The position numbers and the translations under genes were made by a program. A DNA stretch of 64,000 nucleotides from an uncultured Desulfobacterales bacterium (GTDB lineage Bacteria > Desulfobacterota > Desulfobacteria > Desulfobacterales > SpSt-501), in contig CALIUY010000030.1 in assembly GCA_938048455.1 (NCBI GenBank), positions 19,568 to 83,567 on the forward strand, written 5' to 3'. Below the pieces are notes generated by a model. That model was not told where the DNA came from. It did no database searches and worked only from the letters and a program-made list of their open reading frames with translations. This document shows, piece after piece, positions 1 to 64,000 of the stretch; the first letter of the stretch is position 1, and every line of letters starts with the position of its first letter.

Positions 1-348
1 ATACAGGTGGGTGATCCCGCGCAGCATCTTGACCGGCTTGTTCTTGAACATTTCAAGCCCGTTGTAAGCGTAATAGGCGACCCCGTTTTGCGCGAAGGCC
101 ACTTCGGCCTCTTTTTTCTGCATGAGCAGAATGTTCTGGGGTGTGCCCGCGGTCGCCTGAGCCGAGGCCTTCACGCCGGAAATCTTCGTATTGAAGAGCT
201 GGGCCATGGCGTTGCCCATGGGGTAGTAGACCCCGGCCGTCGTCGCGGTGGCGATGTTGATGTTCTCGAGCCCGAAGGCAATCCCCGGCAGAAGGACCGC
301 CACGGCCGCAATCCACGCCCAACCCTTTTCCGCTCTGCTTTTCCTCAT
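1..348 (-). CDS. TRAP transporter solute receptor, TAXI family (N-terminal part; gene runs off the left window edge)
   Basis: Absent from the ORF track because there is no stop inside the window. Minus-strand ATG at 348..346 is preceded by GGAGGAG. My translation is MRKSRAEKGWAWIAAVAVLLPGIAFGLENINIATATTAGVYYPMGNAMAQLFNTKISGVKASAQATAGTPQNILLMQKKEAEVAFAQNGVAYYAYNG..., i.e. a signal peptide plus TAXI-type GVYYP.G and AYYAY motifs. Confidence 0.7.
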   Translation of the reverse strand, partial: MRKSRAEKGWAWIAAVAVLLPGIAFGLENINIATATTAGVYYPMGNAMAQLFNTKISGVKASAQATAGTPQNILLMQKKEAEVAFAQNGVAYYAYNGLEMFKNKPVKMLRGITHLY

Positions 349-440
349 CTCTCTCTCCTCCTCGGCGTTTCGGGGTCGGGCAAGACGGTATCACCGACCC
401 TCGCGTTCCTCTCCTGAACCCCTCTGCGAACCGCAGATCG

Positions 441-2102
441 TCACGGGCGGCCTGGCAGCGCGCAGGGCGATGTCTCAAAGAGGTTTCCCGGGTTGAGCAG
501 CCCCTGCGGGTCGAGCGCGCGCTTGACGGCACGCATCTGCTCGATTTCCTCCTCGCGGTACATCGCCTTCAGAAACTTCGCCTTGAGTTTGCCGATCCCG
601 TGCTCGGCCGAGACCGTGCCGCCGAAGGCGACCGCCTGCTCGGCGAAGCGGCCGTAGAGGTCGAGGGCTTTTTCGAGGTCGGCCATGTCGCGCGGCAGGA
701 TGTTGATGTGCAGGTGGTTGTTGCCGATGTGGCCGAAGGCCACCCACTCGAGCTCGGCCCGAGCGAGCGACTCGCGGTAAAAGTCCCACATGGTCTCCAA
801 GTGCTCGTCGGGGACGGCGAGATCGGTGCCGAGCTTGTGCAGCCCGGGGTGCTTTTTTTTGCGCTCGGCGATGATCGCGTTGATCGTTTCGGGAAGGATG
901 TGACGGAAATGCTTGAGCCGCTCGAGTTCGCGCGGCTCGTAGGCGGCCCAGCTGTCCGCGGGGGAAGTACCGCAGGAGGCGAGCACCTCCGCGAGGGCTT
1001 CCTTCGCCGCGGGGCCGGCCGCGGGATCGAAGTCGAGCTCGAAGAAGAGGGCCGAGCGTGCGCGCTGCGGGATCGGCGGGGTCCCGACGGAGCGGGCATC
1101 GCGCGCCTGACGCTCGCGCAAGAGCCCGAGCGCGGCCTCGGAGTACATCTCGAGGAAATCGAGCCGCAGGCGCGGGTCCTCGCGCAGGGCGCGCACGAGG
1201 CGGATCGCCTGCTCGTCGGAGGAAAGAAACTGAACGACCGAGATTTTGGGTGTGCGCGGCAGCAACCCCACGGTCACCTCGGTGATGATCCCGAAGGCGC
1301 CCTCCGAGCCGATGAAGAGATCGACGAGATCCATCGCCGGGGCGGTGAAGAAGCCGGCCGTGTTCTTCGTCGGGGGGATCCGGTAGGAGGGCAACCTGAC
1401 GCGCCGGTCCCTGCCGTGGGAATCCCGAATGAGAAACTCTCCCGCCGGGGAGGCGAACACTTTGCCCCGCGCGAGGTCGAGCACCTCGCCGTCGGCCAGC
1501 ATCACGCGGATCCCCCGCACCCAGGCGCGGGTCGGCCCGTAGCGGAAGGTGCGCGCCCCCGAGGCGTTCGTCGCGACCGTGCCGCCGAGCGAGGCGCTCA
1601 TCTCCGTGGGGTCCGGAGGGTAGAAGAAGCTCTGCGGGTCCTGCCGGAAGGAGACAAAGGCCTCCCGGATCCGCGCATCCGCGGAACGCTCGAGATCGGG
1701 GAACCGTTTTTCGGCGAGCTGCCGGGCAATCGTGCGCAGGCTCACGGCGCTTTCGGCCCGCAGCCGCCACTCGCCCGCCCACTCGTCCCAGGCGATCTTC
1801 GTCACCCGGTCGAAACCCTCGAGCGAAACGAGCGCTCCCCCCGGGGGGACGCAGCCTCCGACCAGCCCCGTGCGCGCCGCGGCGATCGTGACGCCGATTC
1901 CCCGTCGCCCCATTTCCTGAAGCACAGCGCAGAGTTCGGCTTCGTGGCGCGGGAAAAAGAGGAAATCGAAGGGCTTGCAGGAGAACTTGGACTCGTCGGT
2001 CAGGTAAGCGGGATAGGCTTCGCGGATGGCGGCAAATCCCTCCACGCGCCGCACGGAGTTGAAATCGGCCGCCGCTACGGCCCGGCTGCTCACCTCATGC
2101 AT
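441..2102 (-). CDS. FAD-binding oxidoreductase, GlcD / D-lactate dehydrogenase-like
   Basis: ORF 441..2231 trimmed to ATG 2102 (MHEVSS...), which overlaps the upstream GntR stop by 8 nt. FAD_binding_4-like N-domain (FPRHEAELCAVLQEMGRRGIGVTIAAARTGLVGG). GlcD-type C-terminal motifs HIGNNHLHINILP, SAEHGIGKLK and LLNPGNLF. Confidence 0.85.
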   Translation of the reverse strand: MHEVSSRAVAAADFNSVRRVEGFAAIREAYPAYLTDESKFSCKPFDFLFFPRHEAELCAVLQEMGRRGIGVTIAAARTGLVGGCVPPGGALVSLEGFDRVTKIAWDEWAGEWRLRAESAVSLRTIARQLAEKRFPDLERSADARIREAFVSFRQDPQSFFYPPDPTEMSASLGGTVATNASGARTFRYGPTRAWVRGIRVMLADGEVLDLARGKVFASPAGEFLIRDSHGRDRRVRLPSYRIPPTKNTAGFFTAPAMDLVDLFIGSEGAFGIITEVTVGLLPRTPKISVVQFLSSDEQAIRLVRALREDPRLRLDFLEMYSEAALGLLRERQARDARSVGTPPIPQRARSALFFELDFDPAAGPAAKEALAEVLASCGTSPADSWAAYEPRELERLKHFRHILPETINAIIAERKKKHPGLHKLGTDLAVPDEHLETMWDFYRESLARAELEWVAFGHIGNNHLHINILPRDMADLEKALDLYGRFAEQAVAFGGTVSAEHGIGKLKAKFLKAMYREEEIEQMRAVKRALDPQGLLNPGNLFETSPCALPGRP

Positions 2103-2856
2103 GGGCCGGAGGTTCCTTTCCCGAGCTTCGCCCGGCGCCGCGGGAAAGGCCCAGACGCCGGGCGGCGTTTTGGAGATGCGACAAACAGCTCCGCCGCGCC
2201 CCCTCCGCATCGCCGGCGGCGATGGCCGCAAAGATCATCTCGTGCTCCTGCTGCACCAGCGGCGGCAAGCCGCTCGTGCGGCGGGAGTGGGAGCGTGCGG
2301 TCCGGATGACCTGCCGCAGACGGGCATGGAGGAAGTCCATCAAGCTGTGAAGCACGCGGTTTCCGCTCATCGCCGCGACCGCCCGGTGGAAGGCGAGATC
2401 GTCTTCCGTACCGTCGGCATCCTGCGCCACCGCGTCGGCCATCCGCGCCAGGCAGGCGGAAAGACGCTCAAGCTGGCTCGGGGTCCGCCGCAGCGCGGCG
2501 AGGGCGGCGGCTTCGGCTTCGAGAATCGCCCGCATCTCGTAGACGTCGTTCAGTTCCTCGGGATTCAGCCGCTCGCTTTCGCCCACCCGGAACGAACGGC
2601 GCCCGGCCTCGCCGACCACGGTCACCCCCAGCCCCTGGCGCGAGACGAGCAAACCCTCGTATTTGAGCTGCGAGAGGGCCTCCCGGACCACGGAGCGGCT
2701 GACCCGAAAGCGCGCGGCAAGTGCCGCCTCCGAGGGGAGTTTGGTCCCCGGCGGCAGGGCCCCGGAGGCGATCCGGCGCGAAAGCAACGCGGCCAGCTGG
2801 TCGGGAAAGCGGCGGGCGGGGCGGAGCTTGGAGTTGTCTGACAACCTGACAGGCAT
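2095..2856 (-). CDS. GntR-family transcriptional regulator, FadR/FCD subfamily
   Basis: N-terminal winged helix [41 protein letters not shown]. Helical FCD-like C-domain ([27 protein letters not shown]). First gene of a GntR / FAD oxidoreductase / TAXI string on the minus strand. Confidence 0.85.
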
Positions 2857-2935
2857 GCTTGTTTGTATCCGGTGCGCCGGGAAAGGTCAAGAGGGAAACG
2901 ACGCGGGCGCTGAAGGCTTCCTCCCCAAGGGTCGG

Positions 2936-2965
2936 TTGACAACCCCGCTTCCGCTGCGGTTTAGT
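2936..2965 (+). promoter_or_regulatory. Candidate sigma70-type promoter for argB (TTGACA-18 nt-TTTAGT)
   Basis: Perfect -35 hexamer TTGACA at 2936..2941 and TTTAGT at 2960..2965, about 60 nt upstream of the argB ATG in the GntR/argB divergent gap. Sequence pattern only. Confidence 0.3.
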
Positions 2966-3025
2966 CCCCCAATGGCCGCAAGCCTGCGGTCGCCTGCGCC
3001 GCCATCGCCCCCGGGAGGAGACGCC

Positions 3026-3934
3026 ATGGAATGCACCGAGATGGACAGCCTGGTCCGCAAGGCCGAGATCCTGATCGAGGCCCTGCCCTACATCCAGAAG
3101 CTCTACGGCAAGACCGTGGTCATCAAGTACGGCGGCAACGCGATGATCAGCGAGCCGCTCAAGCACGGGGTGATGGAGGATATCACGCTGCTCAAGTTCA
3201 TCGGCATGAACCCGATCCTCGTGCACGGCGGCGGCCCCGAGATCTCCCGCATGCTCGACAAGCTCGACATCCCCTCGCGCTTCGTGAACGGCTTGCGCGT
3301 CACCGACCCCGCCACCATGGAGATCGCGCAGATGGTGCTCGTCGGCAAGACCAACAAGGAGATCGTCTCGCTCTTGAACCAGAAGGGCAGCAAGGCCGTC
3401 GGTTTCTGCGGCATCGACGGCCGTTTGATCGAGTGCACCCGGCGCGAGGCGGTCTCGAGCGAGGGGGAAGCGATCGATCTCGGGCAAGTCGGCCAGATCA
3501 CCCGCGTCAACACCTCGCTTCTCTCCCTCGTCGCCCGGGACGAATACATCCCCGTGGTCGCCCCGATCGGGGTGGGAGCGGGGGGCGAGAGCTACAACTG
3601 CAACGCCGACGAGGTCGCCGGCGAGATCGCCGCGGCGATGAAGGCCGAGAAGCTCATGTTTCTCACGGACGTGGAGGGGGTCCAGGCGGAGGGCCGGGTG
3701 CTCTCCGCGCTCACCATCGCCGAAGTCCACGAGCTGATCGAGCGCAAGGTCATCGTGGGGGGGATGATCCCCAAGGTCCAGGGCTGCATCGAGGCCCTGG
3801 AAAAGGGCGTGACCCGCACCCACATCATCGACGGCCGGATCCCGCACTGCATCCTGCTCGAAATTTTCACCTACAAGGGGATCGGCACGATGATCATGAA
3901 GGAGCGCAAGCTCTACGAGCACGAAGAGCTCTGA
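3026..3934 (+). CDS. argB: Acetylglutamate kinase
   Basis: ORF 2663..3934 trimmed to ATG 3026, which has GGGAGGAG 6 nt upstream. Motifs [54 protein letters not shown] and GGMIPKV. Confidence 0.93.
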
Positions 3935-4075
3935 GCCCCGGGTTGCGACGGGGGGGACCGGGCGGCCGTCAGGCCGAAGCAAGCGCCCGCAGCGGCAGGC
4001 GGAAGAGCCGGACGCGATCCGTGCGGCACAGGCTGAGGCGTAGAAGAATCGCGCCCGGATCGGGAAGCCCAAGGG

Positions 4076-4111
4076 AAAAAAGCGTAAGCGCATCGCCGCC
4101 GGCGCGGCGGC
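4076..4111 (-). terminator. Possible intrinsic terminator downstream of argS
   Basis: On the minus strand, directly after the argS stop: GCCGCCG-CGC-CGGCGGC hairpin (4095..4111), then a small GCG/CGC hairpin, then TTTTTT (4076..4081). The T-tract is not directly adjacent to the strong stem. Confidence 0.35.
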
Positions 4112-5878
4112 TTACATGTTCTCGAGGACCTCGAGCCCGAGGAGTTCGAGACCGCGGCGCAGGACGAGCGCGGTGGCGTGGATCAGAGCCAGGCGGGCGG
4201 CGGCGAGGGCGGGGCTCTCGGCCTGCAGGACGGCGTGGCGGTTGTAGAACTGGTTGAAGGCGCGCGCCGTGTGAAAGACGTGCGTCGCCAGGCGCGCGGG
4301 GCTGAACTCGGAGGCCGCCGCGGCGACCTCTTCCGGGAACTCCAGCAGGTGGCGCAGCAAAAGCTTCTCTTCGGCGTTCCCCAGCCGACCGAAGTCGGCC
4401 CCCGCTTCGGAAACCCCGCGCTCGGCCGCCTTTTCGAGAATCCCGAAAATCCGCGCGTAGGCATACTGGCAGTAGGGTCCGGTGAAACCATCGAAGGAGA
4501 TCGACTCCGCCGGGTCGAAGTGGATGCTCTGCGCGGGCCGCACGCGGAGCAAATAGAACTTGATCGCCCCCACGCCGATCGTTTCCGCGCGGCGGCGGAT
4601 CTCCTCTTCGGCGAGCCGCCCCTCCGGATCGCGGCGGCGGATCTCCTCGGCGGCGAGCTCGACCATTCCCGCGATCAGATCGTCGGCATCGACCACCTTG
4701 CCCTCGCGGGACTTCATCTTGCCCTCGGGGAGATAAACCATGCCGTAGGAGAGATGGCGGCAGGCCTGCGCCCAGGGGAACCCGAGCGCTTCGAGGATGG
4801 CGAAGAGGCACTGGAAGTGGTGCTCCTGCTCGCTCCCCACGACGTAGACCGAAGAGTCGAGCGCGTGCTCGGTCACCTTGCGGATGGCGGTTCCGATGTC
4901 CTGGGTGATGTAAAGGCTGGTCCCGTCGGCGCGCAGCACCGTGACCCGCTTGAGCGAGCCGTCCTTTTCCCGGCCGAAGGGCTTCTCCGGCAGCGGGAAG
5001 ACAACGTTGCCGCGCCCGTCGCGGGCAAACACCCCGCGGTTGAGGCCGTCGGCGATCACGTCCTTTCCCAGCCGGTAGGTGTCGGACTCGTAGTAGAAGA
5101 CCTCGAAGCGCATCCCGAAGCGGCGGTAGGTCTCCTCGAAGCCCGCGTAGACCCAGCCGTTCATCTGTTTCCAGAGAGCAAGGGTTTCGGGGTCCCCCGC
5201 CTCCCACCGCTGGAGCATCTCCTGCACGGCCGCCTCCAGCGAAGGGTCCTTCTCGGCTTCGACCGCGTAACGCACGTACCATTGGCCGACGAAGTGGTCG
5301 CCCTTCATTCCTTCGGACTCGGGGGTCGCCCCGGCGGCGAAGCGCTGCCAGGCAAGCATGCTCTTGCAGATGTGCACCCCGCGGTCGTTGATCAGGATGG
5401 CGGGGATCACGTGGTGGCCGGTCGCCTCTAAAAGGCGGACAAGGGCGATCCCGAGAGCGGCGTTGCGCAGATGTCCGAGGTGAAGCGGCTTGTTCGTGTT
5501 GGGCGAAAGGTACTCGACCATGACCCGCCGGCCGGCCCCCGCCGCGGAATCTCCGTAGCGCCCGCCCGCTTCGCGCAGGGCGGCGATCGAGACGCCAAAG
5601 AGGTGGTCGGGCAGAAGCGTCACGTTGAGGTAGGGCCCGCTCGCACCGATCGCGGCGACCGGAGGCCGGGGGGCGGCCGCCTCGACGATCCGCCGCGCGA
5701 TCTCGGCCGGGCTCATGCGGAACTGCCGCGCCAGAGGAAAGCAGCCGACCGCGAAATCGCCCAGCTCGACCTCCGGAGGATAGCCGACCTCGAGCCCTTC
5801 CGGGTCGCGGCCGAAGGCTGTCCGGCAGGCGCGGGCCACCTCCTGGAGCACGGCTTCTTTCCATTGGGCAAGCGGCAT
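4112..5878 (-). CDS. argS: Arginine--tRNA ligase
   Basis: ORF 4112..5959 trimmed to ATG 5878 (MPLAQWKEAV...) with AAGGA upstream. Class I HIGH-type motif PNTNKPLHLGHLRN, KMSKS-region GKMKSREGK, and a typical DALR anticodon-binding C-terminus ending ...LENM. Confidence 0.93.
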   Translation of the reverse strand: MPLAQWKEAVLQEVARACRTAFGRDPEGLEVGYPPEVELGDFAVGCFPLARQFRMSPAEIARRIVEAAAPRPPVAAIGASGPYLNVTLLPDHLFGVSIAALREAGGRYGDSAAGAGRRVMVEYLSPNTNKPLHLGHLRNAALGIALVRLLEATGHHVIPAILINDRGVHICKSMLAWQRFAAGATPESEGMKGDHFVGQWYVRYAVEAEKDPSLEAAVQEMLQRWEAGDPETLALWKQMNGWVYAGFEETYRRFGMRFEVFYYESDTYRLGKDVIADGLNRGVFARDGRGNVVFPLPEKPFGREKDGSLKRVTVLRADGTSLYITQDIGTAIRKVTEHALDSSVYVVGSEQEHHFQCLFAILEALGFPWAQACRHLSYGMVYLPEGKMKSREGKVVDADDLIAGMVELAAEEIRRRDPEGRLAEEEIRRRAETIGVGAIKFYLLRVRPAQSIHFDPAESISFDGFTGPYCQYAYARIFGILEKAAERGVSEAGADFGRLGNAEEKLLLRHLLEFPEEVAAAASEFSPARLATHVFHTARAFNQFYNRHAVLQAESPALAAARLALIHATALVLRRGLELLGLEVLENM

Positions 5879-6015
5879 GTCAAAATCCTTGGGTGTCGAA
5901 ATCAACCGCCGGCGGGCGGCGGGAGGAGGCAATATCGCAGAGTTCCTCCGCCGGATCAACGCCCGCCCGCCGGTCGATCTTCTTCCCGGACCTTTTTCTT
6001 CGATCCGTGCCCGAC

Positions 6016-6029
6016 TTGATTTAGATCAA
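6016..6029. promoter_or_regulatory. FNR/CRP-family binding site (TTGAT-N4-ATCAA) upstream of hcp
   Basis: TTGATTTAGATCAA is a perfect match to the FNR consensus half-sites. TAAGCT at 6053..6058 is a possible -10, which would centre the box near -41/-42 (class II geometry). The hcp ATG is at 6113. Confidence 0.55.
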
Positions 6030-6112
6030 TGCGCCGGCCGCGCCGGTTGCGCTAAGCTGCCGCCCGGATCGGTCGAAAAACGGTTCCAACCCCCAGCGAA
6101 AGGAGCTACCCA

Positions 6113-7741
6113 ATGTTCTGTTACCAATGCGAGCAGACGGCCAAGGGCACCGGCTGCACGGTTCTCGGGGTGTGCGGCAAGCAGCCCGACGTGGCGGCCC
6201 TCCAGGATCTTCTGATCTACACCCTGATCGGCCTCTCCGAGGTCGCCGTGGAAGGCCGGAAGGTCAATGTCTCGGATCCCGAAGTCAATGAATTCACCCT
6301 GAAAGCGACCTTTTCCACCCTCACCAACGTCGATTTCGATCCCGCGCGTTTCGTGGAGCTGATCCACCGGGCGGTCGAGCTGCGCGAAGCTCTGAAAGCC
6401 AAAGTCAAGGCGGCCGGAGGCAGAGCCGATGCCGGAGGCGAAGCCGCATCCTTTCAGCCGGCGAAGACGGCCGAGGAAATGGTCAAACAGGCCGAATCCC
6501 GCGGCCTGCACTCCTACCCCGCGGACAGCCCCGACATCCTGTCGCTCAAGCACACCGTGCTCTTTGGAGTGAAGGGCGTGTGCGCCTACGCCGACCACGC
6601 GCAGATCCTGGGCGAGCAGGACGAGGCCGTCTTCGCTTTCGTCCATGAAGCGCTGGCCGCGCTTCACCGCAAGGACCTGCCCCTCGACCGCTGGATCCAG
6701 ACGGCCCTCGACTGCGGCCGCATCGCCCTCCGGGCGATGGAACTCCTCGACGCCGGAAACACCAAAACCTATGGCCACCCCGTTCCGACGCGGGTGCCGC
6801 TCGGGCACAAGAAGGGCAAGGCGATCCTGGTCTCCGGTCACGACCTGAAGGACTTGGAAGAACTCCTCAAGCAAACGGCGGGCAAGGGCATCTTCGTCTA
6901 CACCCACGGCGAGATGCTTCCCACCCACGGCTACCCCAAGCTCAAGGCCTTTCCCCATTTCTACGGCCACTACGGAACCGCTTGGCAGAACCAGATCCGC
7001 GAGTTCGCCGAGTTCCCCGGCGCGATTCTCATGACCACCAACTGCATTCAGCGGCCAAAGGAGGAATACAAGAGGAACATCTTCACGAGCGGCCTGGTCG
7101 GCTGGCCGGGGGTCACGCACATCGCCGACCGGAACTTCAAACCCGTAATCGACCGCGCCCTCGAACTTCCGGGCTTCGCCGAGGACAAGCCCGGCAAGGA
7201 GGTCACGGTCGGCTTCGCGCGCAACGCCGTGCTCGGGGTCGCCGACCAGGTGATCGCGGCCGTGAAAAACAAGGCCATCCGGCACTTCTTCCTCGTGGGC
7301 GGCTGCGACGGGGCCAAACCCGGCCGCAGCTACTACGCCGAGTTCGTGGAAAAGGTCCCCCGGGACTGCGTCGTGCTGACCCTCGCCTGCGGCAAGTTCC
7401 GCTTTTTCGACCAGGATCTGGGCGATATCGGGGGGATTCCGCGGCTTCTGGACATCGGCCAGTGCAACGACGCCTACTCGGCCGTGCAGATCGCCACCGC
7501 GCTCGCCAAGGCGTTCAACGTCGCGGTGAACGAGCTTCCGCTCTCGCTGATCATCTCCTGGTACGAGCAGAAGGCGGTCTGCATCCTGCTGGCGCTTCTT
7601 TCCCTGGGCATCAAGAACATCCGCCTCGGGCCCTCGCTTCCGGCCTTCGTCACCCCGAACGTGCTCGATGTGCTGGTCAAGAATTTCGGGATCCGGCCCA
7701 TCGGTACGGCCGAGGCCGATCTCAAGGCGATCCTCGGGTAG
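6113..7741 (+). CDS. hcp: Hybrid cluster protein / hydroxylamine reductase
   Basis: N-terminal Cys cluster MFCYQCEQTAKGTGCTVLGVCGK. Full-length 542 aa with typical HCP core (VSGHDLKDLEELL, GHYG.AWQNQ, LVGGCDG, LACGKFRF, GQCNDAYS). RBS AAAGGAG. Confidence 0.95.
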   Translation: MFCYQCEQTAKGTGCTVLGVCGKQPDVAALQDLLIYTLIGLSEVAVEGRKVNVSDPEVNEFTLKATFSTLTNVDFDPARFVELIHRAVELREALKAKVKAAGGRADAGGEAASFQPAKTAEEMVKQAESRGLHSYPADSPDILSLKHTVLFGVKGVCAYADHAQILGEQDEAVFAFVHEALAALHRKDLPLDRWIQTALDCGRIALRAMELLDAGNTKTYGHPVPTRVPLGHKKGKAILVSGHDLKDLEELLKQTAGKGIFVYTHGEMLPTHGYPKLKAFPHFYGHYGTAWQNQIREFAEFPGAILMTTNCIQRPKEEYKRNIFTSGLVGWPGVTHIADRNFKPVIDRALELPGFAEDKPGKEVTVGFARNAVLGVADQVIAAVKNKAIRHFFLVGGCDGAKPGRSYYAEFVEKVPRDCVVLTLACGKFRFFDQDLGDIGGIPRLLDIGQCNDAYSAVQIATALAKAFNVAVNELPLSLIISWYEQKAVCILLALLSLGIKNIRLGPSLPAFVTPNVLDVLVKNFGIRPIGTAEADLKAILG

Positions 7742-7759
7742 TTCGGCCTGCCCCTCCCC

Positions 7760-7791
7760 AAAAACGTGGCCCGGCCGCCAGGCCGGGCCAC
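7760..7791 (-). terminator. Intrinsic terminator (perfect 11-bp stem) in the convergent hcp / small-membrane-protein gap
   Basis: GTGGCCCGGCC-GCCA-GGCCGGGCCAC at 7766..7791. On the minus strand it is followed by GTTTTTGGGG (7765..7757). It could also stop hcp transcription, but no T-tract follows it on the plus strand. Confidence 0.6.
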
Positions 7792-7821
7792 ATTGCTCCG
7801 TCGGGTTTCGACAGCCGAGGT

Positions 7822-8040
7822 TTAGCCGGCGCTCAGGCCGCGGCGGATGAGCTTGCAGGCCTTGCTCTCGGGAGCGATCAGCATGGCGATCCCGATGACG
7901 AGCAGGGGAACGGCGAAGATGAATCCCACCACCGGCAGGATGACGAGCCCGACGACAAAGAGCACCACCGCGATCCCCAGAAAGAAAAGGCCGATCGTAC
8001 GGCTCGAAAAACGCTCGCGGTCACAGCTTGCAGCGTCCAT
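7822..8040 (-). CDS. Small hypothetical membrane protein (two predicted TM helices)
   Basis: ORF 7822..8061 trimmed to ATG 8040, preceded by GGGAGAGAGGAGAG. Hydrophobic core IGLFFLGIAVVLFVVGLVILPVVGFIFAVPLLVIGIAMLI. No family recognised. Confidence 0.5.
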   Translation of the reverse strand: MDAASCDRERFSSRTIGLFFLGIAVVLFVVGLVILPVVGFIFAVPLLVIGIAMLIAPESKACKLIRRGLSAG

Positions 8041-8094
8041 CTCTCCTCTCTCCCATCTCAAACGTTTCTTTCGCTTCAGCTTGCCGCTGATGAT

Positions 8095-8538
8095 TCAACA
8101 TAAGCGCCTTTCGGCCGACGTCAAACCCCTGTCCGGCGCCGCAAGCAGCCGGGCGAGGTTGCGAGCGGCCCGACGGCAGACCGCGCCGTAGGGTGCGGCG
8201 AGCCGCGGCAGCTCGAAGAGGAGGCGACAGGATTCCGGACCGAGGGGGATGACCCGGTGCCCCGTGGCGGGGATTCCTGCGACTTTCCAGGCCCAAAAGC
8301 GGCCCTCTTCGTATGCGGTCACCCGGAAGGGAAGCGCAAGGCCGAAGGCGGTGAGGATCCAGCCGCGAGTTCCTTTTCCGATCCGGCGCTCGGAGCAATA
8401 GGCCGCACGCACGCTCGGACCCCAGCACGGCCACAGGCGCGTGTCGGTCAAAAGATCCCACACCGTTTCGGGCGCGGCCCCGAATTCACGGCCGACGGTG
8501 ATCGGGGGCTCCAAGAGACGACGAAGAAGGCGCGGCAT
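8095..8538 (-). CDS. SRPBCC (polyketide cyclase/dehydrase-like) family protein
   Basis: ORF 8095..8622 trimmed to ATG 8538 (MPRLLRRLLEPPITVGREFGAAPETVWDLLTD...W..W.P). Size (147 aa) and the N-terminal pattern are typical of SRPBCC proteins. Start uncertain. Confidence 0.55.
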   Translation of the reverse strand: MPRLLRRLLEPPITVGREFGAAPETVWDLLTDTRLWPCWGPSVRAAYCSERRIGKGTRGWILTAFGLALPFRVTAYEEGRFWAWKVAGIPATGHRVIPLGPESCRLLFELPRLAAPYGAVCRRAARNLARLLAAPDRGLTSAERRLC

Positions 8539-8743
8539 GGCCCTCGAGCTCTTCGTGGGAAAGATGGCGCCGCACCTCCTCGTGGATCGCTTCGAGCACG
8601 AGCGACGGTGCGCAGGCGGCAAACGTACCGTTGCCGACGTTTCTTTGCCAGGTCATGGGATTCTTTCTTTCGTTGGACGTAAGCTAAGCCCTGAGCGCGA
8701 TCGGGCAAGCAGGTGGGGGCCGGCGCCCGACTCCGTCCTTTTC

Positions 8744-8772
8744 TTGACACCCCTCGAGATTTTTGAAATCAT
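8744..8772 (+). promoter_or_regulatory. Candidate sigma70-type promoter (TTGACA-17 nt-AATCAT) for the ATCase-like operon
   Basis: TTGACA at 8744..8749 and AATCAT at 8767..8772, lying in a locally AT-richer patch about 70 nt upstream of ATG 8845. Pattern only. Confidence 0.3.
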
Positions 8773-8844
8773 CGCCCCGCTTTTTGCACGGAACCGGCAC
8801 CGCATCCTCCGCCCTCAACCCTCACCGCCGGCTCGAGGAACCCC

Positions 8845-9927
8845 ATGGAGCAAATCGCCGAAACCACGCGCCAGACCTACGAAGGATGGGATGAATTCTA
8901 CCGCAAAGCGGTCGATGAAAAGCTTGATTTTTTCCGCCAGGACGGGCGCATCTTCGATGTGATCTTCGCCCAGCAGTTCGATCGCCGCTTTCTGGATGAC
9001 CTGTGCCGTCTGGCGGACCGGATCCGGCTTCTCGCCAAAACCAAAAGCGGCGCTCTTCTCCTCAGCCGTCTTCTGCCCCACAAGCGCGCCATGCTCTATT
9101 TCGTGCAGCCCTCGACGCGCACCTTTCTGTCGTTTCAGAACGCCTGCTACCTCCTCGGCCTGCGCGTCTCGGAAAGCCGGGGGACGAGCACGAGTTCCGA
9201 AGTCAAGGGCGAATCCCCCGAGGACACGATCCGCACCTTCGCGAGCTACGTCGACCTGATCGTCTGCCGGCACCCCGAGGCGGGCTTCGCCGAAAAGACG
9301 GCCTGGGTGCTCAACCAGACCGAGCGGCCGGTTCCCGTCTTGAACGGCGGATCCGGCCCGGACCAGCACCCGACGCAAGCCCTGCTCGACATCTACACCC
9401 TGGAGCGCGAGTTCCAGGCGACCGGCGGGCTGGACGGCAAGCGGATCGCCATGGTGGGGGACCTCAAGCGCGGGAGGACGGTGCGCTCGCTGTCCTACCT
9501 CATGAAAAACTATCGCGGGGTGAGCCTCACCTTCGTTTCCCCCGAAGTCTACCGGATGAAGGAGGACATCAAGCAGTTCCTGCGCAAGCACGGGATCCCC
9601 TTCACCGAGACCGACGACTTCGAGAGCATCCTGCCCCACGTCGATGCGATTTACATGACCCGCATCCAGAACGAGTACGCGAGCGACCCCCGGAGCGAAA
9701 GCGAAACCTATCCCGCCTACCACTTCAAAAAAGAGCACCTCGCCCGAATCTCCCCCCATTGCGTCATCATGCACCCCCTGCCGCGGCGCTACGAGATCGA
9801 GGTCGCCGTGGACAAGGACCCACGTGCGGCCTATTGGCGGCAGGAACGAAACGGCATGTGGATCCGCGCCGCCCTCATCGCCCACCTTTTCCGCGTGGAA
9901 AAGGAGATCCTCGCCGAGTTCGCCTGA
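8845..9927 (+). CDS. pyrB: Aspartate carbamoyltransferase-family protein (ATCase-like catalytic chain with about 45-aa N-terminal extension)
   Basis: Motifs PSTRTFLSF (STRT), VKGES, CRHP, QHPTQALLD, GDLKRGRTV, MTRIQNE and HPLPR, the last being ATCase-type rather than the OTCase HCLP. The second Arg of the usual STRTR is Phe. No pyrI or pyrC adjacent. Confidence 0.7.
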   Translation: MEQIAETTRQTYEGWDEFYRKAVDEKLDFFRQDGRIFDVIFAQQFDRRFLDDLCRLADRIRLLAKTKSGALLLSRLLPHKRAMLYFVQPSTRTFLSFQNACYLLGLRVSESRGTSTSSEVKGESPEDTIRTFASYVDLIVCRHPEAGFAEKTAWVLNQTERPVPVLNGGSGPDQHPTQALLDIYTLEREFQATGGLDGKRIAMVGDLKRGRTVRSLSYLMKNYRGVSLTFVSPEVYRMKEDIKQFLRKHGIPFTETDDFESILPHVDAIYMTRIQNEYASDPRSESETYPAYHFKKEHLARISPHCVIMHPLPRRYEIEVAVDKDPRAAYWRQERNGMWIRAALIAHLFRVEKEILAEFA

Positions 9928-10701
9928 ATGGTCGACCTCGAAATCGGCCCCGCCATCCTTCGCGGCGTCCGTCTGGTCATCTTCGACAAGGACGGAACGC
10001 TGATCGAACTCTATCCCTACATCTCCCAAACCGTGCTCCAGCGTGCCCGGCGGCTCGGAGAGGCGCTCGGCCTTACCGCCGAGGAAGAAGCCGGTCTGGT
10101 CCGCGCCCTGGGCGTGGACGTGGCCGCGCGCCGCATCCGGCCGGAGGGACCGGCCGGGATCCGCACGCGTCGGGAGGTTCTCGAGGCGGCCGTTGCTTAC
10201 CTGGAGCGAATCGGCCGGCCGCGGGCCGATGTCCTGTGCCGGGAAGTTTTCGCGGCCGTGGACGAGCTCTCCGCCCGGGACCCGAAGCCTTTCATCCGCC
10301 CGGCCCGGGGGGCGATTCCGCTGGTCAAGGCTTTACGGGCGCGGGGATGTCGGGTGGCGGTCGCCACGCAGGACCTGACCGCACGGGCGCGGCTCACCCT
10401 GCAAGTCTTGGGGCTCGAAGATCGGATCGACGCGCTCGTGGGCGCGGACCGGGTCAGCCGTCCCAAGCCGCACCCCGAGGCGATCCTTTTTCTGCTCGCG
10501 CAACTCGGCGTTTCCGCCGCGCAGGCGGTGATGGTGGGCGATGCGCCGACCGATCTGGAGATGGCGCAGCGGGCGGGTCTTGTCGCGGCCATCGGAGTCC
10601 TGGGGGGGATCGCCTCGGAGGAAACCCTGCGGGCGGCCACCCCTCACGTAGTGCCCGATCTTTGCGCCATCCGGATCCATCCGGCGGCGAAGGGGAGGTG
10701 A
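9928..10701 (+). CDS. HAD-superfamily hydrolase (phosphatase, subfamily IA-like)
   Basis: ATG abuts the upstream TGA (TGAATG). Motif I VIFDKDGTL, motif II VAVATQD, and motif III/IV region KPHPE...MVGDAPTDLEMAQRAG. Confidence 0.8.
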   Translation: MVDLEIGPAILRGVRLVIFDKDGTLIELYPYISQTVLQRARRLGEALGLTAEEEAGLVRALGVDVAARRIRPEGPAGIRTRREVLEAAVAYLERIGRPRADVLCREVFAAVDELSARDPKPFIRPARGAIPLVKALRARGCRVAVATQDLTARARLTLQVLGLEDRIDALVGADRVSRPKPHPEAILFLLAQLGVSAAQAVMVGDAPTDLEMAQRAGLVAAIGVLGGIASEETLRAATPHVVPDLCAIRIHPAAKGR

Positions 10702-10705
10702 ATTC

Positions 10706-11599
10706 TTGGAAATCCATTGCAGTCCCCACGTCCTCGAGGAATTGCTGTCGCTTCTCGATCTCGAGCCGATCGAGGAAAACCTCTTCCGCGGCCAAAGCCA
10801 GGACCTGGGGTTGGGCAGCGTCTACGGCGGGCAGGTTCTCGGCCAGGCCCTCTCGGCGGCTTACCGCACGGTTCCCGAAGGTCGCCGCGCCCACAGCCTG
10901 CACGCCTACTTCCTGCGACCCGGGGATGTGCGGCGGCCGATCGTCTACCACGTGGACCGCATCCGCGACGGCAAGAGCTTTACCACGCGGCGGGTCGTGG
11001 CCGTGCAAAAAGGGGTGGCGATTCTCAACCTCTCCTCCTCCTTTCAGCTCGCGGAGACGGGCTTCGAACACCAGGATCCGATGCCCGAAGTCCCCGGGCC
11101 CGAGGGGCTGCCCTCGGAACTCGAGCTCGCCCGCGCGATCGCCGAACAGATCCCGCAGGGGTTGCGCGAAAAACTGCTCTGCCGGCGGCCGATCGAGGTC
11201 CGCCCCGTGAACCCCATGAACCCCTTCGCCCCCGAAAGGCGACCGCCGGTCCGCCACCATTGGATCCGGGCGATCGACCGACTGCCGGACGACCCCGCCG
11301 TACACCAGTATCTGCTCGCCTACGCCTCCGACTACGGACTGGTCGTCACTTCGCTCTACCCCCACGGGAAGAGCTTCTGGCAGCCGGCGATGCAGGTCGC
11401 CAGCCTCGATCATGCGATGTGGTTCCACCGGCCCTTCCGCATGGACGAGTGGCTCCTTTATACCATGGCCAGCCCGAACGCCTGCGGCGCCCGCGGCCTC
11501 GCCCACGGCCGGGTCTACGACCGCCGCGGCGCCCTCGTCGCCTCCGTGGCCCAGGAAGGGCTGATCCGTTTCCACGAGGCGGCGCCGACGCCGCGGTAG
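10706..11599 (+). CDS. tesB: Acyl-CoA thioesterase II
   Basis: TTG start 7 nt after GGGGAGG. Collinear with E. coli TesB from the N-terminus (LLSLLDLEPIEENLFRGQSQDLGLGSVYGGQVLGQAL...HSLHAYFLRPGD...PIVYHVDRIRDGKSFTTRRV.A.Q.G..I....SFQ). Confidence 0.9.
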   Translation: MEIHCSPHVLEELLSLLDLEPIEENLFRGQSQDLGLGSVYGGQVLGQALSAAYRTVPEGRRAHSLHAYFLRPGDVRRPIVYHVDRIRDGKSFTTRRVVAVQKGVAILNLSSSFQLAETGFEHQDPMPEVPGPEGLPSELELARAIAEQIPQGLREKLLCRRPIEVRPVNPMNPFAPERRPPVRHHWIRAIDRLPDDPAVHQYLLAYASDYGLVVTSLYPHGKSFWQPAMQVASLDHAMWFHRPFRMDEWLLYTMASPNACGARGLAHGRVYDRRGALVASVAQEGLIRFHEAAPTPR

Positions 11600-11678
11600 A
11601 GCGGCTTTCGCCCGCGCAGATGGATTCTGCACTCGGCCGCCGGTCACGAGCGCGCTCTGTTTCCTGAAGGCAGCGGTT

Positions 11679-13184
11679 TCAGGGCTCTTTCGGGATCAGG
11701 CCCCCGGAGCGCCGGCGGAAAGCGGAGAGGACCGCGGCGACAAGGATGGCCGCCGTGATGAGCAGGCAGACGAGACTGATCGGCCGGGTCACGAACACGG
11801 CGAAGTTTCCGCGCGAGAACATCAGGGCGGACTTGAAGTAGTACTCGACGAGCGGGCCGAGGACGAAAGCGAGAACGAGCGGGGGGGCGTCGAACTTGAG
11901 CTTCTTCAAGAGATAGCCCACCACCCCGAAGCCGAGCATGAGGTAGACGTCGGTCGTGCTGTTGGCGACCGAGTAGGAGCCGACGATGCAGAAGAGCACG
12001 ATCGCCGGCATCAGAAAGGGGTAGGGGATCTTCAAGAGCTGCACCCAAAGGCCGATGAGCGGCAGGTTGAGGACGAGGAGCATGACGTTTCCCACGTACA
12101 TGCTCGCGATCACCCCCCAGAAGATCTCCGGGTTCTTGGTGAGCAGAAGCGGACCCGGCGTCACCCCGTGCAGGATCAGCGCCCCCAAGAGCAAGGCCAT
12201 GACCACGTTCGCCGGAAGCCCCAGGGTCAACAGCGGAATGAAGGCCGCCTGGGCCGCCGAGTTGTTCGCGGCCTCGGGCGAGGCGACCCCTTCGATCATC
12301 CCCGTCCCGAAGCGCTCGGGGTGTCGCGAAAAGCGCTTCTCCACGGCGTAGGCGACGAAGGAGGAAAGCACCGCCCCCCCGCCCGGCAGAATGCCGAGAA
12401 AGAAGCCGATCACCGAGCCCCGCAGGAGCGCCCACTTGGCCTGGATCCAGTCCTCGAGCGTGGGCAAAAGCCCCTTCACTTTGGTCTTGAAGATTTCGCG
12501 GTCGATGTGCTGCTCCAGGTTGAGGATGACCTCGGAGACGCCGAAGAGCCCCATGACCAGCGGGACGAGCCCGACCCCGTCCATCAGATCGACCAGGCCG
12601 AAGGTGAAACGAACCGAGCCCGAAACCGTGTCCGTCCCCACCGTCCCCAAAAGGATCCCGAAACAGGCCGCCATGAGCGAGCGGACCATGGACTCCCCGG
12701 TGAGGAAGCTCAAAACCACCATCCCCATGCACATGAGGGAGAAATACTCGGGGGGCCCGAACTTGAGCGCGAAGGTGGCCAGCGGCGGGGCCATCAGCGT
12801 CAAGCCCAGAACCCCCAGGGTGCCGGCGATGAAGGAGCCGAAGGCGGAGATGCCGAGCGCGCGCCCCGCTTTTCCTTGGCGGGCCATTTGGTAGCCGTCG
12901 AGGCAGGTCATCACCGAGGCCGCCTCGCCCGGAATGTTGACGAGAATCGAGGTCGTCGAGCCGCCGTACATGGCGCCGTAGTAGATCCCGGCAAGCATGA
13001 TGATCGCCGTGACCGGCGGAACGTGGAAGGTGGCCGGAAGCAGCAGGGCCATGGCCGCCGTGGGCCCGAGACCCGGAAGCACGCCGACGAGCGTGCCGAT
13101 CAGGCAGCCGAGAAAGCAATAAAAGAGATTCGTCGGCTCCAGGGCGACGGCGAAGCCGGTTCCTAATTCAGCAAAGAGCTCCAT
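11679..13184 (-). CDS. tctA: Tripartite tricarboxylate transporter, large permease TctA
   Basis: ORF 11679..13355 trimmed to ATG 13184 (MELFAELGTGFAVAL...LIGTLVGVLPGLGPTAAMALLLP). About 500 aa, polytopic, TctA-type. Confidence 0.9.
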   Translation of the reverse strand: MELFAELGTGFAVALEPTNLFYCFLGCLIGTLVGVLPGLGPTAAMALLLPATFHVPPVTAIIMLAGIYYGAMYGGSTTSILVNIPGEAASVMTCLDGYQMARQGKAGRALGISAFGSFIAGTLGVLGLTLMAPPLATFALKFGPPEYFSLMCMGMVVLSFLTGESMVRSLMAACFGILLGTVGTDTVSGSVRFTFGLVDLMDGVGLVPLVMGLFGVSEVILNLEQHIDREIFKTKVKGLLPTLEDWIQAKWALLRGSVIGFFLGILPGGGAVLSSFVAYAVEKRFSRHPERFGTGMIEGVASPEAANNSAAQAAFIPLLTLGLPANVVMALLLGALILHGVTPGPLLLTKNPEIFWGVIASMYVGNVMLLVLNLPLIGLWVQLLKIPYPFLMPAIVLFCIVGSYSVANSTTDVYLMLGFGVVGYLLKKLKFDAPPLVLAFVLGPLVEYYFKSALMFSRGNFAVFVTRPISLVCLLITAAILVAAVLSAFRRRSGGLIPKEP

Positions 13185-13630
13185 AGTCTTCCGGCGGGCA
13201 GCCTCGCGCCGAGCAGCACCGAAAAGAGGATGTAGGTCATGGCCAGGGTGAAGAGGGCTCCCAGAAACACCGTCCGCCACCGGAGCGGCTCGACGCAGCG
13301 GAAAAGAAAGAGGAGCAGCACGAAGGTGCAAGGCAGAAAGCCGAAGATCTCCCAAGCCCGCACATAAAGGAAAAGCACTCCAGCCACGACGCCGATGCGC
13401 AAGAGATCGGCACCGCGGAAGAGTGCCTTCGCCTGCGGTTCTTCGCGCCCGGCCGCCGCACGGATCAGGCCGATCAGGGCGAGCCCTCCCAGGGCGGCCG
13501 CCGCGATGAAGGGCAGAAATCCGGGCCCCGGCCGGCCGAAGGTGCCGAAGCCGAGTCGGCCGGCCTCTGCGGCGGCGGCGAGCGCCACCCCGCCCCAGAC
13601 GAGGTAGGTGATGACCCAGACCCGTTTCAT
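13163..13630 (-). CDS. tctB: Tripartite tricarboxylate transporter, small permease TctB
   Basis: Protein of about 155 aa with four hydrophobic segments, lying between tctC and tctA and overlapping the tctA start by 22 nt. ATG 13630 is preferred over the TTG at 13639. Confidence 0.75.
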   Translation of the reverse strand: MKRVWVITYLVWGGVALAAAAEAGRLGFGTFGRPGPGFLPFIAAAALGGLALIGLIRAAAGREEPQAKALFRGADLLRIGVVAGVLFLYVRAWEIFGFLPCTFVLLLFLFRCVEPLRWRTVFLGALFTLAMTYILFSVLLGARLPAGRLWSSLLN

Positions 13631-13649
13631 GCCCGGCAAGGCGGCCCGA

Positions 13650-14600
13650 CTACGGCTTGAGGAAATTCTTCGCCTGAATGCCCGCCTCCTCGTAGGCCGC
13701 GGCCCAGTACTTCGCGAAGTCGGCCGTGTTCTGGTAGAGGACGGGCATCTCGTAGGTCGCCATGGCTTTGAGGAAGCCGGGGTCGGAGAGCGCCTTGTGG
13801 AAGGCGTCGTGCAACACCTTGACTCGCTCGGGGGCCATCCCCTTGGGACCGACGATCCCGATCGGCGAGTTGTGCACCACCTTGTAGCCGGCCTCCTGGA
13901 CCGTGGGGACGTCGGGGAAGCGTTTCACGCGCTCCTGGCCGTAGGTGGCGAGCAGCTTGAGTTTTCCGGCCTCGACGAGCGGGATCCATCCCGAGGTGGT
14001 GGAGATGAAATCCACATGTCCCCCCAAGAGGGCGGCCGAGGACTCCTGGTCGCCTTTCGAGGGCAGGTGGTTGAACTTGACGCCGGCGTTCGCGGCCATC
14101 TCCTCGGCGGCGATGTGGCCGCCGGTGCCGATCCCGGAGGCCATGTAGCTCACCTGCCCGGGCCGGGCGCGCGCGTCCTCGATCAAGTCCTTGAGGGTTT
14201 TGTACTTGGAATCCGGCTGCACGAGGATGCCGTAGAGGTAGCCGCCCACGCGGAGAATGGGGGTGACGTCTTTTACGGTGTCGAAGGCAAGCTTGTTGAT
14301 GTGGGCGACCCGGTGGAGGCTCGTCACGACGACGGAGAGCAGATAGCCGTCGGGCTCTTTGCCGATGATCGAGCCCACCCCGACGGCGCCGCCGCCGCCG
14401 CCCTTGTTTTCCACGAGCACGGGCTGGCCGAGGATCTTCCCGGCCGCCTCGGCGAGCGGCCGGATGACGACGTCGGTCGCCCCGCCCGCCGGGTAGGGGA
14501 CGATCAGGGTGATCGGCTTGTTCGGAAAGGCGAAGGCCGACCCGCAAGCCAAACTGACGAGAGCCAGGACGAAGATGATCTTCACGACGCTCGGGCGCAT
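13650..14600 (-). CDS. tctC: Tripartite tricarboxylate transporter substrate-binding protein (TctC / Bug family)
   Basis: AGGAGG RBS and a signal peptide, then the Bug-family signature PNKPITLIVPYPAGGATDVVIRPLAEAAGKILGQPVLVENKGGGGGAVG. Confidence 0.88.
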   Translation of the reverse strand: MRPSVVKIIFVLALVSLACGSAFAFPNKPITLIVPYPAGGATDVVIRPLAEAAGKILGQPVLVENKGGGGGAVGVGSIIGKEPDGYLLSVVVTSLHRVAHINKLAFDTVKDVTPILRVGGYLYGILVQPDSKYKTLKDLIEDARARPGQVSYMASGIGTGGHIAAEEMAANAGVKFNHLPSKGDQESSAALLGGHVDFISTTSGWIPLVEAGKLKLLATYGQERVKRFPDVPTVQEAGYKVVHNSPIGIVGPKGMAPERVKVLHDAFHKALSDPGFLKAMATYEMPVLYQNTADFAKYWAAAYEEAGIQAKNFLKP

Positions 14601-14718
14601 GGAAATCCTCCTTTCTTTTGAAGGATTGTGCTCGCTTCCCCTATGCGATCACCCGGAAGGTGTCAAGATCCGCCCGGAGCTGACTTGCCGACGTTTTTCG
14701 TGCTATGTGCCCATCGGA

Positions 14719-16155
14719 ATGGATGTCACTGCTCTGCTGCGGAGGAACCTGGAAGGCATGAAACCCTACACGCCGGTCACTGCCGAAGATCTCGAGGAAC
14801 TCGCGACGATCCTGCCGCCCGAGCGCATCTCCACGGGGAACTCGCAACTCGATCTCCACGCCCGTGACCAGTCGGCGCACCCCGCCTGCCGGCCGGAAGT
14901 GGTGCTCTGGCCGGAGACGGCCGAGGAAACCGCGCGCATCCTTCGCCACGCCGATCGTCGTCGCATCCCCGTCGTCGGCTGGGGTTCGGGATCGAGCCTG
15001 GAGGGGAACCCCATTCCCGTCTGCCGCGGCCTCGTCATCGACTTCAGCCGCATGAACCGCATCCTCGCCGTGCGCGAGGAGGACTTCCAGGCCGACGTGC
15101 AGCCCGGGGTGGTCTACCAGGACTTGAACGACCGGCTGCGGCACACGGGCCTCTTTTTCCCCCCGGATCCCGGCGCACGGGCGACGATCGGCGGCATGAT
15201 CGCCAACAACGCAAGCGGCACGCGCACGGTCCTCTACGGCTCGACGCGGGACTACGTGCTGCGGCTCGTGGTGGCGCTCGCCTCGGGGGAGATCCTCGAA
15301 CTCGGCACCCGCGCCAACAAAAGCTCCTCGGGCTACGCGCTGCTTCACCTCTTCGTCGGCTCCGAGGGCACCCTCGGCCTCGTGGTCGAGGCCACGCTTC
15401 GTCTCGTCGGCGCCCCGGCCGAAGTCTCGGCCGCGGTGGCGACCTTTCCCTCGATCGCGGCCGCGGCCCGGGCGGTCTTCGAGATCAAGCGCGCCGGGCT
15501 GAACCCCGCCGCCCTGGAGCTGCTCGGGCCGGAATGCATCGCGCTCATGAACCGCGAGGAGGATCTGGCTCTTGCGCTTTCGCCCACGCTGTTCCTCGAG
15601 TTCCACGGCACAAGCGCAAGCCAGCTCGCCGAAGGATTGGAGGCCGCCTCCGAGATCTGCGCCTCATCCGGCGGGCTTGATTTCCGGCCCGGTCTGGGCC
15701 GCGCCGAGCGCGACCGCATCTTCAGGGCGCGCCATGGGCTGGGGGAGATGATCCAGCGCAACCACCCCGAACACCGCATCCTCGTCATGGACGTCGCCGT
15801 CCCGCTCACGGCCTACGGGGAACTGCTCTCGACCATGGAAGCCGAGGTCGGCGCCCACGGGCTTACGGCCTACACCCTCAGCCACGCCGGAAACGGGAAC
15901 GTCCACCTGAACATCGCCGGCCGCCGGGACGACCCCGCGGAGTGGGAGCTCGTGCAGCAGGTCTCGGGCCGGATCGTGCACCGGGCGATCGCGCTGGGCG
16001 GAACGGCAACCGGCGAGCACGGGGTCGGGCTGGGAAAACGCCGTTACATGCCTCTTCAACACGGGGCGAGCCTTGCCTGGATGCGGCGCGTGAAGGAGCT
16101 CTTCGACCCCCGGGGGATTCTCAACCCGGGGAAAATCTTCCCCGAGGAGGGCTGA
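14719..16155 (+). CDS. FAD-binding oxidoreductase, GlcD / D-lactate dehydrogenase-like (paralog of 441..2102)
   Basis: ORF 14509..16155 trimmed to ATG 14719. PVVGWGSGSSLEGN, NNASGTRTVLYGSTRDYV, LFVGSEGTLGLVVEATLRL, HAGNGNVHLNI, GEHGVGLGKR and ILNPGKIF. The start could instead be the ATG at 14758. Confidence 0.85.
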   Translation: MDVTALLRRNLEGMKPYTPVTAEDLEELATILPPERISTGNSQLDLHARDQSAHPACRPEVVLWPETAEETARILRHADRRRIPVVGWGSGSSLEGNPIPVCRGLVIDFSRMNRILAVREEDFQADVQPGVVYQDLNDRLRHTGLFFPPDPGARATIGGMIANNASGTRTVLYGSTRDYVLRLVVALASGEILELGTRANKSSSGYALLHLFVGSEGTLGLVVEATLRLVGAPAEVSAAVATFPSIAAAARAVFEIKRAGLNPAALELLGPECIALMNREEDLALALSPTLFLEFHGTSASQLAEGLEAASEICASSGGLDFRPGLGRAERDRIFRARHGLGEMIQRNHPEHRILVMDVAVPLTAYGELLSTMEAEVGAHGLTAYTLSHAGNGNVHLNIAGRRDDPAEWELVQQVSGRIVHRAIALGGTATGEHGVGLGKRRYMPLQHGASLAWMRRVKELFDPRGILNPGKIFPEEG

Positions 16156-16159
16156 GGCC

Positions 16160-17509
16160 GTGCCGAAGGCCGTCTTGCGTCATCTCACGCAGCGCAACCC
16201 CTGCATGGTCCGCGGGGAAGGGGTCTACCTCTTCGACGCCGAGGGCAAACGCTACCTCGACGGGGCAAGCGGCTCCTCGCTCGTCTGCAATCTCGGCCAC
16301 GGGGAGGCCGCGGTGGCCGAGGCGATCGCCCGCCAGGCGGGCACCCTGGCCTACAACCCCTTCCACTGCTCGCACTCCGAGGCCTACCTCGAGCTCGCCG
16401 AGAGGCTCGTGCGCATCGCCCCGCCCGGGTTCGGGAGGGTCTTCGCCGTGAGCTCGGGCTCCGAGGCCGTGGAGAACTGCCTCAAGTTCAGCCGCCAAGC
16501 GCATCTCGCCTGCGGGGAACCGGGCCGCCACCAGGTGATCGGCCGCTGGCAGTCCTACCACGGAAACACCCTGGGCGCGCTCGCCTGCGGCGGCCACACC
16601 GGCAGGCGAAGGAAACACTTGCCGCAACTTGCGGCTGGGGTGCATATCCCGCCCGCCTTTTGCTACCGCTGCCCCTTCGAAAAGACCCACCCCGCCTGCG
16701 GGCTTCTCTGCGCCCGGGCGCTCGAGACCGCCATCCGGCAGCTCGGAGCCGAAAACGTGGCCGCCTTCATCGCCGAGCCCGTGGTCGGGGCGGCGCTCGG
16801 CGCCGTGCCCGCCCCGCCGGGGTACTTCGAGCTCGTGCGCGTGATCTGCACGCGATACGGCGTGCACTTCATCGCCGACGAGGTAATGTGCGGCCTGGGG
16901 CGCACGGGACGGCCCTTCGCCATCGACCACTGGGAAGTCACGCCGGATCTGATCGCGACCGGCAAGGGCCTGGGGGCCGGCTATTTCCCCATGGCCGCTT
17001 GCCTGATCGCCGAGGCGCTCGCTGCGGACGTGGAGCGCCGCGGGGCCGCTTTCGAAGGAGTCCACACCTGCTGCGGCCATCTGCTCGGAAGCCGCGTGGG
17101 CTGCCTCATGCTCGAGCGGCTGGTGGAGAGAAGGCTTGCCGAAAACGCGGCCCGGCAGGGGGCGCGGCTGCTCGCGGGGCTCCAAGAGATCGCCCGGCGC
17201 CGGACCTCGATCGGTGATGTGCGCGGGCTGGGTTTGATGGCGGGGGTGGAGTTCGTGCGCGACCGGAAAACCCGGGAGCCTTATCCCCCCGGGCTTCGTT
17301 TCGCGGAGCGGGTGATGGATGCTTGCCTCGAACGCGGCCTCATCGTCTTTCCGGGCCACGGGACCGTCGAGGGGGTCGCCGGCGACCACCTGCTTCTCGG
17401 TCCGCCGCTCGTCATCGGGGAGCAAGAGGTGGACGAACTGCTATCGATCCTCGAGGAGGCGCTCGCCTTCGTGGAAGGCGACCCCGAGGTGGCCGCCTTC
17501 AGCCGATGA
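16160..17509 (+). CDS. Class III (omega-type) PLP-dependent aminotransferase
   Basis: GTG start after GAGGAGG, 4 nt downstream of the preceding stop. GSSLVCNLGHGE, SSGSEAVENCLKF, SYHGNTLGAL, FIAEPV.GA and ADEVMCGLGRTGRPFAIDHW..PDLI..GKGLG.G. Confidence 0.88.
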   Translation: MPKAVLRHLTQRNPCMVRGEGVYLFDAEGKRYLDGASGSSLVCNLGHGEAAVAEAIARQAGTLAYNPFHCSHSEAYLELAERLVRIAPPGFGRVFAVSSGSEAVENCLKFSRQAHLACGEPGRHQVIGRWQSYHGNTLGALACGGHTGRRRKHLPQLAAGVHIPPAFCYRCPFEKTHPACGLLCARALETAIRQLGAENVAAFIAEPVVGAALGAVPAPPGYFELVRVICTRYGVHFIADEVMCGLGRTGRPFAIDHWEVTPDLIATGKGLGAGYFPMAACLIAEALAADVERRGAAFEGVHTCCGHLLGSRVGCLMLERLVERRLAENAARQGARLLAGLQEIARRRTSIGDVRGLGLMAGVEFVRDRKTREPYPPGLRFAERVMDACLERGLIVFPGHGTVEGVAGDHLLLGPPLVIGEQEVDELLSILEEALAFVEGDPEVAAFSR

Positions 17510-17978
17510 AGGCGGCGGCGAAGACGCCGATCATGGCGAAGACGAGGCCCGCCTTGACGCCGAGCGCCACCACGAACCCCATCCACGCCGCGACCCCCGC
17601 CCGGCCTGCACGGGCCGGATCCCGGTGCGCGATGAACTCGCCCACAAGCGCACCCGCAAAGGGTCCGATCAGGATGCCCGGCAGGCCGAAGAAGAGGCCG
17701 ACGATCATCCCGAGCATGGCCCCGACCACGGCCGCACGGCCGGCCCCCGCGCGCTTCACGCCCCAGCCCGCGGCGAGAACGTCGATCAGCAAGGATGCCG
17801 CGGTCATCGCCGCCAGCACGAGAATCGTCCCCGTCCCCGCATGGCGGAAGCCGTCCGCCCAGGCGGCAAGCAGGAGCCCGCCGAAGACGAGCGGGGTCCC
17901 CGGAAGGCCCGGCACCACCACCCCCACGAGCCCCGCGGCGACCAGCAGCACCCCCAACGCCCACCCCAGAATCTCCAT
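17499..17978 (-). CDS. DUF456-family membrane protein
   Basis: ORF 17499..18158 trimmed to ATG 17978 (MEILGWALGVLLVAAGLVGVVVPGLPGTPLVFGGLLLAAW...). Gly-rich TM helices with a DUF456-like layout. The 3' end overlaps the convergent aminotransferase gene by 11 nt. Confidence 0.65.
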   Translation of the reverse strand: MEILGWALGVLLVAAGLVGVVVPGLPGTPLVFGGLLLAAWADGFRHAGTGTILVLAAMTAASLLIDVLAAGWGVKRAGAGRAAVVGAMLGMIVGLFFGLPGILIGPFAGALVGEFIAHRDPARAGRAGVAAWMGFVVALGVKAGLVFAMIGVFAAAFIG

Positions 17979-18066
17979 GTTCAGGGTATAGCCGATCCCG
18001 GGCCGCCTCGGCAACGGCGGCCGATGCTTTTCTTTCACCGGTGATTCCGCTAGGATCGAACGGATC

Positions 18067-19320
18067 ATGGAAGTGGGCCCTCGGAACGGCGCGAAGCAGA
18101 CGGGCACGAAGCCCGGAAGCACGGTCATCGGGCTGTGCCTGGCCGAAGTGCTCAGCATGACCGGCTTCGCCGCCTACCCGGTGTTCCTTGCCCCGCTCCG
18201 CGATCTCTGGGGCCTTTCGAGCTCCGAAGCGGGGCTGATCGGCGGGGCCTTCTTCGCCGGCTACATGACGGCCGTCTTCTTTCTTTCGGCCGCCACCGAC
18301 CGCATCGACGCCCGCCGGGTGCACCTCGGCTGCTGTCTTCTTTCCGCGGCAAGCCTCGCCGGCTTCGCCGCCCTCGCCTCGGGGCTGGCGAGCGCGGTCT
18401 TCTTCCAGCTCCTTGGCGGAGCGGGGCTCGCCGGCACCTACATGCCCGGTCTGAAGGCGCTCACCGACCGCGTGGGCGGACCGCGGCAGAGCCGCTACAT
18501 TTCCTTTTACACTTCGGCCTTCGGCATCGGCACGAGCCTGTCGCTGCTGCTCGCCGGGTGGCTCGGCCGCCTCCTTTCCTGGCCCGGCGTGTTCGCGCTC
18601 CTTGCCGTCGGCCCTCTGGCGGCGGCGGCGCTGGTGCGGGGAACCCTTGCTCCTTTCCCCCCTCCCGCGCCCGCCAGCGGCAAGCCTTCCCTCTTTCCCC
18701 GCCCCGCGGTGCTCCGCCTGCCCGGGGTTTCGGCCTTCTTGCTGCGCTATGCGGCGCACTGCTGGGAGCTCTTCGGCCTGCGCTCCTGGATGGTCGCCTT
18801 CCTCCTCTTCGGCTACAGCCTCGCCGCGGCCGCCCCTCCCGGGCTGGCGGCGACGGAGGCCGCGGCCCTGATCAACCTTCTGGGAATTCCCGCGAGCATC
18901 CTCGGCAACGAGACGGCGATGCGCGTGGGGCGAGGCCGCTTCATCCCGATCGCCATGGCCGCATCCGGTCTGCTTTCCTGGGGCGCCGGATTTTCGACCG
19001 TCCTCTCCGCCGGGGCCATGCTCGCGGTGCTGGCGCTCTACTACATCGCCGTGATGTCCGAATCCGCCGCCTTGACGGCGGGTCTAATCGAGGCGACCCC
19101 CGCCCACGTCCGGGGGGCGGTCATGGCCTTTTATTCCTTCGCCGGTTTCGGGGCCGGTTTTCTCGCCCCGGTCGCCTTCGGCGCGGTTCTCGATGCGGCC
19201 GGAGGGAAGGGGGCGCCGCTGGCCTGGGGGCTTGCCTTCGGCAGCCTCGGCGCGGGCTGCCTGCTGAGCGCCCTGGCCGCAATGGGCCGCCGCCGGCCAC
19301 GGCAAAAGCCGCCGTCTTGA
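18067..19320 (+). CDS. MFS transporter
   Basis: 417 aa with about 12 hydrophobic segments. MFS-like loop motifs (GGAFFAGYM, TDRIDARRV). Divergent from the DUF456 gene. Confidence 0.8.
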   Translation: MEVGPRNGAKQTGTKPGSTVIGLCLAEVLSMTGFAAYPVFLAPLRDLWGLSSSEAGLIGGAFFAGYMTAVFFLSAATDRIDARRVHLGCCLLSAASLAGFAALASGLASAVFFQLLGGAGLAGTYMPGLKALTDRVGGPRQSRYISFYTSAFGIGTSLSLLLAGWLGRLLSWPGVFALLAVGPLAAAALVRGTLAPFPPPAPASGKPSLFPRPAVLRLPGVSAFLLRYAAHCWELFGLRSWMVAFLLFGYSLAAAAPPGLAATEAAALINLLGIPASILGNETAMRVGRGRFIPIAMAASGLLSWGAGFSTVLSAGAMLAVLALYYIAVMSESAALTAGLIEATPAHVRGAVMAFYSFAGFGAGFLAPVAFGAVLDAAGGKGAPLAWGLAFGSLGAGCLLSALAAMGRRRPRQKPPS

Positions 19321-19382
19321 AAGCGAAGGCGGATGGATTACTGTTTCGGGTCGTATTTCTCTTGCCCAAGGAGACGGGAATC

Positions 19383-20214
19383 GTGAACCTGCGCAAAATC
19401 ACCTCGCTTACCGCGCTCACCTCCTTTGTTCTGCTGCTGATCACAAGCCTTGTGGTCTAACATCGCCCCCCAGGGGCGGGTCGCCTATTGGGCCGACTGG
19501 CGGCTCTGGGGGCTCTCGAAGACCGTGTGGGGGAACCTGCACATCACCGGCGGGACGCTTTTTCTTCTGAGCATCTTCCTGCACGTCTACTACAACTGGA
19601 GCGCGATCCTCGCCTACCTGAAAAAGAACCGCCGCCGCCGCATCCTCACTGCCGAGTTCGGCTTCGCCCTCGCCCTGACCGCCGTCACCATTCTGGGAAC
19701 CGGGGCCGAGGTGCCCCCGTTCCGCTGGCTGATCGATCTCAACGAGGCCCTCAAAGACCGGGCGGCCCGCATTCACGGCGAGCCGCCCTACGGGCATGCC
19801 GAGCTTTCGCCGCTCGCCTCCTTCCTCGCCAAGGCGAACCTCGACGAGACGAAGGCCCGCGTGCTCCTGCGCGAGGCGGGTGTCGCGTTCGAGGAGAAGG
19901 AAACCCTTCTCGAGATCGCCCGCAAAAACCGGATCTCCCCCCAGGCCGTCTACCGGATCGTGCAGCCGGCCGAAAAAAGGCCCGCGGCGGGAGCCGCGGA
20001 CCTGCCCCCCCTGCCTCCCCCCGGCACCGGCCAGCAGACGATCGCCGAGCCCTGCCGGCGCTACGGCCTGGAGGTCGAACGGGGGATCGCCTTGCTCTCC
20101 GCCCGCGGCCTCCAAGCCCGCCCCGAGGAAACCCTGAAGGCGACCCCCGGCGCGAACGGCATGACGCCCGATGCGCTCTACGATCTGCTGTGCGAAATCG
20201 CCGCCGCCCGCTGA
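19383..20214 (+). pseudogene. DUF4405-type membrane protein gene interrupted by a one-base frameshift (or an assembly error)
   Basis: GTG 19383 lies 7 nt after AAGGAGA. It encodes VNLRKITSLTALTSFVLLLITSLVV and then TAA at 19458. The +1 frame continues NIAPQGRVAYWADWRLWGLSKTVWGNLHITGGTLFLLSIFLHVYYNW... to 20214. Deleting one A of GTCTAACATC restores LVVYIAPQGRVAYW, the usual DUF4405 N-terminal pattern. Confidence 0.65.
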
Positions 20215-20333
20215 AGGAGGCGGCGGCGGATGGCCGAAAACGGCCTTGAAAGGGCGTGCGATTTCTGTTACTCAAGCCGGCCGCGCCTCCCCCAAGCCTT
20301 TGGCGAAAACCTAGCGACCGGCGGAAGGAGTGC

Positions 20334-21182
20334 ATGGAAAACGAAGCCTGGACCCGCGAGCGGCTCGATCGGCTCGCGGCCGAATTCCGTTTCGTCGTGA
20401 CCGACGCCATCTGTCGCTCCGGCGTGGGACACCTCGGCGGGGTGATGAGTCTCGTCGAGATCGTGATCACCCTGTACTTCCGCATTCTGAACCTGCGGCC
20501 CGAGGAGCCCGACTGGCCGGACCGCGACCGGCTGATCCTCTCCAAGGGGCACGCCGGGCCGATCGTCTACACCGCACTCGCCTATAAGGGCTTCTTCCCC
20601 AAATCCTGGCTTTGCACGATCAACCGCAACGGCACCCGGCTTCCCAGCCACATGGACCAGATCCTCACCCCCGGGGTCGAGATGACGGCCGGATCGCTGG
20701 GGCAGGGCCTCTCCTGCGCATGCGGCATGGCCCTTGCCGCCAAACGCGACGGCAAAAGGCACCGTGTTTACTGCATCATCGGCGACGGCGAGAGCAACGA
20801 GGGCCAGATCTGGGAGGCCGCCCTATTCGCCGCCCACCAGCGCCTCGACAACCTGATCGCCATCTGCGACTACAACAAGATGCAGATCGACGGCCGCACC
20901 GCCGAGGTGCTCGAGCTCGAGCCGCTCGCCGACAAGTGGCGCGCCTTCGGCTGGGAGACCTTCGAGATGGACGGCCACGACTGGGACGACATCCACGCGA
21001 CCCTGCTCCGGGCACGCGAGGTCACCGGGCGGCCGGCGATGATCATCGCCCACACGGTCAAGGGCAAGGGGAACCGCGAAACCGAAGGCCTGGTCGATTG
21101 CCACAACGTGAAAATCCCCGACGAGGCGACTTACCGCCGTCTGATGGAAGGACTCGAGTGCCGCTTCGAGCTGCCCTACTGA
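20334..21182 (+). CDS. Transketolase, N-terminal (TPP-binding) subunit
   Basis: ORF trimmed to ATG 20334 after GGAAGGAG. GHLGG..S..E, DR.ILSKGHA.P..Y, GSLGQGLS.A.G.A and CIIGDGESNEGQIWEAA.FA....LDNLIAI.DYN. Confidence 0.9.
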   Translation: MENEAWTRERLDRLAAEFRFVVTDAICRSGVGHLGGVMSLVEIVITLYFRILNLRPEEPDWPDRDRLILSKGHAGPIVYTALAYKGFFPKSWLCTINRNGTRLPSHMDQILTPGVEMTAGSLGQGLSCACGMALAAKRDGKRHRVYCIIGDGESNEGQIWEAALFAAHQRLDNLIAICDYNKMQIDGRTAEVLELEPLADKWRAFGWETFEMDGHDWDDIHATLLRAREVTGRPAMIIAHTVKGKGNRETEGLVDCHNVKIPDEATYRRLMEGLECRFELPY

Positions 21183-21228
21183 GGCTTCCCTTCGTGCCGG
21201 GGGAATCCAACGCACCCGCCGGAGAGCC

Positions 21229-22194
21229 ATGACGCCGCCCGCCGCACCGAACTTCGCCGACATGGAAATGCGTCTCGTTTACGCGCACACGCTGAGCGAG
21301 CTGATCGCGCGCAACCCCGACGTCTACTGTCTCGAGGCCGACCTCGGCAAGGCCGACGCCTCGATCCCGATCGTCTCCACGCGTCACCCCGCGAACTTCA
21401 TCAACTGCGGGGTCCAGGAGGCGAACATGATCGGGGTCGCCGCAGGGCTGGCGCGTGAGGGGAAGATCCCCTTCTGCTCGAGCTTCACCGCCTTCGCCAC
21501 CCGGCGTTGTTACGACCAGATCACGATCAGCGTGGCCTACGCCAACAACAACGTGAAGATCGTCGGCACCTCCCCCGGCATCACCCAGGGTCCGAACGGC
21601 GGGACCCACATGTGCTTCCAGGATCTCGCGATCATGCGGGCGATGCCCAACATGCACGTCTACAGCCCCGCGGACGCCCACGAGCTGCGCGCGGTTCTGT
21701 TCCACATGGCCGCGACCCGCCAGCCGACCTACCTGCAGCTGATCCGGCTCAAGGTGCCGCCGCTTTTCCCCGAAGACGTCGCCTTCGACCCGCAGCGCGC
21801 CCGCCGCCTGCACGAGGGAGACGATGTGACCCTGGTGGCGACGGGCTACATGACCCGCTTCGCCCTCGATGCCGCCCGCGGCCTTGCCGCCGAGGGGATC
21901 GGCGTCGAGGTGCTCCATTACCCGTCGATCAAGCCCTTCGACCGGGAAAGCCTTCTCGCCTCGGCCCGCCGGACGGGGGCGGTCGTCACCGTCGAAAACC
22001 AGAGCATCCTGGGGGGACTGGGCGGCGCGGTGTGCGAGATCCTGAGCGAGCACCACCCCGTGCGCGTGCGCCGTCTCGGCGTTCCCGACCGCTTCGGGGA
22101 GGTGGCCGACCCGGACTACCTCTTCGAGAAACACGGCTTCGGCCCCCGGCACATCGCCCAGGCCTGCCGCGACCTCGCCCGCCGCCGCAACTGA
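21229..22194 (+). CDS. Transketolase, C-terminal (pyrimidine-binding) subunit
   Basis: FINCGVQEANMIGVAAGLA.EGKIPF.SSFTAF...R.YDQI, GP.GGTHM..QDLAIMRA.PNM, and a C-terminal domain VENQSILGGLGGAV. Paired with 20334..21182. Confidence 0.9.
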   Translation: MTPPAAPNFADMEMRLVYAHTLSELIARNPDVYCLEADLGKADASIPIVSTRHPANFINCGVQEANMIGVAAGLAREGKIPFCSSFTAFATRRCYDQITISVAYANNNVKIVGTSPGITQGPNGGTHMCFQDLAIMRAMPNMHVYSPADAHELRAVLFHMAATRQPTYLQLIRLKVPPLFPEDVAFDPQRARRLHEGDDVTLVATGYMTRFALDAARGLAAEGIGVEVLHYPSIKPFDRESLLASARRTGAVVTVENQSILGGLGGAVCEILSEHHPVRVRRLGVPDRFGEVADPDYLFEKHGFGPRHIAQACRDLARRRN

Positions 22195-22205
22195 GGGGAA
22201 GCCGC

Positions 22206-23492
22206 TCAGGCCGGGCTCGGGCAGGATTCCGGTTCCAGATCCTTCTTCGCCGCCACGGCCTTTGCATCCCAGAGGCGAACCAGCTCGTCTTTCTGCGCCT
22301 CGAAGAGCAGCGCTTGCTCCTCGACCAGGGCCTCGGCCTCCTCGGAGGAGAGGTTCCCGCTTTCGCGCACGAAGGAGGCGACGCGCGCGAAGTAGAGCGG
22401 GGTGAGCATGTCGAGGAGTTTGCCGCGGTTCACGCTCCAGGAGCGGAAGGTGGCGGCGATCTCGTAGAGAATCCGCACCCAGGCCTCGGTCGGCAGGTGG
22501 AAGTCCTGCACCGTGCGGCAGGCGGCGGCGGTGATCTGCTGGAAGCTCTCCGGATCGAAGACCTCCCGCCAGAGGGGGGAAAACTGCTGGTAGCCGGTCT
22601 TGAAGAGATCCACGAGGAGATCGAGGTTCACCTTGACCGGCTCGGGCTCGATCGAGCCCGCGAAGCCGAAGGTCGGGACCGGCTCGCTGCCGCGCACGCT
22701 CCGCCAGTGGCTTTCGTAGCGTTCCATCAGCGAAAAGAGCGCCGAGAGCACCTGTCGGAACATGGGGCCCAGATGCTGGCCGGGGTCCTTCACGTCGTGG
22801 ATCTTCACCCCGAGGTTCGACTGGCAGATGCGGAAGCCCTGGGTGACCGCGGTCGTCGTCATCCAGATGTCGATCCCGAAGCGCGCGACATCGGTCAACC
22901 ACACGTCCTGGTCGATGTAGAACCGCGCCACCTCGCGCGAGATGGCGAAATCCCCGCCGATCGGCTGTCGGATACGCTTGCCGTAGAGCGCCCGGGTGAG
23001 GTTGTAGACGATGTTGTTCGTGATCGTCCCGTCGTACTTGTGCCGGAGGTAGACCGGGGCGACGAACTGGAATCCGCCCTCGAGCACCGGGTCGATCAGG
23101 TATTTTACCCAGTCGGGGGTGATGCTGCGCAGATCCGAATCCACCATGGCGCAGACTTGGACGTTGAGGCGGCAGGCGGCCTCGAACACCGAGCGCAGGG
23201 CGGTCCCCTTGCCCGCCGGCCCGCGGTAGATGGAGACGATCTTCTCCTGCCAGGGCTTGAGCTGGAATTCCTTGGCCGCCTCACGGGTATCGTCGGTTGA
23301 GCCGCCGTCGGCCACGAAGACGACGCTGCGCCGGCTCCCGTAATGGCGGGCGAGCCCGTGGCTCACCATCTGAATCACGTGGGCGATGGTCGCCTCGTTG
23401 TTGTAGCAGGGGATCCCGACCAGAATGTCGGCGGAGTCGATCTCCTCGATCCGTTTTGCCGTGTAGCCGCGCAGCGCGGTGTCGTAGTGCAT
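22206..23492 (-). CDS. GT-A fold glycosyltransferase, mannosyl/glucosylglycerate-synthase-like, with a helical C-terminal domain
   Basis: ILVGIPCYNNEATI, VADGGSTDDT, GPAGKGTAL and DxD motif MVDSDLRSITPDW, then RHKYDGTITNN, IRQPIGGDF and FGIDIWMTT. By my recollection the order and spacing resemble Rhodothermus MGS (PGKGDGM / DADITSFGPDW / QPLGGE / WGID). Last gene of the 27192..22206 operon. Confidence 0.7.
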   Translation of the reverse strand: MHYDTALRGYTAKRIEEIDSADILVGIPCYNNEATIAHVIQMVSHGLARHYGSRRSVVFVADGGSTDDTREAAKEFQLKPWQEKIVSIYRGPAGKGTALRSVFEAACRLNVQVCAMVDSDLRSITPDWVKYLIDPVLEGGFQFVAPVYLRHKYDGTITNNIVYNLTRALYGKRIRQPIGGDFAISREVARFYIDQDVWLTDVARFGIDIWMTTTAVTQGFRICQSNLGVKIHDVKDPGQHLGPMFRQVLSALFSLMERYESHWRSVRGSEPVPTFGFAGSIEPEPVKVNLDLLVDLFKTGYQQFSPLWREVFDPESFQQITAAACRTVQDFHLPTEAWVRILYEIAATFRSWSVNRGKLLDMLTPLYFARVASFVRESGNLSSEEAEALVEEQALLFEAQKDELVRLWDAKAVAAKKDLEPESCPSPA

Positions 23493-23537
23493 CGCATCCT
23501 TCCTTTCTCTGCCAACATCGCCGGCCCCCGGCCGCGC

Positions 23538-24602
23538 TCAGCCTCCCCCGGAGGCGTTTCCGAAACGCTTGGGACAGATGCGGCAAACCGGGTCGGGGTC
23601 ACCCGCCGCCAGGCGCTCCCGGAAGCGGCGAAAGCTCTCTTTTTCCCAGATCGCCACCGGTTCCTCCGCCGGGATCTTCCCGAAGACGAGCCGCCGCTCC
23701 GCGAGGGCGTCGGCCGGGATGTTGCGGTAGACGCAGGGCGAGAGCGTCCCGTCGGCAGCCACAAACACGGTCCGGTCGACCCGCTCGCGGCAGGGAGCGC
23801 TGCGGATCTCGCAGACGGGAAGCGCATAGTCGAAGGCGAGCCCGCGGGCGCGGGCCGACGCCGCCGCCCGGGAGAGGACATCGGCCGCGCGGGCGATTTT
23901 CTCCTCCTCCCCTGGCCGGATCGCCTCCGCGGCAAGCGAGGCGTCGGGGAGAAAATCCAGGGTGGAGACAACGGCCGCATGCACGCCGAGCCGTTCCATG
24001 AGGGCGGGGAGCCCCGCCACGGAATCGAGCGCGGAGTAGAGCAGAAGATAGGCGAAATGGATCTCCAGATGCACGGCCTGCCTTTTTCTACGCTCCGCCT
24101 GCAGGGTTTCCACCGCCGCGAGCACCCGCTCGAAGTCGACCCCGCAGCGCGCGGCCTCGTGAGCCGCGGCGTCGCTTCCGGCAAGCGAAAAGGCGACGAC
24201 ATCGATGCCGCTTTCGACGATCCGGCGGGCCAAGTTCCCGTCCAGGTGCAAGCCGCAGGTCGTGGTCGACACCTGGCAGCCCGCGCGGCGTGCGAGCGCA
24301 GCGAAGGTGAAGAACTCCGGGTGCAAGAGCGGCTCTCCCCAGCCCTGCAGGTGCACGCGCTGGCTTCGGCGCAGAAGCGGCCAGAGGCGTCCGAAGGTCT
24401 CGCGGTCGAGATCGCCTCCCCGCCAGGCGTCCCGGAGCACGGTGCGGGGGCAATAGCGGCAGCGGCCGGGGCAACGGGAAGTCACCTCGACCTGGACGCA
24501 GGCGAGCGGCCGCCGGAACCCCAGGAGCGCCTCCTTCAAGGTCTCCCCTAAACCGGGCGCCGCAAAGCGGTCGAGAAAGGGATCGCCGCCCTTGGGTTTC
24601 AT
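23538..24602 (-). CDS. Radical SAM enzyme with SPASM/twitch-like C-terminal Cys motifs
   Basis: CxxxCxxC cluster VEVTSRCPGRCRYCP and GWGEPLL. The C-terminus has C-x13-G-x4-C (CRERVDRTVFVAADGTLSPC) plus CRIC. The start overlaps the upstream stop (ATGA at 24599..24602). Confidence 0.85.
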   Translation of the reverse strand: MKPKGGDPFLDRFAAPGLGETLKEALLGFRRPLACVQVEVTSRCPGRCRYCPRTVLRDAWRGGDLDRETFGRLWPLLRRSQRVHLQGWGEPLLHPEFFTFAALARRAGCQVSTTTCGLHLDGNLARRIVESGIDVVAFSLAGSDAAAHEAARCGVDFERVLAAVETLQAERRKRQAVHLEIHFAYLLLYSALDSVAGLPALMERLGVHAAVVSTLDFLPDASLAAEAIRPGEEEKIARAADVLSRAAASARARGLAFDYALPVCEIRSAPCRERVDRTVFVAADGTLSPCVYRNIPADALAERRLVFGKIPAEEPVAIWEKESFRRFRERLAAGDPDPVCRICPKRFGNASGGG

Positions 24603-25456
24603 CGCCGCCTCCCGAGACGCTCGCGGAGGAAGCGCCCGAGGCCCGAGGGCCGGGGGCTCAAGACCCAGCTCGTTTCCACACAGGGCAGGAAGGGTTTAGC
24701 GCCCCATTTGCGCTTGAAAAACGAGACCCCTTCGTTCACCGCGAGCCCGAGGTTCACCTGCGCATGCCCCCGGCGTTCCGCCTCGGCGATGAGGCCGGCG
24801 AGAGCGAAATCGGCGCTTCCCGGCGGGGCAAGCTCCGGATTGCGGAAACTGAAGAGGAAAAAGGCGGTCGTGAGCGCCGAAAACTCGCCCACGGCGAAGG
24901 CGGCGAGCCGCCCGTCGGAAAGACGCGCGGAAAAGAGGCGGGCCTCGGCGCAGGCGGCGAGCACTTGCGGGATGCGCTCGAAAATGAGCCGTGTTCCCTC
25001 CGCGAACGCGCGTTCCCGCAGATAGCGGCCGATCAGTTCCCGGTGTTCGCGACCCAAGAAGTCCCCTTCTTCCCGGTAGAGCTCGCGGGCCGCGCGCCGC
25101 AACAGGTGGCGCAGCTTCGCGCCCCGGGGCGGCGCCGGGAGCGGAAGCGCGAAGTAGACATCCTCGCGGCTTTCCGCCGACGGCGGGGCTTGCCGCGGCC
25201 GCGCGGGCCCCAGGACGGTGATCCGGGTGACTCCCGGCACGGAAAGCGCCTCTCCCACCGCCTGGGACATGCGGTCTTCGTCCCGCGGGTCCTCGAGCGG
25301 ATAGCCGACCAGGACGATCCTCTCCCGGCTGCGGTAACCCACGCAGGAGCCGAAAAGTGCGGGGACGGCCCCGGTGACGGCCCGCACGTAGGCGACCACC
25401 TGTTCGGGGACGACCGCCCCGGCCGAAACCCGCTCGAGCCGATCCGGGCCGATCAT
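24599..25456 (-). CDS. FemAB / Acetyltransf_6-like GNAT-fold protein (stand-alone paralog)
   Basis: In-frame tail of ORF 24599..27256 starting at ATG 25456 (MIGPDRLERV...). Ends with the FemAB/GNAT-type segment FLFSFRNPELAPPGSADFALAGLIAEAERRGHAQVNLGLAVNEGVSFFKRKWGAKP. Collinear with residues 1-300 of the upstream gene. ATGA overlaps at both ends. Confidence 0.65.
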   Translation of the reverse strand: MIGPDRLERVSAGAVVPEQVVAYVRAVTGAVPALFGSCVGYRSRERIVLVGYPLEDPRDEDRMSQAVGEALSVPGVTRITVLGPARPRQAPPSAESREDVYFALPLPAPPRGAKLRHLLRRAARELYREEGDFLGREHRELIGRYLRERAFAEGTRLIFERIPQVLAACAEARLFSARLSDGRLAAFAVGEFSALTTAFFLFSFRNPELAPPGSADFALAGLIAEAERRGHAQVNLGLAVNEGVSFFKRKWGAKPFLPCVETSWVLSPRPSGLGRFLRERLGRRR

Positions 25457-27192
25457 CGCCTTCTCCGCACGCGGAAGCCCGCCTCGGCCAGCATCCCCCG
25501 CAGCCCGATCAGATGGGCGGAGCCTACGAAGACGGCGCCTCCTCCCTGCAGGAGGTAGGGCCGCATGCGCTCGAGAAAACGGGCGTCGCGGCGGTGGATC
25601 ACAAGCTCGGTACGGGTCGGAAACTCGATGCTCGTCCCGAAGAGACGCTCCGGCTCGCCCTGGAGGTAAAACCGCTCGTAGCGGCGCATCATCCGGCCCC
25701 AGCGGCGGCAGCCGCGAAGAAAGTTCACGATGCGGGCCAGCGGGATCCCCTCCAGGGTCTCGATCTGTTCCTCGAGGGTCTCCAGGGCGATCACGGTTTT
25801 GCCCATCTCCCGGGCGATCCGCCAGGCCTCGAGATCGACCGACTCCTTCCAGCCCCGGCGGGCGACAAACGCGGCCCACAGCGAGAAAAAGGCATACCAC
25901 GGTCGGGTCCCGGTGAGCAGTCCGCGCACGTCGGGCGGATCGGGGTGTTCGAAACCGAAAAACCGCGCCCACCTTCCCCGGGGGCCGCAGACCACCCGCT
26001 CGAGCCGTGCGATCTCCTCCTCCGCCAGGAGCGTCGCCAACCGCGGCCCCCCGGCGGGAGGTGTCCGGCCGATCCGGGCCACGGCTTCCAGGCTCTTCGG
26101 GTCGAGCGGGCCCTCGAAGAGGACCGTCTCCACCTCTTCGAAGAGCCGGCGGAAGGAGCGCTCGAAGCGGAAGCCGAAAAAATGCGCCGTCCCCCCGAGG
26201 AAAGAGCGCCGTCCCTCGCGCTCGACCTCCCAGAGCATCGCGTAGCGCCGCTCCCGCGGCAAGCTGGCGAGAAACTCGTGCCGGGAAACGGGCTCCCGCG
26301 GAAGCCGGGCCAGGACGCGCGCCAGATCGTTCACCTCCGCCCGCCAGCCTTCGCCCTCCCGCCAGGAGGCCATCTCGTAATCCGGACCGGGTGCGGCCCC
26401 CCATTTCTCCTTGAAACGGCGGATCCCGTCGTTCACGCCCAGTCCGAGATGCAAATGGTCCTTTCCTTCGCGCCGTGCGGCGCGGATCATCTCCCGAAAG
26501 AGAAGATCGGTCGCATACGGGGTGTAGGGCGCCCGGGAATGGGCGCCGAGGAGGTAGCTCGTGAAGCGCCGTGGAGCGCGGTCGATCAGCAGGCAGGCCG
26601 CGATGCGCCCCTCGGCGTCGCGGGCGCTGAGCAACGCAAGCCCCGGCGTCCGCCCCAAGAGCCCGGGGGTACGGGCATAGAGCTCGCGCACCCGCGGCGG
26701 AAGAGCGACCCGGCTCAGAAACTCGGCCCAGAGGCGGCGGTGGGCGGCGTCGAACGTGACCGTCTCCTCGACCGCCAGCCGTGCCTCCGCCCGTTCGGCT
26801 GCCCGTTCGAGCCGCGGCGGGATCCGCGCCGCGAGGGAAAGCACATAATAGCGGTCCGACTCCACGCGCCGGTCGGCCAGCCGCGACGGAAGCCGCGGGG
26901 CAATGGCCCAACAGTCCCGGGCGTGCGTGCGCCGCAGGGCCTCGGCGAGGGCTTCCTCGAAATCTTTTTCCGCGTCTTCTTCTCCCAGGGGGTAGCCCAC
27001 GGCGATCAGCCAGTCTTCGCGGGCGTAAAAAAGAAAGTCTCCGCACGCGAAGGGCTCCCCTCCCGAGACGGCCGCCATGAAAGGGACCGAATGCTCGGGA
27101 ACCCGGGCCCGTTCGAGGGCGGCGGTCACCTCCCGGGGCGACAAGGAAAAGGATTCCGCTTCGGCGGCTGCGGTCGATCTCGTGCCGTTCAT
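25453..27192 (-). CDS. Fusion protein: N-terminal FemAB/Acetyltransf_6-like domain plus C-terminal TraB/GumN (PrgY/Tiki-like) domain
   Basis: ORF 25453..27231 trimmed to ATG 27192. The N-half ends with SYLLGAHSRAPYTPYATDLLFREMIRAARREGKDHLHLGLGVNDGIRRFKEKWGAAP. The C-half (about 25456..26244) has TraB/GumN marks MLWEVEREGRRSFLGGTAHFF (GTxH) and VFVGSAHLIGLRGML (GxxH). Confidence 0.7.
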   Translation of the reverse strand: MNGTRSTAAAEAESFSLSPREVTAALERARVPEHSVPFMAAVSGGEPFACGDFLFYAREDWLIAVGYPLGEEDAEKDFEEALAEALRRTHARDCWAIAPRLPSRLADRRVESDRYYVLSLAARIPPRLERAAERAEARLAVEETVTFDAAHRRLWAEFLSRVALPPRVRELYARTPGLLGRTPGLALLSARDAEGRIAACLLIDRAPRRFTSYLLGAHSRAPYTPYATDLLFREMIRAARREGKDHLHLGLGVNDGIRRFKEKWGAAPGPDYEMASWREGEGWRAEVNDLARVLARLPREPVSRHEFLASLPRERRYAMLWEVEREGRRSFLGGTAHFFGFRFERSFRRLFEEVETVLFEGPLDPKSLEAVARIGRTPPAGGPRLATLLAEEEIARLERVVCGPRGRWARFFGFEHPDPPDVRGLLTGTRPWYAFFSLWAAFVARRGWKESVDLEAWRIAREMGKTVIALETLEEQIETLEGIPLARIVNFLRGCRRWGRMMRRYERFYLQGEPERLFGTSIEFPTRTELVIHRRDARFLERMRPYLLQGGGAVFVGSAHLIGLRGMLAEAGFRVRRRR

Positions 27193-27413
27193 GGATGTTC
27201 CATAATAGAACCCGAGGGGGTCTGCAACCACTCGGCGCCGCGGCGGACCGCCACACGACCGACCCGGCGCCTGACGGCCGAGGGGGCCTTCCGGCGGCTT
27301 TCTTCCTGGCCTGCGAAGGCAGGAACCGGCTTTGCGGTTGAGCCCCGCGAAAAATCGGTCTAAAGAAGAGGGGGTCTGGGGCGGTCCAACCCTTTCAGGA
27401 TCAGGAGGGACCC

Positions 27414-27953
27414 ATGAAACGAGGCGTCGACTGGAGGCCTTATGTCGCCGGCGCCCTGGTCGGGGTGCTGGCGACCGTATCCGTCGTGGTCACGACCCGG
27501 GTGCTGGGAAAAACCCAGTTCCTGGGGGCCTCGACCACCTTCGTGCGCGCCGCGGGGTTCGTGGAACAGGCGGTCGATCCCGAACACGTGCGGCAGAACC
27601 CTTATTTCGCCAAGGAAAAAATACGGATCGACTGGCAGTTCATGCTGATCGCCGGCATTTTCATCGGCGCGCTCGCCGCCTCCATCCTGGACGGGAGCTT
27701 TCGCCTCGAGGCGGTGCCGCCGATCTGGCGCGAGCGCTTCGGGGACAGCGTGGCGCTGCGCGCCGTGGGTGCTTTCTTGGGCGGGATCGTCGCCATGTTC
27801 GGCGCGCGGCTGGCCGACGGCTGCCCGAGCGGCCACGGGCTGAGCGGACTGATGCAGCTCTCGGTCAGCGGCTTCATCGCGCTCGCCTGCTTCTTCGGCG
27901 CCGGGGTCCTCATGGCCGCCTGGGTCTACGGCGGGAAAGGAGGCCGCAGATGA
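27414..27953 (+). CDS. YeeE/YedE-family (sulfur-compound transport) membrane protein, first half-size subunit
   Basis: CAGGAGGG RBS. Polytopic 179 aa protein with the characteristic DGCPSGHGLSG motif. Confidence 0.8.
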   Translation: MKRGVDWRPYVAGALVGVLATVSVVVTTRVLGKTQFLGASTTFVRAAGFVEQAVDPEHVRQNPYFAKEKIRIDWQFMLIAGIFIGALAASILDGSFRLEAVPPIWRERFGDSVALRAVGAFLGGIVAMFGARLADGCPSGHGLSGLMQLSVSGFIALACFFGAGVLMAAWVYGGKGGRR

Positions 27954-28477
27954 GCGAACAGTGGCTGGGTCTGATCACGGGGATCCTGTTCGGAGCCCTG
28001 CTCCAGCAGGGTCGGGTCTTGCGCTTCGAAAAGCAGGTGGCGGCCATGCGCTTGGAGGATATGACCATCCTCAAGTTCATGATGTCCGCCATTCTCGTCG
28101 GGATGATCGGGATCCAGGCCGCCGTGGATCTCAAGCTCGCGGCCCTCAACCCCAAGGCCACCCAACTCGGAGCGAACCTTTTGGGCGGGATCCTCTTCGG
28201 CCTGGGCTGGGCGGTGATGGGCTTCTGCCCGGGGACCTCGGTCGGCGCGGTGGCCGAGGGCCGCTGGCATGCGATCTTCGCCATCCTGGGGATGATGACC
28301 GGAGCGGCCCTTTACGCCGAAGCCTACCCGCGGCTGGAAAAAACGCTTCTGGCCTGGGGGAATCTCGGCAAGATCACCTTGCCGGGGGTGCTCGGCCTCT
28401 CCCCCTGGGTCGTCATCCCGGCGCTGGCCGCCGTGTTTTTGCTGTGTTTTGTTTTCTTCGAGAAAAAGGGGCTCTGA
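27950..28477 (+). CDS. YeeE/YedE-family membrane protein, second half-size subunit
   Basis: ATG 27950 overlaps the upstream TGA (ATGA) and has GGAAAGGAGG upstream. MSEQWLGLITGILFGALLQQGR... with GFCPGTSVGA motif. Confidence 0.8.
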   Translation: MSEQWLGLITGILFGALLQQGRVLRFEKQVAAMRLEDMTILKFMMSAILVGMIGIQAAVDLKLAALNPKATQLGANLLGGILFGLGWAVMGFCPGTSVGAVAEGRWHAIFAILGMMTGAALYAEAYPRLEKTLLAWGNLGKITLPGVLGLSPWVVIPALAAVFLLCFVFFEKKGL

Positions 28478-28480
28478 GCG

Positions 28481-29614
28481 ATGACGACGCATCTCCGGGA
28501 AGCCCTCGGACGCCGCAAAACGGAGCTCGATACCCCCTGCCTCGTGATCGATCTCGACCGCCTGGATGAGAACCTGCAGAAAATGCAGAGCCGGGTCAAG
28601 GCGGCGGGCAAGGCGCTGCGACCGCACGCCAAGACCCACAAGTGCTCGATGATCGCCAAGATGCAGATCGCCAACGGCGCGATCGGCGTCTGCGCGGCCA
28701 AGATCGCCGAGGCCGAGGCCCTGGTCGAGGCCGGAATCTCGGGGATCCTCCTCACCGGACCCGTGGCTGGCCGCACCAAGACCGACCGGCTGGTCGCGTT
28801 GCTCGAGCGCGCCCCCTTTCTGATCGCCGTCGTCGACGACGCGGCGGGGGTAGAGCTTCTGGAATCGCGCCTGGCGGAGGCGGGGTGCCGCCTCGATGTG
28901 CTGCTCGATCTGGATGTCGGCCAGCACCGCACGGGAGTGCCCCCGGCGCGCGCCGCCGCGCTGGCGCAGAAGATCCTCGCAAGCCCCCACCTGCGGCTGC
29001 GCGGCCTACAGGCCTACGCCGGCCACCTGCAGCACATCCCCCGCTACGCGGACCGCAAGCTCGCCTCCCGGGAGGCCTTGCGGCAGGCGGCGGCCGTATT
29101 CCGCGAGCTTCAGGCGCGGACGCCCTCCTGCGACATCCTGAGCGGCGCCGGCACGGGCACCGCGCGCATCGATCTCGCGGTGCCCGAGCTGACCGAGCTC
29201 CAGGCCGGATCCTATGCCCTCATGGACGCCGAGTACCTTGCCGTGGAGTCGGCCGACGGCTCGGAGGAACCCGACTACGCCCCGGCCCTCACCCTGCTCA
29301 CCACGGTCGTGAGCGGCCCCCACGGCCGGCAGGTCACCGTGGACGCGGGGCTCAAGGCGATCTACCGCGACGGCGGAAGGCCGCGGGTGATCCACCCGGA
29401 CTACGGTCGCCTGCAGTACGAATGGTTCGGCGACGAATACGGAAGACTCGTCGCCCCGGACCGCGCTTGCCTGCTTCCCGCTCCCGGATCGGTACTCGAA
29501 CTCATCGTCTCGCACTGCGACCCGACGGTGAATCTCTTCGATCACTTCGTGGTGACGCGGGCCGAGCGGGTGATCGACGTCTGGCCGATCGACCTGCGCG
29601 GCCGCTGCCAATAA
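28481..29614 (+). CDS. DSD1-family PLP enzyme (D-threonine aldolase / D-serine dehydratase-like, alanine racemase N-terminal fold)
   Basis: DTPCLVIDLDRLDENL, PLP-lysine motif LRPHAKTHKC, GVCAAKI.EAE, H.G.P, LRGLQAY.GH and SHCDPTVN. Confidence 0.8.
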   Translation: MTTHLREALGRRKTELDTPCLVIDLDRLDENLQKMQSRVKAAGKALRPHAKTHKCSMIAKMQIANGAIGVCAAKIAEAEALVEAGISGILLTGPVAGRTKTDRLVALLERAPFLIAVVDDAAGVELLESRLAEAGCRLDVLLDLDVGQHRTGVPPARAAALAQKILASPHLRLRGLQAYAGHLQHIPRYADRKLASREALRQAAAVFRELQARTPSCDILSGAGTGTARIDLAVPELTELQAGSYALMDAEYLAVESADGSEEPDYAPALTLLTTVVSGPHGRQVTVDAGLKAIYRDGGRPRVIHPDYGRLQYEWFGDEYGRLVAPDRACLLPAPGSVLELIVSHCDPTVNLFDHFVVTRAERVIDVWPIDLRGRCQ

Positions 29615-29625
29615 GGGGGGCGGCC

Positions 29626-30492
29626 TTGAGGAGCTGGCGGAAGCTGTTCGGCGGCCGCAAGCCCGTGATCGCCTGCATCCATCTGCCTGCCCTTCCCGGA
29701 TCCCCGCGCTACGCGGGAAAAATCGACCGCGTCTACGAGGCGGCCCTGGAGGAGACGGAGATCTATCGCCGGGCCGGCGTGGACGGCCTGCTGGTCGAGA
29801 ATTTCCGCGACATGCCCTTCTTTCCGGACCGCGTCCCCGCCGAAACCGTCGCCGCCATGGCCGCGGTGACGCGCGAGGTGGTCCGAGCCTCGGGCCTCCC
29901 GGTCGGGGTGAACGTCCTGCGAAACGACGCCGCAGCCGCCCTGGCGGCGGCCACCGCGGCGGCCGCGCACTTCATCCGCGTGAACGTCCACCTGGGCGCC
30001 GCGGTCGGCGACCCGGGCATCCTCGAGGGCCGGGCTCACGAGACGCTGCGCCGTCGGTCCTTCCTGGAATCTCCGGTCCTGATCTTCGCCGATCTGCGCG
30101 TCAAGCACGCCGTCCCCCTCGTCGTGCGGGATCTCGCCACGGAAGCGCGCGAGCTCGAAGAGCGGGGGCTGGCCGACGCGTTGATCGTCACCGGCCGGCG
30201 CACCGGAGAGGCCGCGGACCCGGCGGCGCTGCTGACCGTGCGGGCGAGCTGCCGGCTTCCGATTCTCGTCGGCAGCGGGCTCACCCCGGAAAACCTCGCG
30301 CACTTTCATGCCCAAGCCCAGGGCTTCATCGTGGGAAGCTTCTTCAAAAAGGGGGGGCGGGCCGAACATCGCGTCGAAGAAGGGCGGGTACGGGCTTTCC
30401 TGCAGCGCCGGGCCGAACTCGAGGGCCGATCGTCCCCGGAGGCGGGAGCCGCTTTCAGCCGAGGTCGGGTTCGATCTGCAGCGTGTCGTTGA
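29626..30492 (+). CDS. BtpA/SgcQ-family protein
   Basis: TTG start in the frame of ORF 28642..30492. PVIACIHLPALPGSPRY, GVDGLLVENF.D.PF, VGVNVLRND, IRVNVH.GA, ADALIVTG..TG and ILVGSGLTPEN. The 3' end overlaps the convergent gene by 38 nt. Confidence 0.75.
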   Translation: MRSWRKLFGGRKPVIACIHLPALPGSPRYAGKIDRVYEAALEETEIYRRAGVDGLLVENFRDMPFFPDRVPAETVAAMAAVTREVVRASGLPVGVNVLRNDAAAALAAATAAAAHFIRVNVHLGAAVGDPGILEGRAHETLRRRSFLESPVLIFADLRVKHAVPLVVRDLATEARELEERGLADALIVTGRRTGEAADPAALLTVRASCRLPILVGSGLTPENLAHFHAQAQGFIVGSFFKKGGRAEHRVEEGRVRAFLQRRAELEGRSSPEAGAAFSRGRVRSAACR

Positions 30493-30985
30493 AGCGGTTG
30501 ACGAGATTGGCCAGGCCGATCACGAGAACGAGTTCCACGATTTCCGCTTCGTCGTAGTATTTCCCCATCCAGTCGAGCACGGAGGCGTCGACGGCCGCCG
30601 CCCCGCGCGTGACGAGATCGGCGAAGCGGATGGTCGCCCGCTCCTTTTCGTCGTAGGCCGGACTGATCTGGTAAAAACGAAGGTCCTCGATCTGCCGCTC
30701 GCTCACCCCCGCCTGCCGGGCGGAGGCGGTGTGCGCCTGGATACAGTAGCGGCAGGCGTTGATGCTCGCCGCCTTGAGGTAGGCAAGCTCCTTCAGACGC
30801 GCCGGCACCTTGCCCTGGGTCATGACCGCCGTGTAAAAGGGGATGAAGGTTTTCAGCGCGGCCGGGAAATGCGCCATGACGCCGAAGATGTTGGGCATCT
30901 TGCCGATCGCGGCGTGCAGGTCGCGGTAGAGGCCTTCGAGCCCCGCATCCGCTTGCTGAAGCGTCAACGGTTGGGGAATGCCCAT
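30455..30985 (-). CDS. Carboxymuconolactone decarboxylase / AhpD-like family protein
   Basis: GGAGGAG RBS. PNIFGVMAHFPAALK, LKELAYLKAASINACRYCIQAH (CxxC) and VIGLANLVNRFN. Confidence 0.8.
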   Translation of the reverse strand: MGIPQPLTLQQADAGLEGLYRDLHAAIGKMPNIFGVMAHFPAALKTFIPFYTAVMTQGKVPARLKELAYLKAASINACRYCIQAHTASARQAGVSERQIEDLRFYQISPAYDEKERATIRFADLVTRGAAAVDASVLDWMGKYYDEAEIVELVLVIGLANLVNRFNDTLQIEPDLG

Positions 30986-31359
30986 CGCCCTTTCTCCTCC
31001 GTTTTCCGGAAACGAAGTGCGATCCTGAGTGTCCCCTTACGCCGATCGCGCCGGAAGAGTCAACCGGATCGAGCCGCGAGCCGGCCGATTGCTCGGCAGG
31101 AGCCGGTTTTCGACGGGGAGAAGCCGACCGGCCGCCGAATGAGGGATAGCTTGTTCTTCCATCTCGGTCTGTGCCGGCCTGAACTCGACGGAAACCGTCG
31201 CCGAGCGGGTGCGGAAATTTCGACCGCCGCCAGAGCGAAGAGACAACAGCCGAGGCAGACAGAGAACCGGAGGCGATTCATCGGGCGGGCAATTGCGATG
31301 CGGGAGACATTTGGGAAACTTCGCCTGTCCCGCCTGCACCGTAAAGCGGGAGGAAGCGG

Positions 31360-31388
31360 TTGAAAGCATAAAAGGATTCTGGTAGCGT
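31360..31388 (+). promoter_or_regulatory. Candidate sigma70-type promoter for argF-arcC (TTGAAA-17 nt-TAGCGT)
   Basis: The only AT-rich patch in the 494-nt gap. TTGAAA at 31360..31365 and TAGCGT at 31383..31388, about 95 nt upstream of ATG 31480. Pattern only. Confidence 0.3.
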
Positions 31389-31479
31389 CGCCGGCGACGG
31401 CCGTTTGAAAACCGGGCCGTTTCTTTGTTCCCGGAGGTCTCTGCTCCGGTATCGGCTCCGCTTTGCAGGAGGCTGTTCC

Positions 31480-32487
31480 ATGGCCACGGATCTCAAGAAC
31501 CGACACTTTCTAAAACTGCTCGATTTCACTGCCGAAGAAATCGCCCATCTGCTCGACTTCGCCGCCCGGCTCAAGGAAGAGAAGAAAAGCGGCCGGGAGC
31601 GGCCGCGGCTTGCCGGCAAGAATATCGCGCTCATCTTCGAGAAGACCTCCACCCGCACGCGCTGCGCCTTCGAGGTCGCCGCCTACGACCAGGGGGCGCA
31701 CGTCACGTATCTCGACCCCGCCGGCTCGCAGCTCGGCAAAAAAGAGTCGATCCGCGACACGGCCCGCGTGCTCGGACGGATGTACGACGGCATCGAGTAC
31801 CGCGGATTCAGCCAGGAGCGGGTCGAGGAGCTCGCGCGCTACGCCGGGGTGCCGGTCTGGAACGGCCTGACCGACGAGTTCCACCCCACCCAGGCGCTCG
31901 CCGACCTCCTCACGATGCGCGAACATGCCGGCCGGCCGCTCGCGAAGATCGCCTTCGCCTTCCTGGGCGACGGCCGCAACAACGTCGCCAACTCGCTTTG
32001 GGTCGCCGCCGCCAAGATGGGCATGGATTTCCGGGTGGTCGCCCCCCCGGCGCTCCAGCCGGCCGATGCGCTCCGATGCGCCGTCGAGCCGATCGCCGCA
32101 CAAAGCGGCGCCCGCCTGAGGGTGACCTCCTCGGTCGAGGAGGGGGTGCGCGGCTGCGATTTTCTCTATACCGACGTCTGGGTCTCGATGGGGGAACCGG
32201 AAAGCGTCTGGGAGGAACGCATCCGGCTGCTCGCCCCCTACCGCGTGGATGCGGCCGCGCTCGCCGCCACGGGCAATCCCCGCTGCAAGTTCCTCCACTG
32301 CCTGCCCGCCTTCCACGACCGCAACACGGAAATCGGGGAGGCGATCCACCGGCGCTTCGGCCTGGAGGCGATGGAGGTGACCGACGAGGTGTTCGAATCG
32401 CCGGCCTCGATCGTCTTCGACCAGGCCGAAAACCGGCTGCACACGATCAAGGCGATCCTCGTCGCCACGCTCGTCGGCGGCGCGTGA
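31480..32487 (+). CDS. argF: Ornithine carbamoyltransferase (anabolic argF or catabolic arcB type not distinguishable)
   Basis: ORF trimmed to ATG 31480 after [45 protein letters not shown] (ornithine SMG loop), HCLPAF, and [12 protein letters not shown]. Confidence 0.92.
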
Positions 32488-32491
32488 GCCG

Positions 32492-33418
32492 ATGGACCCG
32501 AAGCTCCTCTTGATCGCCCTCGGCGGCAACGCCCTGATCCGCAAGGGACAGCGCGGCACGGCCGAGGAGCAGTTCGCCAACCTGAAGATCCCCATGCGGC
32601 AGATCGCGCGCCTTTCGCGCGAACACCGCATCGTGATCACCCACGGCAACGGCCCCCAGGCGGGAAACCTCCTGCTCCAGCAGGAGAGCTGCCGCGCGGT
32701 GCCGCGCATGCCGCTCGAGATCATCGTCGCCATGACCCAGGGCCAGATCGGCTACATGATCGAGTCGACCCTCGACGAGGCGCTCATGGAAATCGGGGTC
32801 ATGACCGAGCAGCTCTTCGTCTCGCTCATCTCCTACGTGGTCGTCGATCCTGCGGACCCCGCCTTCCGTCACCCCACCAAGCCGATCGGTCCCTTCTATA
32901 CCGAGGAGGAAGCCCGCCGCCTGCCCTACCCGACGGTACGGACGGACAAGGGCTTTCGTCGCGTGGTCGCCAGCCCGCGGCCGCTGGGAATCGTCGAGCA
33001 CCGGGAAATCAAAAAACTGATCGAGATGGGCTTCATCGTCATCTGCTGCGGCGGGGGAGGCATCCCCGTGGTTCGCGAGGAACGCACCTTCCGCGGGGTC
33101 GACGCGGTCATCGACAAGGACCTGGCCAGCGCGGTACTGGCTGCAGACCTGGGCGCCGATCTTTTCGTGATCGCCACCGACGTCCCCGGCGTCTGTCTCG
33201 ACCATGGCACCTCTCAAGCCTGCCTGCTGGGGGAGGTCCGGGCGGAGGAGCTTGCCGGCCACCACGCCCGGGGGCAGTTTCCCGCGGGATCCATGGGCCC
33301 CAAGGTCGAGGCCATCCTGCAATTCCACCGCGCGACCGGAAACCCCGGGATCATCTGCCGCATCGAGGAGATCGAGCCGGCCGTCCGCGGCGAAGCCGGG
33401 ACCCGCCTCATCGCCTGA
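32492..33418 (+). CDS. arcC: Carbamate kinase
   Basis: LLIALGGNAL, VITHGNGPQ.GNLLLQ, GQIGYM, PTKPIGPFY, RRVV.SP.P, CCGGGGIPV, GVDAVIDKDLAS and GSMGPKV. Confidence 0.92.
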   Translation: MDPKLLLIALGGNALIRKGQRGTAEEQFANLKIPMRQIARLSREHRIVITHGNGPQAGNLLLQQESCRAVPRMPLEIIVAMTQGQIGYMIESTLDEALMEIGVMTEQLFVSLISYVVVDPADPAFRHPTKPIGPFYTEEEARRLPYPTVRTDKGFRRVVASPRPLGIVEHREIKKLIEMGFIVICCGGGGIPVVREERTFRGVDAVIDKDLASAVLAADLGADLFVIATDVPGVCLDHGTSQACLLGEVRAEELAGHHARGQFPAGSMGPKVEAILQFHRATGNPGIICRIEEIEPAVRGEAGTRLIA

Positions 33419-33432
33419 AAGGGACCAAGACC

Positions 33433-34830
33433 ATGACCCGCCGACGGGTGATCATCCTGGGAGCCGCCGGGCGCGATTTCCACAACTTCAACGTGCGCTT
33501 CCGCAACGATCCCGCCTTCGAAGTCGTGGCCTTCACCGCGACCCAGATCCCCGAGATCGCCGGACGGCGCTACCCCGCGGCCCTTGCGGGGAAACTCTAC
33601 CCGCGGGGGATTCCCGTCTTTGCCGAGGAGGAGCTCGAGGAGCTCATCGGCCGTCTCTCGGCCGACGAGTGCGTCTTCGCTTACAGCGACGTCTCCTGCC
33701 AGCACGTCATGGATCTGGCCGCACGCGTCCAGGCGGCGGGGGCGAGCTTCACGCTGCTCGGCCCGCGCGACACGATGCTCGAAAGCCGCAAGCCCGTCAT
33801 CGCCGTCGGCGCCGTGCGGACCGGCTGCGGCAAGAGCCAAACCTCGCGCCGCGTGATCGAGATCGCTCTGGCCTGCGGGTTGCGGGTGGTCGCCGTGCGC
33901 CACCCCATGCCCTACGGGGATCTCGCCCGCCAGCGGGTGCAGCGCTTCGCCGCTCCCGCCGACCTCGAGCGCCACCGCTGCACGATCGAAGAGCGGGAAG
34001 AGTACGAGCCCCACCTCGCGCGCGGCAACGTCGTCTACGCCGGCGTCGACTACGCCGAGGTGTTGCGGGCGGCGGAGAACGACCCGCAGGGCTGCGACCT
34101 GATCGTCTGGGACGGCGGAAACAACGATTTCCCCTTTTTCCGGCCGGATCGGATGATCACCGTCGTCGATCCCTTGCGTCCCGGCCACGAACGGCTCTAC
34201 CACCCGGGGAACGTCACCCTTCGGCTCGCCGATGCGGTCGTGATCAACAAGATCGACAGCGCCCCGCCGGAGGGGATCGAGGCCGTCCGGCGGAGCATCG
34301 CCCGCGACAACCCGCGCGCGGCGGTGATCGAGGCGGCTTCGGTGATCACGGTCGAAGACCCCGCGGTGATCCGCGGCAAGCGCGTGCTCGCCGTCGAGGA
34401 CGGCCCGACCCTAACGCACGGAGGCATGGCCTTCGGCGCGGCGGTCGTTGCCGCACGCAAGTTCGGCGCCGCCGCCCTCGTCGACCCGCGGCCCTTTCTC
34501 GTGGGAACGCTGCGCGAGACGTTCCGCATCTACCCCGAGATCGGCGCCGTGCTCCCGGCCATGGGCTACGGCCGGCGTCAGCTTCAGGATCTCGCGGCGA
34601 CGATCCGCCGCAGCGACTGCGACGCCGTCGTCATCGGCACCCCGATCGATCTCGGCCGCCTCATCCCCATCCACCGTCCCGCAACCCGCGTCCATTACCG
34701 CCTGCAGGAAATCGGCCTCCCCGACCTGGAGACCGTGCTCGGAGAATTCTTGAACGCCCGGCGCCCTGCTCGCGCCGGCTTCCGCCGCAAGGCGGCACCC
34801 GGATCGCCTCGAAAGGACCCCCGATGCTGA
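33433..34830 (+). CDS. Cyclic 2,3-diphosphoglycerate synthetase-like P-loop protein (often annotated as GTPase)
   Basis: 465 aa. N-terminus RRVIILGAAGRDFHNFNVRFRNDPAFEVVAFTATQIP and Walker A GAVRTGCGKSQTS. Family assignment is from memory of cDPG-synthetase homologs and is not verified. Confidence 0.6.
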   Translation: MTRRRVIILGAAGRDFHNFNVRFRNDPAFEVVAFTATQIPEIAGRRYPAALAGKLYPRGIPVFAEEELEELIGRLSADECVFAYSDVSCQHVMDLAARVQAAGASFTLLGPRDTMLESRKPVIAVGAVRTGCGKSQTSRRVIEIALACGLRVVAVRHPMPYGDLARQRVQRFAAPADLERHRCTIEEREEYEPHLARGNVVYAGVDYAEVLRAAENDPQGCDLIVWDGGNNDFPFFRPDRMITVVDPLRPGHERLYHPGNVTLRLADAVVINKIDSAPPEGIEAVRRSIARDNPRAAVIEAASVITVEDPAVIRGKRVLAVEDGPTLTHGGMAFGAAVVAARKFGAAALVDPRPFLVGTLRETFRIYPEIGAVLPAMGYGRRQLQDLAATIRRSDCDAVVIGTPIDLGRLIPIHRPATRVHYRLQEIGLPDLETVLGEFLNARRPARAGFRRKAAPGSPRKDPRC

Positions 34831-35252
34831 CCCGGATGATCTACGTGGCGATCGGCGCCCTCGGAACCGGGCTCTGGAACGTCTTCATCTCCGCCGCCTC
34901 GCGGCAGATGCATCCCCTGCTCGGCGCGCTCATCACCGAGATCACGGCCTTCAGCGCAGGGCTGATCCTCTTTCTGCCGCTTCTGCGCCAGGGTCGCCCC
35001 GAGTTCTCGGTGCCGGCGGTGTTTCTCTGCATCGGAGCCGGCCTCTCGGTTCTGCTCGCCGACTTCTTCATTCTCAAAGCCTACAAAGAAGGCCTGCCGG
35101 TCTCGATCGGCGGGCCGATCATCATCGGGGGCGGCATCCTCGTGGTGACGTTCGCGGGCCTCATCCTCGGAGACCGCATGAGCTGGACGAAAGCGCTCTC
35201 CATTCTGATGATCCTCTGCGGGGCATCCATTCTCGCCGGGCAGCCGCGCTGA
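34824..35252 (+). CDS. Small DMT/EamA-like membrane protein
   Basis: ATG 34824 overlaps the upstream stop (ATGCTGA). 142 aa with 4-5 hydrophobic helices and a Gly-rich last helix (ILMILCGASILAG). Confidence 0.6.
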   Translation: MLTRMIYVAIGALGTGLWNVFISAASRQMHPLLGALITEITAFSAGLILFLPLLRQGRPEFSVPAVFLCIGAGLSVLLADFFILKAYKEGLPVSIGGPIIIGGGILVVTFAGLILGDRMSWTKALSILMILCGASILAGQPR

Positions 35253-35295
35253 CCGCGGCAAACCTCTTTCCCCGGCGCAACGGGAGGTCGTTTCC

Positions 35296-36120
35296 ATGAG
35301 CAAAGAGCAGACCGACATCATGGCCGTCTTCTGCGATTTCGAAAACGTCGCCCTGGGGGTGCGGGACGCCCGCTACGCCCAGTTCGACATCCGCAAGGTG
35401 CTCGAACGGCTGCTCCTCAAGGGCACGATCGTCGTCAAGAAGGCCTACTGCGACTGGGAACGCTACAAGGAGTTCAAGGCCACGATGCACGAGGCGGCCT
35501 TCGAGCTGATCGAGATCCCCCATGTGCGCCAGTCGGGAAAGAACTCGGCCGACATCCGGCTCGTCGTCGACGCCCTGGATCTCTGCTACACCAAGTCCCA
35601 CGTGGACACCTTCGTGATCGTGAGCGGAGACTCGGACTTCTCGCCGCTCGTGAGCAAGCTGCGCGAAAACAACAAGAAGGTGATCGGTGTCGGGGTGAAG
35701 AGCTCGAGTTCGGATCTTTTGATCGCCAACTGCGACGAGTTCATCTACTACGACGACCTCGTGCGCAAAAAGCAGGCGGCCGCAAAGCCCGCGCGCAAGC
35801 CCGCGCGCGCCGCGGCGAGCAAAAAGGCCGCGGCCGCCGTCACCGAGCCGGAGGCCGAGGACAAAACGCCTCAGGCGCTCGCCCTCGTCATGGAGACGCT
35901 CGAGGCGCTCGCCGAGGAGCGCGGCGCGGAAGAAAAGATCTGGGGCTCGATGGTCAAACAGGCGCTCAAGCGCCGCCGGCCCGGGTTCAACGAGTCCTAT
36001 TACGGGTTCCGCTCCTTCAACCGGCTCCTCGAGGAGGCGGCCGCCCGCGGCCTGCTGGAGCTCGAATCCGACGAGAAATCCGGGGGCTATATCATCCGCC
36101 GCTTTCACCCCCAGGAATGA
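35296..36120 (+). CDS. NYN-domain (PIN-like RNase fold) protein with C-terminal OST-HTH/LOTUS domain
   Basis: GGGAGG RBS. NYN core AVFCDFENV...KAYCDW...G.....P......KNSADIRLVVDALD....SHVDTFVIVSGDSDFSPLVSKLRE..K.VIGVG. Then a Lys/Ala-rich linker, then a LOTUS-like segment WGSMVKQALKRRRPGFNESYYGFRSFNRLLEEA. Confidence 0.8.
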   Translation: MSKEQTDIMAVFCDFENVALGVRDARYAQFDIRKVLERLLLKGTIVVKKAYCDWERYKEFKATMHEAAFELIEIPHVRQSGKNSADIRLVVDALDLCYTKSHVDTFVIVSGDSDFSPLVSKLRENNKKVIGVGVKSSSSDLLIANCDEFIYYDDLVRKKQAAAKPARKPARAAASKKAAAAVTEPEAEDKTPQALALVMETLEALAEERGAEEKIWGSMVKQALKRRRPGFNESYYGFRSFNRLLEEAAARGLLELESDEKSGGYIIRRFHPQE

Positions 36121-37735
36121 CGAGGCCCGCCCGACGGCAATTGCCGCGGTGATGCCCCGCCATTCCCGGCGCATCCGCGGCGCGCGGCAGGGCAATCCGG
36201 AGGGCCGCCTCCGCGTCGCCCTTTTCGCGGCAGCGGGCGAGCCGATCGAGATAGAGCCGATCCTCCCCGGCGATGCGCCGGGCCTCCGCCGCGGAAAGCT
36301 CGGGTCCGTGCCCCGGGATCACGCGCTCGATCCCCGAGGTCAGCAAACCGAGCAGCCGCTGCAGGGTGCGGCGGTAGGCCTCGAGGTCGTCCACGAAGGG
36401 GATCTCAAGCGGCGAAAGGTAGTCGCCCACGACCAGGGTCCCCTCCACCCGCAGGCCCAAGGCCTCGGGGGCATGGCCGGGCAGTCCGAGAACCTCGACG
36501 TCGAGATCGCCCACGTTGAAGTGGAAGCCGTCCTCGAGTCCCCGCAGCTCCTGCGGCCAGCTGTAACCTCCCGGCCGCTCCACGTACCACTCGCCGTCGT
36601 GACGCCGCGCCTCCTCCAGCGCCGCGCGGGCAAGCTTCCCCGATTCGGCGACGGAACGCGCGAGGAGGGTCGAGGCATAGACCGGCACCCCGGGAAAGGC
36701 GAAATGACCGACGACGTGATCCCAGTGCGCATGGGTGAAGAACAGGGCCTCGACCTTTACCCCGGCCGGGATCCGGCGGCGGATCGCCTCCACTTCCGCG
36801 GGGAAAACGCCGGGGTCGACGACGAGGGCGCTTCGGCCGCAGATGACGAGCGTGCTCGTCATCTGCCAGATCATACTGCGGCAAACCTCGATCCGAACCG
36901 CTGGGCCGGGCGAGGCCGCGAAAGGGAAAGCATCGGCCGCCCGGCTCGATGCGCCTTTCCCGTAAAGACCCGGCCGGCGTTCGGCGAGATAGAAGACCGA
37001 CCGTCTTGCCGCCGCCAGCCGGCTTCGATCCAGCGCGGCCGCAATCAGGCCGGGCTTTCGCCCCCGCGCCCGGGCGAGGACATCCCCCTCCGGGCCGACG
37101 ATCGCGCTGCGGCCGCAAAAGGCGATCCCGCCCTCCTCGCCGCACAGGTCGGCGTAGGCGAGAAAGACCTGGTTTTCGAAGGCCCGGACCGCCACGACCG
37201 AGCGGGCGACGATCTCCCCCGACCGGGGGAGAGCGGCGGGCACGAGGACGAGTTCGGCTCCGGCAAGCGCCAGGCGGCGCACCGCCTCGGGGAACTCGAC
37301 ATCGAGGCAAATCAGCACCCCGATCCGCCAGCCCTCCAGATCCACGATTGTCCAGGCATCCCCGGGGGTGAAAAGCCGTTTTTCCTCCGCGCCGTAGAGG
37401 TGCAGCTTGCGGTGGCCGCCCCGCCTCCGACCCTCTTGGTCCACCAGCAACGCCGCGTCGTAAAGACGATCCCCCTCGCGCTCCGGGAACCCGTAGAGGA
37501 TCGCGATGCCTTCCCGTCGCGCGATCGCCGCCGCCCGGGCGGCCGAGGGGCCGTCTGCCGGCTCGGCAAGCGCGGCGAGGGCGCCTCCGCCCCCATAGCC
37601 GGTGAGGAAAAGCTCGGGAAAGACGAGCAGCCCTGCCCCGTCGGAAGCGGCGCGGCGCGCCTGGCGGGCGAGAATCGCAAGCGCTTTCTCCTTGCTCCCG
37701 GCCACAGCGGCGGCCTGGCAGACGGCGACCTTCAT
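36092..37735 (-). CDS. Fusion protein: carbon-nitrogen hydrolase (nitrilase superfamily) plus metallo-beta-lactamase fold hydrolase
   Basis: The N-half has an E-K-C triad context (LLVFPELF, GGHRKLHLY, IGVLICLDVEFPE). The C-half carries the MBL motif FFTHAHWDHVVGH, with GLPGHAPE further downstream. Starts 21 nt after the stop of the pot-like permease gene. Confidence 0.8.
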   Translation of the reverse strand: MKVAVCQAAAVAGSKEKALAILARQARRAASDGAGLLVFPELFLTGYGGGGALAALAEPADGPSAARAAAIARREGIAILYGFPEREGDRLYDAALLVDQEGRRRGGHRKLHLYGAEEKRLFTPGDAWTIVDLEGWRIGVLICLDVEFPEAVRRLALAGAELVLVPAALPRSGEIVARSVVAVRAFENQVFLAYADLCGEEGGIAFCGRSAIVGPEGDVLARARGRKPGLIAAALDRSRLAAARRSVFYLAERRPGLYGKGASSRAADAFPFAASPGPAVRIEVCRSMIWQMTSTLVICGRSALVVDPGVFPAEVEAIRRRIPAGVKVEALFFTHAHWDHVVGHFAFPGVPVYASTLLARSVAESGKLARAALEEARRHDGEWYVERPGGYSWPQELRGLEDGFHFNVGDLDVEVLGLPGHAPEALGLRVEGTLVVGDYLSPLEIPFVDDLEAYRRTLQRLLGLLTSGIERVIPGHGPELSAAEARRIAGEDRLYLDRLARCREKGDAEAALRIALPRAADAPGMAGHHRGNCRRAGLVIPGGESGG

Positions 37736-37756
37736 TGTCCGGCGTCCCCGATCGGT

Positions 37757-38563
37757 TCAGGAGTTGCGGCTCTCGGGGGTGAGCGCGCCCATGAGGCGCG
37801 GGAGATCCCCGAAACGCCCGATCAGGCCGAAGACGAGGGCCGCAAGCAAAACGAAGACGAGGGTCACCGCGGCCATGACCGGGGTGTAGCCGTAGCGGAG
37901 TGCGTTGAAGATCTTGATCGGAAGCGTCTCCACGGTAAAGCCGGCGACCATGTAGGCCACGATGTATTCGTTCAGGCTGAGCACGAAGGCGAAGGCGAAG
38001 CCCGAGACGAGGTAGGAGCGGATCATCGGGAAAACGATCGAGCCGAAGACCTCCCGGGCGTCGGCCCCGAGGACCTGGGCCGCCTCGACGATCTCGCGGT
38101 CGATCGACTCGAAGCCGAGCGACAGCGTGACGAGCGGGAGGGTGACGAAGAAGACGGCGTGCGAGACCACGGTCGCGACCATCTTCCCGTAGAGCCCGAC
38201 CGTCGCCCAGAAGGCGAGAAAGCCGAGTGCGGTGATCACCGGCGGCAGCATGAAAGGGGCGATGCCCAAAAGAAAAAGCACTCGCGCGTAAAAGACACGG
38301 TAGCGCCAGAGAGCATAGCTGAGCGGCAGCGCGATCGAGACCGCCCCGAGGCTGGAGAGAAGGGCGATCGCGAGGCTGTTGCCGATGGGGATCAGCCACT
38401 CGGGCTCGCCGAAAAGCTCGGCGTACCAAACGAGCGAAACCCCCTGCGGCGGAAAGAAGAGCGCTTTTTTCGCGTTGAGCGAGACCCCGCCTACGACCAC
38501 GATCGGGCTGAGGAGAAACAGCCCGATCAGGCCGAGAAAGACTCCGCGCAACATGCGGCTCAT
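37757..38563 (-). CDS. ABC transporter permease (PotC-like, polyamine/opine-type)
   Basis: Tail of ORF 37757..39469 from ATG 38563 (MSRMLRGVFLGLIG...). EAA-loop region ESIDREIVEAAQVLGADAREVF..I.FP. ATGA overlap with the upstream permease gene. Confidence 0.85.
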   Translation of the reverse strand: MSRMLRGVFLGLIGLFLLSPIVVVGGVSLNAKKALFFPPQGVSLVWYAELFGEPEWLIPIGNSLAIALLSSLGAVSIALPLSYALWRYRVFYARVLFLLGIAPFMLPPVITALGFLAFWATVGLYGKMVATVVSHAVFFVTLPLVTLSLGFESIDREIVEAAQVLGADAREVFGSIVFPMIRSYLVSGFAFAFVLSLNEYIVAYMVAGFTVETLPIKIFNALRYGYTPVMAAVTLVFVLLAALVFGLIGRFGDLPRLMGALTPESRNS

Positions 38564-39420
38564 GCCTCCTCCCCGGGGCGGCCCCGCCCGCCCAGCATCG
38601 CCAGCCCCACGAGCGCGAGACTGACCACCATGAAGAAGACGGCCATCGCCGCGGCGAGCGGCAGGTTCGAGCGGTAGATCGCCTCGTCGGTGATCAGCAC
38701 CGAGAGCGTCCAGTGCTGCGGCCGACCCAGGATCTGAGGCAAAAGATACGTTCCCAGGTTGAAGGCGAAGACCATGACCAGGGTGGCGATGATCGCCCGG
38801 CGCAGCGAGCCCACGACCACGGTGAAGAAGGTGCGCAGCGGCGAGGCCCCGAGCGTGCGCGCGGCTTCCGGCAGGTGCGGGTCGAGCCGGGCAAGCGGCG
38901 GATAGAGGACGAGCACGGTATAGGGAAAAGCGAGATAGGCCATGCCGCAGACGAGCGCCCAGAAGCCCGGGGACCAGCTCCGGGGCTCCGCAAGAAGCTT
39001 CAGCCGCACGAGGAGGTTCGAGACCCCCGCCGTCTGCGAGAGCATGATCGACCAGGCGAAGGCGACGATCACCGCCGAAAGGGAGAGAACCGACACCAGC
39101 AGGACCAGCCAGACGACCTGGCGGGGCCGCGGCATCCGGGTGAGGAGATAGGTGAAGGGGAACCCCAGTCCGACGCAGAGAAGCGCGCAGAAGGCCGAAA
39201 TGAAGAGCGAGAAGGCGAGCACCCGGCCGAAGAGGGCGGTAAAGAGGTTCGCGTAGTTCGTGAGCGAGAATTCGGCCAGATAGAAACCGCCCGGCTCGCG
39301 CCGGAAAAAGCTCACCGCGAGCATGATGCCGAAGGGGATCACGAAAAAGACGATCAGGACCACCGCGGGATAAAGAAGCGGCAGGCGGGCGAGGGCTCCG
39401 CGGGGGCGCTCGGCGATCAT
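38560..39420 (-). CDS. ABC transporter permease (PotB-like)
   Basis: 286 aa with six hydrophobic segments. EAA-like loop DPHLPEAARTLGASPLRTFF.VV. ATGA overlaps at both ends. Confidence 0.85.
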   Translation of the reverse strand: MIAERPRGALARLPLLYPAVVLIVFFVIPFGIMLAVSFFRREPGGFYLAEFSLTNYANLFTALFGRVLAFSLFISAFCALLCVGLGFPFTYLLTRMPRPRQVVWLVLLVSVLSLSAVIVAFAWSIMLSQTAGVSNLLVRLKLLAEPRSWSPGFWALVCGMAYLAFPYTVLVLYPPLARLDPHLPEAARTLGASPLRTFFTVVVGSLRRAIIATLVMVFAFNLGTYLLPQILGRPQHWTLSVLITDEAIYRSNLPLAAAMAVFFMVVSLALVGLAMLGGRGRPGEEA

Positions 39421-40475
39421 GGGGCCAGCACCACACAGGCGGCGGGCGGCAGGAAGGCCGTCGCCGCATCTCCCTGGCGGAGGTCGGGTCGGTTCTTCGG
39501 CGTGGAGGCGCTCACGAGGGGAATCCCCCCGCAGTCGAGATGAATCTCGATGCTCGCCCCGACATCACGCACGAAGGTCACCCGACCGGAGAGGTGGTTC
39601 TCCCCTTCCCGCCCGCCGGGAAGAAGCGGGATTTCTTCGGGCCGGATCGAAAGGGTCACTTCACCGCCCGGGGACATCCCGGCGGGAAGGGTCTCGACCC
39701 GCAGCGCCAGCCCGCCGACCCTGACCCGGCCGTCCTTCCCCAACACCCCCCGGAGCAGATTGCTTGTCCCGATGAAGCCCGCCACAAAGGCATCCGCCGG
39801 CCGGCGATAAATTTCGAGCGGGGTTCCCGTCTGGTGCACGCGGTTGTCGGTTCCCATGACCACGATCCAGTCCGCCAGGCTCATCGCCTCGCGCTGGTCG
39901 TGGGTGACAAGGATGGTCGTGATGCCGAGGCGCTGCTGGAGCAGCCGGAGCTCGAGCTGCATCTCCTCGCGCAGCTTGGCGTCGAGGGCGGAGAGCGGCT
40001 CATCGAGAAGAAAAAGCCGCGGTTCGATCGCCAGCGCACGCGCGATCGCCACGCGCTGCCTCTGGCCGCCGGAGAGCTGGGCGATGCCGCGGCCCCCGTA
40101 GCCCGGGAGCCGCACGAGCTCGAGCAGCTCCTCGGATCGGCGGCGGCGCTCGGCGGCGGCGACGTTGCGGATCTTCAGGCTGTAGGCGATGTTCTCTTCG
40201 ACCGTGAGGTGGGGAAAGAGGGCGAGCGACTGGAAGACCATCCCGAAGCGCCTGCGGTGGGCGGGCTGCTCGGTGATGTCCTCCTCGTCGAGAAAAATGC
40301 GCCCCCGGCTCGGCCGCTCGAGTCCCGCGATCAGACGCAAAAGCGTCGTCTTGCCGCAACCCGAGGGCCCGAGAAAGCAAACGAAACGGCCTTGCGGGAG
40401 CTCAAGCGTCACCTCGCGCACGGCGACGACCCCGCCGAAGCGCTTTTCGATGTTTTCGAGGTAAAGTCCGGGCAT
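39417..40475 (-). CDS. ABC transporter ATP-binding protein (PotA-like, with C-terminal TOBE-type domain)
   Basis: Walker A GPSGCGKTT, Q-loop, signature LSGGQRQRVAIARAL, Walker B FLLDEPLSALD, and H-loop VTHDQ. Confidence 0.9.
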   Translation of the reverse strand: MPGLYLENIEKRFGGVVAVREVTLELPQGRFVCFLGPSGCGKTTLLRLIAGLERPSRGRIFLDEEDITEQPAHRRRFGMVFQSLALFPHLTVEENIAYSLKIRNVAAAERRRRSEELLELVRLPGYGGRGIAQLSGGQRQRVAIARALAIEPRLFLLDEPLSALDAKLREEMQLELRLLQQRLGITTILVTHDQREAMSLADWIVVMGTDNRVHQTGTPLEIYRRPADAFVAGFIGTSNLLRGVLGKDGRVRVGGLALRVETLPAGMSPGGEVTLSIRPEEIPLLPGGREGENHLSGRVTFVRDVGASIEIHLDCGGIPLVSASTPKNRPDLRQGDAATAFLPPAACVVLAP

Positions 40476-40539
40476 GCTCCGGAGCCCCCCTTCCGCCCGG
40501 ATTCCGGGCGGAAGGGGTCAAGGTTTCCGATCGCCGCCG

Positions 40540-41610
40540 TCAGCGGGTGATCATCTCCGTCCACTTCTGGTTGATCCAGTCGCTCCGCTCGCCGGTATAG
40601 ATGTCGTAGCGCGGCACGATGGGCGGGATTTCGCTTGAGACCGCGGCGAATTCGGCGTCGGTCAGGCCGGTCAGCTCGCGCTTCACGGTGGGCGCGGTCC
40701 CCACCTTGAGAGCGAGCTTCTTCTGGATGTCGGGCCGGCTCATGTAATTGATGAAGACGTGGGCCTCCTCCACTTTCTTGCAGGCCCGGGTCACCGCCCA
40801 GATGCCGGAGTCGAGAATCCCGCCCTCCTTGGGGAAGGTCGAGCGCACCGGGTGTTCCTTGGCGGCCAGGGTGGCGACGTCATGGTAGTACTGGCCCATG
40901 GGGATCTCGCCCGCCTTGAGCGCCTGCTCGAACTGGGCCTCGTCACGGTACCAGAGCTTCACGTTGGGCTTGAGCGCGGCGAGCTTGTCGAGCGCCTTCT
41001 GGATTCCCTCCCGGGTGTCGAGGAGCTTCGTCCCGCCGAAGAAGGTCGTCGCCGTCACCTCGAGCAGAAAGGAGTTCGAGGCGAGCGCCAGCAGCCCCAG
41101 CTTGTCCTTCTTGTCGGCCGCCCACATCTCGGCCCAGGACTGGGGCGCCTGAGGGAAAACGCGGGTGTTCGAGACCAGCGTGATGTACCAGGAGACCGCC
41201 CCGATCCCGTCCACGCGGCCGTCGGGGTACTTGTGGATGAAGACCGGCAGCAGGTTCTTGTGGTGGGGGATCTTGTTCAGGTCGAGCGCCATCCAGAGGT
41301 TCGTCTTCTGCCCCCGCAACATCGGCGTCTGGGCGATCATGTTCACGTCGGCGGGCGCGACCCCGGCCTTGGCGGCCTGCTCGAGCTGGACGAGCCAGGC
41401 CTCGCCGGTCGGCTCGGCCACGGATTCGACCTGGATGCCGGTTTCCTTGGTGAAATCGGGGAAGATGTGCTTGTCGAAGGAATCCTTGAAATAGCCGCCG
41501 TAGACGCCGACCTTGATCGATTTTTCGGCCCCGAAGGACGCGCCGGGGACGAAAACGAGCACGACGAGAAGCCAAAGGTTGACGCAGGGAAGCATTCGCG
41601 AGCGGACCAT
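40540..41610 (-). CDS. ABC transporter periplasmic substrate-binding protein (PotD/PotF-like family 1)
   Basis: GGAGGTG RBS and a signal peptide (LWLLVVLVFVPGASFGAE). 356 aa with a family-1 SBP layout. First gene of the five-gene minus-strand operon ending at 36092. Confidence 0.8.
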   Translation of the reverse strand: MVRSRMLPCVNLWLLVVLVFVPGASFGAEKSIKVGVYGGYFKDSFDKHIFPDFTKETGIQVESVAEPTGEAWLVQLEQAAKAGVAPADVNMIAQTPMLRGQKTNLWMALDLNKIPHHKNLLPVFIHKYPDGRVDGIGAVSWYITLVSNTRVFPQAPQSWAEMWAADKKDKLGLLALASNSFLLEVTATTFFGGTKLLDTREGIQKALDKLAALKPNVKLWYRDEAQFEQALKAGEIPMGQYYHDVATLAAKEHPVRSTFPKEGGILDSGIWAVTRACKKVEEAHVFINYMSRPDIQKKLALKVGTAPTVKRELTGLTDAEFAAVSSEIPPIVPRYDIYTGERSDWINQKWTEMITR

Positions 41611-41838
41611 GGGCCACCTCCAGGGAATGGGTTGGCGAACCGCGGGGTGGAGAAAGCAGGCCGGACTATCGCAGAGCCCTTGAGGGCTGTCAAGAAAAGG
41701 GGCGAGGTTTTTCTTCCCCCTTGATCGGCGCTTTTCGCAGTGATAGAGGCGGGAGTCAAAGGCGACTGCCCCTTTCCCGGAACCATTCCCTGCCGCCTGA
41801 CTCCGAACGCCTCGAAGGCCGAAAAAAGGAGGAACGCC

Positions 41839-43071
41839 ATGAAGATCGTTCGCATCCTCGTCGCGTCCATCGCCTGCTGCGGTTGGCTTCTGGGGGCCGC
41901 TGCGGAAGCCCCGGCGCAGGCCGTCGTCAAGGTCGGAAACATCCTGCCCCTCTCCGGCCCCTCGGCCTCGGTCGGTCTACAGAACAAACAGGCCCAGGAC
42001 ATGGCCGTCCAGGAGATCAACGACGCCGGGGGGATCAAGTCGCTCGGCGGAGCGAAGATCCAGATGCTCTACGCCGACTCCGAGTCCAAGCCCGAAAAGG
42101 GGGTCGCCGAGGCCGAGCGTTTCATCAACACCGAGAAGGTCCATATCCTGACCGGCGCCTGGAACTCCGCCGTCTCTTACCCGGTTTCCGCCGTAGCCGA
42201 GCGCTACCAGATTCCCTTTCTCGTCCCGGTTTCGGTCGCCGACAAGATCACCGAGCAGGGCTTCAAGTACGTCTTTCGCATCGCGGCCAAGGACAGCTGG
42301 TGGACCCGCGACCAGTTCGCCTTCCTGAAAGACTTGCAGGCCGAGTTCAACGCCAAGGTTGCGACGCTGGCCTTCGTCTACGAAAACGGCGACTGGGGCA
42401 AGGGCTTCGCCGAGGGCTGGAAGAAGCACGCCCAGGCGGGCGGCTACAAGGTCGTGCTCGACGAGCCCTACCCCTCGACGGCGACCGATTTGAGCCCCGT
42501 CGTCCAGAAGATCAAGCGCGCCAACCCGGATGTGCTCCTGCTCACCTCGAACGCGGCGGATGCGATTCTGCTCACGAACACCATGGCCGAATACAAGGTC
42601 AAGCCCAAGGCGATCGTCGCCAGCGGCGGCGGGCACGCCGACCCCTCGTATCTCAAGGCCGCCGGCAAGAACGCCCGTTACCTCTTCGACATCGTGGAGT
42701 GGGAGACCGACGTGAACAAGCCGGGGGCGAAGGAGACCAACGAAAAGTTCAAGAAGCTCTACGGCTACAACCTGACCGGCGAGTCGGTCGACGCCTACGC
42801 GGCCATGTACGTCCTGGCCGACGCCCTCGAGCGCGCCGCCTCGACCGACCCCAGGGCGATCCGCGACGCGCTGGCCAAGACGCGCCTGACGAAGGGGCCG
42901 GCGATGATCGTGGGCTATGACGCGATCGAGTTCGACGAAAGCGGGCAGAACAAGCACGCCGCGCTGGTCATGGTCCAGGTGAACGATCTCGGCAAGGGAC
43001 TCGAGCGGATCACCGTCTGGCCGAAGGCCTCGCGCCGGGCGGGCTACAAGCCGGTCTTTCCGATCCCCTAA
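41839..43071 (+). CDS. Branched-chain amino acid-type ABC transporter substrate-binding protein (LivK/LivJ family)
   Basis: ORF trimmed to ATG 41839 after AAAAGGAGG. Signal peptide, then VKVGNILPLSGPSASVGLQ..QA...AV.EIN.AGGI. Confidence 0.85.
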   Translation: MKIVRILVASIACCGWLLGAAAEAPAQAVVKVGNILPLSGPSASVGLQNKQAQDMAVQEINDAGGIKSLGGAKIQMLYADSESKPEKGVAEAERFINTEKVHILTGAWNSAVSYPVSAVAERYQIPFLVPVSVADKITEQGFKYVFRIAAKDSWWTRDQFAFLKDLQAEFNAKVATLAFVYENGDWGKGFAEGWKKHAQAGGYKVVLDEPYPSTATDLSPVVQKIKRANPDVLLLTSNAADAILLTNTMAEYKVKPKAIVASGGGHADPSYLKAAGKNARYLFDIVEWETDVNKPGAKETNEKFKKLYGYNLTGESVDAYAAMYVLADALERAASTDPRAIRDALAKTRLTKGPAMIVGYDAIEFDESGQNKHAALVMVQVNDLGKGLERITVWPKASRRAGYKPVFPIP

Positions 43072-43086
43072 TTCTCCCTTGAGCGG

Positions 43087-43102
43087 AAAGGGGCGCCCCT
43101 TT
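43087..43102 (+). other. Intercistronic GC-rich palindrome after the SBP gene (AAAGGGGCGCCCCTTT)
   Basis: Perfect 16-nt palindrome 16 nt downstream of the SBP stop, before the first permease gene. It may act as a partial terminator or an mRNA-stabilising stem. Confidence 0.35.
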
Positions 43103-43134
43103 GCGGGAGGCGGGCGCCCCGCGCGACGCAAGGC

Positions 43135-44022
43135 ATGATCCATCTCCTCGAAGACACGATCAACGGGGTCCTCATGGGCTCGATCTACGGGCTGGCCGCC
43201 CTCGGGCTCACGCTGATCTTCGGGGTGCTCAAGGTGATCAACTTCGCTCACGGCTCGCTCCTTATGGTGGGAATGTACGCCGCCTATTGGGCGGTGCTGC
43301 TGACGGGGGTCCACCCCTACCTCGCCCTGGTCTTCGTCCTGCCGCTCATGTTCGCCTTCGGCTACCTGCTCCAGGCCGTTGTGATCCAGCCGATCTTCAA
43401 AGCCGAGCGCGAGGTGCGCGAGCCGATCACGGTCATCATCGTCACCACCGGCGTCTGGTACATCCTGGACAACCTCGCCCTGCTCGTCTTCGGACCGCAG
43501 TACCGCAACATCCAGGACAACCCCTTGCGCGGCCGGATGATCGAAGCCGGGGAGATGCTCATCTCGGTGCCCAAGCTCTGGGGGTTCTGCGCGGCCGTCG
43601 CCACCGCGGCCTTAATCTGGCTTTTCCTGCAGAAGACCCGCATGGGTCGGGCCGTACGCGCCACGAGCCTCGACCGCGACGCGGCGAGCCTTCAGGGAAT
43701 CAACCCCTACAAGATCTACAACATCGCCTTCGGCCTGGGAACCGCCGTGGCCGGCGTGGCGGGGGTGGCGCTCGTTCCCTTCTACAACATCTTTCCCACG
43801 GTCGGCGTGCTCTTCGACATCAAATGCTTCATCATCGTCGTCTTGGGGGGGCTGGGCAGCATCGGCGGGGCGCTTCTCGGCGGGATGATCATCGGGGTGA
43901 TCGAATCGGTCGGACCGCAGTTCATGACCGCGACCTGGACCGAGGCGATCGTTTACGGCCTGTTCCTGGGCTTTCTCTTCCTGCGGCCCTCGGGCCTTTT
44001 CGGCGTGAAGTACGACTGGTGA
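43135..44022 (+). CDS. livH: Branched-chain amino acid ABC transporter permease (LivH-like)
   Basis: MIHLLEDTINGVLMGSIYGLAALGLTLIFGVLKVINFAHGSL, a typical LivH N-terminus. 295 aa. Confidence 0.88.
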   Translation: MIHLLEDTINGVLMGSIYGLAALGLTLIFGVLKVINFAHGSLLMVGMYAAYWAVLLTGVHPYLALVFVLPLMFAFGYLLQAVVIQPIFKAEREVREPITVIIVTTGVWYILDNLALLVFGPQYRNIQDNPLRGRMIEAGEMLISVPKLWGFCAAVATAALIWLFLQKTRMGRAVRATSLDRDAASLQGINPYKIYNIAFGLGTAVAGVAGVALVPFYNIFPTVGVLFDIKCFIIVVLGGLGSIGGALLGGMIIGVIESVGPQFMTATWTEAIVYGLFLGFLFLRPSGLFGVKYDW

Positions 44023-45059
44023 ACGCTTCGACCGTCACCCGGCAACCGGCGTCCGGCCGCCCCGTTCTCCTGCGGTGGGCGCCGCTCCTGCTCCTGCTCG
44101 CCTTCGCCTTCGCCCTGCCGCTCGTCGTGCGCAGCGCGACCTACCTCCACATCCTCATCCTGCTCCTGCTTTACGCCTACCTCACGACGAGCTGGAACCT
44201 CGTCGGCGGCTTCGCCGGCGTGTTGCCGCTCGGCCACGCCGCCTTCGTCGGCATCGGGGCCTACACCTCGACCGTCCTATCGCTTCAATACGGCCTAAGC
44301 CCCTGGATCGGGATGATCCTGGGCGGCATGATTTCCACCATTGTCGGGGTGCTGATCGGGCTGCCCACCTTCAAGATGCGGGGGGCTTATTTCGCCCTGG
44401 CGACGATCGCCTTCGCCGAGGGGCTGCGCGTCATGGTCGAAAACCTCGACCGGCTCGGGCCCTTCCGCCTGAACGGGCCGCGGGGGCTGCAGATCCCGCC
44501 GCTCGAGGTCGGCTTCGGCCGCTTGATGTTCGCCGAGAAGGAGCCTTACTACTACATCATCCTGACGATGCTCGTGCTGGCGGTAGGAATCACCTGGGCG
44601 GTTTCGCGCTCCAAGCTGGGATACTGCCTCGCCGCCGGGGGGGAGGAACCCGAGGCGGCGCAGTCCCTGGGGATCAACGTCGCCCGGCTGAAGCTGATCG
44701 CCATGGCGATCAGCTCCTTTCTCACCTCGCTCGCCGGCACCTTCTGGGCCCAGTTCACGCTCTACATCCATCCCAAGAGCGTCATGAGCCTGGACATCTC
44801 CTTCGAAATCGCCTTTATCGCCTTGATCGGCGGCCGCGGCTCGATCGCCGGCCCGCTGCTCGGCGCGCTGTTGCTCCGGCCGGTGAGCGACTTCTCGCGT
44901 ATCCATTTCGGGGACACCCTGCCCGGGCTGCACCTGGTCATCTTCGGCGTGGTCCTCATTCTCGTCATGCTCTACCAGCCGCGCGGCCTGCAGGAGCCGC
45001 TCACGCGCCTTTACCGTCGCGGGATGCAGCGCCTCTTCGGGACGGGGGAGGGGGGATGA
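44019..45059 (+). CDS. livM: Branched-chain amino acid ABC transporter permease (LivM-like)
   Basis: GTG 44019 overlaps the upstream stop (GTGA). SWNLVGGFAGVLPLGHAAFVGIGAYT and FKMRGAYFALATIAFAE. Confidence 0.88.
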   Translation: MNASTVTRQPASGRPVLLRWAPLLLLLAFAFALPLVVRSATYLHILILLLLYAYLTTSWNLVGGFAGVLPLGHAAFVGIGAYTSTVLSLQYGLSPWIGMILGGMISTIVGVLIGLPTFKMRGAYFALATIAFAEGLRVMVENLDRLGPFRLNGPRGLQIPPLEVGFGRLMFAEKEPYYYIILTMLVLAVGITWAVSRSKLGYCLAAGGEEPEAAQSLGINVARLKLIAMAISSFLTSLAGTFWAQFTLYIHPKSVMSLDISFEIAFIALIGGRGSIAGPLLGALLLRPVSDFSRIHFGDTLPGLHLVIFGVVLILVMLYQPRGLQEPLTRLYRRGMQRLFGTGEGG

Positions 45060-45781
45060 GACTGCTTGAGCTCCATCGCGTGAGCAAGCACTTCGGCGGG
45101 ATCCGCGCCGTCGAGGATTTCAGCCTCGAGGTGCAGGCCGGCGAAATCGTCGGCCTGATCGGGCCGAACGGCGCCGGAAAATCGACCCTCTTCAACTGCG
45201 TCGCCGGTGTCTTCCCGCCGACCTCCGGGGAGATCGTCTTCCAAGGGAAACGGATCGAGGGCCGCAAACCCTGGGAACTCTGCCGCCTGGGAATCGCCCG
45301 CACCTTTCAGATCGTCAAACCCTTCGCCTCGCGCACGGTGCTCTACAACGTGACCGTGGGCGCCTTCGCCACCACCTCCCGGCTCGCCGAAGCCGAGCGA
45401 CGCGCCCTCGCGGTCCTGCGAACACTGCACATGGAGGAGAAGGCTCACGTGCGCGCGGCCAACCTCACGATCGCCGACCGCAAACGTCTGGAGATCGCCC
45501 GGGCGCTCGCCACCCGGCCGCGGCTTCTGCTCCTCGACGAGGTGATGGCGGGGCTGCGGCCGACCGAGGTCGACGAGATGGTGGAGGTCATCCGCCGCCT
45601 GCGGGACTCGGGGATCACCTTCTTCGTGATCGAGCACATCATGCGCGCCGTGATGGCGCTCTCCGACCGCATCGCCGTTCTGCACTTCGGGCACAAGATC
45701 GCCGAGGGCCTCCCGGCGGAAGTCGCCCGCGACGATCGCGTGATCAAGGCCTACCTCGGAGAGGACTATGGCGCTGCTTGA
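45056..45781 (+). CDS. livG: Branched-chain amino acid ABC transporter ATP-binding protein (LivG-like)
   Basis: ATGA overlap with livM. Walker A GPNGAGKST, LEIARALATRPRLLLLDEVMAGL, and C-terminal VIKAYLG. Confidence 0.9.
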   Translation: MRLLELHRVSKHFGGIRAVEDFSLEVQAGEIVGLIGPNGAGKSTLFNCVAGVFPPTSGEIVFQGKRIEGRKPWELCRLGIARTFQIVKPFASRTVLYNVTVGAFATTSRLAEAERRALAVLRTLHMEEKAHVRAANLTIADRKRLEIARALATRPRLLLLDEVMAGLRPTEVDEMVEVIRRLRDSGITFFVIEHIMRAVMALSDRIAVLHFGHKIAEGLPAEVARDDRVIKAYLGEDYGAA

Positions 45782-46478
45782 GGTCGATCGCCTGGAGGTG
45801 AGCTACGGAGACGTGCAGGTGCTCTTCGCGCTCTCGCTGCATGTGGAAGAGGGCGAGGTCGTGAGCATCATCGGCGGAAACGGCGCCGGCAAATCGACGC
45901 TGCTGCGCACGATCTCGGGACTGCTCCGCCCGCGGCGGGGGGAAATCCGTTTCGACGGCCGGCCCATTCAGAATCTCCCGCCGGAGCGGATCGTGGCCGA
46001 GGGGGTCGTCCATGTCCCCGAGGGCCGCCGGCTCTTCGGGCTGATGTCGGTCGAGGACAACCTGCGGACCGGCGCCTACAGCCCCCGCGCGGCGGGTTGC
46101 GAGGAAGAGACCCTGGAGATGGTCTTCGGCCTCTTTCCGCGCCTCAAGGAGCGGACGGCGCAGATGGCCATGACCCTCTCCGGGGGCGAGCAGCAGATGC
46201 TCGCCATCGGCCGGGGGCTGATGGCGCGGCCCCGGTTGCTCATGCTCGACGAACCCTCGCTCGGGCTGGCGCCGATCCTCATCCGCAGCATTTTCGACAC
46301 CGTGCGGCGGATCGCCGCGCAGGGTACGACGGTGCTCCTGGTCGAGCAGGACGTGCGCCACTCGCTCGAGCTCTCCCACCGCGGCTACGTGCTCGAGCAC
46401 GGCCGGATCGCGCTCGAAGGGCCGGCTGCGGATCTCCTCGGAAACCCCCACGTCCGCACGGCCTATCTGGGAATCTGA
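45768..46478 (+). CDS. livF: Branched-chain amino acid ABC transporter ATP-binding protein (LivF-like)
   Basis: Walker A GGNGAGKST, signature LSGGEQQMLAIGRGLM, Walker B LMLDEPSLGLAP, and C-terminal VRTAYLG. Confidence 0.9.
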   Translation: MALLEVDRLEVSYGDVQVLFALSLHVEEGEVVSIIGGNGAGKSTLLRTISGLLRPRRGEIRFDGRPIQNLPPERIVAEGVVHVPEGRRLFGLMSVEDNLRTGAYSPRAAGCEEETLEMVFGLFPRLKERTAQMAMTLSGGEQQMLAIGRGLMARPRLLMLDEPSLGLAPILIRSIFDTVRRIAAQGTTVLLVEQDVRHSLELSHRGYVLEHGRIALEGPAADLLGNPHVRTAYLGI

Positions 46479-46505
46479 ACCCCCTTGCCTAAGGAGAACG
46501 AATCC

Positions 46506-47780
46506 ATGCCGCCCCTCCCCCTCACCAACCCGAGCCTCCAGGAACGCCGCGCCAAGGCCATTTCGGCCGGCGTCGCCAGCCTCACCTCCCTTTACGTCGC
46601 CTCCGCCCGGGGGGCGATCGTGCGCGATGTGGAGGGCCGCGAGTACATCGATTTCGGCGGCGGCATCGGGGTCATGAACATCGGCCATTGCCACCCGCGG
46701 GTGGTGGCGGCCATCCGCGGGCAAGCCGAGAAGTTCCATCACACCTGCTTCATGGTGAGCCCCTACGAGGTCGCCGTGCGGCTGGCCGAAAAGCTCTGCC
46801 GTCTCACCCCGGGCGACTTTCCCAAGAAAGCCCTCTTCGTGAACAGCGGGGCCGAGGCCGTGGAAAACGCGGTCAAGATCGCGCGCTGCTACACGAAACG
46901 CCCCGCGGTCATCGTCTTCGAAAACGCCTACCACGGCCGGACGCTGCTCACGATGACGATGACGAGCAAGGTCAAGCCCTACAAGTTCGGCTTCGGCCCC
47001 TTCGCCCCGGAGATCTACCGCATGCCTTTCGGCGACACGGCCGGGCCGGAGAAGCTGCGGGATTTCTTTCTCCAGCACGTGAATCCCGAAGCGGTCGCCT
47101 GCGTCGTGGCCGAGCCGGTCCAGGGCGAAGGGGGATTCATCGCACCGCCTCCGGGCTATTTTCAGGAACTCGTTCGCATCTGTCGCGAGCACGGCATTCT
47201 CTTCGTCGCCGACGAAATCCAAAGCGGCATGGGGCGCACGGGACGCATGTTCGCCATCGAGCACTGGGGCGTCGCGCCCGATCTGCTTACGGCGGCGAAG
47301 AGCCTGGGCGCCGGCATGCCGATCGCGGCCGTGGTCGGCCGGGCCGAGATCCTCGATGCCGTGCACCCCTGGGGCTTGGGCGGCACCTACGGCGCAAACC
47401 CCGTGGCCTGCGCCGCAGCCCTTGCCGTGCTGGAGGTCTTCGAGGAAGAGGACATGCTCGGCAAAGCCCGCCGGCTCGGAGAAAAACTGAAGGCGCGCTT
47501 CGAAATGTGGCGGCAACGCTTTCCGCAGATCGGAGAGATCCGCGGGCTGGGAGCGATGCTGGGCTTCACCCTCGTGCGGGGCACGGAGCGGGCGCCGGCG
47601 GCCGAGGAGGCGAAGCGGCTCGCCGCCTTCTGCCTCGAGCGCGGCCTGATCCTGCTCGTCTGCGGCACCTACAGCAACGTCATCCGCGTGCTCGCCCCCT
47701 TTGTCATCACCGACGCCGAGCTGGAAAAGGGGCTTTCGATCCTGGAGGCGGGGCTGGAGGAAATCGGCCGCTCGACTTGA
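46506..47780 (+). CDS. gabT: 4-aminobutyrate aminotransferase (class III PLP aminotransferase)
   Basis: ORF trimmed to ATG 46506 after AAGGAG. Collinear with E. coli GabT (VRDVEGREYIDFGGGIGVMNIGHCHPRVV, HTCF, PGDFPKK.LFVNSGAEAVENAVKIAR..TKR, AYHGRT, ADEIQSGMGRTG..FA.EH). Confidence 0.88.
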   Translation: MPPLPLTNPSLQERRAKAISAGVASLTSLYVASARGAIVRDVEGREYIDFGGGIGVMNIGHCHPRVVAAIRGQAEKFHHTCFMVSPYEVAVRLAEKLCRLTPGDFPKKALFVNSGAEAVENAVKIARCYTKRPAVIVFENAYHGRTLLTMTMTSKVKPYKFGFGPFAPEIYRMPFGDTAGPEKLRDFFLQHVNPEAVACVVAEPVQGEGGFIAPPPGYFQELVRICREHGILFVADEIQSGMGRTGRMFAIEHWGVAPDLLTAAKSLGAGMPIAAVVGRAEILDAVHPWGLGGTYGANPVACAAALAVLEVFEEEDMLGKARRLGEKLKARFEMWRQRFPQIGEIRGLGAMLGFTLVRGTERAPAAEEAKRLAAFCLERGLILLVCGTYSNVIRVLAPFVITDAELEKGLSILEAGLEEIGRST

Positions 47781-47882
47781 AGGGAAAAACCCTCAGGTTT
47801 CCTGTTGCCGGGAAGCGAAGGGATCCCCGGGCCCGCCGGGGGATCGCCGCGGCACATCCGGGAAGCCTGGGGGGTCGGGGTT

Positions 47883-47920
47883 AAAGAAAGGCCGGCATTC
47901 GGTTCAGCCCGCAAGCCGGC
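47883..47920 (-). terminator. Possible intrinsic terminator after the CoA-transferase operon
   Basis: Minus strand: GCCGGC...CGG..CCG...GCCGGC stem (47891..47920) followed by CTTTCTTT (47890..47883), 6 nt downstream of the TAG stop. The stem contains interior loops. Confidence 0.35.
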
Positions 47921-47925
47921 GCTTT

Positions 47926-48690
47926 CTACCCCAAGATCAGCCGCTGGGGATCCACGATCTCGCGCAGGATCTTGAGCTCGCGCGGGCTCGGAGGCTCGAG
48001 CTCGCGGGCACGCGAGACCTCCACGGAAAACTCCATGTGCGCCAGAACCTCCTGCGGGCTTCCCCCCGGGTACCAGGCCTCGAGGAACATCTCGCGGCTC
48101 TCCGGGTCGAAGGCCATCACCGCCAGGTCGGTGATCACGGCCTCCGGACCCCCGCCGGGCAGACCCGCGCGGCGTCGGCCGTCCGCCCCGTCGAGCCAGC
48201 CGGGGCTCGTGAGGTAATCGACCCGTTTCACGAACTTGCGGCGCTCGTGCTGCATGAAGAGGATCGTGCGGTCGACGAAGGAGGCGACATCGCAGGCCCC
48301 GCCGCTTCCCGAAAAGCGCACTTTGGGGTGGAGATACTCCCCGATCGCCGTCGAATTGAGGTTGCCGAAGCGGTCGATCTGCGCCGCCCCCAGGATGCCG
48401 ACGACATGCCGCCCGGTGGTCGGGTTCTGCATGAGGGCGAAGGCGTCGGCCAACCCCGTGCACGAGGAGGCACCGTACATGACCCGGGGGTCGCCGACGG
48501 CGAGCGGGATCTCCTCGAGGCGCGAGTCGACGGCCCCGGTCTCGAAGATGATCACGCTGTTGGGGGCGTAGATGTGCTTGGCCGCCATGGCGGCGAGCAT
48601 CGAGATCCCCGTGCCGCAGAAGACGATTTCGCCGTCGCGGATCTTGCGCGCGGCGGCAAGCGTCATCAGCTCCCGGCGGGTGTATTCCAT
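47926..48690 (-). CDS. CoA-transferase subunit B (glutaconate / 3-oxoacid CoA-transferase family)
   Basis: Tail of ORF 47926..49755. ATG 48690 (MEYTRRELM...) has GGGAGA upstream; the alternative start is ATG 48708. IVFCGTGISMLAAMAAK, GAAQIDRFGNLNST and RFSGSGGA.D. Confidence 0.8.
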   Translation of the reverse strand: MEYTRRELMTLAAARKIRDGEIVFCGTGISMLAAMAAKHIYAPNSVIIFETGAVDSRLEEIPLAVGDPRVMYGASSCTGLADAFALMQNPTTGRHVVGILGAAQIDRFGNLNSTAIGEYLHPKVRFSGSGGACDVASFVDRTILFMQHERRKFVKRVDYLTSPGWLDGADGRRRAGLPGGGPEAVITDLAVMAFDPESREMFLEAWYPGGSPQEVLAHMEFSVEVSRARELEPPSPRELKILREIVDPQRLILG

Positions 48691-48722
48691 GGGCCGTCTC
48701 CCGGTCATGGCGGAATCCGGCC

Positions 48723-49697
48723 TCAGCGCTTGAGGCCGGTGGCGTATCCCGTGCGGGGGTCGGCCTGGATGGCGGAGAGCCGCTCCGGGCCCACCGCGGC
48801 GATGCGCGCGGTCTGGTCCCGCAGGGCGAAGACCCAGCGCTCGAGGTATTCCGCCCAGCGCCCCTCGTCGGTCGCCGCCGTGCGGTAGTCGCTCAGAAAC
48901 ACGGGATCGTAGTCGTAATGGCGGTAACAGGCCGTGGGGTAGGCGCCGTAGGGGACATGGACCACGGCGTCGACGACCACCCCGGGGATCTGGTTGCGCT
49001 CGGGCTCGTCGCGCAGATCCTCCGGCCCCACAAGCTCCTCGCAGGTCACGACGACGTGGCGCGCGGCGCGGGCCTGCTCCACGTCGGCGAAGGCGAGCCC
49101 GGCGATGCGGCAGGTGCCGTCGGGGGCGGCCTTCTGGACGTGAAGCAGGGTGACGTCGGGCCGGATCGCGGGCACAAGGACCACGCGTTCGGTTTCCGCC
49201 CAATCGCCGAAGGGGTTTTCGAGGACGACGAGCTTCTTCTTCGGCAGCCGCGGGTCGGCCGCACGCATCGCCTCGGAAAATCCCCAGCGGGCGAGAATGT
49301 CGGTTCCCAGGCCCGAGCGCGTCGGAAGAAAGGGGACGCCCATCGCCCCGGCGAGGAAGCGGAGCGTCATCTGGTAGTTGGAATAGTCCTCGAACTGAAT
49401 GCCGCCCGATTCGACGGCTTTGCGGAACCGGATGCAGGTCGGGGCGAAGCGTCCCGTGCCGGCGTAAGCGATCTCGATGCGTGCGACACAGCCCGCCCCC
49501 ACGAGCTCGTCCACCCCTTGGCCGTTCGAATGGGCGTAAAGGTGGAAACCTCGTTTCCGCTGGCGGATGATTTCGTAGACCGCGGCCATCGGGTTGCGGT
49601 TGCAGGTGAACCCCCCGATGGACAGGTGGGCCCCGTCGGGAACGAAGCGGGTGACCGCCTCCTCCAGCCCCATCACCTTGTCGGGCGCAATTCTCAT
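48723..49697 (-). CDS. CoA-transferase subunit A (glutaconate / 3-oxoacid CoA-transferase family)
   Basis: KVMGLEEAV.RFVPDGAHLSIGGF.....P.A...EIIRQ..RGFHLY and Y.GTG.F. 324 aa, directly upstream of subunit B. Confidence 0.85.
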   Translation of the reverse strand: MRIAPDKVMGLEEAVTRFVPDGAHLSIGGFTCNRNPMAAVYEIIRQRKRGFHLYAHSNGQGVDELVGAGCVARIEIAYAGTGRFAPTCIRFRKAVESGGIQFEDYSNYQMTLRFLAGAMGVPFLPTRSGLGTDILARWGFSEAMRAADPRLPKKKLVVLENPFGDWAETERVVLVPAIRPDVTLLHVQKAAPDGTCRIAGLAFADVEQARAARHVVVTCEELVGPEDLRDEPERNQIPGVVVDAVVHVPYGAYPTACYRHYDYDPVFLSDYRTAATDEGRWAEYLERWVFALRDQTARIAAVGPERLSAIQADPRTGYATGLKR

Positions 49698-49851
49698 CGC
49701 CGGCGAGCCTATCCCTCATCCGCGGCGGCGGAACGGTTTCGCCCGGGATTAGCATCGGGGTTGTGTCGGGTCAAGAGCCGCCCCCCTTTGACAAGGCCCT
49801 TCCCCCCTTCTACAAGAGAAGACAACGGCCCGCGGCCGAAGCCCGACCCCG

Positions 49852-51177
49852 ATGGACGCAAAACGATCATCCCGCGACGATCTCGCCGCCCTGGTCGCCG
49901 ATCCCGGCGGCCGCATTTTCGATCTACCCGAATACGCCGCGGTCGGGATGGCGGGAGGGGTCTTCGCGCCGCTCGAGCTCGCGGAGACGATCCCGCTTCC
50001 CCAAGGAAGCGAGCTTTTTGTCCTGCCGGACCGCGTGCCGCTTCTCTACCACCGGGAAAGGAAGCGACTCGAGGCGGTCCCCACCCATCCCGAAGCGCCC
50101 GATACCCCATTGGTGCCGGTTGCGGCGTTCAATTCCCCGGGGGTCGTCGCCACCTGGGCCCCGGCATACCGCGAACGGGAAGGGGCACGGACGCTTCCGC
50201 TCTTCTGCTACGGTGCGGTCGGCTGGGGCGGGGGACGGTTCCGGGCAGCCGCGGTGCGCGTCGACTGGGAGCCGCGTCAGGATCTGCGGCGCATGCCGCT
50301 TGCCGCGGTGCGCGCCGGGGTGCGTCGGCTGCGCCGGATCCTGCCGCGGAACCGCCTCCGGCAACATCTCGAGACCTGCGCTCTCCTCTACGGCTGCCCC
50401 GCGGGGAAAAATTTCTTTCTCGGACGCTACGAAGCCCCCCTGCCCACCGCCGTGAGCTGCAACGCGCGTTGCCTGGGGTGCCTCTCGTACCAGCCGGAGG
50501 GCGAAATCCCCTGCACCCAGGAGCGGATCCGCTTCACGCCCCGCCCGGAGGAAATCGCCGCGGTCGCCCTCGCGCACATCGAGCGCGCGCCCCGGCCGAT
50601 TGTGAGCTTCGGCCAAGGATGCGAGGGCGAGCCGCTGACCGCCGCCCGGGTGATCGCCCCGGCGATCCGCCGCATCCGCGAGAAAACGACACGGGGCACG
50701 ATCCACCTGAACACGAACGCGAGCCTCCCCCGAGCGCTGGCGAGCCTCTGCGCGGCCGGACTCGACAGCATCCGCGTCAGCGCGAACAGCCTGCGCCCCG
50801 CCTGCTACGAAGCCTATTTCCGACCCCGCGGCTACCGTTTCCGGGACGTGCTGCAGAGCATCGACCTGGCCCTCACGCGCGGGCTTTATGTCGCCATCAA
50901 CTATCTGAACGCCCCGGGCTTCACCGACACGGATTCGGAATTCAAGGCGCTGTGCCGCTTCCTGCGCCGTCACCCGGTACAGATGATCCAGTGGCGCAAC
51001 CTAAACTACGACCCGCTGCGCTACCGGGAGGCCATGGCCGCAGTCGCCCGGCCGGAGATCCCCTTCGGCATGCGGGCGCTCCTGGCGGCGGTGCGCCGGG
51101 AATTCCCGGAATTGAAATTCGGCTATTTCAACCCGCCGCGGGAAAAATGGCGCGAGCGGGGACCGGATCCGCGGTGA
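49852..51177 (+). CDS. Radical SAM protein with an uncharacterised N-terminal domain of about 200 aa
   Basis: CxxxCxxC at PTAVSCNARCLGCLS, then FGQGCEGEPL, IHLNTNAS and GLDSIRVSANS. Family not recognised. No convincing SD at ATG 49852, and ATG 49948 is an alternative start. Confidence 0.7.
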   Translation: MDAKRSSRDDLAALVADPGGRIFDLPEYAAVGMAGGVFAPLELAETIPLPQGSELFVLPDRVPLLYHRERKRLEAVPTHPEAPDTPLVPVAAFNSPGVVATWAPAYREREGARTLPLFCYGAVGWGGGRFRAAAVRVDWEPRQDLRRMPLAAVRAGVRRLRRILPRNRLRQHLETCALLYGCPAGKNFFLGRYEAPLPTAVSCNARCLGCLSYQPEGEIPCTQERIRFTPRPEEIAAVALAHIERAPRPIVSFGQGCEGEPLTAARVIAPAIRRIREKTTRGTIHLNTNASLPRALASLCAAGLDSIRVSANSLRPACYEAYFRPRGYRFRDVLQSIDLALTRGLYVAINYLNAPGFTDTDSEFKALCRFLRRHPVQMIQWRNLNYDPLRYREAMAAVARPEIPFGMRALLAAVRREFPELKFGYFNPPREKWRERGPDPR

Positions 51178-51253
51178 CCCGTATCCTCCCTTGGGGGTCT
51201 CCGCCGCCAAACGCTTCCTGAAGGGAAGCCGCGCACAGGGAAAGGAGCCTGCC

Positions 51254-52180
51254 ATGGCGACGACCCGCATCCTCTCCATCGACGGGGGCGGCATCCGCGG
51301 TCTGCTTCCGACCGTGATTCTGCAGCGGCTCATGACCACCCCGGGACTCGAAGCCCTTCTCTCTCAGGTCGACCTCTTGGCCGGGACCTCGACCGGAGGG
51401 CTGATCGCGCTCGCCATCGCCCGCGGGATCGACCTGGCCGAGATCCGCCGGCTCTACGAAGAGAAGGCACAAGTGATCTTCGACGACTCCTGGTTGGATG
51501 ACCTCGTGGACCTGGGAAAACTGCGCGGGGCCGAGTACGATATCAAAGGATTGCGCCGCGAGCTGCGCCGCCTCTTCGGCGAGACAACCCTGGGGGACTT
51601 GGGCAAGCCGGTCCTGATCACGAGCTTCGACCTCGACAACGAGGACCCCGACCCGGACAGACGGCAATGGAAACCCAAGCTTTTCCATAACCTGCCGGGG
51701 CCGGGGACCGACGCCGGAATGCGCGCGGCGGACGTGGGCCTCTACACCTGCGCCGCCCCTACCTATTTCCCCTCAGTCGACGGCTACATCGACGGCGGGG
51801 TCTACGCGAACAACCCCGCCATGTGCGCCCTCGCCCAGACCCAGGACCGGCGTCACGGAACCCCGCCCATGTTGGAGGAGGTGCGGCTGCTTTCGCTCGG
51901 AACCGGCCTCAACCTGCAGTACATCAAAGGCAAGGCGAACGACTGGGGATACGCCCAGTGGGCGAAACCGTTGGTCAACCTCATGCTAGACGGGACCGCG
52001 GGGATCGCCGACTACCAGTGCCGCCAGATCCTGGGGGAGCGCTACCACCGGCTCTGCCCCGTCTTCCCGGCGGGAAGCACCTTCCCGATGGACGATATCG
52101 GCAAGATCCCGGCCCTGATCCGCTTCGCCGAAGCGCTGCCGCTTCAGGAGACGATCGCCTGGCTGCAGCGCTGGTGGTAA
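51254..52180 (+). CDS. Patatin-like phospholipase
   Basis: ORF trimmed to ATG 51254 after GGAAAGGAG. Oxyanion motif ILSIDGGGIRG, nucleophile elbow AGTSTGG (GxSxG), and catalytic Asp motif IDGGVYANNP. Confidence 0.88.
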   Translation: MATTRILSIDGGGIRGLLPTVILQRLMTTPGLEALLSQVDLLAGTSTGGLIALAIARGIDLAEIRRLYEEKAQVIFDDSWLDDLVDLGKLRGAEYDIKGLRRELRRLFGETTLGDLGKPVLITSFDLDNEDPDPDRRQWKPKLFHNLPGPGTDAGMRAADVGLYTCAAPTYFPSVDGYIDGGVYANNPAMCALAQTQDRRHGTPPMLEEVRLLSLGTGLNLQYIKGKANDWGYAQWAKPLVNLMLDGTAGIADYQCRQILGERYHRLCPVFPAGSTFPMDDIGKIPALIRFAEALPLQETIAWLQRWW

Positions 52181-52209
52181 TTGACACGAAACAGCTGCAC
52201 GGTTACAAG
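52181..52209 (+). promoter_or_regulatory. Candidate sigma70-type promoter for the peptide/nickel-type ABC operon (TTGACA-17 nt-TACAAG)
   Basis: Perfect -35 hexamer immediately after the patatin stop, in a locally AT-richer stretch about 90 nt upstream of ATG 52297. Pattern only. Confidence 0.35.
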
Positions 52210-52296
52210 TATTTTGCGAGTCTTCGTGAAGACGGATCGCGACGCTCCCGCCGCGGTTTCGATCCTTCGCCCACCCCTAATTTCAGGAGGCGCATC

Positions 52297-53790
52297 ATGC
52301 GTAAAGTGACGGCCGTTTTCCTCGTTTTCCTCCTGGGCCTCTGTTTTCTTCCCCGGCTTGCAGCCGCGGGCGGCCATCTGAAGATCGCACTTACCGCCAA
52401 CCTGAACACGCTCGATCCGGCCAAAGCCAAGAGCGGGGACGAATATCTCTACATGTTCATGGTCTTTAACGCTTTGACCCGGATCGCTCCGGACATGAGC
52501 GTTCAGCCGGATTTGGCCGAGCGTTGGGAAGCGAGCCCCGATCTCAAGACCTGGACGTTCCACCTGCGCAAGGGAGTGCGTTTCCACCACGGCCGCGAGC
52601 TTGACGCCGAGGATGTGAAGGCGACGATCGAGCGCATTCAGGACAAGGCGACCGGCTCCACGGCGCGGGTCAACTTCCTGATGGTCGAAAAGATCGAAGC
52701 CCCGGACCGCTACACCGTGAAGTTCACGCTCTCTCTGCCCTACGCCGCATTCCCCGAAATTCTGGGCGAGCGCCAGGCGCGCATCGTCCCCAAGGAGCGG
52801 ATCGCCGAACTGCCCACCCAGCCGGTCGGCACCGGCCCCTTCCGCTTCAAGTCCTTCAAACCGGGGGATCGCGTGGAACTCGTGAAGAACCCCGATTACT
52901 TCGAGACCGGACTTCCCCGGCTGGATGCCGTCACGCTGCTGGTCATCCCCGAGAGCGCAACGCGCATCGCCGCCCTCGAGACCGGGGAAGTCCACGCCGT
53001 CTGGAAGCTCCCCCTCGAGGCGATCGACCGGCTGAAGAAACACCCCCAGGTGGTGGTGGACGAGGTGCCCACCTCGAGCTGGGACGGGATCATCATGCAC
53101 AACCGCATCGCCCCCTTCGACAACCCGAAGGTGCGCAAGGCGGTGTTCCTGGGGATCGACAAGGCCCAGGCCGCCGAAATCGCCCTCTTCGGGCACGGCA
53201 GCCCCACCCTCACGCCGATCCCCCCGAGCCACCCCTTCTTCAACGAGTCCATCCCGCTCAAGGCCGATCCGGCCGCCGCGAAGAAGCTTCTCGCGGAGGC
53301 GGGCCTCCCGAACGGCTTCGAGACGACCCTGATGGTCCCCGAGGGCCGGCCGGAGCGCGAACGGCTGGGGCTGGCCGTGCGCGACATGCTCAAGGCCGTG
53401 GGCGTGAAGGTGAACATCCAGCGCGTCCCCTGGGACAAGTTCCTGGCCGACGTGGAGGGCAAGGCCGCCTTCTCGATCAACGGCTTTTTCAGCCGCCCGA
53501 CCGTCGACACCTCGCTCTACCCCTGGTACCACAGCTCAGGGTCCTGGAACACGGGGCTGTGGCACTACCAGAACGAGCGCGTCGACCGCATCCTGGACAC
53601 GGCCCGGCAGACCGCCTCGGTCGAGGAACGGCGCAAGCTCTACCGCGAACTGCAACAGGTCGTCGCCGAGGACCCGCCCTCGGTCGTGCCCTACGTCGTC
53701 AACCAGGTCGACGGCTTCCGCAAAGAGGTGAAGGGGCTGCGTTCCAACCCCATGCTCTGGTTCGACGTGCGCCAGGTGACCCTCGAGTAA
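52297..53790 (+). CDS. ABC transporter substrate-binding protein, family 5 (peptide/nickel/opine type)
   Basis: ATG 52297 after CAGGAGG, with a signal peptide. LNTLDPAKA, PDLAERWE.S.D.KTWTFHLRKGV.FH.G.E..A.DV and NP.YF. Confidence 0.88.
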   Translation: MRKVTAVFLVFLLGLCFLPRLAAAGGHLKIALTANLNTLDPAKAKSGDEYLYMFMVFNALTRIAPDMSVQPDLAERWEASPDLKTWTFHLRKGVRFHHGRELDAEDVKATIERIQDKATGSTARVNFLMVEKIEAPDRYTVKFTLSLPYAAFPEILGERQARIVPKERIAELPTQPVGTGPFRFKSFKPGDRVELVKNPDYFETGLPRLDAVTLLVIPESATRIAALETGEVHAVWKLPLEAIDRLKKHPQVVVDEVPTSSWDGIIMHNRIAPFDNPKVRKAVFLGIDKAQAAEIALFGHGSPTLTPIPPSHPFFNESIPLKADPAAAKKLLAEAGLPNGFETTLMVPEGRPERERLGLAVRDMLKAVGVKVNIQRVPWDKFLADVEGKAAFSINGFFSRPTVDTSLYPWYHSSGSWNTGLWHYQNERVDRILDTARQTASVEERRKLYRELQQVVAEDPPSVVPYVVNQVDGFRKEVKGLRSNPMLWFDVRQVTLE

Positions 53791-53804
53791 CCCCCATCTT
53801 TCGG

Positions 53805-53838
53805 CCCCCGGCGGGGGGCGGAAACGCCCCGCCGGGGG
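53805..53838 (+). other. Strong intercistronic stem-loop with GAAA tetraloop after the SBP gene
   Basis: CCCCCGGCGGGGGGCG-GAAA-CGCCCCGCCGGGGG (one 2-nt bulge), 15 nt downstream of the SBP stop and 43 nt before the first permease ATG. No T-tract follows. Confidence 0.4.
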
Positions 53839-53880
53839 ATTGCTCCTTCGCGCCGGAAACCCGGCCGCGGAGCCTGCGAC

Positions 53881-54837
53881 ATGATTCTCTACACGCTGCG
53901 GCGGCTCGCCCTGATCGTCCTTCTCCTGTGGGTGATGTCCGTTCTGCTGTTCGCGATCACCCAGGTGCTCCCGGGAAACGTGGCGCGCATGATCCTCGGG
54001 CAGTTCGCCACCGCCGATGCGATCGAGGCGGTCGAGACCCGCCTGGGGCTGAAGGATCCCCTGGTCGTTCAATACGGCCGCTGGTTTTCGCATATCCTCC
54101 GGGGCGATTTCGGCCAGTCGCTCATCATGGAACGGCCGATCGGGCCGGTGCTCGCCGAGGCGCTCGGCCGCTCGGCCGTGCTCGCGGCCCTGAGTTTCGT
54201 CCTCGTCGCCTCGGTCGGCATCCTCCTCGGCGTGATCGCCGCGGTCCGCAAGAACCGACCGGTCGATCACGCCGTCTCGGTCTTCTCCTACCTGGGCATC
54301 TCCGTCCCCGAGTTTTTCTGGGGGATCGCCTTCATCCTCGTCTTCGCCCGCTGGCTGGGCTGGCTTCCCTCGGGGGGCTACAGCCCGATGGGCGAGGGTT
54401 TCGGGAACTGGTTCGCACGGCTGATCGGCCCCGCCCTCACCCTCACCTTCACCCTGATCGCCCACGTCTCGCGGCTGACCCGCTCTTCCATGCTCGAAAC
54501 GCTGCGCTCCCGCTACGTGCTCGCCGCGCGCGCGAAGGGTTTGCCCGAGCGGGTGATCCTCTTCCGGCACGCCCTGCGGAATGCGCTGCTGCCGACGATC
54601 ACCGTGCTGGCGATCGACGTGGGCTGGCTCTTCGGCGGGATCGTGGTCGTGGAAACGGTCTTCGCCTTCCCCGGGCTCGGCCGGCTGGTCGCCTTCGCCA
54701 TCGAACGCCGCGATCTCCCGCTCATCCAGGCCACGCTGCTCGTGATCACGGCCATCTATTGCCTGGCCAACCTCGCGGCCGACCTACTCTACGCCGCGCT
54801 GAACCCCCGGATCCGCTATGCCCGCCGGACCTCCTGA
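53881..54837 (+). CDS. ABC transporter permease (DppB/OppB-like)
   Basis: MILYTLRRLALIVLLLWVMSVLLFAITQVLPGN, LGL..P...QY..W and YV..ARAKGL.E..I...HALRNAL.P. Confidence 0.88.
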   Translation: MILYTLRRLALIVLLLWVMSVLLFAITQVLPGNVARMILGQFATADAIEAVETRLGLKDPLVVQYGRWFSHILRGDFGQSLIMERPIGPVLAEALGRSAVLAALSFVLVASVGILLGVIAAVRKNRPVDHAVSVFSYLGISVPEFFWGIAFILVFARWLGWLPSGGYSPMGEGFGNWFARLIGPALTLTFTLIAHVSRLTRSSMLETLRSRYVLAARAKGLPERVILFRHALRNALLPTITVLAIDVGWLFGGIVVVETVFAFPGLGRLVAFAIERRDLPLIQATLLVITAIYCLANLAADLLYAALNPRIRYARRTS

Positions 54838-55669
54838 ACCCAGGCCACGACGCCGTCTGCCCGGGAACCTCGTCACCGGCGCCGCCATCGTCCTCGCGGT
54901 CGCCCTGGCTGCATTGCTCGGCCCCTGGGTCGCCCCGTTTCCCTACGACGAGTTCCACATCCGCGACCGTCTGAAGGCGCCGGATGCCGTCTACTGGTTC
55001 GGGACCGACGAATACGGGCGCGACGTCTTCAGCCGCGTCCTGGCGGGTTCGCGCATCTCCCTCTTCATGGGGGTCGCGGCGACGGCGGTGAGCCTCGTCT
55101 GCGGCGTCGCCCTGGGCCTCGCGGCGGGGTTCTTCCGCGGCCGGATCGACGAGTGGCTGATGCGCCTCATGGACCTGCTCATGTCCTTCCCGCCGGTCAT
55201 CCTGGGGCTCCTCATCCTGGCGGTCACCCCCCCCAGCCTGTGGAAAACGGTGCTCGCCGTGGGGATCGTCTACATCCCGGCGATCGTCCGTGTCACCCGC
55301 TCGGTCACCCTCGAGCTCGTGCAGGAGGAGTTCATCCTCGCCGCCCGAGCCCGCGGCGAGAGCGCAGGCTACATCCTCTTCCGCGAAATCCTGCCGAACG
55401 CCTGGCCGCCGATCATCGTGGAGGCGAGCCTCCGGGTCACCTTCGCGATCCTCCTCGGCGCCGCCCTCTCCTTTCTCGGCATGGGCGCCCAGCCGCCCAG
55501 CTCGGACTGGGGCCTCATGATCAGCGAGGCCCGCTCCTACCTCGACCAGGCCTGGTGGATGGCGGTTTTCCCGGGGCTCGTCATGTGCCTGACCGTCGTG
55601 GGGATCAATCTCCTGGGGGACGGCCTGAGGGAATGGCTCGATCCCCGGCTCCGCCACGGAGGCGCCTGA
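54818..55669 (+). CDS. ABC transporter permease (DppC/OppC-like)
   Basis: Overlaps the upstream gene by 20 nt. APFPYDE, GTDEYGRDVFSRV, EEFILAARA.G.S....F.EILPN, and DWG.MI. Confidence 0.85.
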   Translation: MPAGPPEPRPRRRLPGNLVTGAAIVLAVALAALLGPWVAPFPYDEFHIRDRLKAPDAVYWFGTDEYGRDVFSRVLAGSRISLFMGVAATAVSLVCGVALGLAAGFFRGRIDEWLMRLMDLLMSFPPVILGLLILAVTPPSLWKTVLAVGIVYIPAIVRVTRSVTLELVQEEFILAARARGESAGYILFREILPNAWPPIIVEASLRVTFAILLGAALSFLGMGAQPPSSDWGLMISEARSYLDQAWWMAVFPGLVMCLTVVGINLLGDGLREWLDPRLRHGGA

Positions 55670-57792
55670 TGTCCCCCCCGGAAGCGCCTCTGCTCGAGGT
55701 CGAGGATCTCTGCGTCTCCTACGCCACCGGCTTCGGCGTATTGCGCGCCCTTCACGGGGTTTCCTTCCGACTGATGCCGGGGGAAGCGCTGGGGCTGGCC
55801 GGGGAGTCGGGCTCGGGGAAAAGCACGGTCGCCCTCGCCCTCCTGGGCCTTCTCGGCCCGGAGGCCGCCGTTTCGGCGCGCCGGCTGCGCTTCGGCGGCC
55901 GGGATCTCCTTTCACGATCGCCCGAGGAAAAGCGGCGGCTGCGCGGCCGTGCGATGGCGATCGTCTTCCAGGACCCCTTCACGGCACTCAACCCTTCGAT
56001 CCCCGTCGGGCGCCAGGTGGCCGAGCCCATGGTCTTCCACCGCGGGCTGGCGGAATCCGAGGCGCTTGCCGCGGCGATCGGCCTTCTCCACCAGGTGGGG
56101 ATCCGCCGGCCCGAGGTCGTCGCCCGTTCCTATCCCCACCAGCTCTCGGGCGGGATGCAGCAGCGGGCCCTGATCGCCACGGCGCTCGCCGCCGAACCCG
56201 AGCTCCTCATTCTGGACGAGCCCACGACCGCCCTCGACGTCACCATCGAGGCCCAGATCCTCGATCTGCTCGAGAGCCTGCGCCGCTCGCGACGGCTTTC
56301 CATCCTCTTCATCTCCCACAACCTGGGCGTGATCCACCGCCTGTGCGAATCGGTCTGCATCCTCTACGCGGGCGAGGTCTGCGAGACGGGCCCCACGAAA
56401 ACGGTGTTCCGCGATCCGGCCCACCCCTACACGCGCGGCCTGCTGGCCAGCCTGCCGCGCCTCGCCGTCGGCGACCGCAAGCGGCTTTCCCCCATCCCGG
56501 GCACCCTGCCCGACCTTGAGGACCCACCCCCGGGGTGCCTGTTCCATCCGCGCTGCCCCTACGGGGAGCTGCGTTGCCGCCGGGAGGCGCCTCTTTTCTC
56601 CTCCCCCGGGCCGCAGCGCTCGGTCCGCTGCTGGAGGGTGGGGGAGATCGGCGGGGTCTCCTGGGAGGAAGCCGTCGGCGGCGCGCGGCCCCTGGCCGAC
56701 GAAGCAGGAGGGCCTGCGGCAAAGGCCTCGCCGCCGCTCGTGGTCGTCCGCGATCTGAGGAAGCGCTACCGGCTCGGGGGCTTCTGGGACGCACTCCGCT
56801 GGGAAAAGCCGGCCGGCCGGAAGTTCCCCCGCCCCTCGTGGGCGCCGAGATTCCTGCACGCGCTCGACGGCGTCTCGCTCGCGATCGCCCCCGGTGAGGT
56901 CCTCGGCCTGGTGGGCGAGTCAGGATGCGGCAAGACGACACTCGGCCGGACGATCCTCCGGCTGATCGATCCCGATGACGGGGCGATCGTCGTCGACGGC
57001 CGGGAGATCGGAAGCGCTCCCGAGAGGGAAATCCGACCGGTGCGGCGTCTGGCCCAGATCGTCTTCCAGAACCCGGACTCCTCCCTCAACCCGCGCAAGA
57101 CGGTGGGCGAAATCATCGCGCGGCCTCTCGAGCGCTTCGGCCTCGCCTCGGGGGCGCAAGCCCGCAGGCGGGTGGGGGAACTGCTGGAGATGGTGCGCCT
57201 GGCGCCGTCCTATGCCTCGCGCTACCCCCATCAGCTGAGCGGCGGGGAAAAGCAGCGGGTGGGTATCGCCCGGGCGCTCGCCACCTCTCCGCGTTTCCTC
57301 GTCTGCGACGAGGCCGTCTCGGCCCTCGACGTCTCCGTGCAGGCGGCCGTGCTCAACCTGCTGGAGGACCTGCGCCGGGAGCTGGGCCTCGCCTTTCTCT
57401 TCATCACCCACGACCTCTCGGTCGTCGCGCACCTCGCCCACCGCGTGTTGGTGATGTACCGCGGCGGGATCTGCGAGGAGGGCGCGATCGCCCAGGTCCT
57501 CCGCCCCCCCTTTCACCCTTACACCGAAGCCCTGCTTTCCGCCGTCCCGCGGATCGACCGCGGACGATCCCGCATCCGCCTGCGGGAAGAGGGGGCCGCC
57601 GCCGAATTCGACGGCCGGGGGTGCCGCTTCCAGGACCGCTGCCCCCGGATCCTGGGGAAGGTCTGCCGCACGGTCACGCCTCCCCTGCTCGAGCCCGCCC
57701 CGGGGCACCGGATCCACTGCCACCACCGCCTGGAGACCCTGGCCGCGTTGCCCTCCCCCGTCGACGCGGCCCCCCCGGGGGCGATCCCCTGA
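55669..57792 (+). CDS. Fused tandem ABC ATP-binding protein (DppD+DppF-like, GsiA-type architecture)
   Basis: ATG 55669 overlaps the TGA (TGATG). Two complete cassettes: GESGSGKST / LSGGMQQRALIA / LILDEPTTALD, and GESGCGKTT / LSGGEKQRVGIARAL / LVCDEAVSALD. Each is followed by an oligopeptide-type C-terminal Cys-containing segment. Confidence 0.9.
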   Translation: MSPPEAPLLEVEDLCVSYATGFGVLRALHGVSFRLMPGEALGLAGESGSGKSTVALALLGLLGPEAAVSARRLRFGGRDLLSRSPEEKRRLRGRAMAIVFQDPFTALNPSIPVGRQVAEPMVFHRGLAESEALAAAIGLLHQVGIRRPEVVARSYPHQLSGGMQQRALIATALAAEPELLILDEPTTALDVTIEAQILDLLESLRRSRRLSILFISHNLGVIHRLCESVCILYAGEVCETGPTKTVFRDPAHPYTRGLLASLPRLAVGDRKRLSPIPGTLPDLEDPPPGCLFHPRCPYGELRCRREAPLFSSPGPQRSVRCWRVGEIGGVSWEEAVGGARPLADEAGGPAAKASPPLVVVRDLRKRYRLGGFWDALRWEKPAGRKFPRPSWAPRFLHALDGVSLAIAPGEVLGLVGESGCGKTTLGRTILRLIDPDDGAIVVDGREIGSAPEREIRPVRRLAQIVFQNPDSSLNPRKTVGEIIARPLERFGLASGAQARRRVGELLEMVRLAPSYASRYPHQLSGGEKQRVGIARALATSPRFLVCDEAVSALDVSVQAAVLNLLEDLRRELGLAFLFITHDLSVVAHLAHRVLVMYRGGICEEGAIAQVLRPPFHPYTEALLSAVPRIDRGRSRIRLREEGAAAEFDGRGCRFQDRCPRILGKVCRTVTPPLLEPAPGHRIHCHHRLETLAALPSPVDAAPPGAIP

Positions 57793-57902
57793 TCTCCCCG
57801 CCCGTCCCGCGCACGACCCTTTTTCTTCGCCGGTCATTGCTTTCCGTCCCTCCCGTCTCATCTTTGAGCCGGATACCGTGACCGATGAAGGAGCGTTCGG
57901 AC

Positions 57903-58304
57903 ATGCTCTATGTTCTCAAAATCTATGCCGCAATGCTGGTCGTGTTTTTCGCCGCGGACATGCTCTGGCTGGGGGTGGTCGCCCGCGGCTTCTACCGCCG
58001 GCACCTCGGACACTGGCTGGCGGCGGAACCCAACTGGACGGCGGCGATCCTCTTTTACCTCCTCTTCATCCTGGGAATCCTCGTCTTCGTCGTCCTGCCG
58101 GGACTCGAGGCCGTCTCGCTCGGTCGCAGCCTCGCCCTCGGAGCGCTCTTCGGTCTCGTCACCTACGCGACCTACGATCTGACCAACCTCGCGACGGCGC
58201 GTGATTGGCCGCTTGTCGTGACGGCGGTCGACATGGCCTGGGGGACGGTCCTCAGCACGCTCGTCGCCGCGGCGGGGTTCCTGGCGGGAAAGCTCTTCGC
58301 CTGA
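57903..58304 (+). CDS. DUF2177-family membrane protein
   Basis: ATG 57903 lies 9 nt after GAAGGAG (the ORF track starts at 57885). MLYVLKIYAAMLVVFFAADMLWLGVVARGFY... and YDLTNLAT..DWP. Four TM helices. Confidence 0.7.
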   Translation: MLYVLKIYAAMLVVFFAADMLWLGVVARGFYRRHLGHWLAAEPNWTAAILFYLLFILGILVFVVLPGLEAVSLGRSLALGALFGLVTYATYDLTNLATARDWPLVVTAVDMAWGTVLSTLVAAAGFLAGKLFA

Positions 58305-58310
58305 TGTCGG

Positions 58311-58670
58311 TCAGGCGAAGGTTTCGATCTTGTGGGTGACCGTCGTCTTGATGAGCTCGAGGGTCTCGGCGAGCGCGGCGATCACGTTCTCGCGCACGTC
58401 GCCCGCCACGGCCAAAAGCATCACGTCCTCGCCTACGGCGAGTTCCCGGCCTTCGGCGATCTCGACCCGGATATCGAGGATGCCGGGCCGACGGCGCTGG
58501 CGCTCAACGATTTGCGCAAGGCGTGTGTGGTCCACGGCGACGCGCAGACTCCGAACGCGTTTTCCGTCGCGCGAGGTTTCGCGCACGACGCCGTTGTGCA
58601 CGAGGATCATCCCCGCGCGAGGGAAATGAGGGTGTTTGCGCATCTCGTCCACAAACGCCTGCAGGTTCAT
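58311..58670 (-). CDS. MoaE-like protein (short molybdopterin synthase large-subunit-family homolog)
   Basis: 119 aa. By eye it aligns to the MoaE core (G.I.VH.G.VR....G..V..L.....H......I........PGI..I.V....G.L.VG...M...VAGD.R...........IK..V..K.E). ATGA-coupled to mobA. Shorter than canonical MoaE, and no moaD is nearby. Confidence 0.5.
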   Translation of the reverse strand: MNLQAFVDEMRKHPHFPRAGMILVHNGVVRETSRDGKRVRSLRVAVDHTRLAQIVERQRRRPGILDIRVEIAEGRELAVGEDVMLLAVAGDVRENVIAALAETLELIKTTVTHKIETFA

Positions 58671-59287
58671 CGTTCACCCTCCGCCCTTTCCGTGGCGGCC
58701 AGCGCTTCGGCCCGCACGAGGTCTTCCGGGGTGTTGACGTTGAAGAAGGAGCGCAGCTCGGGGTCCCGCCGGCGCAAAACTTCCTCGGGGATTTCCCGGA
58801 TCCTCTTGTTCGCCAGCGCCCACTGGATCTTGAACAGCCCCCGCCGCAGATGGTCCTCCACGGAGCGCAGACAGCGTTTCGAGTAGGCGGCGCAAAGCGG
58901 CTCGAGCCCCGCGGCGGTACGCGGGATCACGAGATCCACGGCCGGCTCGATCCCCTCGAGGACGGCCTCGACCACCCCCCGCTGCAGAAACGGCGTATCA
59001 CAGGCGGCGAAGAAGGCATGGGGTTGCCGGGCGTAGAAAAGCCCCGTGTGAATGCCGGTCAACGAGCTGCGCACGGGAAAAAGGTCGGTCACGAGGAACG
59101 CATCCCACTCGAGAAACTCCTCGGGACGGTTGGTGACGAGGATGATTTCCGCAAACAGGCCGCGGAAGACTTCGAAGAGCCGATCGAGAATGCAGCGCCC
59201 CCCCACTTGCAGCAGGGCCTTGTTGCGGCCGCCGTAGCGGGTGCTCAAGCCTCCGGCCAGAATGACGCCCGTACAGGGCTGGCGCAT
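58667..59287 (-). CDS. mobA: Molybdenum cofactor guanylyltransferase
   Basis: ATG 59287 after GGGGGGAG (the ORF track starts at 59308). GVILAGGLSTRYGGRNKALL.V.G. and F..ACD.PF. About 206 aa. Confidence 0.85.
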   Translation of the reverse strand: MRQPCTGVILAGGLSTRYGGRNKALLQVGGRCILDRLFEVFRGLFAEIILVTNRPEEFLEWDAFLVTDLFPVRSSLTGIHTGLFYARQPHAFFAACDTPFLQRGVVEAVLEGIEPAVDLVIPRTAAGLEPLCAAYSKRCLRSVEDHLRRGLFKIQWALANKRIREIPEEVLRRRDPELRSFFNVNTPEDLVRAEALAATERAEGER

Positions 59288-59431
59288 CGCTCCCCCCACC
59301 CCCGCCATCGAGGATAGTCAAGCCGCAGGCCGACTTCAAGGATTTTGCGGAATCGAATTGATTCTCCGGCCCTTTTTGGGATATCAGAAATCCTTGTTTC
59401 GCAACCGCCGGCCAGGAAAGGACAAGCGATC

Positions 59432-59938
59432 ATGGGTACGGCCGAGCACCGGCACGGGGCCCCGCGCAGCGTAACGATCGCCGTGGTCAGCGTCTCGACG
59501 ACGCGCACGCTCGCCGAAGACGAAAGCGGCCGTTGGATCCGCCAGGCGGCCGAGGCGCTCGGTCACCGCGTGGCGTTGCACCGGGTGATCCCCGACGACG
59601 CCGGCGCGCTCGCCATGACGGTGCGCGAAATCACCGAAACCCCCGGGATCGAAGTCCTGCTCGTGACCGGCGGAACCGGCGTCACCCCGCAGGATGTGAC
59701 CGTCGAAGCGATCGCCCCCCTGTTCACGAAAACCCTGAGCGCCTTCGGCCCGCTTTTCGCCCTGCTCAGCTTGCAGGAGATCGGCTCCGCGGCGATGCTA
59801 TCGCGCGCCACCGCCGGGGTCATCGGCAACACGGCCGTCTTCTGCATGCCGGGCAGCCTGAACGCCTGCCGCCTCGCCTGCGAGCGGTTGATCTTCCCCG
59901 AACTCGGCCATCTCGTGAAACACCTGAAAGGGCCCTGA
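59432..59938 (+). CDS. moaB: Molybdenum cofactor biosynthesis protein B (MoaB/MogA family)
   Basis: ORF trimmed to ATG 59432 after GGAAAGGA. IAVVSVSTTR...D.SG, VLLVTGGTGVTPQDVT.EA, and AG....T.VFCMPGS..A. Confidence 0.85.
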   Translation: MGTAEHRHGAPRSVTIAVVSVSTTRTLAEDESGRWIRQAAEALGHRVALHRVIPDDAGALAMTVREITETPGIEVLLVTGGTGVTPQDVTVEAIAPLFTKTLSAFGPLFALLSLQEIGSAAMLSRATAGVIGNTAVFCMPGSLNACRLACERLIFPELGHLVKHLKGP

Positions 59939-60058
59939 GGTCGAGCCCCCCTGCCGTTGTTGAAACGGACCCTCCGGATCAGGAAAAGATGTTGCCGCCC
60001 GGGCCGCCGGCGCCGGCAGGCGGCCGTTGAAACCGGCAACGAAAGAAAGGACTTCCCG

Positions 60059-61183
60059 ATGCGCACCAAGGTCTGCTCCTGGAACGAATGGGACCCCCTG
60101 CGTCACGTCATCGTCGGCCGGGCCGACGGCACCATGGTCCAGGCCCCGGAGCCCGCCGTCGACCGCGACTGGCCCGAGTACGGCTTCCCGCGTGGGACCT
60201 GGGGGAGGCTCCCCCAGGAGATGGAAGACCGGGCGAACGAGCAGCTCGACCATTTCGCCGCCCTGCTCGAAAAAAGGGGCATCCGCGTCGACCGCCCCAC
60301 CCCCCTCGATTTCAGCCGGCCGGTCGAGACTCCCGACTGGCGGCAGGAGAGCATGTTCGGCTGCATGCCTCCACGGGACGTTCTGCTTACGGTCGGAAAC
60401 GAAATCCTGGAAGCGACGATGTCCTACCGCAGTCGCTGGTTTGAGTACCTCGCCTACCGGCCGCTTCTCGAGCGCTACTTCCAGGAAGACCCCGAGTTCC
60501 GCTGGGAGGCGGCCCCCAAGCCCCGGCTGACCGAACGGACCTACAAAAAAGACTACTGGAAGATCTTCCACGGCCTGAGCGAGGAGGAAAAGCTCGAGCG
60601 CACGCGCCGTCGCGACTGGATCCTGACCGAGGCCGAGCCCTGCTTCGACGCCGCCGACGTCGCCCGCTGCGGCCGGGACCTCTTCGTCCAGCAGTCCACG
60701 GTGACCAACGCCGCGGGGATCGACTGGCTGCGGCGCCATTTCCCCGGTCACCGCATCCATTCCGTGATTTTCCAAGAAGACCAGCCGATGCACATCGACG
60801 CGACTTTCGTGCCGCTGCGGCCGGGCCTGGCCCTCTCCAACCGCGTGCGCAAGCCGCTCACCCCCGAGCTGGTCGAGCTCTTCCGCAAAAACGACTGGGA
60901 GATCGTGGAGTGCGCCAAACCCGCCCACGACAAGAAGGCGAAGCTTTCCTTCTGCAGCGTGTGGCTGTCGATGAATCTCCTCGTCCTCGACCCCCAGACC
61001 GTCTGCGTCGAGGCTTCGGAAGTCGAGCAGATGGAGCAGCTCGACCGGCTGGGCTTCGAGGTGATCCCGGTTCCCTTCTGGGAGGTGGCCGCTTTCGGGG
61101 GCGGGCTCCACTGTGCCACGGCGGACGTCTTCCGCGAGGGGACCCTCGAGGACTACTTTCCGCGGCAGATCTCCGGCTTTTGA
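60059..61183 (+). CDS. Amidinotransferase (glycine amidinotransferase / StrB1-like; guanidino-group-modifying enzyme fold)
   Basis: ORF trimmed to ATG 60059 after GAAAGGA. V.SWNEWDPL..VIVG, EPCFDAAD, PMHIDATF, and C-terminal active-site motif GGGLHCAT.D..R.G. Confidence 0.85.
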   Translation: MRTKVCSWNEWDPLRHVIVGRADGTMVQAPEPAVDRDWPEYGFPRGTWGRLPQEMEDRANEQLDHFAALLEKRGIRVDRPTPLDFSRPVETPDWRQESMFGCMPPRDVLLTVGNEILEATMSYRSRWFEYLAYRPLLERYFQEDPEFRWEAAPKPRLTERTYKKDYWKIFHGLSEEEKLERTRRRDWILTEAEPCFDAADVARCGRDLFVQQSTVTNAAGIDWLRRHFPGHRIHSVIFQEDQPMHIDATFVPLRPGLALSNRVRKPLTPELVELFRKNDWEIVECAKPAHDKKAKLSFCSVWLSMNLLVLDPQTVCVEASEVEQMEQLDRLGFEVIPVPFWEVAAFGGGLHCATADVFREGTLEDYFPRQISGF

Positions 61184-61284
61184 ACATCCCCGGCAGCCGC
61201 CTCCGCAAGCGAGCGGGGGGTCCGTCGGGGATGCGCGCGGCGGGCGGTTTGCAAAACCCGTAAGGGAGAAACGATCGGCCGACC

Positions 61285-61848
61285 TCAGCCGGCGATCGCC
61301 TTGCCGGCGCTCCAGGCGCGGCCGACGGGCTCCCCGATCCGAAAATAGCGGTTTTCCGGCATGGCGAGCACGAAGGGGTCGATCTTGCGCAGATCCGGCC
61401 GCCCCTCGGAAAGCGCGCCCTCGGCGGCGAAGGCCTCGACGACCTCGCCGATGTAAAGGGTGTCTCCGGGGAGGGAAACCTTCTCGACCAGGCGGCAGGC
61501 CATGACCAGGGGGCAGTCGGCGATCAGCGGAGCGTGGGCGAGGGCGCCGCAGAAGACCTCGAAGAGCCGGGACTTGTCTTGGTTGCGCCCCGAGACGATG
61601 CCGCAGTAGTCGGTCTTCGCGAGCAGCGCGACGCTCGGCACGTTGATGCTGAACTCGCCGTGTTCCTCGATCCCCCGGTTCGTGTGATGCCGGCCCAGGG
61701 CGGCGAGCATCATCGGCGGCTTCATGTTGACCCGGGTGACCCAGGCGGCGGCGAGAAAATTCGCTTTGCCCTCCACCACGGCGCCGACGAGCGTCATCGG
61801 CATCGGAAAGGGAAAGGCCTGATCGGGGGGGATGCGGGTATGGCTCAT
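61285..61848 (-). CDS. Flavin reductase-like (FMN-binding split-barrel) domain protein
   Basis: FPMPMTLVGAVVEGKANFLAAAWVTRVNMKPPMMLAALGRHHTNRGIEEHGEFSINVP... has the typical flavin_reduct domain layout. ATGA overlap with the upstream GNAT gene. Confidence 0.8.
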   Translation of the reverse strand: MSHTRIPPDQAFPFPMPMTLVGAVVEGKANFLAAAWVTRVNMKPPMMLAALGRHHTNRGIEEHGEFSINVPSVALLAKTDYCGIVSGRNQDKSRLFEVFCGALAHAPLIADCPLVMACRLVEKVSLPGDTLYIGEVVEAFAAEGALSEGRPDLRKIDPFVLAMPENRYFRIGEPVGRAWSAGKAIAG

Positions 61849-62423
61849 CGTTCCTCCTTTTCGAGATCGAGCACCATGCCGACCTCATCGCAGCGGAAAT
61901 ACTTGGGACAGCGGCTGCACTCGCCCCAGACCTTGGGGGGAAGCTCCTCCCGGGCTTTGCGCACGAAGCCCAGCCGCACGAAGAATTCCTCCGAGAGCGT
62001 GAAGGTGAAGAGCCGGCGGATGCCCAGACGGGCGGCCTCGGCTTTGAGGTGCTCGACGATCCGGCGGCCCAGCCCGCGGTTCTGGTAAGCCGGGTGGATG
62101 GCCAGCGAGCGCACCTCGGCCATGTCCTCCCAGAGGACGTGCAGGCTGCCGCAGGCGACGATCGCTCCGCCCGCCGCCTCGTCGACCACCACCGCGAAAT
62201 CGCGGATGTTTTCGTAGAGGTATTGCGGCCCGCGCGGCAGCATCAGATTGCGCGCGGCGTAGTCGTTCACCAGCGCCAGAATCGCCTCCACGTCGGCGAC
62301 GCGCGCCCTGCGGATCGGCAGGTCGAGCGCCTCGGCGCCGTTTGCAGACTCCGGGTAGGCGACCTTCGGCCGCGTCCCCTCGGGAAGGATTCCCGGCGGG
62401 GGGTGGGGGAATTCTTCGCTCAT
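61845..62423 (-). CDS. GNAT N-acetyltransferase, short N-acetylglutamate synthase-like
   Basis: IRRARVADVEAILALV, acetyl-CoA motif LAIHPAYQNRGLGRRIV, and a C-terminal KVWGECSRCPKYFRCDE Cys motif. This motif is seen in short amino-acid N-acetyltransferases next to arginine genes. Lies 27 nt downstream of carB. Confidence 0.75.
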   Translation of the reverse strand: MSEEFPHPPPGILPEGTRPKVAYPESANGAEALDLPIRRARVADVEAILALVNDYAARNLMLPRGPQYLYENIRDFAVVVDEAAGGAIVACGSLHVLWEDMAEVRSLAIHPAYQNRGLGRRIVEHLKAEAARLGIRRLFTFTLSEEFFVRLGFVRKAREELPPKVWGECSRCPKYFRCDEVGMVLDLEKEER

Positions 62424-62450
62424 CGCATCTCGCTCCTCTTCCCGGAAAGG

Positions 62451-64000
62451 CTACAGCAGGCGGTGGTATTCCTGCAGGCAGCGGTACTCGGAGGGGTGCC
62501 TCTCCCTCGCCCGCAGCCCGCGCACGATCGCCTCGGCCGCCGAGAGGGTGGTGATGAAGGGCACGCGGTACTTGATCGCCGTCCAGCCGATCGCGTACTC
62601 GTCCTGCCGTGCGCGGTGGCCGAGCGGCGTGTTGATGATCAGCTGGATCGCGCCGTTTTTGATGTCGTCGACGACGTTCGGCCTGCCCTCGCTCACCTTG
62701 AGGACCGGTTGCACCGGGATCCCCCGGGAGGCGAGCGTCTCGGCGGTCCCGTGGGTGGCGACGAGCGCATAGCCCAGCTTGTGGAGGTTTTCGGCGATCG
62801 GAACGATGCGCGCCTTGTCGTTGTCGTTCACGCTGAGGAAGACACGCCCGCCGTTGGCGACCTGGATCCCGGTCGCCTCGAAGGCCTTCATGACGGCGTT
62901 GCCGAAGGTTTCGGCGATCCCCATCACCTCGCCCGTCGAGCGCATCTCCGGCCGCAGGAAAATGTCGGCTTTTTCGAAACGGTCGAAGGGGAAGACCGAC
63001 TCCTTGACGGCGACATAAGGCAGCTCCGCGGGCACGCGGAGCTTCAACGCCGCCAGGCGCTCCCCGGCCATGATCCGCAGGGCGAATTTCGCCACCGGGA
63101 TCCCCGTCGCCTTGCTGACGAAGGGGACCGTGCGCGAGGCGCGGGGGTTGACCTCGAGGACATAGAGCGTGTCGTAGAGGATGGCGAACTGGATGTTGAG
63201 AAGCCCTTTCACCTTCAGGCGTGCGGCGATCGCGCGCGTGGCCTCGACAATGTCCTCGCGCTGCTCGCGGCTAAGGAGGTAGGGAGGGAGGACCGCCATG
63301 CTGTCCCCCGAGTGAACCCCCGCCTCCTCGATGTGCTGCATCAGGCCCACGATCGCGGTGTCTTCGCCGTCGCTCAAGGCATCGACATCGAACTCGTAGG
63401 CATCCTCGAGAAACCGGTCGAGCAGCACGGGGTGCTCCTCGGAGGCCCGCACGGCCTGGTGCATGTAGGTTTCGAGCGCCGTCGGATCGTAGACGATCTC
63501 CATCGCCCTCCCGCCGAGGACGTAGGAGGGCCGCACCATGAGCGGAAAGCCGATCTGCCGGGCGGCTGCGGCCGCCTCCTCGACGGAGACGGCCGTCGCG
63601 TATTGGGGGTGCGCGATGTCGAGCTCGTCAAGCAGGGAGCCGAAACGGTCGCGGTCTTCGGCGAGATCGGTCGAGTCGGGCGATGTGCCCCAGATCGGCA
63701 CGCCGGACTTTTCCAAAGCCACGGCCAGTTTGAGCGGCGTCTGTCCGCCGAACTGCAGAATCACCCCCTCGGGTCTCTCGTGTTCGATCACGTTGAGCAC
63801 ATCCTCGTAGGTGAGGGGCTCGAAGTAGAGCTTGTCGGCGATGTCGTAGTCGGTCGAGACCGTCTCCGGGTTGCAGTTGATCATGATCGCCTCGAAGCCG
63901 AGCTCCCGCAGAGCGAAGATTCCGTGCACGCAGCAGTAGTCGAACTCGATCCCCTGGCCGATGCGGTTCGGCCCGCCGCCGAGAATGATCACCTTGCGCC
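62451..64000 (-). CDS. carB: Carbamoyl-phosphate synthase large subunit (C-terminal half; gene continues past the right window edge)
   Basis: IILGGGPNRIGQGIEFDYCCVH, INCNPETVSTDYD, second ATP-grasp half (RPSYVLGGRAME), and C-terminal MGS-like allosteric domain (VFLSVNDNDK...LVATHGTA). The frame is open to position 64000. Confidence 0.93.
   Translation of the reverse strand, partial: RKVIILGGGPNRIGQGIEFDYCCVHGIFALRELGFEAIMINCNPETVSTDYDIADKLYFEPLTYEDVLNVIEHERPEGVILQFGGQTPLKLAVALEKSGVPIWGTSPDSTDLAEDRDRFGSLLDELDIAHPQYATAVSVEEAAAAARQIGFPLMVRPSYVLGGRAMEIVYDPTALETYMHQAVRASEEHPVLLDRFLEDAYEFDVDALSDGEDTAIVGLMQHIEEAGVHSGDSMAVLPPYLLSREQREDIVEATRAIAARLKVKGLLNIQFAILYDTLYVLEVNPRASRTVPFVSKATGIPVAKFALRIMAGERLAALKLRVPAELPYVAVKESVFPFDRFEKADIFLRPEMRSTGEVMGIAETFGNAVMKAFEATGIQVANGGRVFLSVNDNDKARIVPIAENLHKLGYALVATHGTAETLASRGIPVQPVLKVSEGRPNVVDDIKNGAIQLIINTPLGHRARQDEYAIGWTAIKYRVPFITTLSAAEAIVRGLRARERHPSEYRCLQEYHRLL

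Follow-up and report, generated by a model that had tools for sequence, protein, structure and literature searches.

The closest described counterparts of the locus analyzed here are the MprF-type aaPG synthases (aaPGS; DUF2156/LPG_synthase_C) and the FemX and Sba18 transferases, all of which are tRNA-dependent aminoacyl transferases. Hydrolases encoded alongside aaPGS homologs are a recurrent design, and those described (AhyD, VirJ, and PesT) are of three types with no relationship to one another, VirJ being located in the periplasm (PMC6103681). Catalytic Phe-Lys pairs have been assigned in FemX (F304-K305) and in DhpH-C (F328-K329) (PMC12945691). A further reference point is the TIKI/TraB/PrgY/GumN and erythromycin-esterase superfamily (Tiki, RRSP, EreA/B/C, and ChaN), whose catalytic set in TIKI enzymes consists of two His and two Glu residues plus an Arg, with the TIKI/Ere His, Glu, and Arg residues serving both ester and peptide hydrolysis (PMC6254334).

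The window, a stretch of 64,000 nucleotides from an uncultured Desulfobacterales bacterium, carries four co-directional minus-strand ORFs at 22206..27192, recognized in the ORF list and by reading the sequence by eye, which we call P1 (25453..27192), P2 (24599..25456), P3 (23538..24602), and GT (22206..23492). The stop of P1 and the start of P2 share an ATGA exactly at 25456..25453, those of P2 and P3 share one exactly at 24602..24599, and 45 nt lie between the P3 stop (TGA, 23540..23538) and the ATG of GT (23492). This layout, with its two overlaps, its 45-nt gap, and the co-orientation and coupling of the genes, reproduced the original prediction from the ORF list and the sequence, and the flanks turned out to be the transketolase and YeeE/Sulf_transp genes it had named, both of them split. 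Stop/start codon overlap is commonplace in operons; what goes beyond chance here is not the overlaps themselves but the retention of the P1-P2-P3 order across phyla.

P1 (579 aa counted from its ATG) joins a tandem-GNAT N-terminus of the FemX/MprF fold to a predicted TraB/TIKI hydrolase C-terminus. Its 598 homologs (E ≤ 1e-5; 59 to 90% identity) are mostly 563 aa long and the alignment begins at P1 residue 17; translation may therefore start at the TTG at 27144 instead. The mean column identity in the P1 alignment (A1) was 75%, the identity across phyla was 50 to 60%, and P1 was present in 80 of the 80 genome loci recovered. The N-domain (26323..27144; about residues 17 to 290) is a candidate aminoacyl-tRNA-dependent transferase with a double-GNAT fold and the invariant motifs VPEHS, HRRLWAEF, and LGLGVN.GIRRFK.KWG, the last including F260-K261. 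The top Foldseek matches of its AF2 model were L-PGS and A-PGS (4v36 and 4v34; E = 5e-11 to 3e-10), and it also matched FemX (1xe4; E = 3.6e-10) and Sba18/Sbb17 (9wqy; E = 3e-9), bearing out the predicted kinship of the GNAT-like domains with aminoacyl-tRNA-dependent transferases; the modeled fold best fits the MprF synthase domain, FemX, and Sba18. Unlike FemX and Sba18, the module domains gave no FemAB match in NCBIfam or Pfam, and the structural-alignment identity was only 12 to 19%. A P1-family profile had no match among PDB sequences at E ≤ 1.

The C-domain of P1 (25462..26238; residues 319 to 577) is a full-length member of PF01963 TraB_PrgY_gumN (E = 2.5e-31; 109.9 bits against a cutoff of 26.8; model positions 1 to 263 of 263). 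Its sequence points to a hydrolase of the TraB/TIKI kind in which the catalytic His, Glu, and Arg residues are kept: GTAH337, E360, R535, and GSAH560 are invariant in the alignment. These correspond to the histidines of two GxxH motifs, a Glu 23 positions past the first, and an Arg 25 before the second, as in the TIKI superfamily (PMC6254334). A structure search with the C-domain model (pLDDT 87) found no close solved relative, the best matches being a Tetrahymena complex IV subunit (E = 9e-3) and EreC (E = 1.8). In contrast to PrgY and TraB, which are membrane or extracellular pheromone-control proteins, this domain is predicted to be cytoplasmic and is fused to a transferase-like domain.

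P2 (285 aa) is a free-standing, tandem-GNAT-like protein paralogous to the N-domain of P1 (BLASTP E = 8e-25; 31% identity across 254 aa). Pfam returned nothing for it but a sub-threshold LPG_synthase_C hit (E = 8e-5), and a P2-family profile gave nothing significant among PDB sequences, its best aaPGS match having an E value of 0.41. The invariant residues of P2 are K114, H138, D216, a G-L-G motif, and F247-K248. The Phe-Lys pair, invariant in both paralogs, sits toward the C-terminus of the second GNAT domain, where K305 of FemX and K329 of DhpH-C are also found, and by this motif position it resembles the catalytic pair of those enzymes. P2 is also similar in size to Sba18 (about 285 aa), and the side-by-side arrangement of P1 and P2 recalls FemA/FemB. 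The C-terminus of P2 is a basic amphipathic tail, a weak signal that ranks in the top ~12% when set against internal windows.

P3 (354 aa) matched Radical_SAM and SPASM in Pfam and shares with the twitch/SPASM enzymes (BtrN, the tungsten-enzyme maturase TIGR04317, and TIGR04311) the CX3CX2C motif (C44/C48/C51) and a C-terminal Fe-S domain. Cysteine conservation in 30 orthologs revealed a single auxiliary-cluster motif of four cysteines (C271, C290, C340, and C343; C-x18-C...C-x2-C), not the seven-Cys set of SPASM enzymes. P3 is therefore twitch-like and lacks a full SPASM domain, so that of the SPASM/twitch C-terminus originally proposed only the twitch-like part, with one auxiliary cluster, held. 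This pattern resembles the auxiliary cluster of BtrN. The nearest NCBIfam models, TIGR04311 (E = 1.2e-34; score 120 against a cutoff of 400) and TIGR04317 (E = 1.2e-30; 107 against 380), are putative metalloenzyme maturases; P3 stays far below every family cutoff, and P1 and P2 have no NCBIfam match. The P3 family (819 matches at E ≤ 1e-10) is similar in order of size to the P1 family, and the two have contigs in common. Unlike the known twitch/SPASM enzymes, P3 serves as the dedicated partner of a GNAT-like protein, to which it is in some cases fused. The four predicted domain assignments were confirmed.

We compared 83 related loci. In 69 of them P2 directly followed P1 and shared its strand, and in 53 P3 followed P2. 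Single ORFs joining P1 to P2 occurred in 10 of the 83 loci and in database proteins P0242 and P0290, and those joining P2 to P3 in three (L027, L029, and L041) and in P0248 and P0252. P1 occurs alone in Firmicutes and in Desulfonatronospira-type loci, and many genomes have it without P3. Since P1 stands alone in some lineages, it is the core of the module, to which P2, then P3, has been added in most lineages. The complete set is chiefly a feature of sulfate- and sulfite-reducing anaerobes, human gut species among them. No gene family other than P1-P3 recurred in more than 14 of the 83 loci, nor did a conserved precursor ORF, small ORF, or substrate or acceptor gene adjoin the module in them. 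The idea of four genes as one conserved system did not survive this comparison, as the quartet fails synteny in other genomes, only 8 of the 83 loci having GT no more than 10 kb from P1; the triad retained its synteny, reinforced by the gene fusions. The real unit is probably the P1-P2-P3 module, its proteins acting together, probably as a complex.

Because of the fold and the conserved residues, our best reading, which we hold tentatively, is that the three proteins would acylate an acceptor from aminoacyl-tRNA, with tailoring by radical chemistry and release or turnover by hydrolysis. An aminoacyl group would be taken off aminoacyl-tRNA by one or both of the GNAT-like proteins, by means of the conserved Phe-Lys motif, and passed to a non-ribosomal acceptor. 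This acceptor may be a membrane-associated molecule, such as a lipid or a lipid-bound precursor, or else a small molecule or a peptide whose gene lies elsewhere. P3 would tailor the donor or the product, and the TIKI-type domain of P1 would cleave an ester or amide bond and so release, recycle, or limit the product. The tRNA dependence of the two candidate transferases is inferred from the fold only. All the proteins are predicted to be soluble and net basic, and these properties, together with the amphipathic tail of P2, lend support to the membrane and tRNA ideas. The scheme would parallel the synthase-hydrolase pairs of aminoacyl-lipid systems, in which a transferase is likewise paired with a hydrolase. 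The module differs from those systems in that its hydrolase is of the TIKI/TraB type, covalently fused, and predicted to be cytoplasmic, and in its second transferase paralog and its radical SAM enzyme, and the sequence similarity of the P2 profile to aaPGS is not significant; nor does it have the membrane or flippase domain of MprF-type synthases. Compared with FemX and Sba18, the module domains are fused to a hydrolase, or elsewhere to a radical SAM enzyme, and have no peptidoglycan or antibiotic-cluster context. Known aminoacyl-lipid synthases have membrane domains and hydrolases that lie in the periplasm, whereas P1-P3 are without any transmembrane segment, an observation that speaks against this reading.

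It is possible, although we consider it rather unlikely, that the module instead matures a peptide or protein: P3 would modify a polypeptide encoded elsewhere, the TIKI domain would trim it as an endopeptidase, and the FemX-like proteins would append one or two aminoacyl-tRNA-derived amino acids to the new terminus or a side chain, by an N-degron-like or PEARL-like scaffold logic with P3 related to SPASM-type maturases. The maturase models nearest to P3 are consistent with this, as are the site-specific endopeptidase activity of the characterized TIKI members Tiki and RRSP (PMC6254334) and the formation of peptide bonds by FemX-type enzymes (PMC12945691), and the identity of P1 across phyla would suit a conserved macromolecular substrate. 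However, the 83 loci show no small ORF or potential substrate gene conserved beside the module, P3 scores far under the cutoffs of those models, its single auxiliary cluster matches that of twitch enzymes acting on small molecules, BtrN for one, and P1 without P3 is frequent.

Less likely still is that acyl-CoA or some other acyl donor serves the GNAT-like domains in place of aminoacyl-tRNA, with P2 and P3 either acting by radical chemistry on an acyl group bound to the GNAT domain or modifying an RNA, and P1 coupling acyl transfer to deacylation. An analogy is Elp3, in which a radical SAM domain is joined to an acetyltransferase domain, and the P2-P3 fusions have such a GNAT-plus-radical-SAM architecture. 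P1 matched PF13480 Acetyltransf_6 (E = 1.8e-6), its N-domain had significant Foldseek matches to acyl-CoA tandem GNATs (N-myristoyltransferase and VipF, E of ~1e-6 to 1e-7) and to the clavulanate tandem GNAT, and the net basic charge would also fit. Yet the best 25 Foldseek matches were aaPGS, FemX, and Sba18/Sbb17 chains plus the uncharacterized Bacteroides protein 2hqy, the first acyl-CoA-using GNAT being VipF at rank 26; the sole Pfam hint for P2 is LPG_synthase_C, the invariant Phe-Lys is the FemX/DhpH signature, and the domain order is the reverse of that in Elp3, to which there is no sequence similarity.

GT (428 aa) is a GT-A family-2 glycosyltransferase that matched Glycos_transf_2 in Pfam, with MGS_GT and GpgS sub-threshold (PF21969, 25 against a cutoff of 27). 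It matched GpgS (4y6n; E = 1e-10) and MGS (2bo4; E = 5.5e-5) in the PDB and NF010496 in NCBIfam (E = 9e-22; 77.5 against a cutoff of 262 bits). With the glucosyl-3-phosphoglycerate, mannosylglycerate, and glucosylglycerate synthases it shares the GT-A fold, but it scores below the curated cutoffs and has an extra C-terminal region of ~170 aa. More than 8,000 homologs have at least 75% identity to it, some of them named glucosylglycerate synthase by JGI, and this highly conserved family sits in unrelated neighborhoods and is far larger than those of P1-P3, which number hundreds. GT is absent from about 70 to 75 of the 83 loci, and the eight with GT near P1 are all close relatives. It lies directly behind P3 (45 to 60 nt, same strand) here and only in near relatives L004, L005, and L051; inserted genes part the two by 0.75 to 7.4 kb in L006-L008, L014, and L017, and in L044 GT is missing while P1-P3 and the transketolase genes remain. 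An apparent P3-GT fusion in L005 was an artifact, a stop codon being present. A Shine-Dalgarno sequence, GAAAGGAAGGA, located 5 to 15 nt upstream of the GT start, is kept in relatives. GT is thus, by its predicted type, a separate, widespread enzyme of the glucosyl-(phospho)glycerate synthase kind, which follows the module in this lineage alone. Since GT lies only 45 nt downstream here, local co-transcription and a functional link are possible, and in this genome GT is probably co-transcribed with P1-P3. A single pathway of all four genes, in which GT would supply the sugar acceptor and an aminoacylated or peptidyl glycoside, or a modified compatible solute, would be made or processed, is nevertheless very doubtful. 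In its favor, GT directly follows P3 in four genomes, FemX-like Orf11/Sba18 aminoacylates an amino sugar (PMC12945691), and the spacing of the auxiliary cysteines in P3 is reminiscent of BtrN, an enzyme with an aminocyclitol substrate. Against it, about 75 of the 83 loci lack GT, and GT is elsewhere split from P3 or lost with its flanks kept, belongs to a far larger family, has its own conserved ribosome-binding site, and is not truly fused to P3.

As the original prediction had held, no described pathway corresponds to these genes: searches of curated families (NCBIfam), solved structures, PDB sequences, and the literature found no description of the module and no PDB sequence match. P1-P2-P3 is a conserved enzyme set so far without description.

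We compared the four consecutive minus-strand genes of the window with related loci. They are P1 (25453..27192, 579 aa counted from its ATG; a FemX/MprF-fold tandem-GNAT domain followed by a TraB/TIKI hydrolase), P2 (24599..25456, 285 aa; a free paralog of the P1 N-terminal domain), P3 (23538..24602, 354 aa; a predicted radical SAM enzyme), and GT (22206..23492, 428 aa; a GT-A family-2 glycosyltransferase). The gene order was evident from both the ORF list and the sequence, and reading the sequence confirmed the ATGA start/stop overlaps at 25456..25453 and 24602..24599 and the 45-nt spacer from the P3 stop to the GT start, which holds a ribosome-binding site (GAAAGGAAGGA) kept in relatives. 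The domain calls of the original prediction held for all four genes, P2 being recognized as the paralog of the P1 N-domain. Translation of P1 may possibly start at a TTG at 27144 instead of the ATG, since its orthologs are mostly 563 aa long and align from residue 17.

The database homologs of P1 (n = 598; 59 to 90% identity among the 120 listed) bear uninformative names. Scanning a single genome for each species gave 168 relatives; the 80 best loci among them (L004 to L083) were retained and supplemented with three metagenome-contig loci, and the resulting 83 were compared by tblastn with the window proteins, followed by an ORF-level check. Greedy ORF picking yielded shadow ORFs in high-GC loci, and these were kept out of the conclusions; the window itself has a GC content of ~67%. 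P1 and P2 turned out to be same-strand neighbors in 69 of the 83 loci, and P2 and P3 were adjacent on the same strand in 53, while GT lay less than 10 kb from P1 in only 8. GT directly adjoined P3 solely in L004, L005, and L051, all 82 to 90% identical to the window; in L006 to L008, L014, and L017 it was shifted away by 0.75 to 7.4 kb, and L044 retained P1 to P3 and the transketolase genes with GT absent. In an all-against-all clustering of 4,244 ORFs from the 83 loci, no gene family besides P1 to P3 occurred in more than 14 loci. In loci lacking P3 the operon stopped after P2, and several loci of Firmicutes and of the Desulfonatronospira type had P1 alone or opposite a divergent P2-like gene. 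The P3 family (819 matches at E ≤ 1e-10, with generic names only) matches the P1 family in order of magnitude and shares its contigs. The conserved unit is therefore P1-P2-P3 without GT: the proposed coupling of all four genes did not survive the synteny comparison, in which the order of the first three was kept and the fourth fell away, and the interpretation placed on the quartet stands for P1 to P3 only.

GT matched Glycos_transf_2 (PF00535; 46 versus a cutoff of 23.3) and fell below threshold for MGS_GT (PF21969; 25 versus 27). Its nearest NCBIfam model was GpgS (NF010496; 77.5 bits versus a cutoff of 262), so that it scores above the GT2 cutoff but below the curated cutoffs for glucosyl-3-phosphoglycerate and mannosylglycerate synthases. 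Its family is very large (at least 8,000 matches; the 120 listed were all at least 75% identical), includes members called glucosylglycerate synthase in JGI naming, and is found in unrelated neighborhoods; GT is therefore a lineage-specific neighbor outside the conserved unit. An apparent P3::GT fusion in L005 was discarded, as tblastn had run across a stop codon, and translation and DNA alignment show a TGA. A conserved protein of ~57 aa (MKFSDFFIPKIARSDPKVRE...RQVAKQRL) is encoded 3' of P3 in relatives (L006:5253-5519, L007:14274-14537, L008:5993-6166, and L044:14121-14294); in those that have GT it lies between P3 and GT, and the corresponding position in the window lacks it.

The flanking transketolase and YeeE genes were found as described, each of them split and accompanied by a D-Ser-dehydratase-like gene and others. 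The plus-strand transketolase pair (N-terminal TPP-binding gene, 20256-21182; pyrimidine-binding plus C-terminal gene, 21229-22194) is convergent with GT, the facing stop codons lying only 11 nt apart. Divergent from P1 lie two half-size plus-strand genes of a YeeE/YedE-type sulfur transporter (27414-27953 and 27950-28477), followed by a plus-strand gene for an Ala_racemase_N/D-ser_dehydrat protein (28481-29614). This arrangement stands beside P1 in 9 to 13 Desulfobacterales loci and in none beyond that order, and ORF clustering likewise found the D-Ser-dehydratase-like and YeeE genes to recur only in Desulfobacterales relatives. The genes for a BtpA-family TIM-barrel protein (29674-30492, plus), a carboxymuconolactone-decarboxylase-family (AhpD-like) protein (30455-30985, minus), a DUF456 membrane protein (17499-18158, minus), and a DUF4405 protein (19450-20214, plus) are not conserved with the module. 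An Rfam scan of the whole window gave no match, and hence no riboswitch or other RNA element upstream; promoter and terminator scans gave matches at chance level.

Gene fusions tie the three conserved genes to each other. P2 and P3 form a single uninterrupted ORF of 630 to 631 aa, joining the GNAT-like and radical SAM parts, in three loci (L027:11689-13581, L029:4915-6807, and L041:11719-13608); the database proteins P0248 (615 aa) and P0252 (633 aa) are built likewise. This fusion may have more than one origin, since the linkers of L027 and L029 are unlike that of L041. P1 and P2 form one ORF of ~890 to 925 aa in 10 loci, mostly of Mailhella-type Desulfovibrionaceae (L062, L066, L070, L072, L074, L079, L080, and L082, at ~10001-12660 in most, and L002 and L048), as well as in the database proteins P0242 (890 aa) and P0290 (910 aa), in the order transferase-hydrolase-transferase. 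The L002 and L048 cases may be frameshift artifacts, as the long-read MAGs from which they derive contain broken genes. The two kinds of fusion argue that P1, P2, and P3 act together.

We then examined the individual proteins, none of which (GT included) has a transmembrane segment; P1 to P3 are net basic. The only transferase-family model matched by P1 was Acetyltransf_6 (E = 1.8e-6), P2 scored 22.3 bits against LPG_synthase_C (cutoff, 27.5), and the NCBIfam search gave no match for either. P2 is 31% identical to the P1 N-domain over 254 aa (E = 8e-25). The AlphaFold2 model of P1 had a pLDDT of 78.5 (80 to 94 for most of the N-domain), and a Foldseek search of the PDB assigned the N-domain a double (tandem) GNAT fold, with top matches at E = 5e-11 to 3e-8 and a probability of 1.00. 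These were the MprF aminoacyl-phosphatidylglycerol synthase (aaPGS) domains (L-PGS and A-PGS, 4v36 and 4v34; 5e-11 to 3e-10), FemX (1xe4; 3.6e-10), and the aminoacyl-tRNA-dependent peptide synthases Sba18/Sbb17 (9wqy and 9wqx; 3e-9 to 3e-8). At the sequence level, a search of the PDB with P1 and P2 revealed no significant similarity to solved aaPGS or FemX proteins (P2 profile versus aaPGS, E = 0.41). The N-domain thus shares the fold of the FemABX/MprF-type transferases but has no significant match to their curated models (Pfam FemAB/LPG_synthase_C and NCBIfam). The family it forms with P2 is small and isolated, accounting at E ≤ 1e-3 for 317 of 1.84 billion representative clusters, and retains 50 to 60% identity between phyla.

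An invariant set of residues is common to the P1 N-domain and P2 and includes, in the motif LGLG..G..FK.KWG, a Phe-Lys pair that by motif position lies toward the end of GNAT domain 2 (F260-K261 in P1 and F247-K248 in P2). The Lys of such a motif is the key catalytic residue in FemX (F304-K305) and DhpH-C (F328-K329) (PMC12945691); the correspondence is suggestive only. The C terminus of P2 is usually a basic amphipathic tail, e.g., GLGRFLRERLGRRR, KKGWLARLLGR, or KKSLFARLFGA (window 24599-24665 and orthologs), which resembles the MinD-type membrane-targeting helix. The tail gives a weak hint of membrane or nucleic acid binding, weak because ~12% of internal windows reach its median hydrophobic moment of 0.54.

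The C-terminal part of P1 matched PF01963 (TraB_PrgY_gumN) over its whole length (model positions 1 to 263 of 263; E = 2.5e-31; 109.9 bits versus a cutoff of 26.8). GTAH337, E360, R535, and GSAH560 were invariant in 18 diverse orthologs, so that the domain keeps the catalytic His/Glu and basic residue of the TIKI superfamily, with the second Glu assigned without certainty. In TIKI/Ere enzymes the His/Glu/Arg set hydrolyses peptide or ester bonds (PMC6254334). The domain was modeled with a pLDDT of 87, and a fold search with it found no informative solved relative. It also contains an invariant aromatic/hydrophobic helix, RPW(Y/M)AFFSLW (P1 residues 430 to 448; window ~25849-25905), that may serve as a substrate lid or sit at a membrane interface.

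P3 matched Radical_SAM and SPASM (37.2 bits for the latter). Its CX3CX2C cysteines (C44, C48, and C51) were invariant in 30 orthologs, and its C-terminal domain had just four more invariant ones, C271-x18-C290-x49-C340-x2-C343. Judged from these four cysteines, P3 is predicted to hold a single auxiliary cluster and thus fits the twitch enzymes, in contrast to SPASM maturases, whose seven-Cys motif (two auxiliary clusters) it lacks. Scores against the nearest NCBIfam models were far below the cutoffs (TIGR04311, 120.1 versus 400; TIGR04317, 106.9 versus 380). A PADLOC scan picked up nothing beyond generic viperin-like radical SAM similarity, and a role of the module in defense was accordingly rejected.

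The best-supported reading is that P1 and/or P2 would carry out aminoacyl-tRNA-dependent transfer to a nonribosomal acceptor, P3 would perform radical tailoring, and the TIKI domain of P1 would break an ester or amide bond. Aminoacyl-lipid synthases that depend on tRNA are known to be paired with hydrolases encoded in their operons (PMC6103681), and ascamycin biosynthesis offers another pair of aminoacylation and hydrolase. That P1 to P3 instead mature a protein or peptide is doubtful, although still worth weighing. Clustering of small ORFs (20 to 100 aa) within 1.2 kb of the module in the 83 loci revealed none conserved beyond single clades; an adjacent precursor or scaffold peptide, as in a RiPP cluster, was therefore rejected, the clusters being clade specific or shadow ORFs. 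ORF and small-ORF clustering also found no acceptor or precursor gene traveling with the module. Acyl-CoA-dependent, Elp3-like chemistry of the GNAT-like domains seems distinctly improbable, as acyl-CoA-using tandem GNATs (E, ~1e-6 to 1e-7) ranked below aaPGS, FemX, and Sba18/Sbb17 in Foldseek. The four-gene glycoside pathway first envisaged, GT included, is made unlikely by the comparative genomics.

HYxxLL proteins (NF038143) are encoded in some of the loci (L037:13426-14028 and 16816-17484; L040:12648-13211; L001:1656-2234 and 5079-5654; L009 and L015:9437-9874). In L037 and L040 they adjoin a second radical SAM gene, TIGR04317-like and 37% identical to P3, and in L001 they come after PF03601 transporter genes. 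They were rejected as substrates of the TIGR04317-like enzymes because of their variable position, their association with PF03601 transporters, and the lack of any in the window.

The superfamilies concerned are already known (double-GNAT aminoacyl transferases, TIKI/TraB hydrolases, twitch/SPASM radical SAM enzymes, and GT-A GT2 glycosyltransferases). For the P1-P2-P3 combination, no curated family, defense system model, plasmid record, or RNA family was matched and literature searches found no describing paper, in keeping with its being an undescribed system. The only trace in the literature searched is a remark from a 2013 comparison that COG3735/TraB genes are specific to host-associated Desulfovibrio (PMC3608642). 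A plasmid-borne or mobile module was rejected, as tblastn of P1 against 72,556 plasmids gave no match.

The module occurs in Desulfobacterales, Syntrophobacteraceae, Desulfarculaceae, and Desulfurivibrio, in alkaliphilic Desulfonatronum-type genera, in gut Desulfovibrionaceae (Desulfovibrio piger ATCC 29098, Bilophila wadsworthia ATCC 49260, and Mailhella), and in Nitrospirota and some Bacillota, e.g., Desulfitispora alkaliphila. Its presence within Desulfovibrio is patchy. The loci nearest to the window belong to Desulfatibacillum-like MAGs (L051 and L004).

Since the relevant unit is P1-P2-P3, effort spent on a four-gene "glycoside" pathway would be misplaced. The corrected unit defines a compact, strongly conserved family with an aminoacyl-tRNA-dependent-transferase fold, always with a TIKI hydrolase and usually with a dedicated radical SAM enzyme, that has no curated model, structure, or literature in the sources searched. 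To our knowledge, there are few nonribosomal aminoacyl-tRNA-dependent transferases, and every known type has given rise to a research field: cell wall cross-bridges, MprF-mediated resistance to antimicrobial peptides, and antibiotic biosynthesis. We tentatively suggest, as an attractive but rather unlikely possibility, that P1-P2-P3 may be a new aminoacyl-tRNA-dependent machine in which radical SAM chemistry would act on an aminoacyl group or carrier adduct held by the FemX/MprF fold and the TIKI hydrolase would free the product. That novel product, whether a modified amino acid, an aminoacyl-lipid, a cofactor, or a modification of proteins, would typify the sulfate- and sulfite-reducing anaerobes, among them B. 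wadsworthia, D. piger, and Mailhella from the gut. Because some of its anaerobic hosts are in culture, genetically tractable, or of medical relevance, the function of the module is directly testable.
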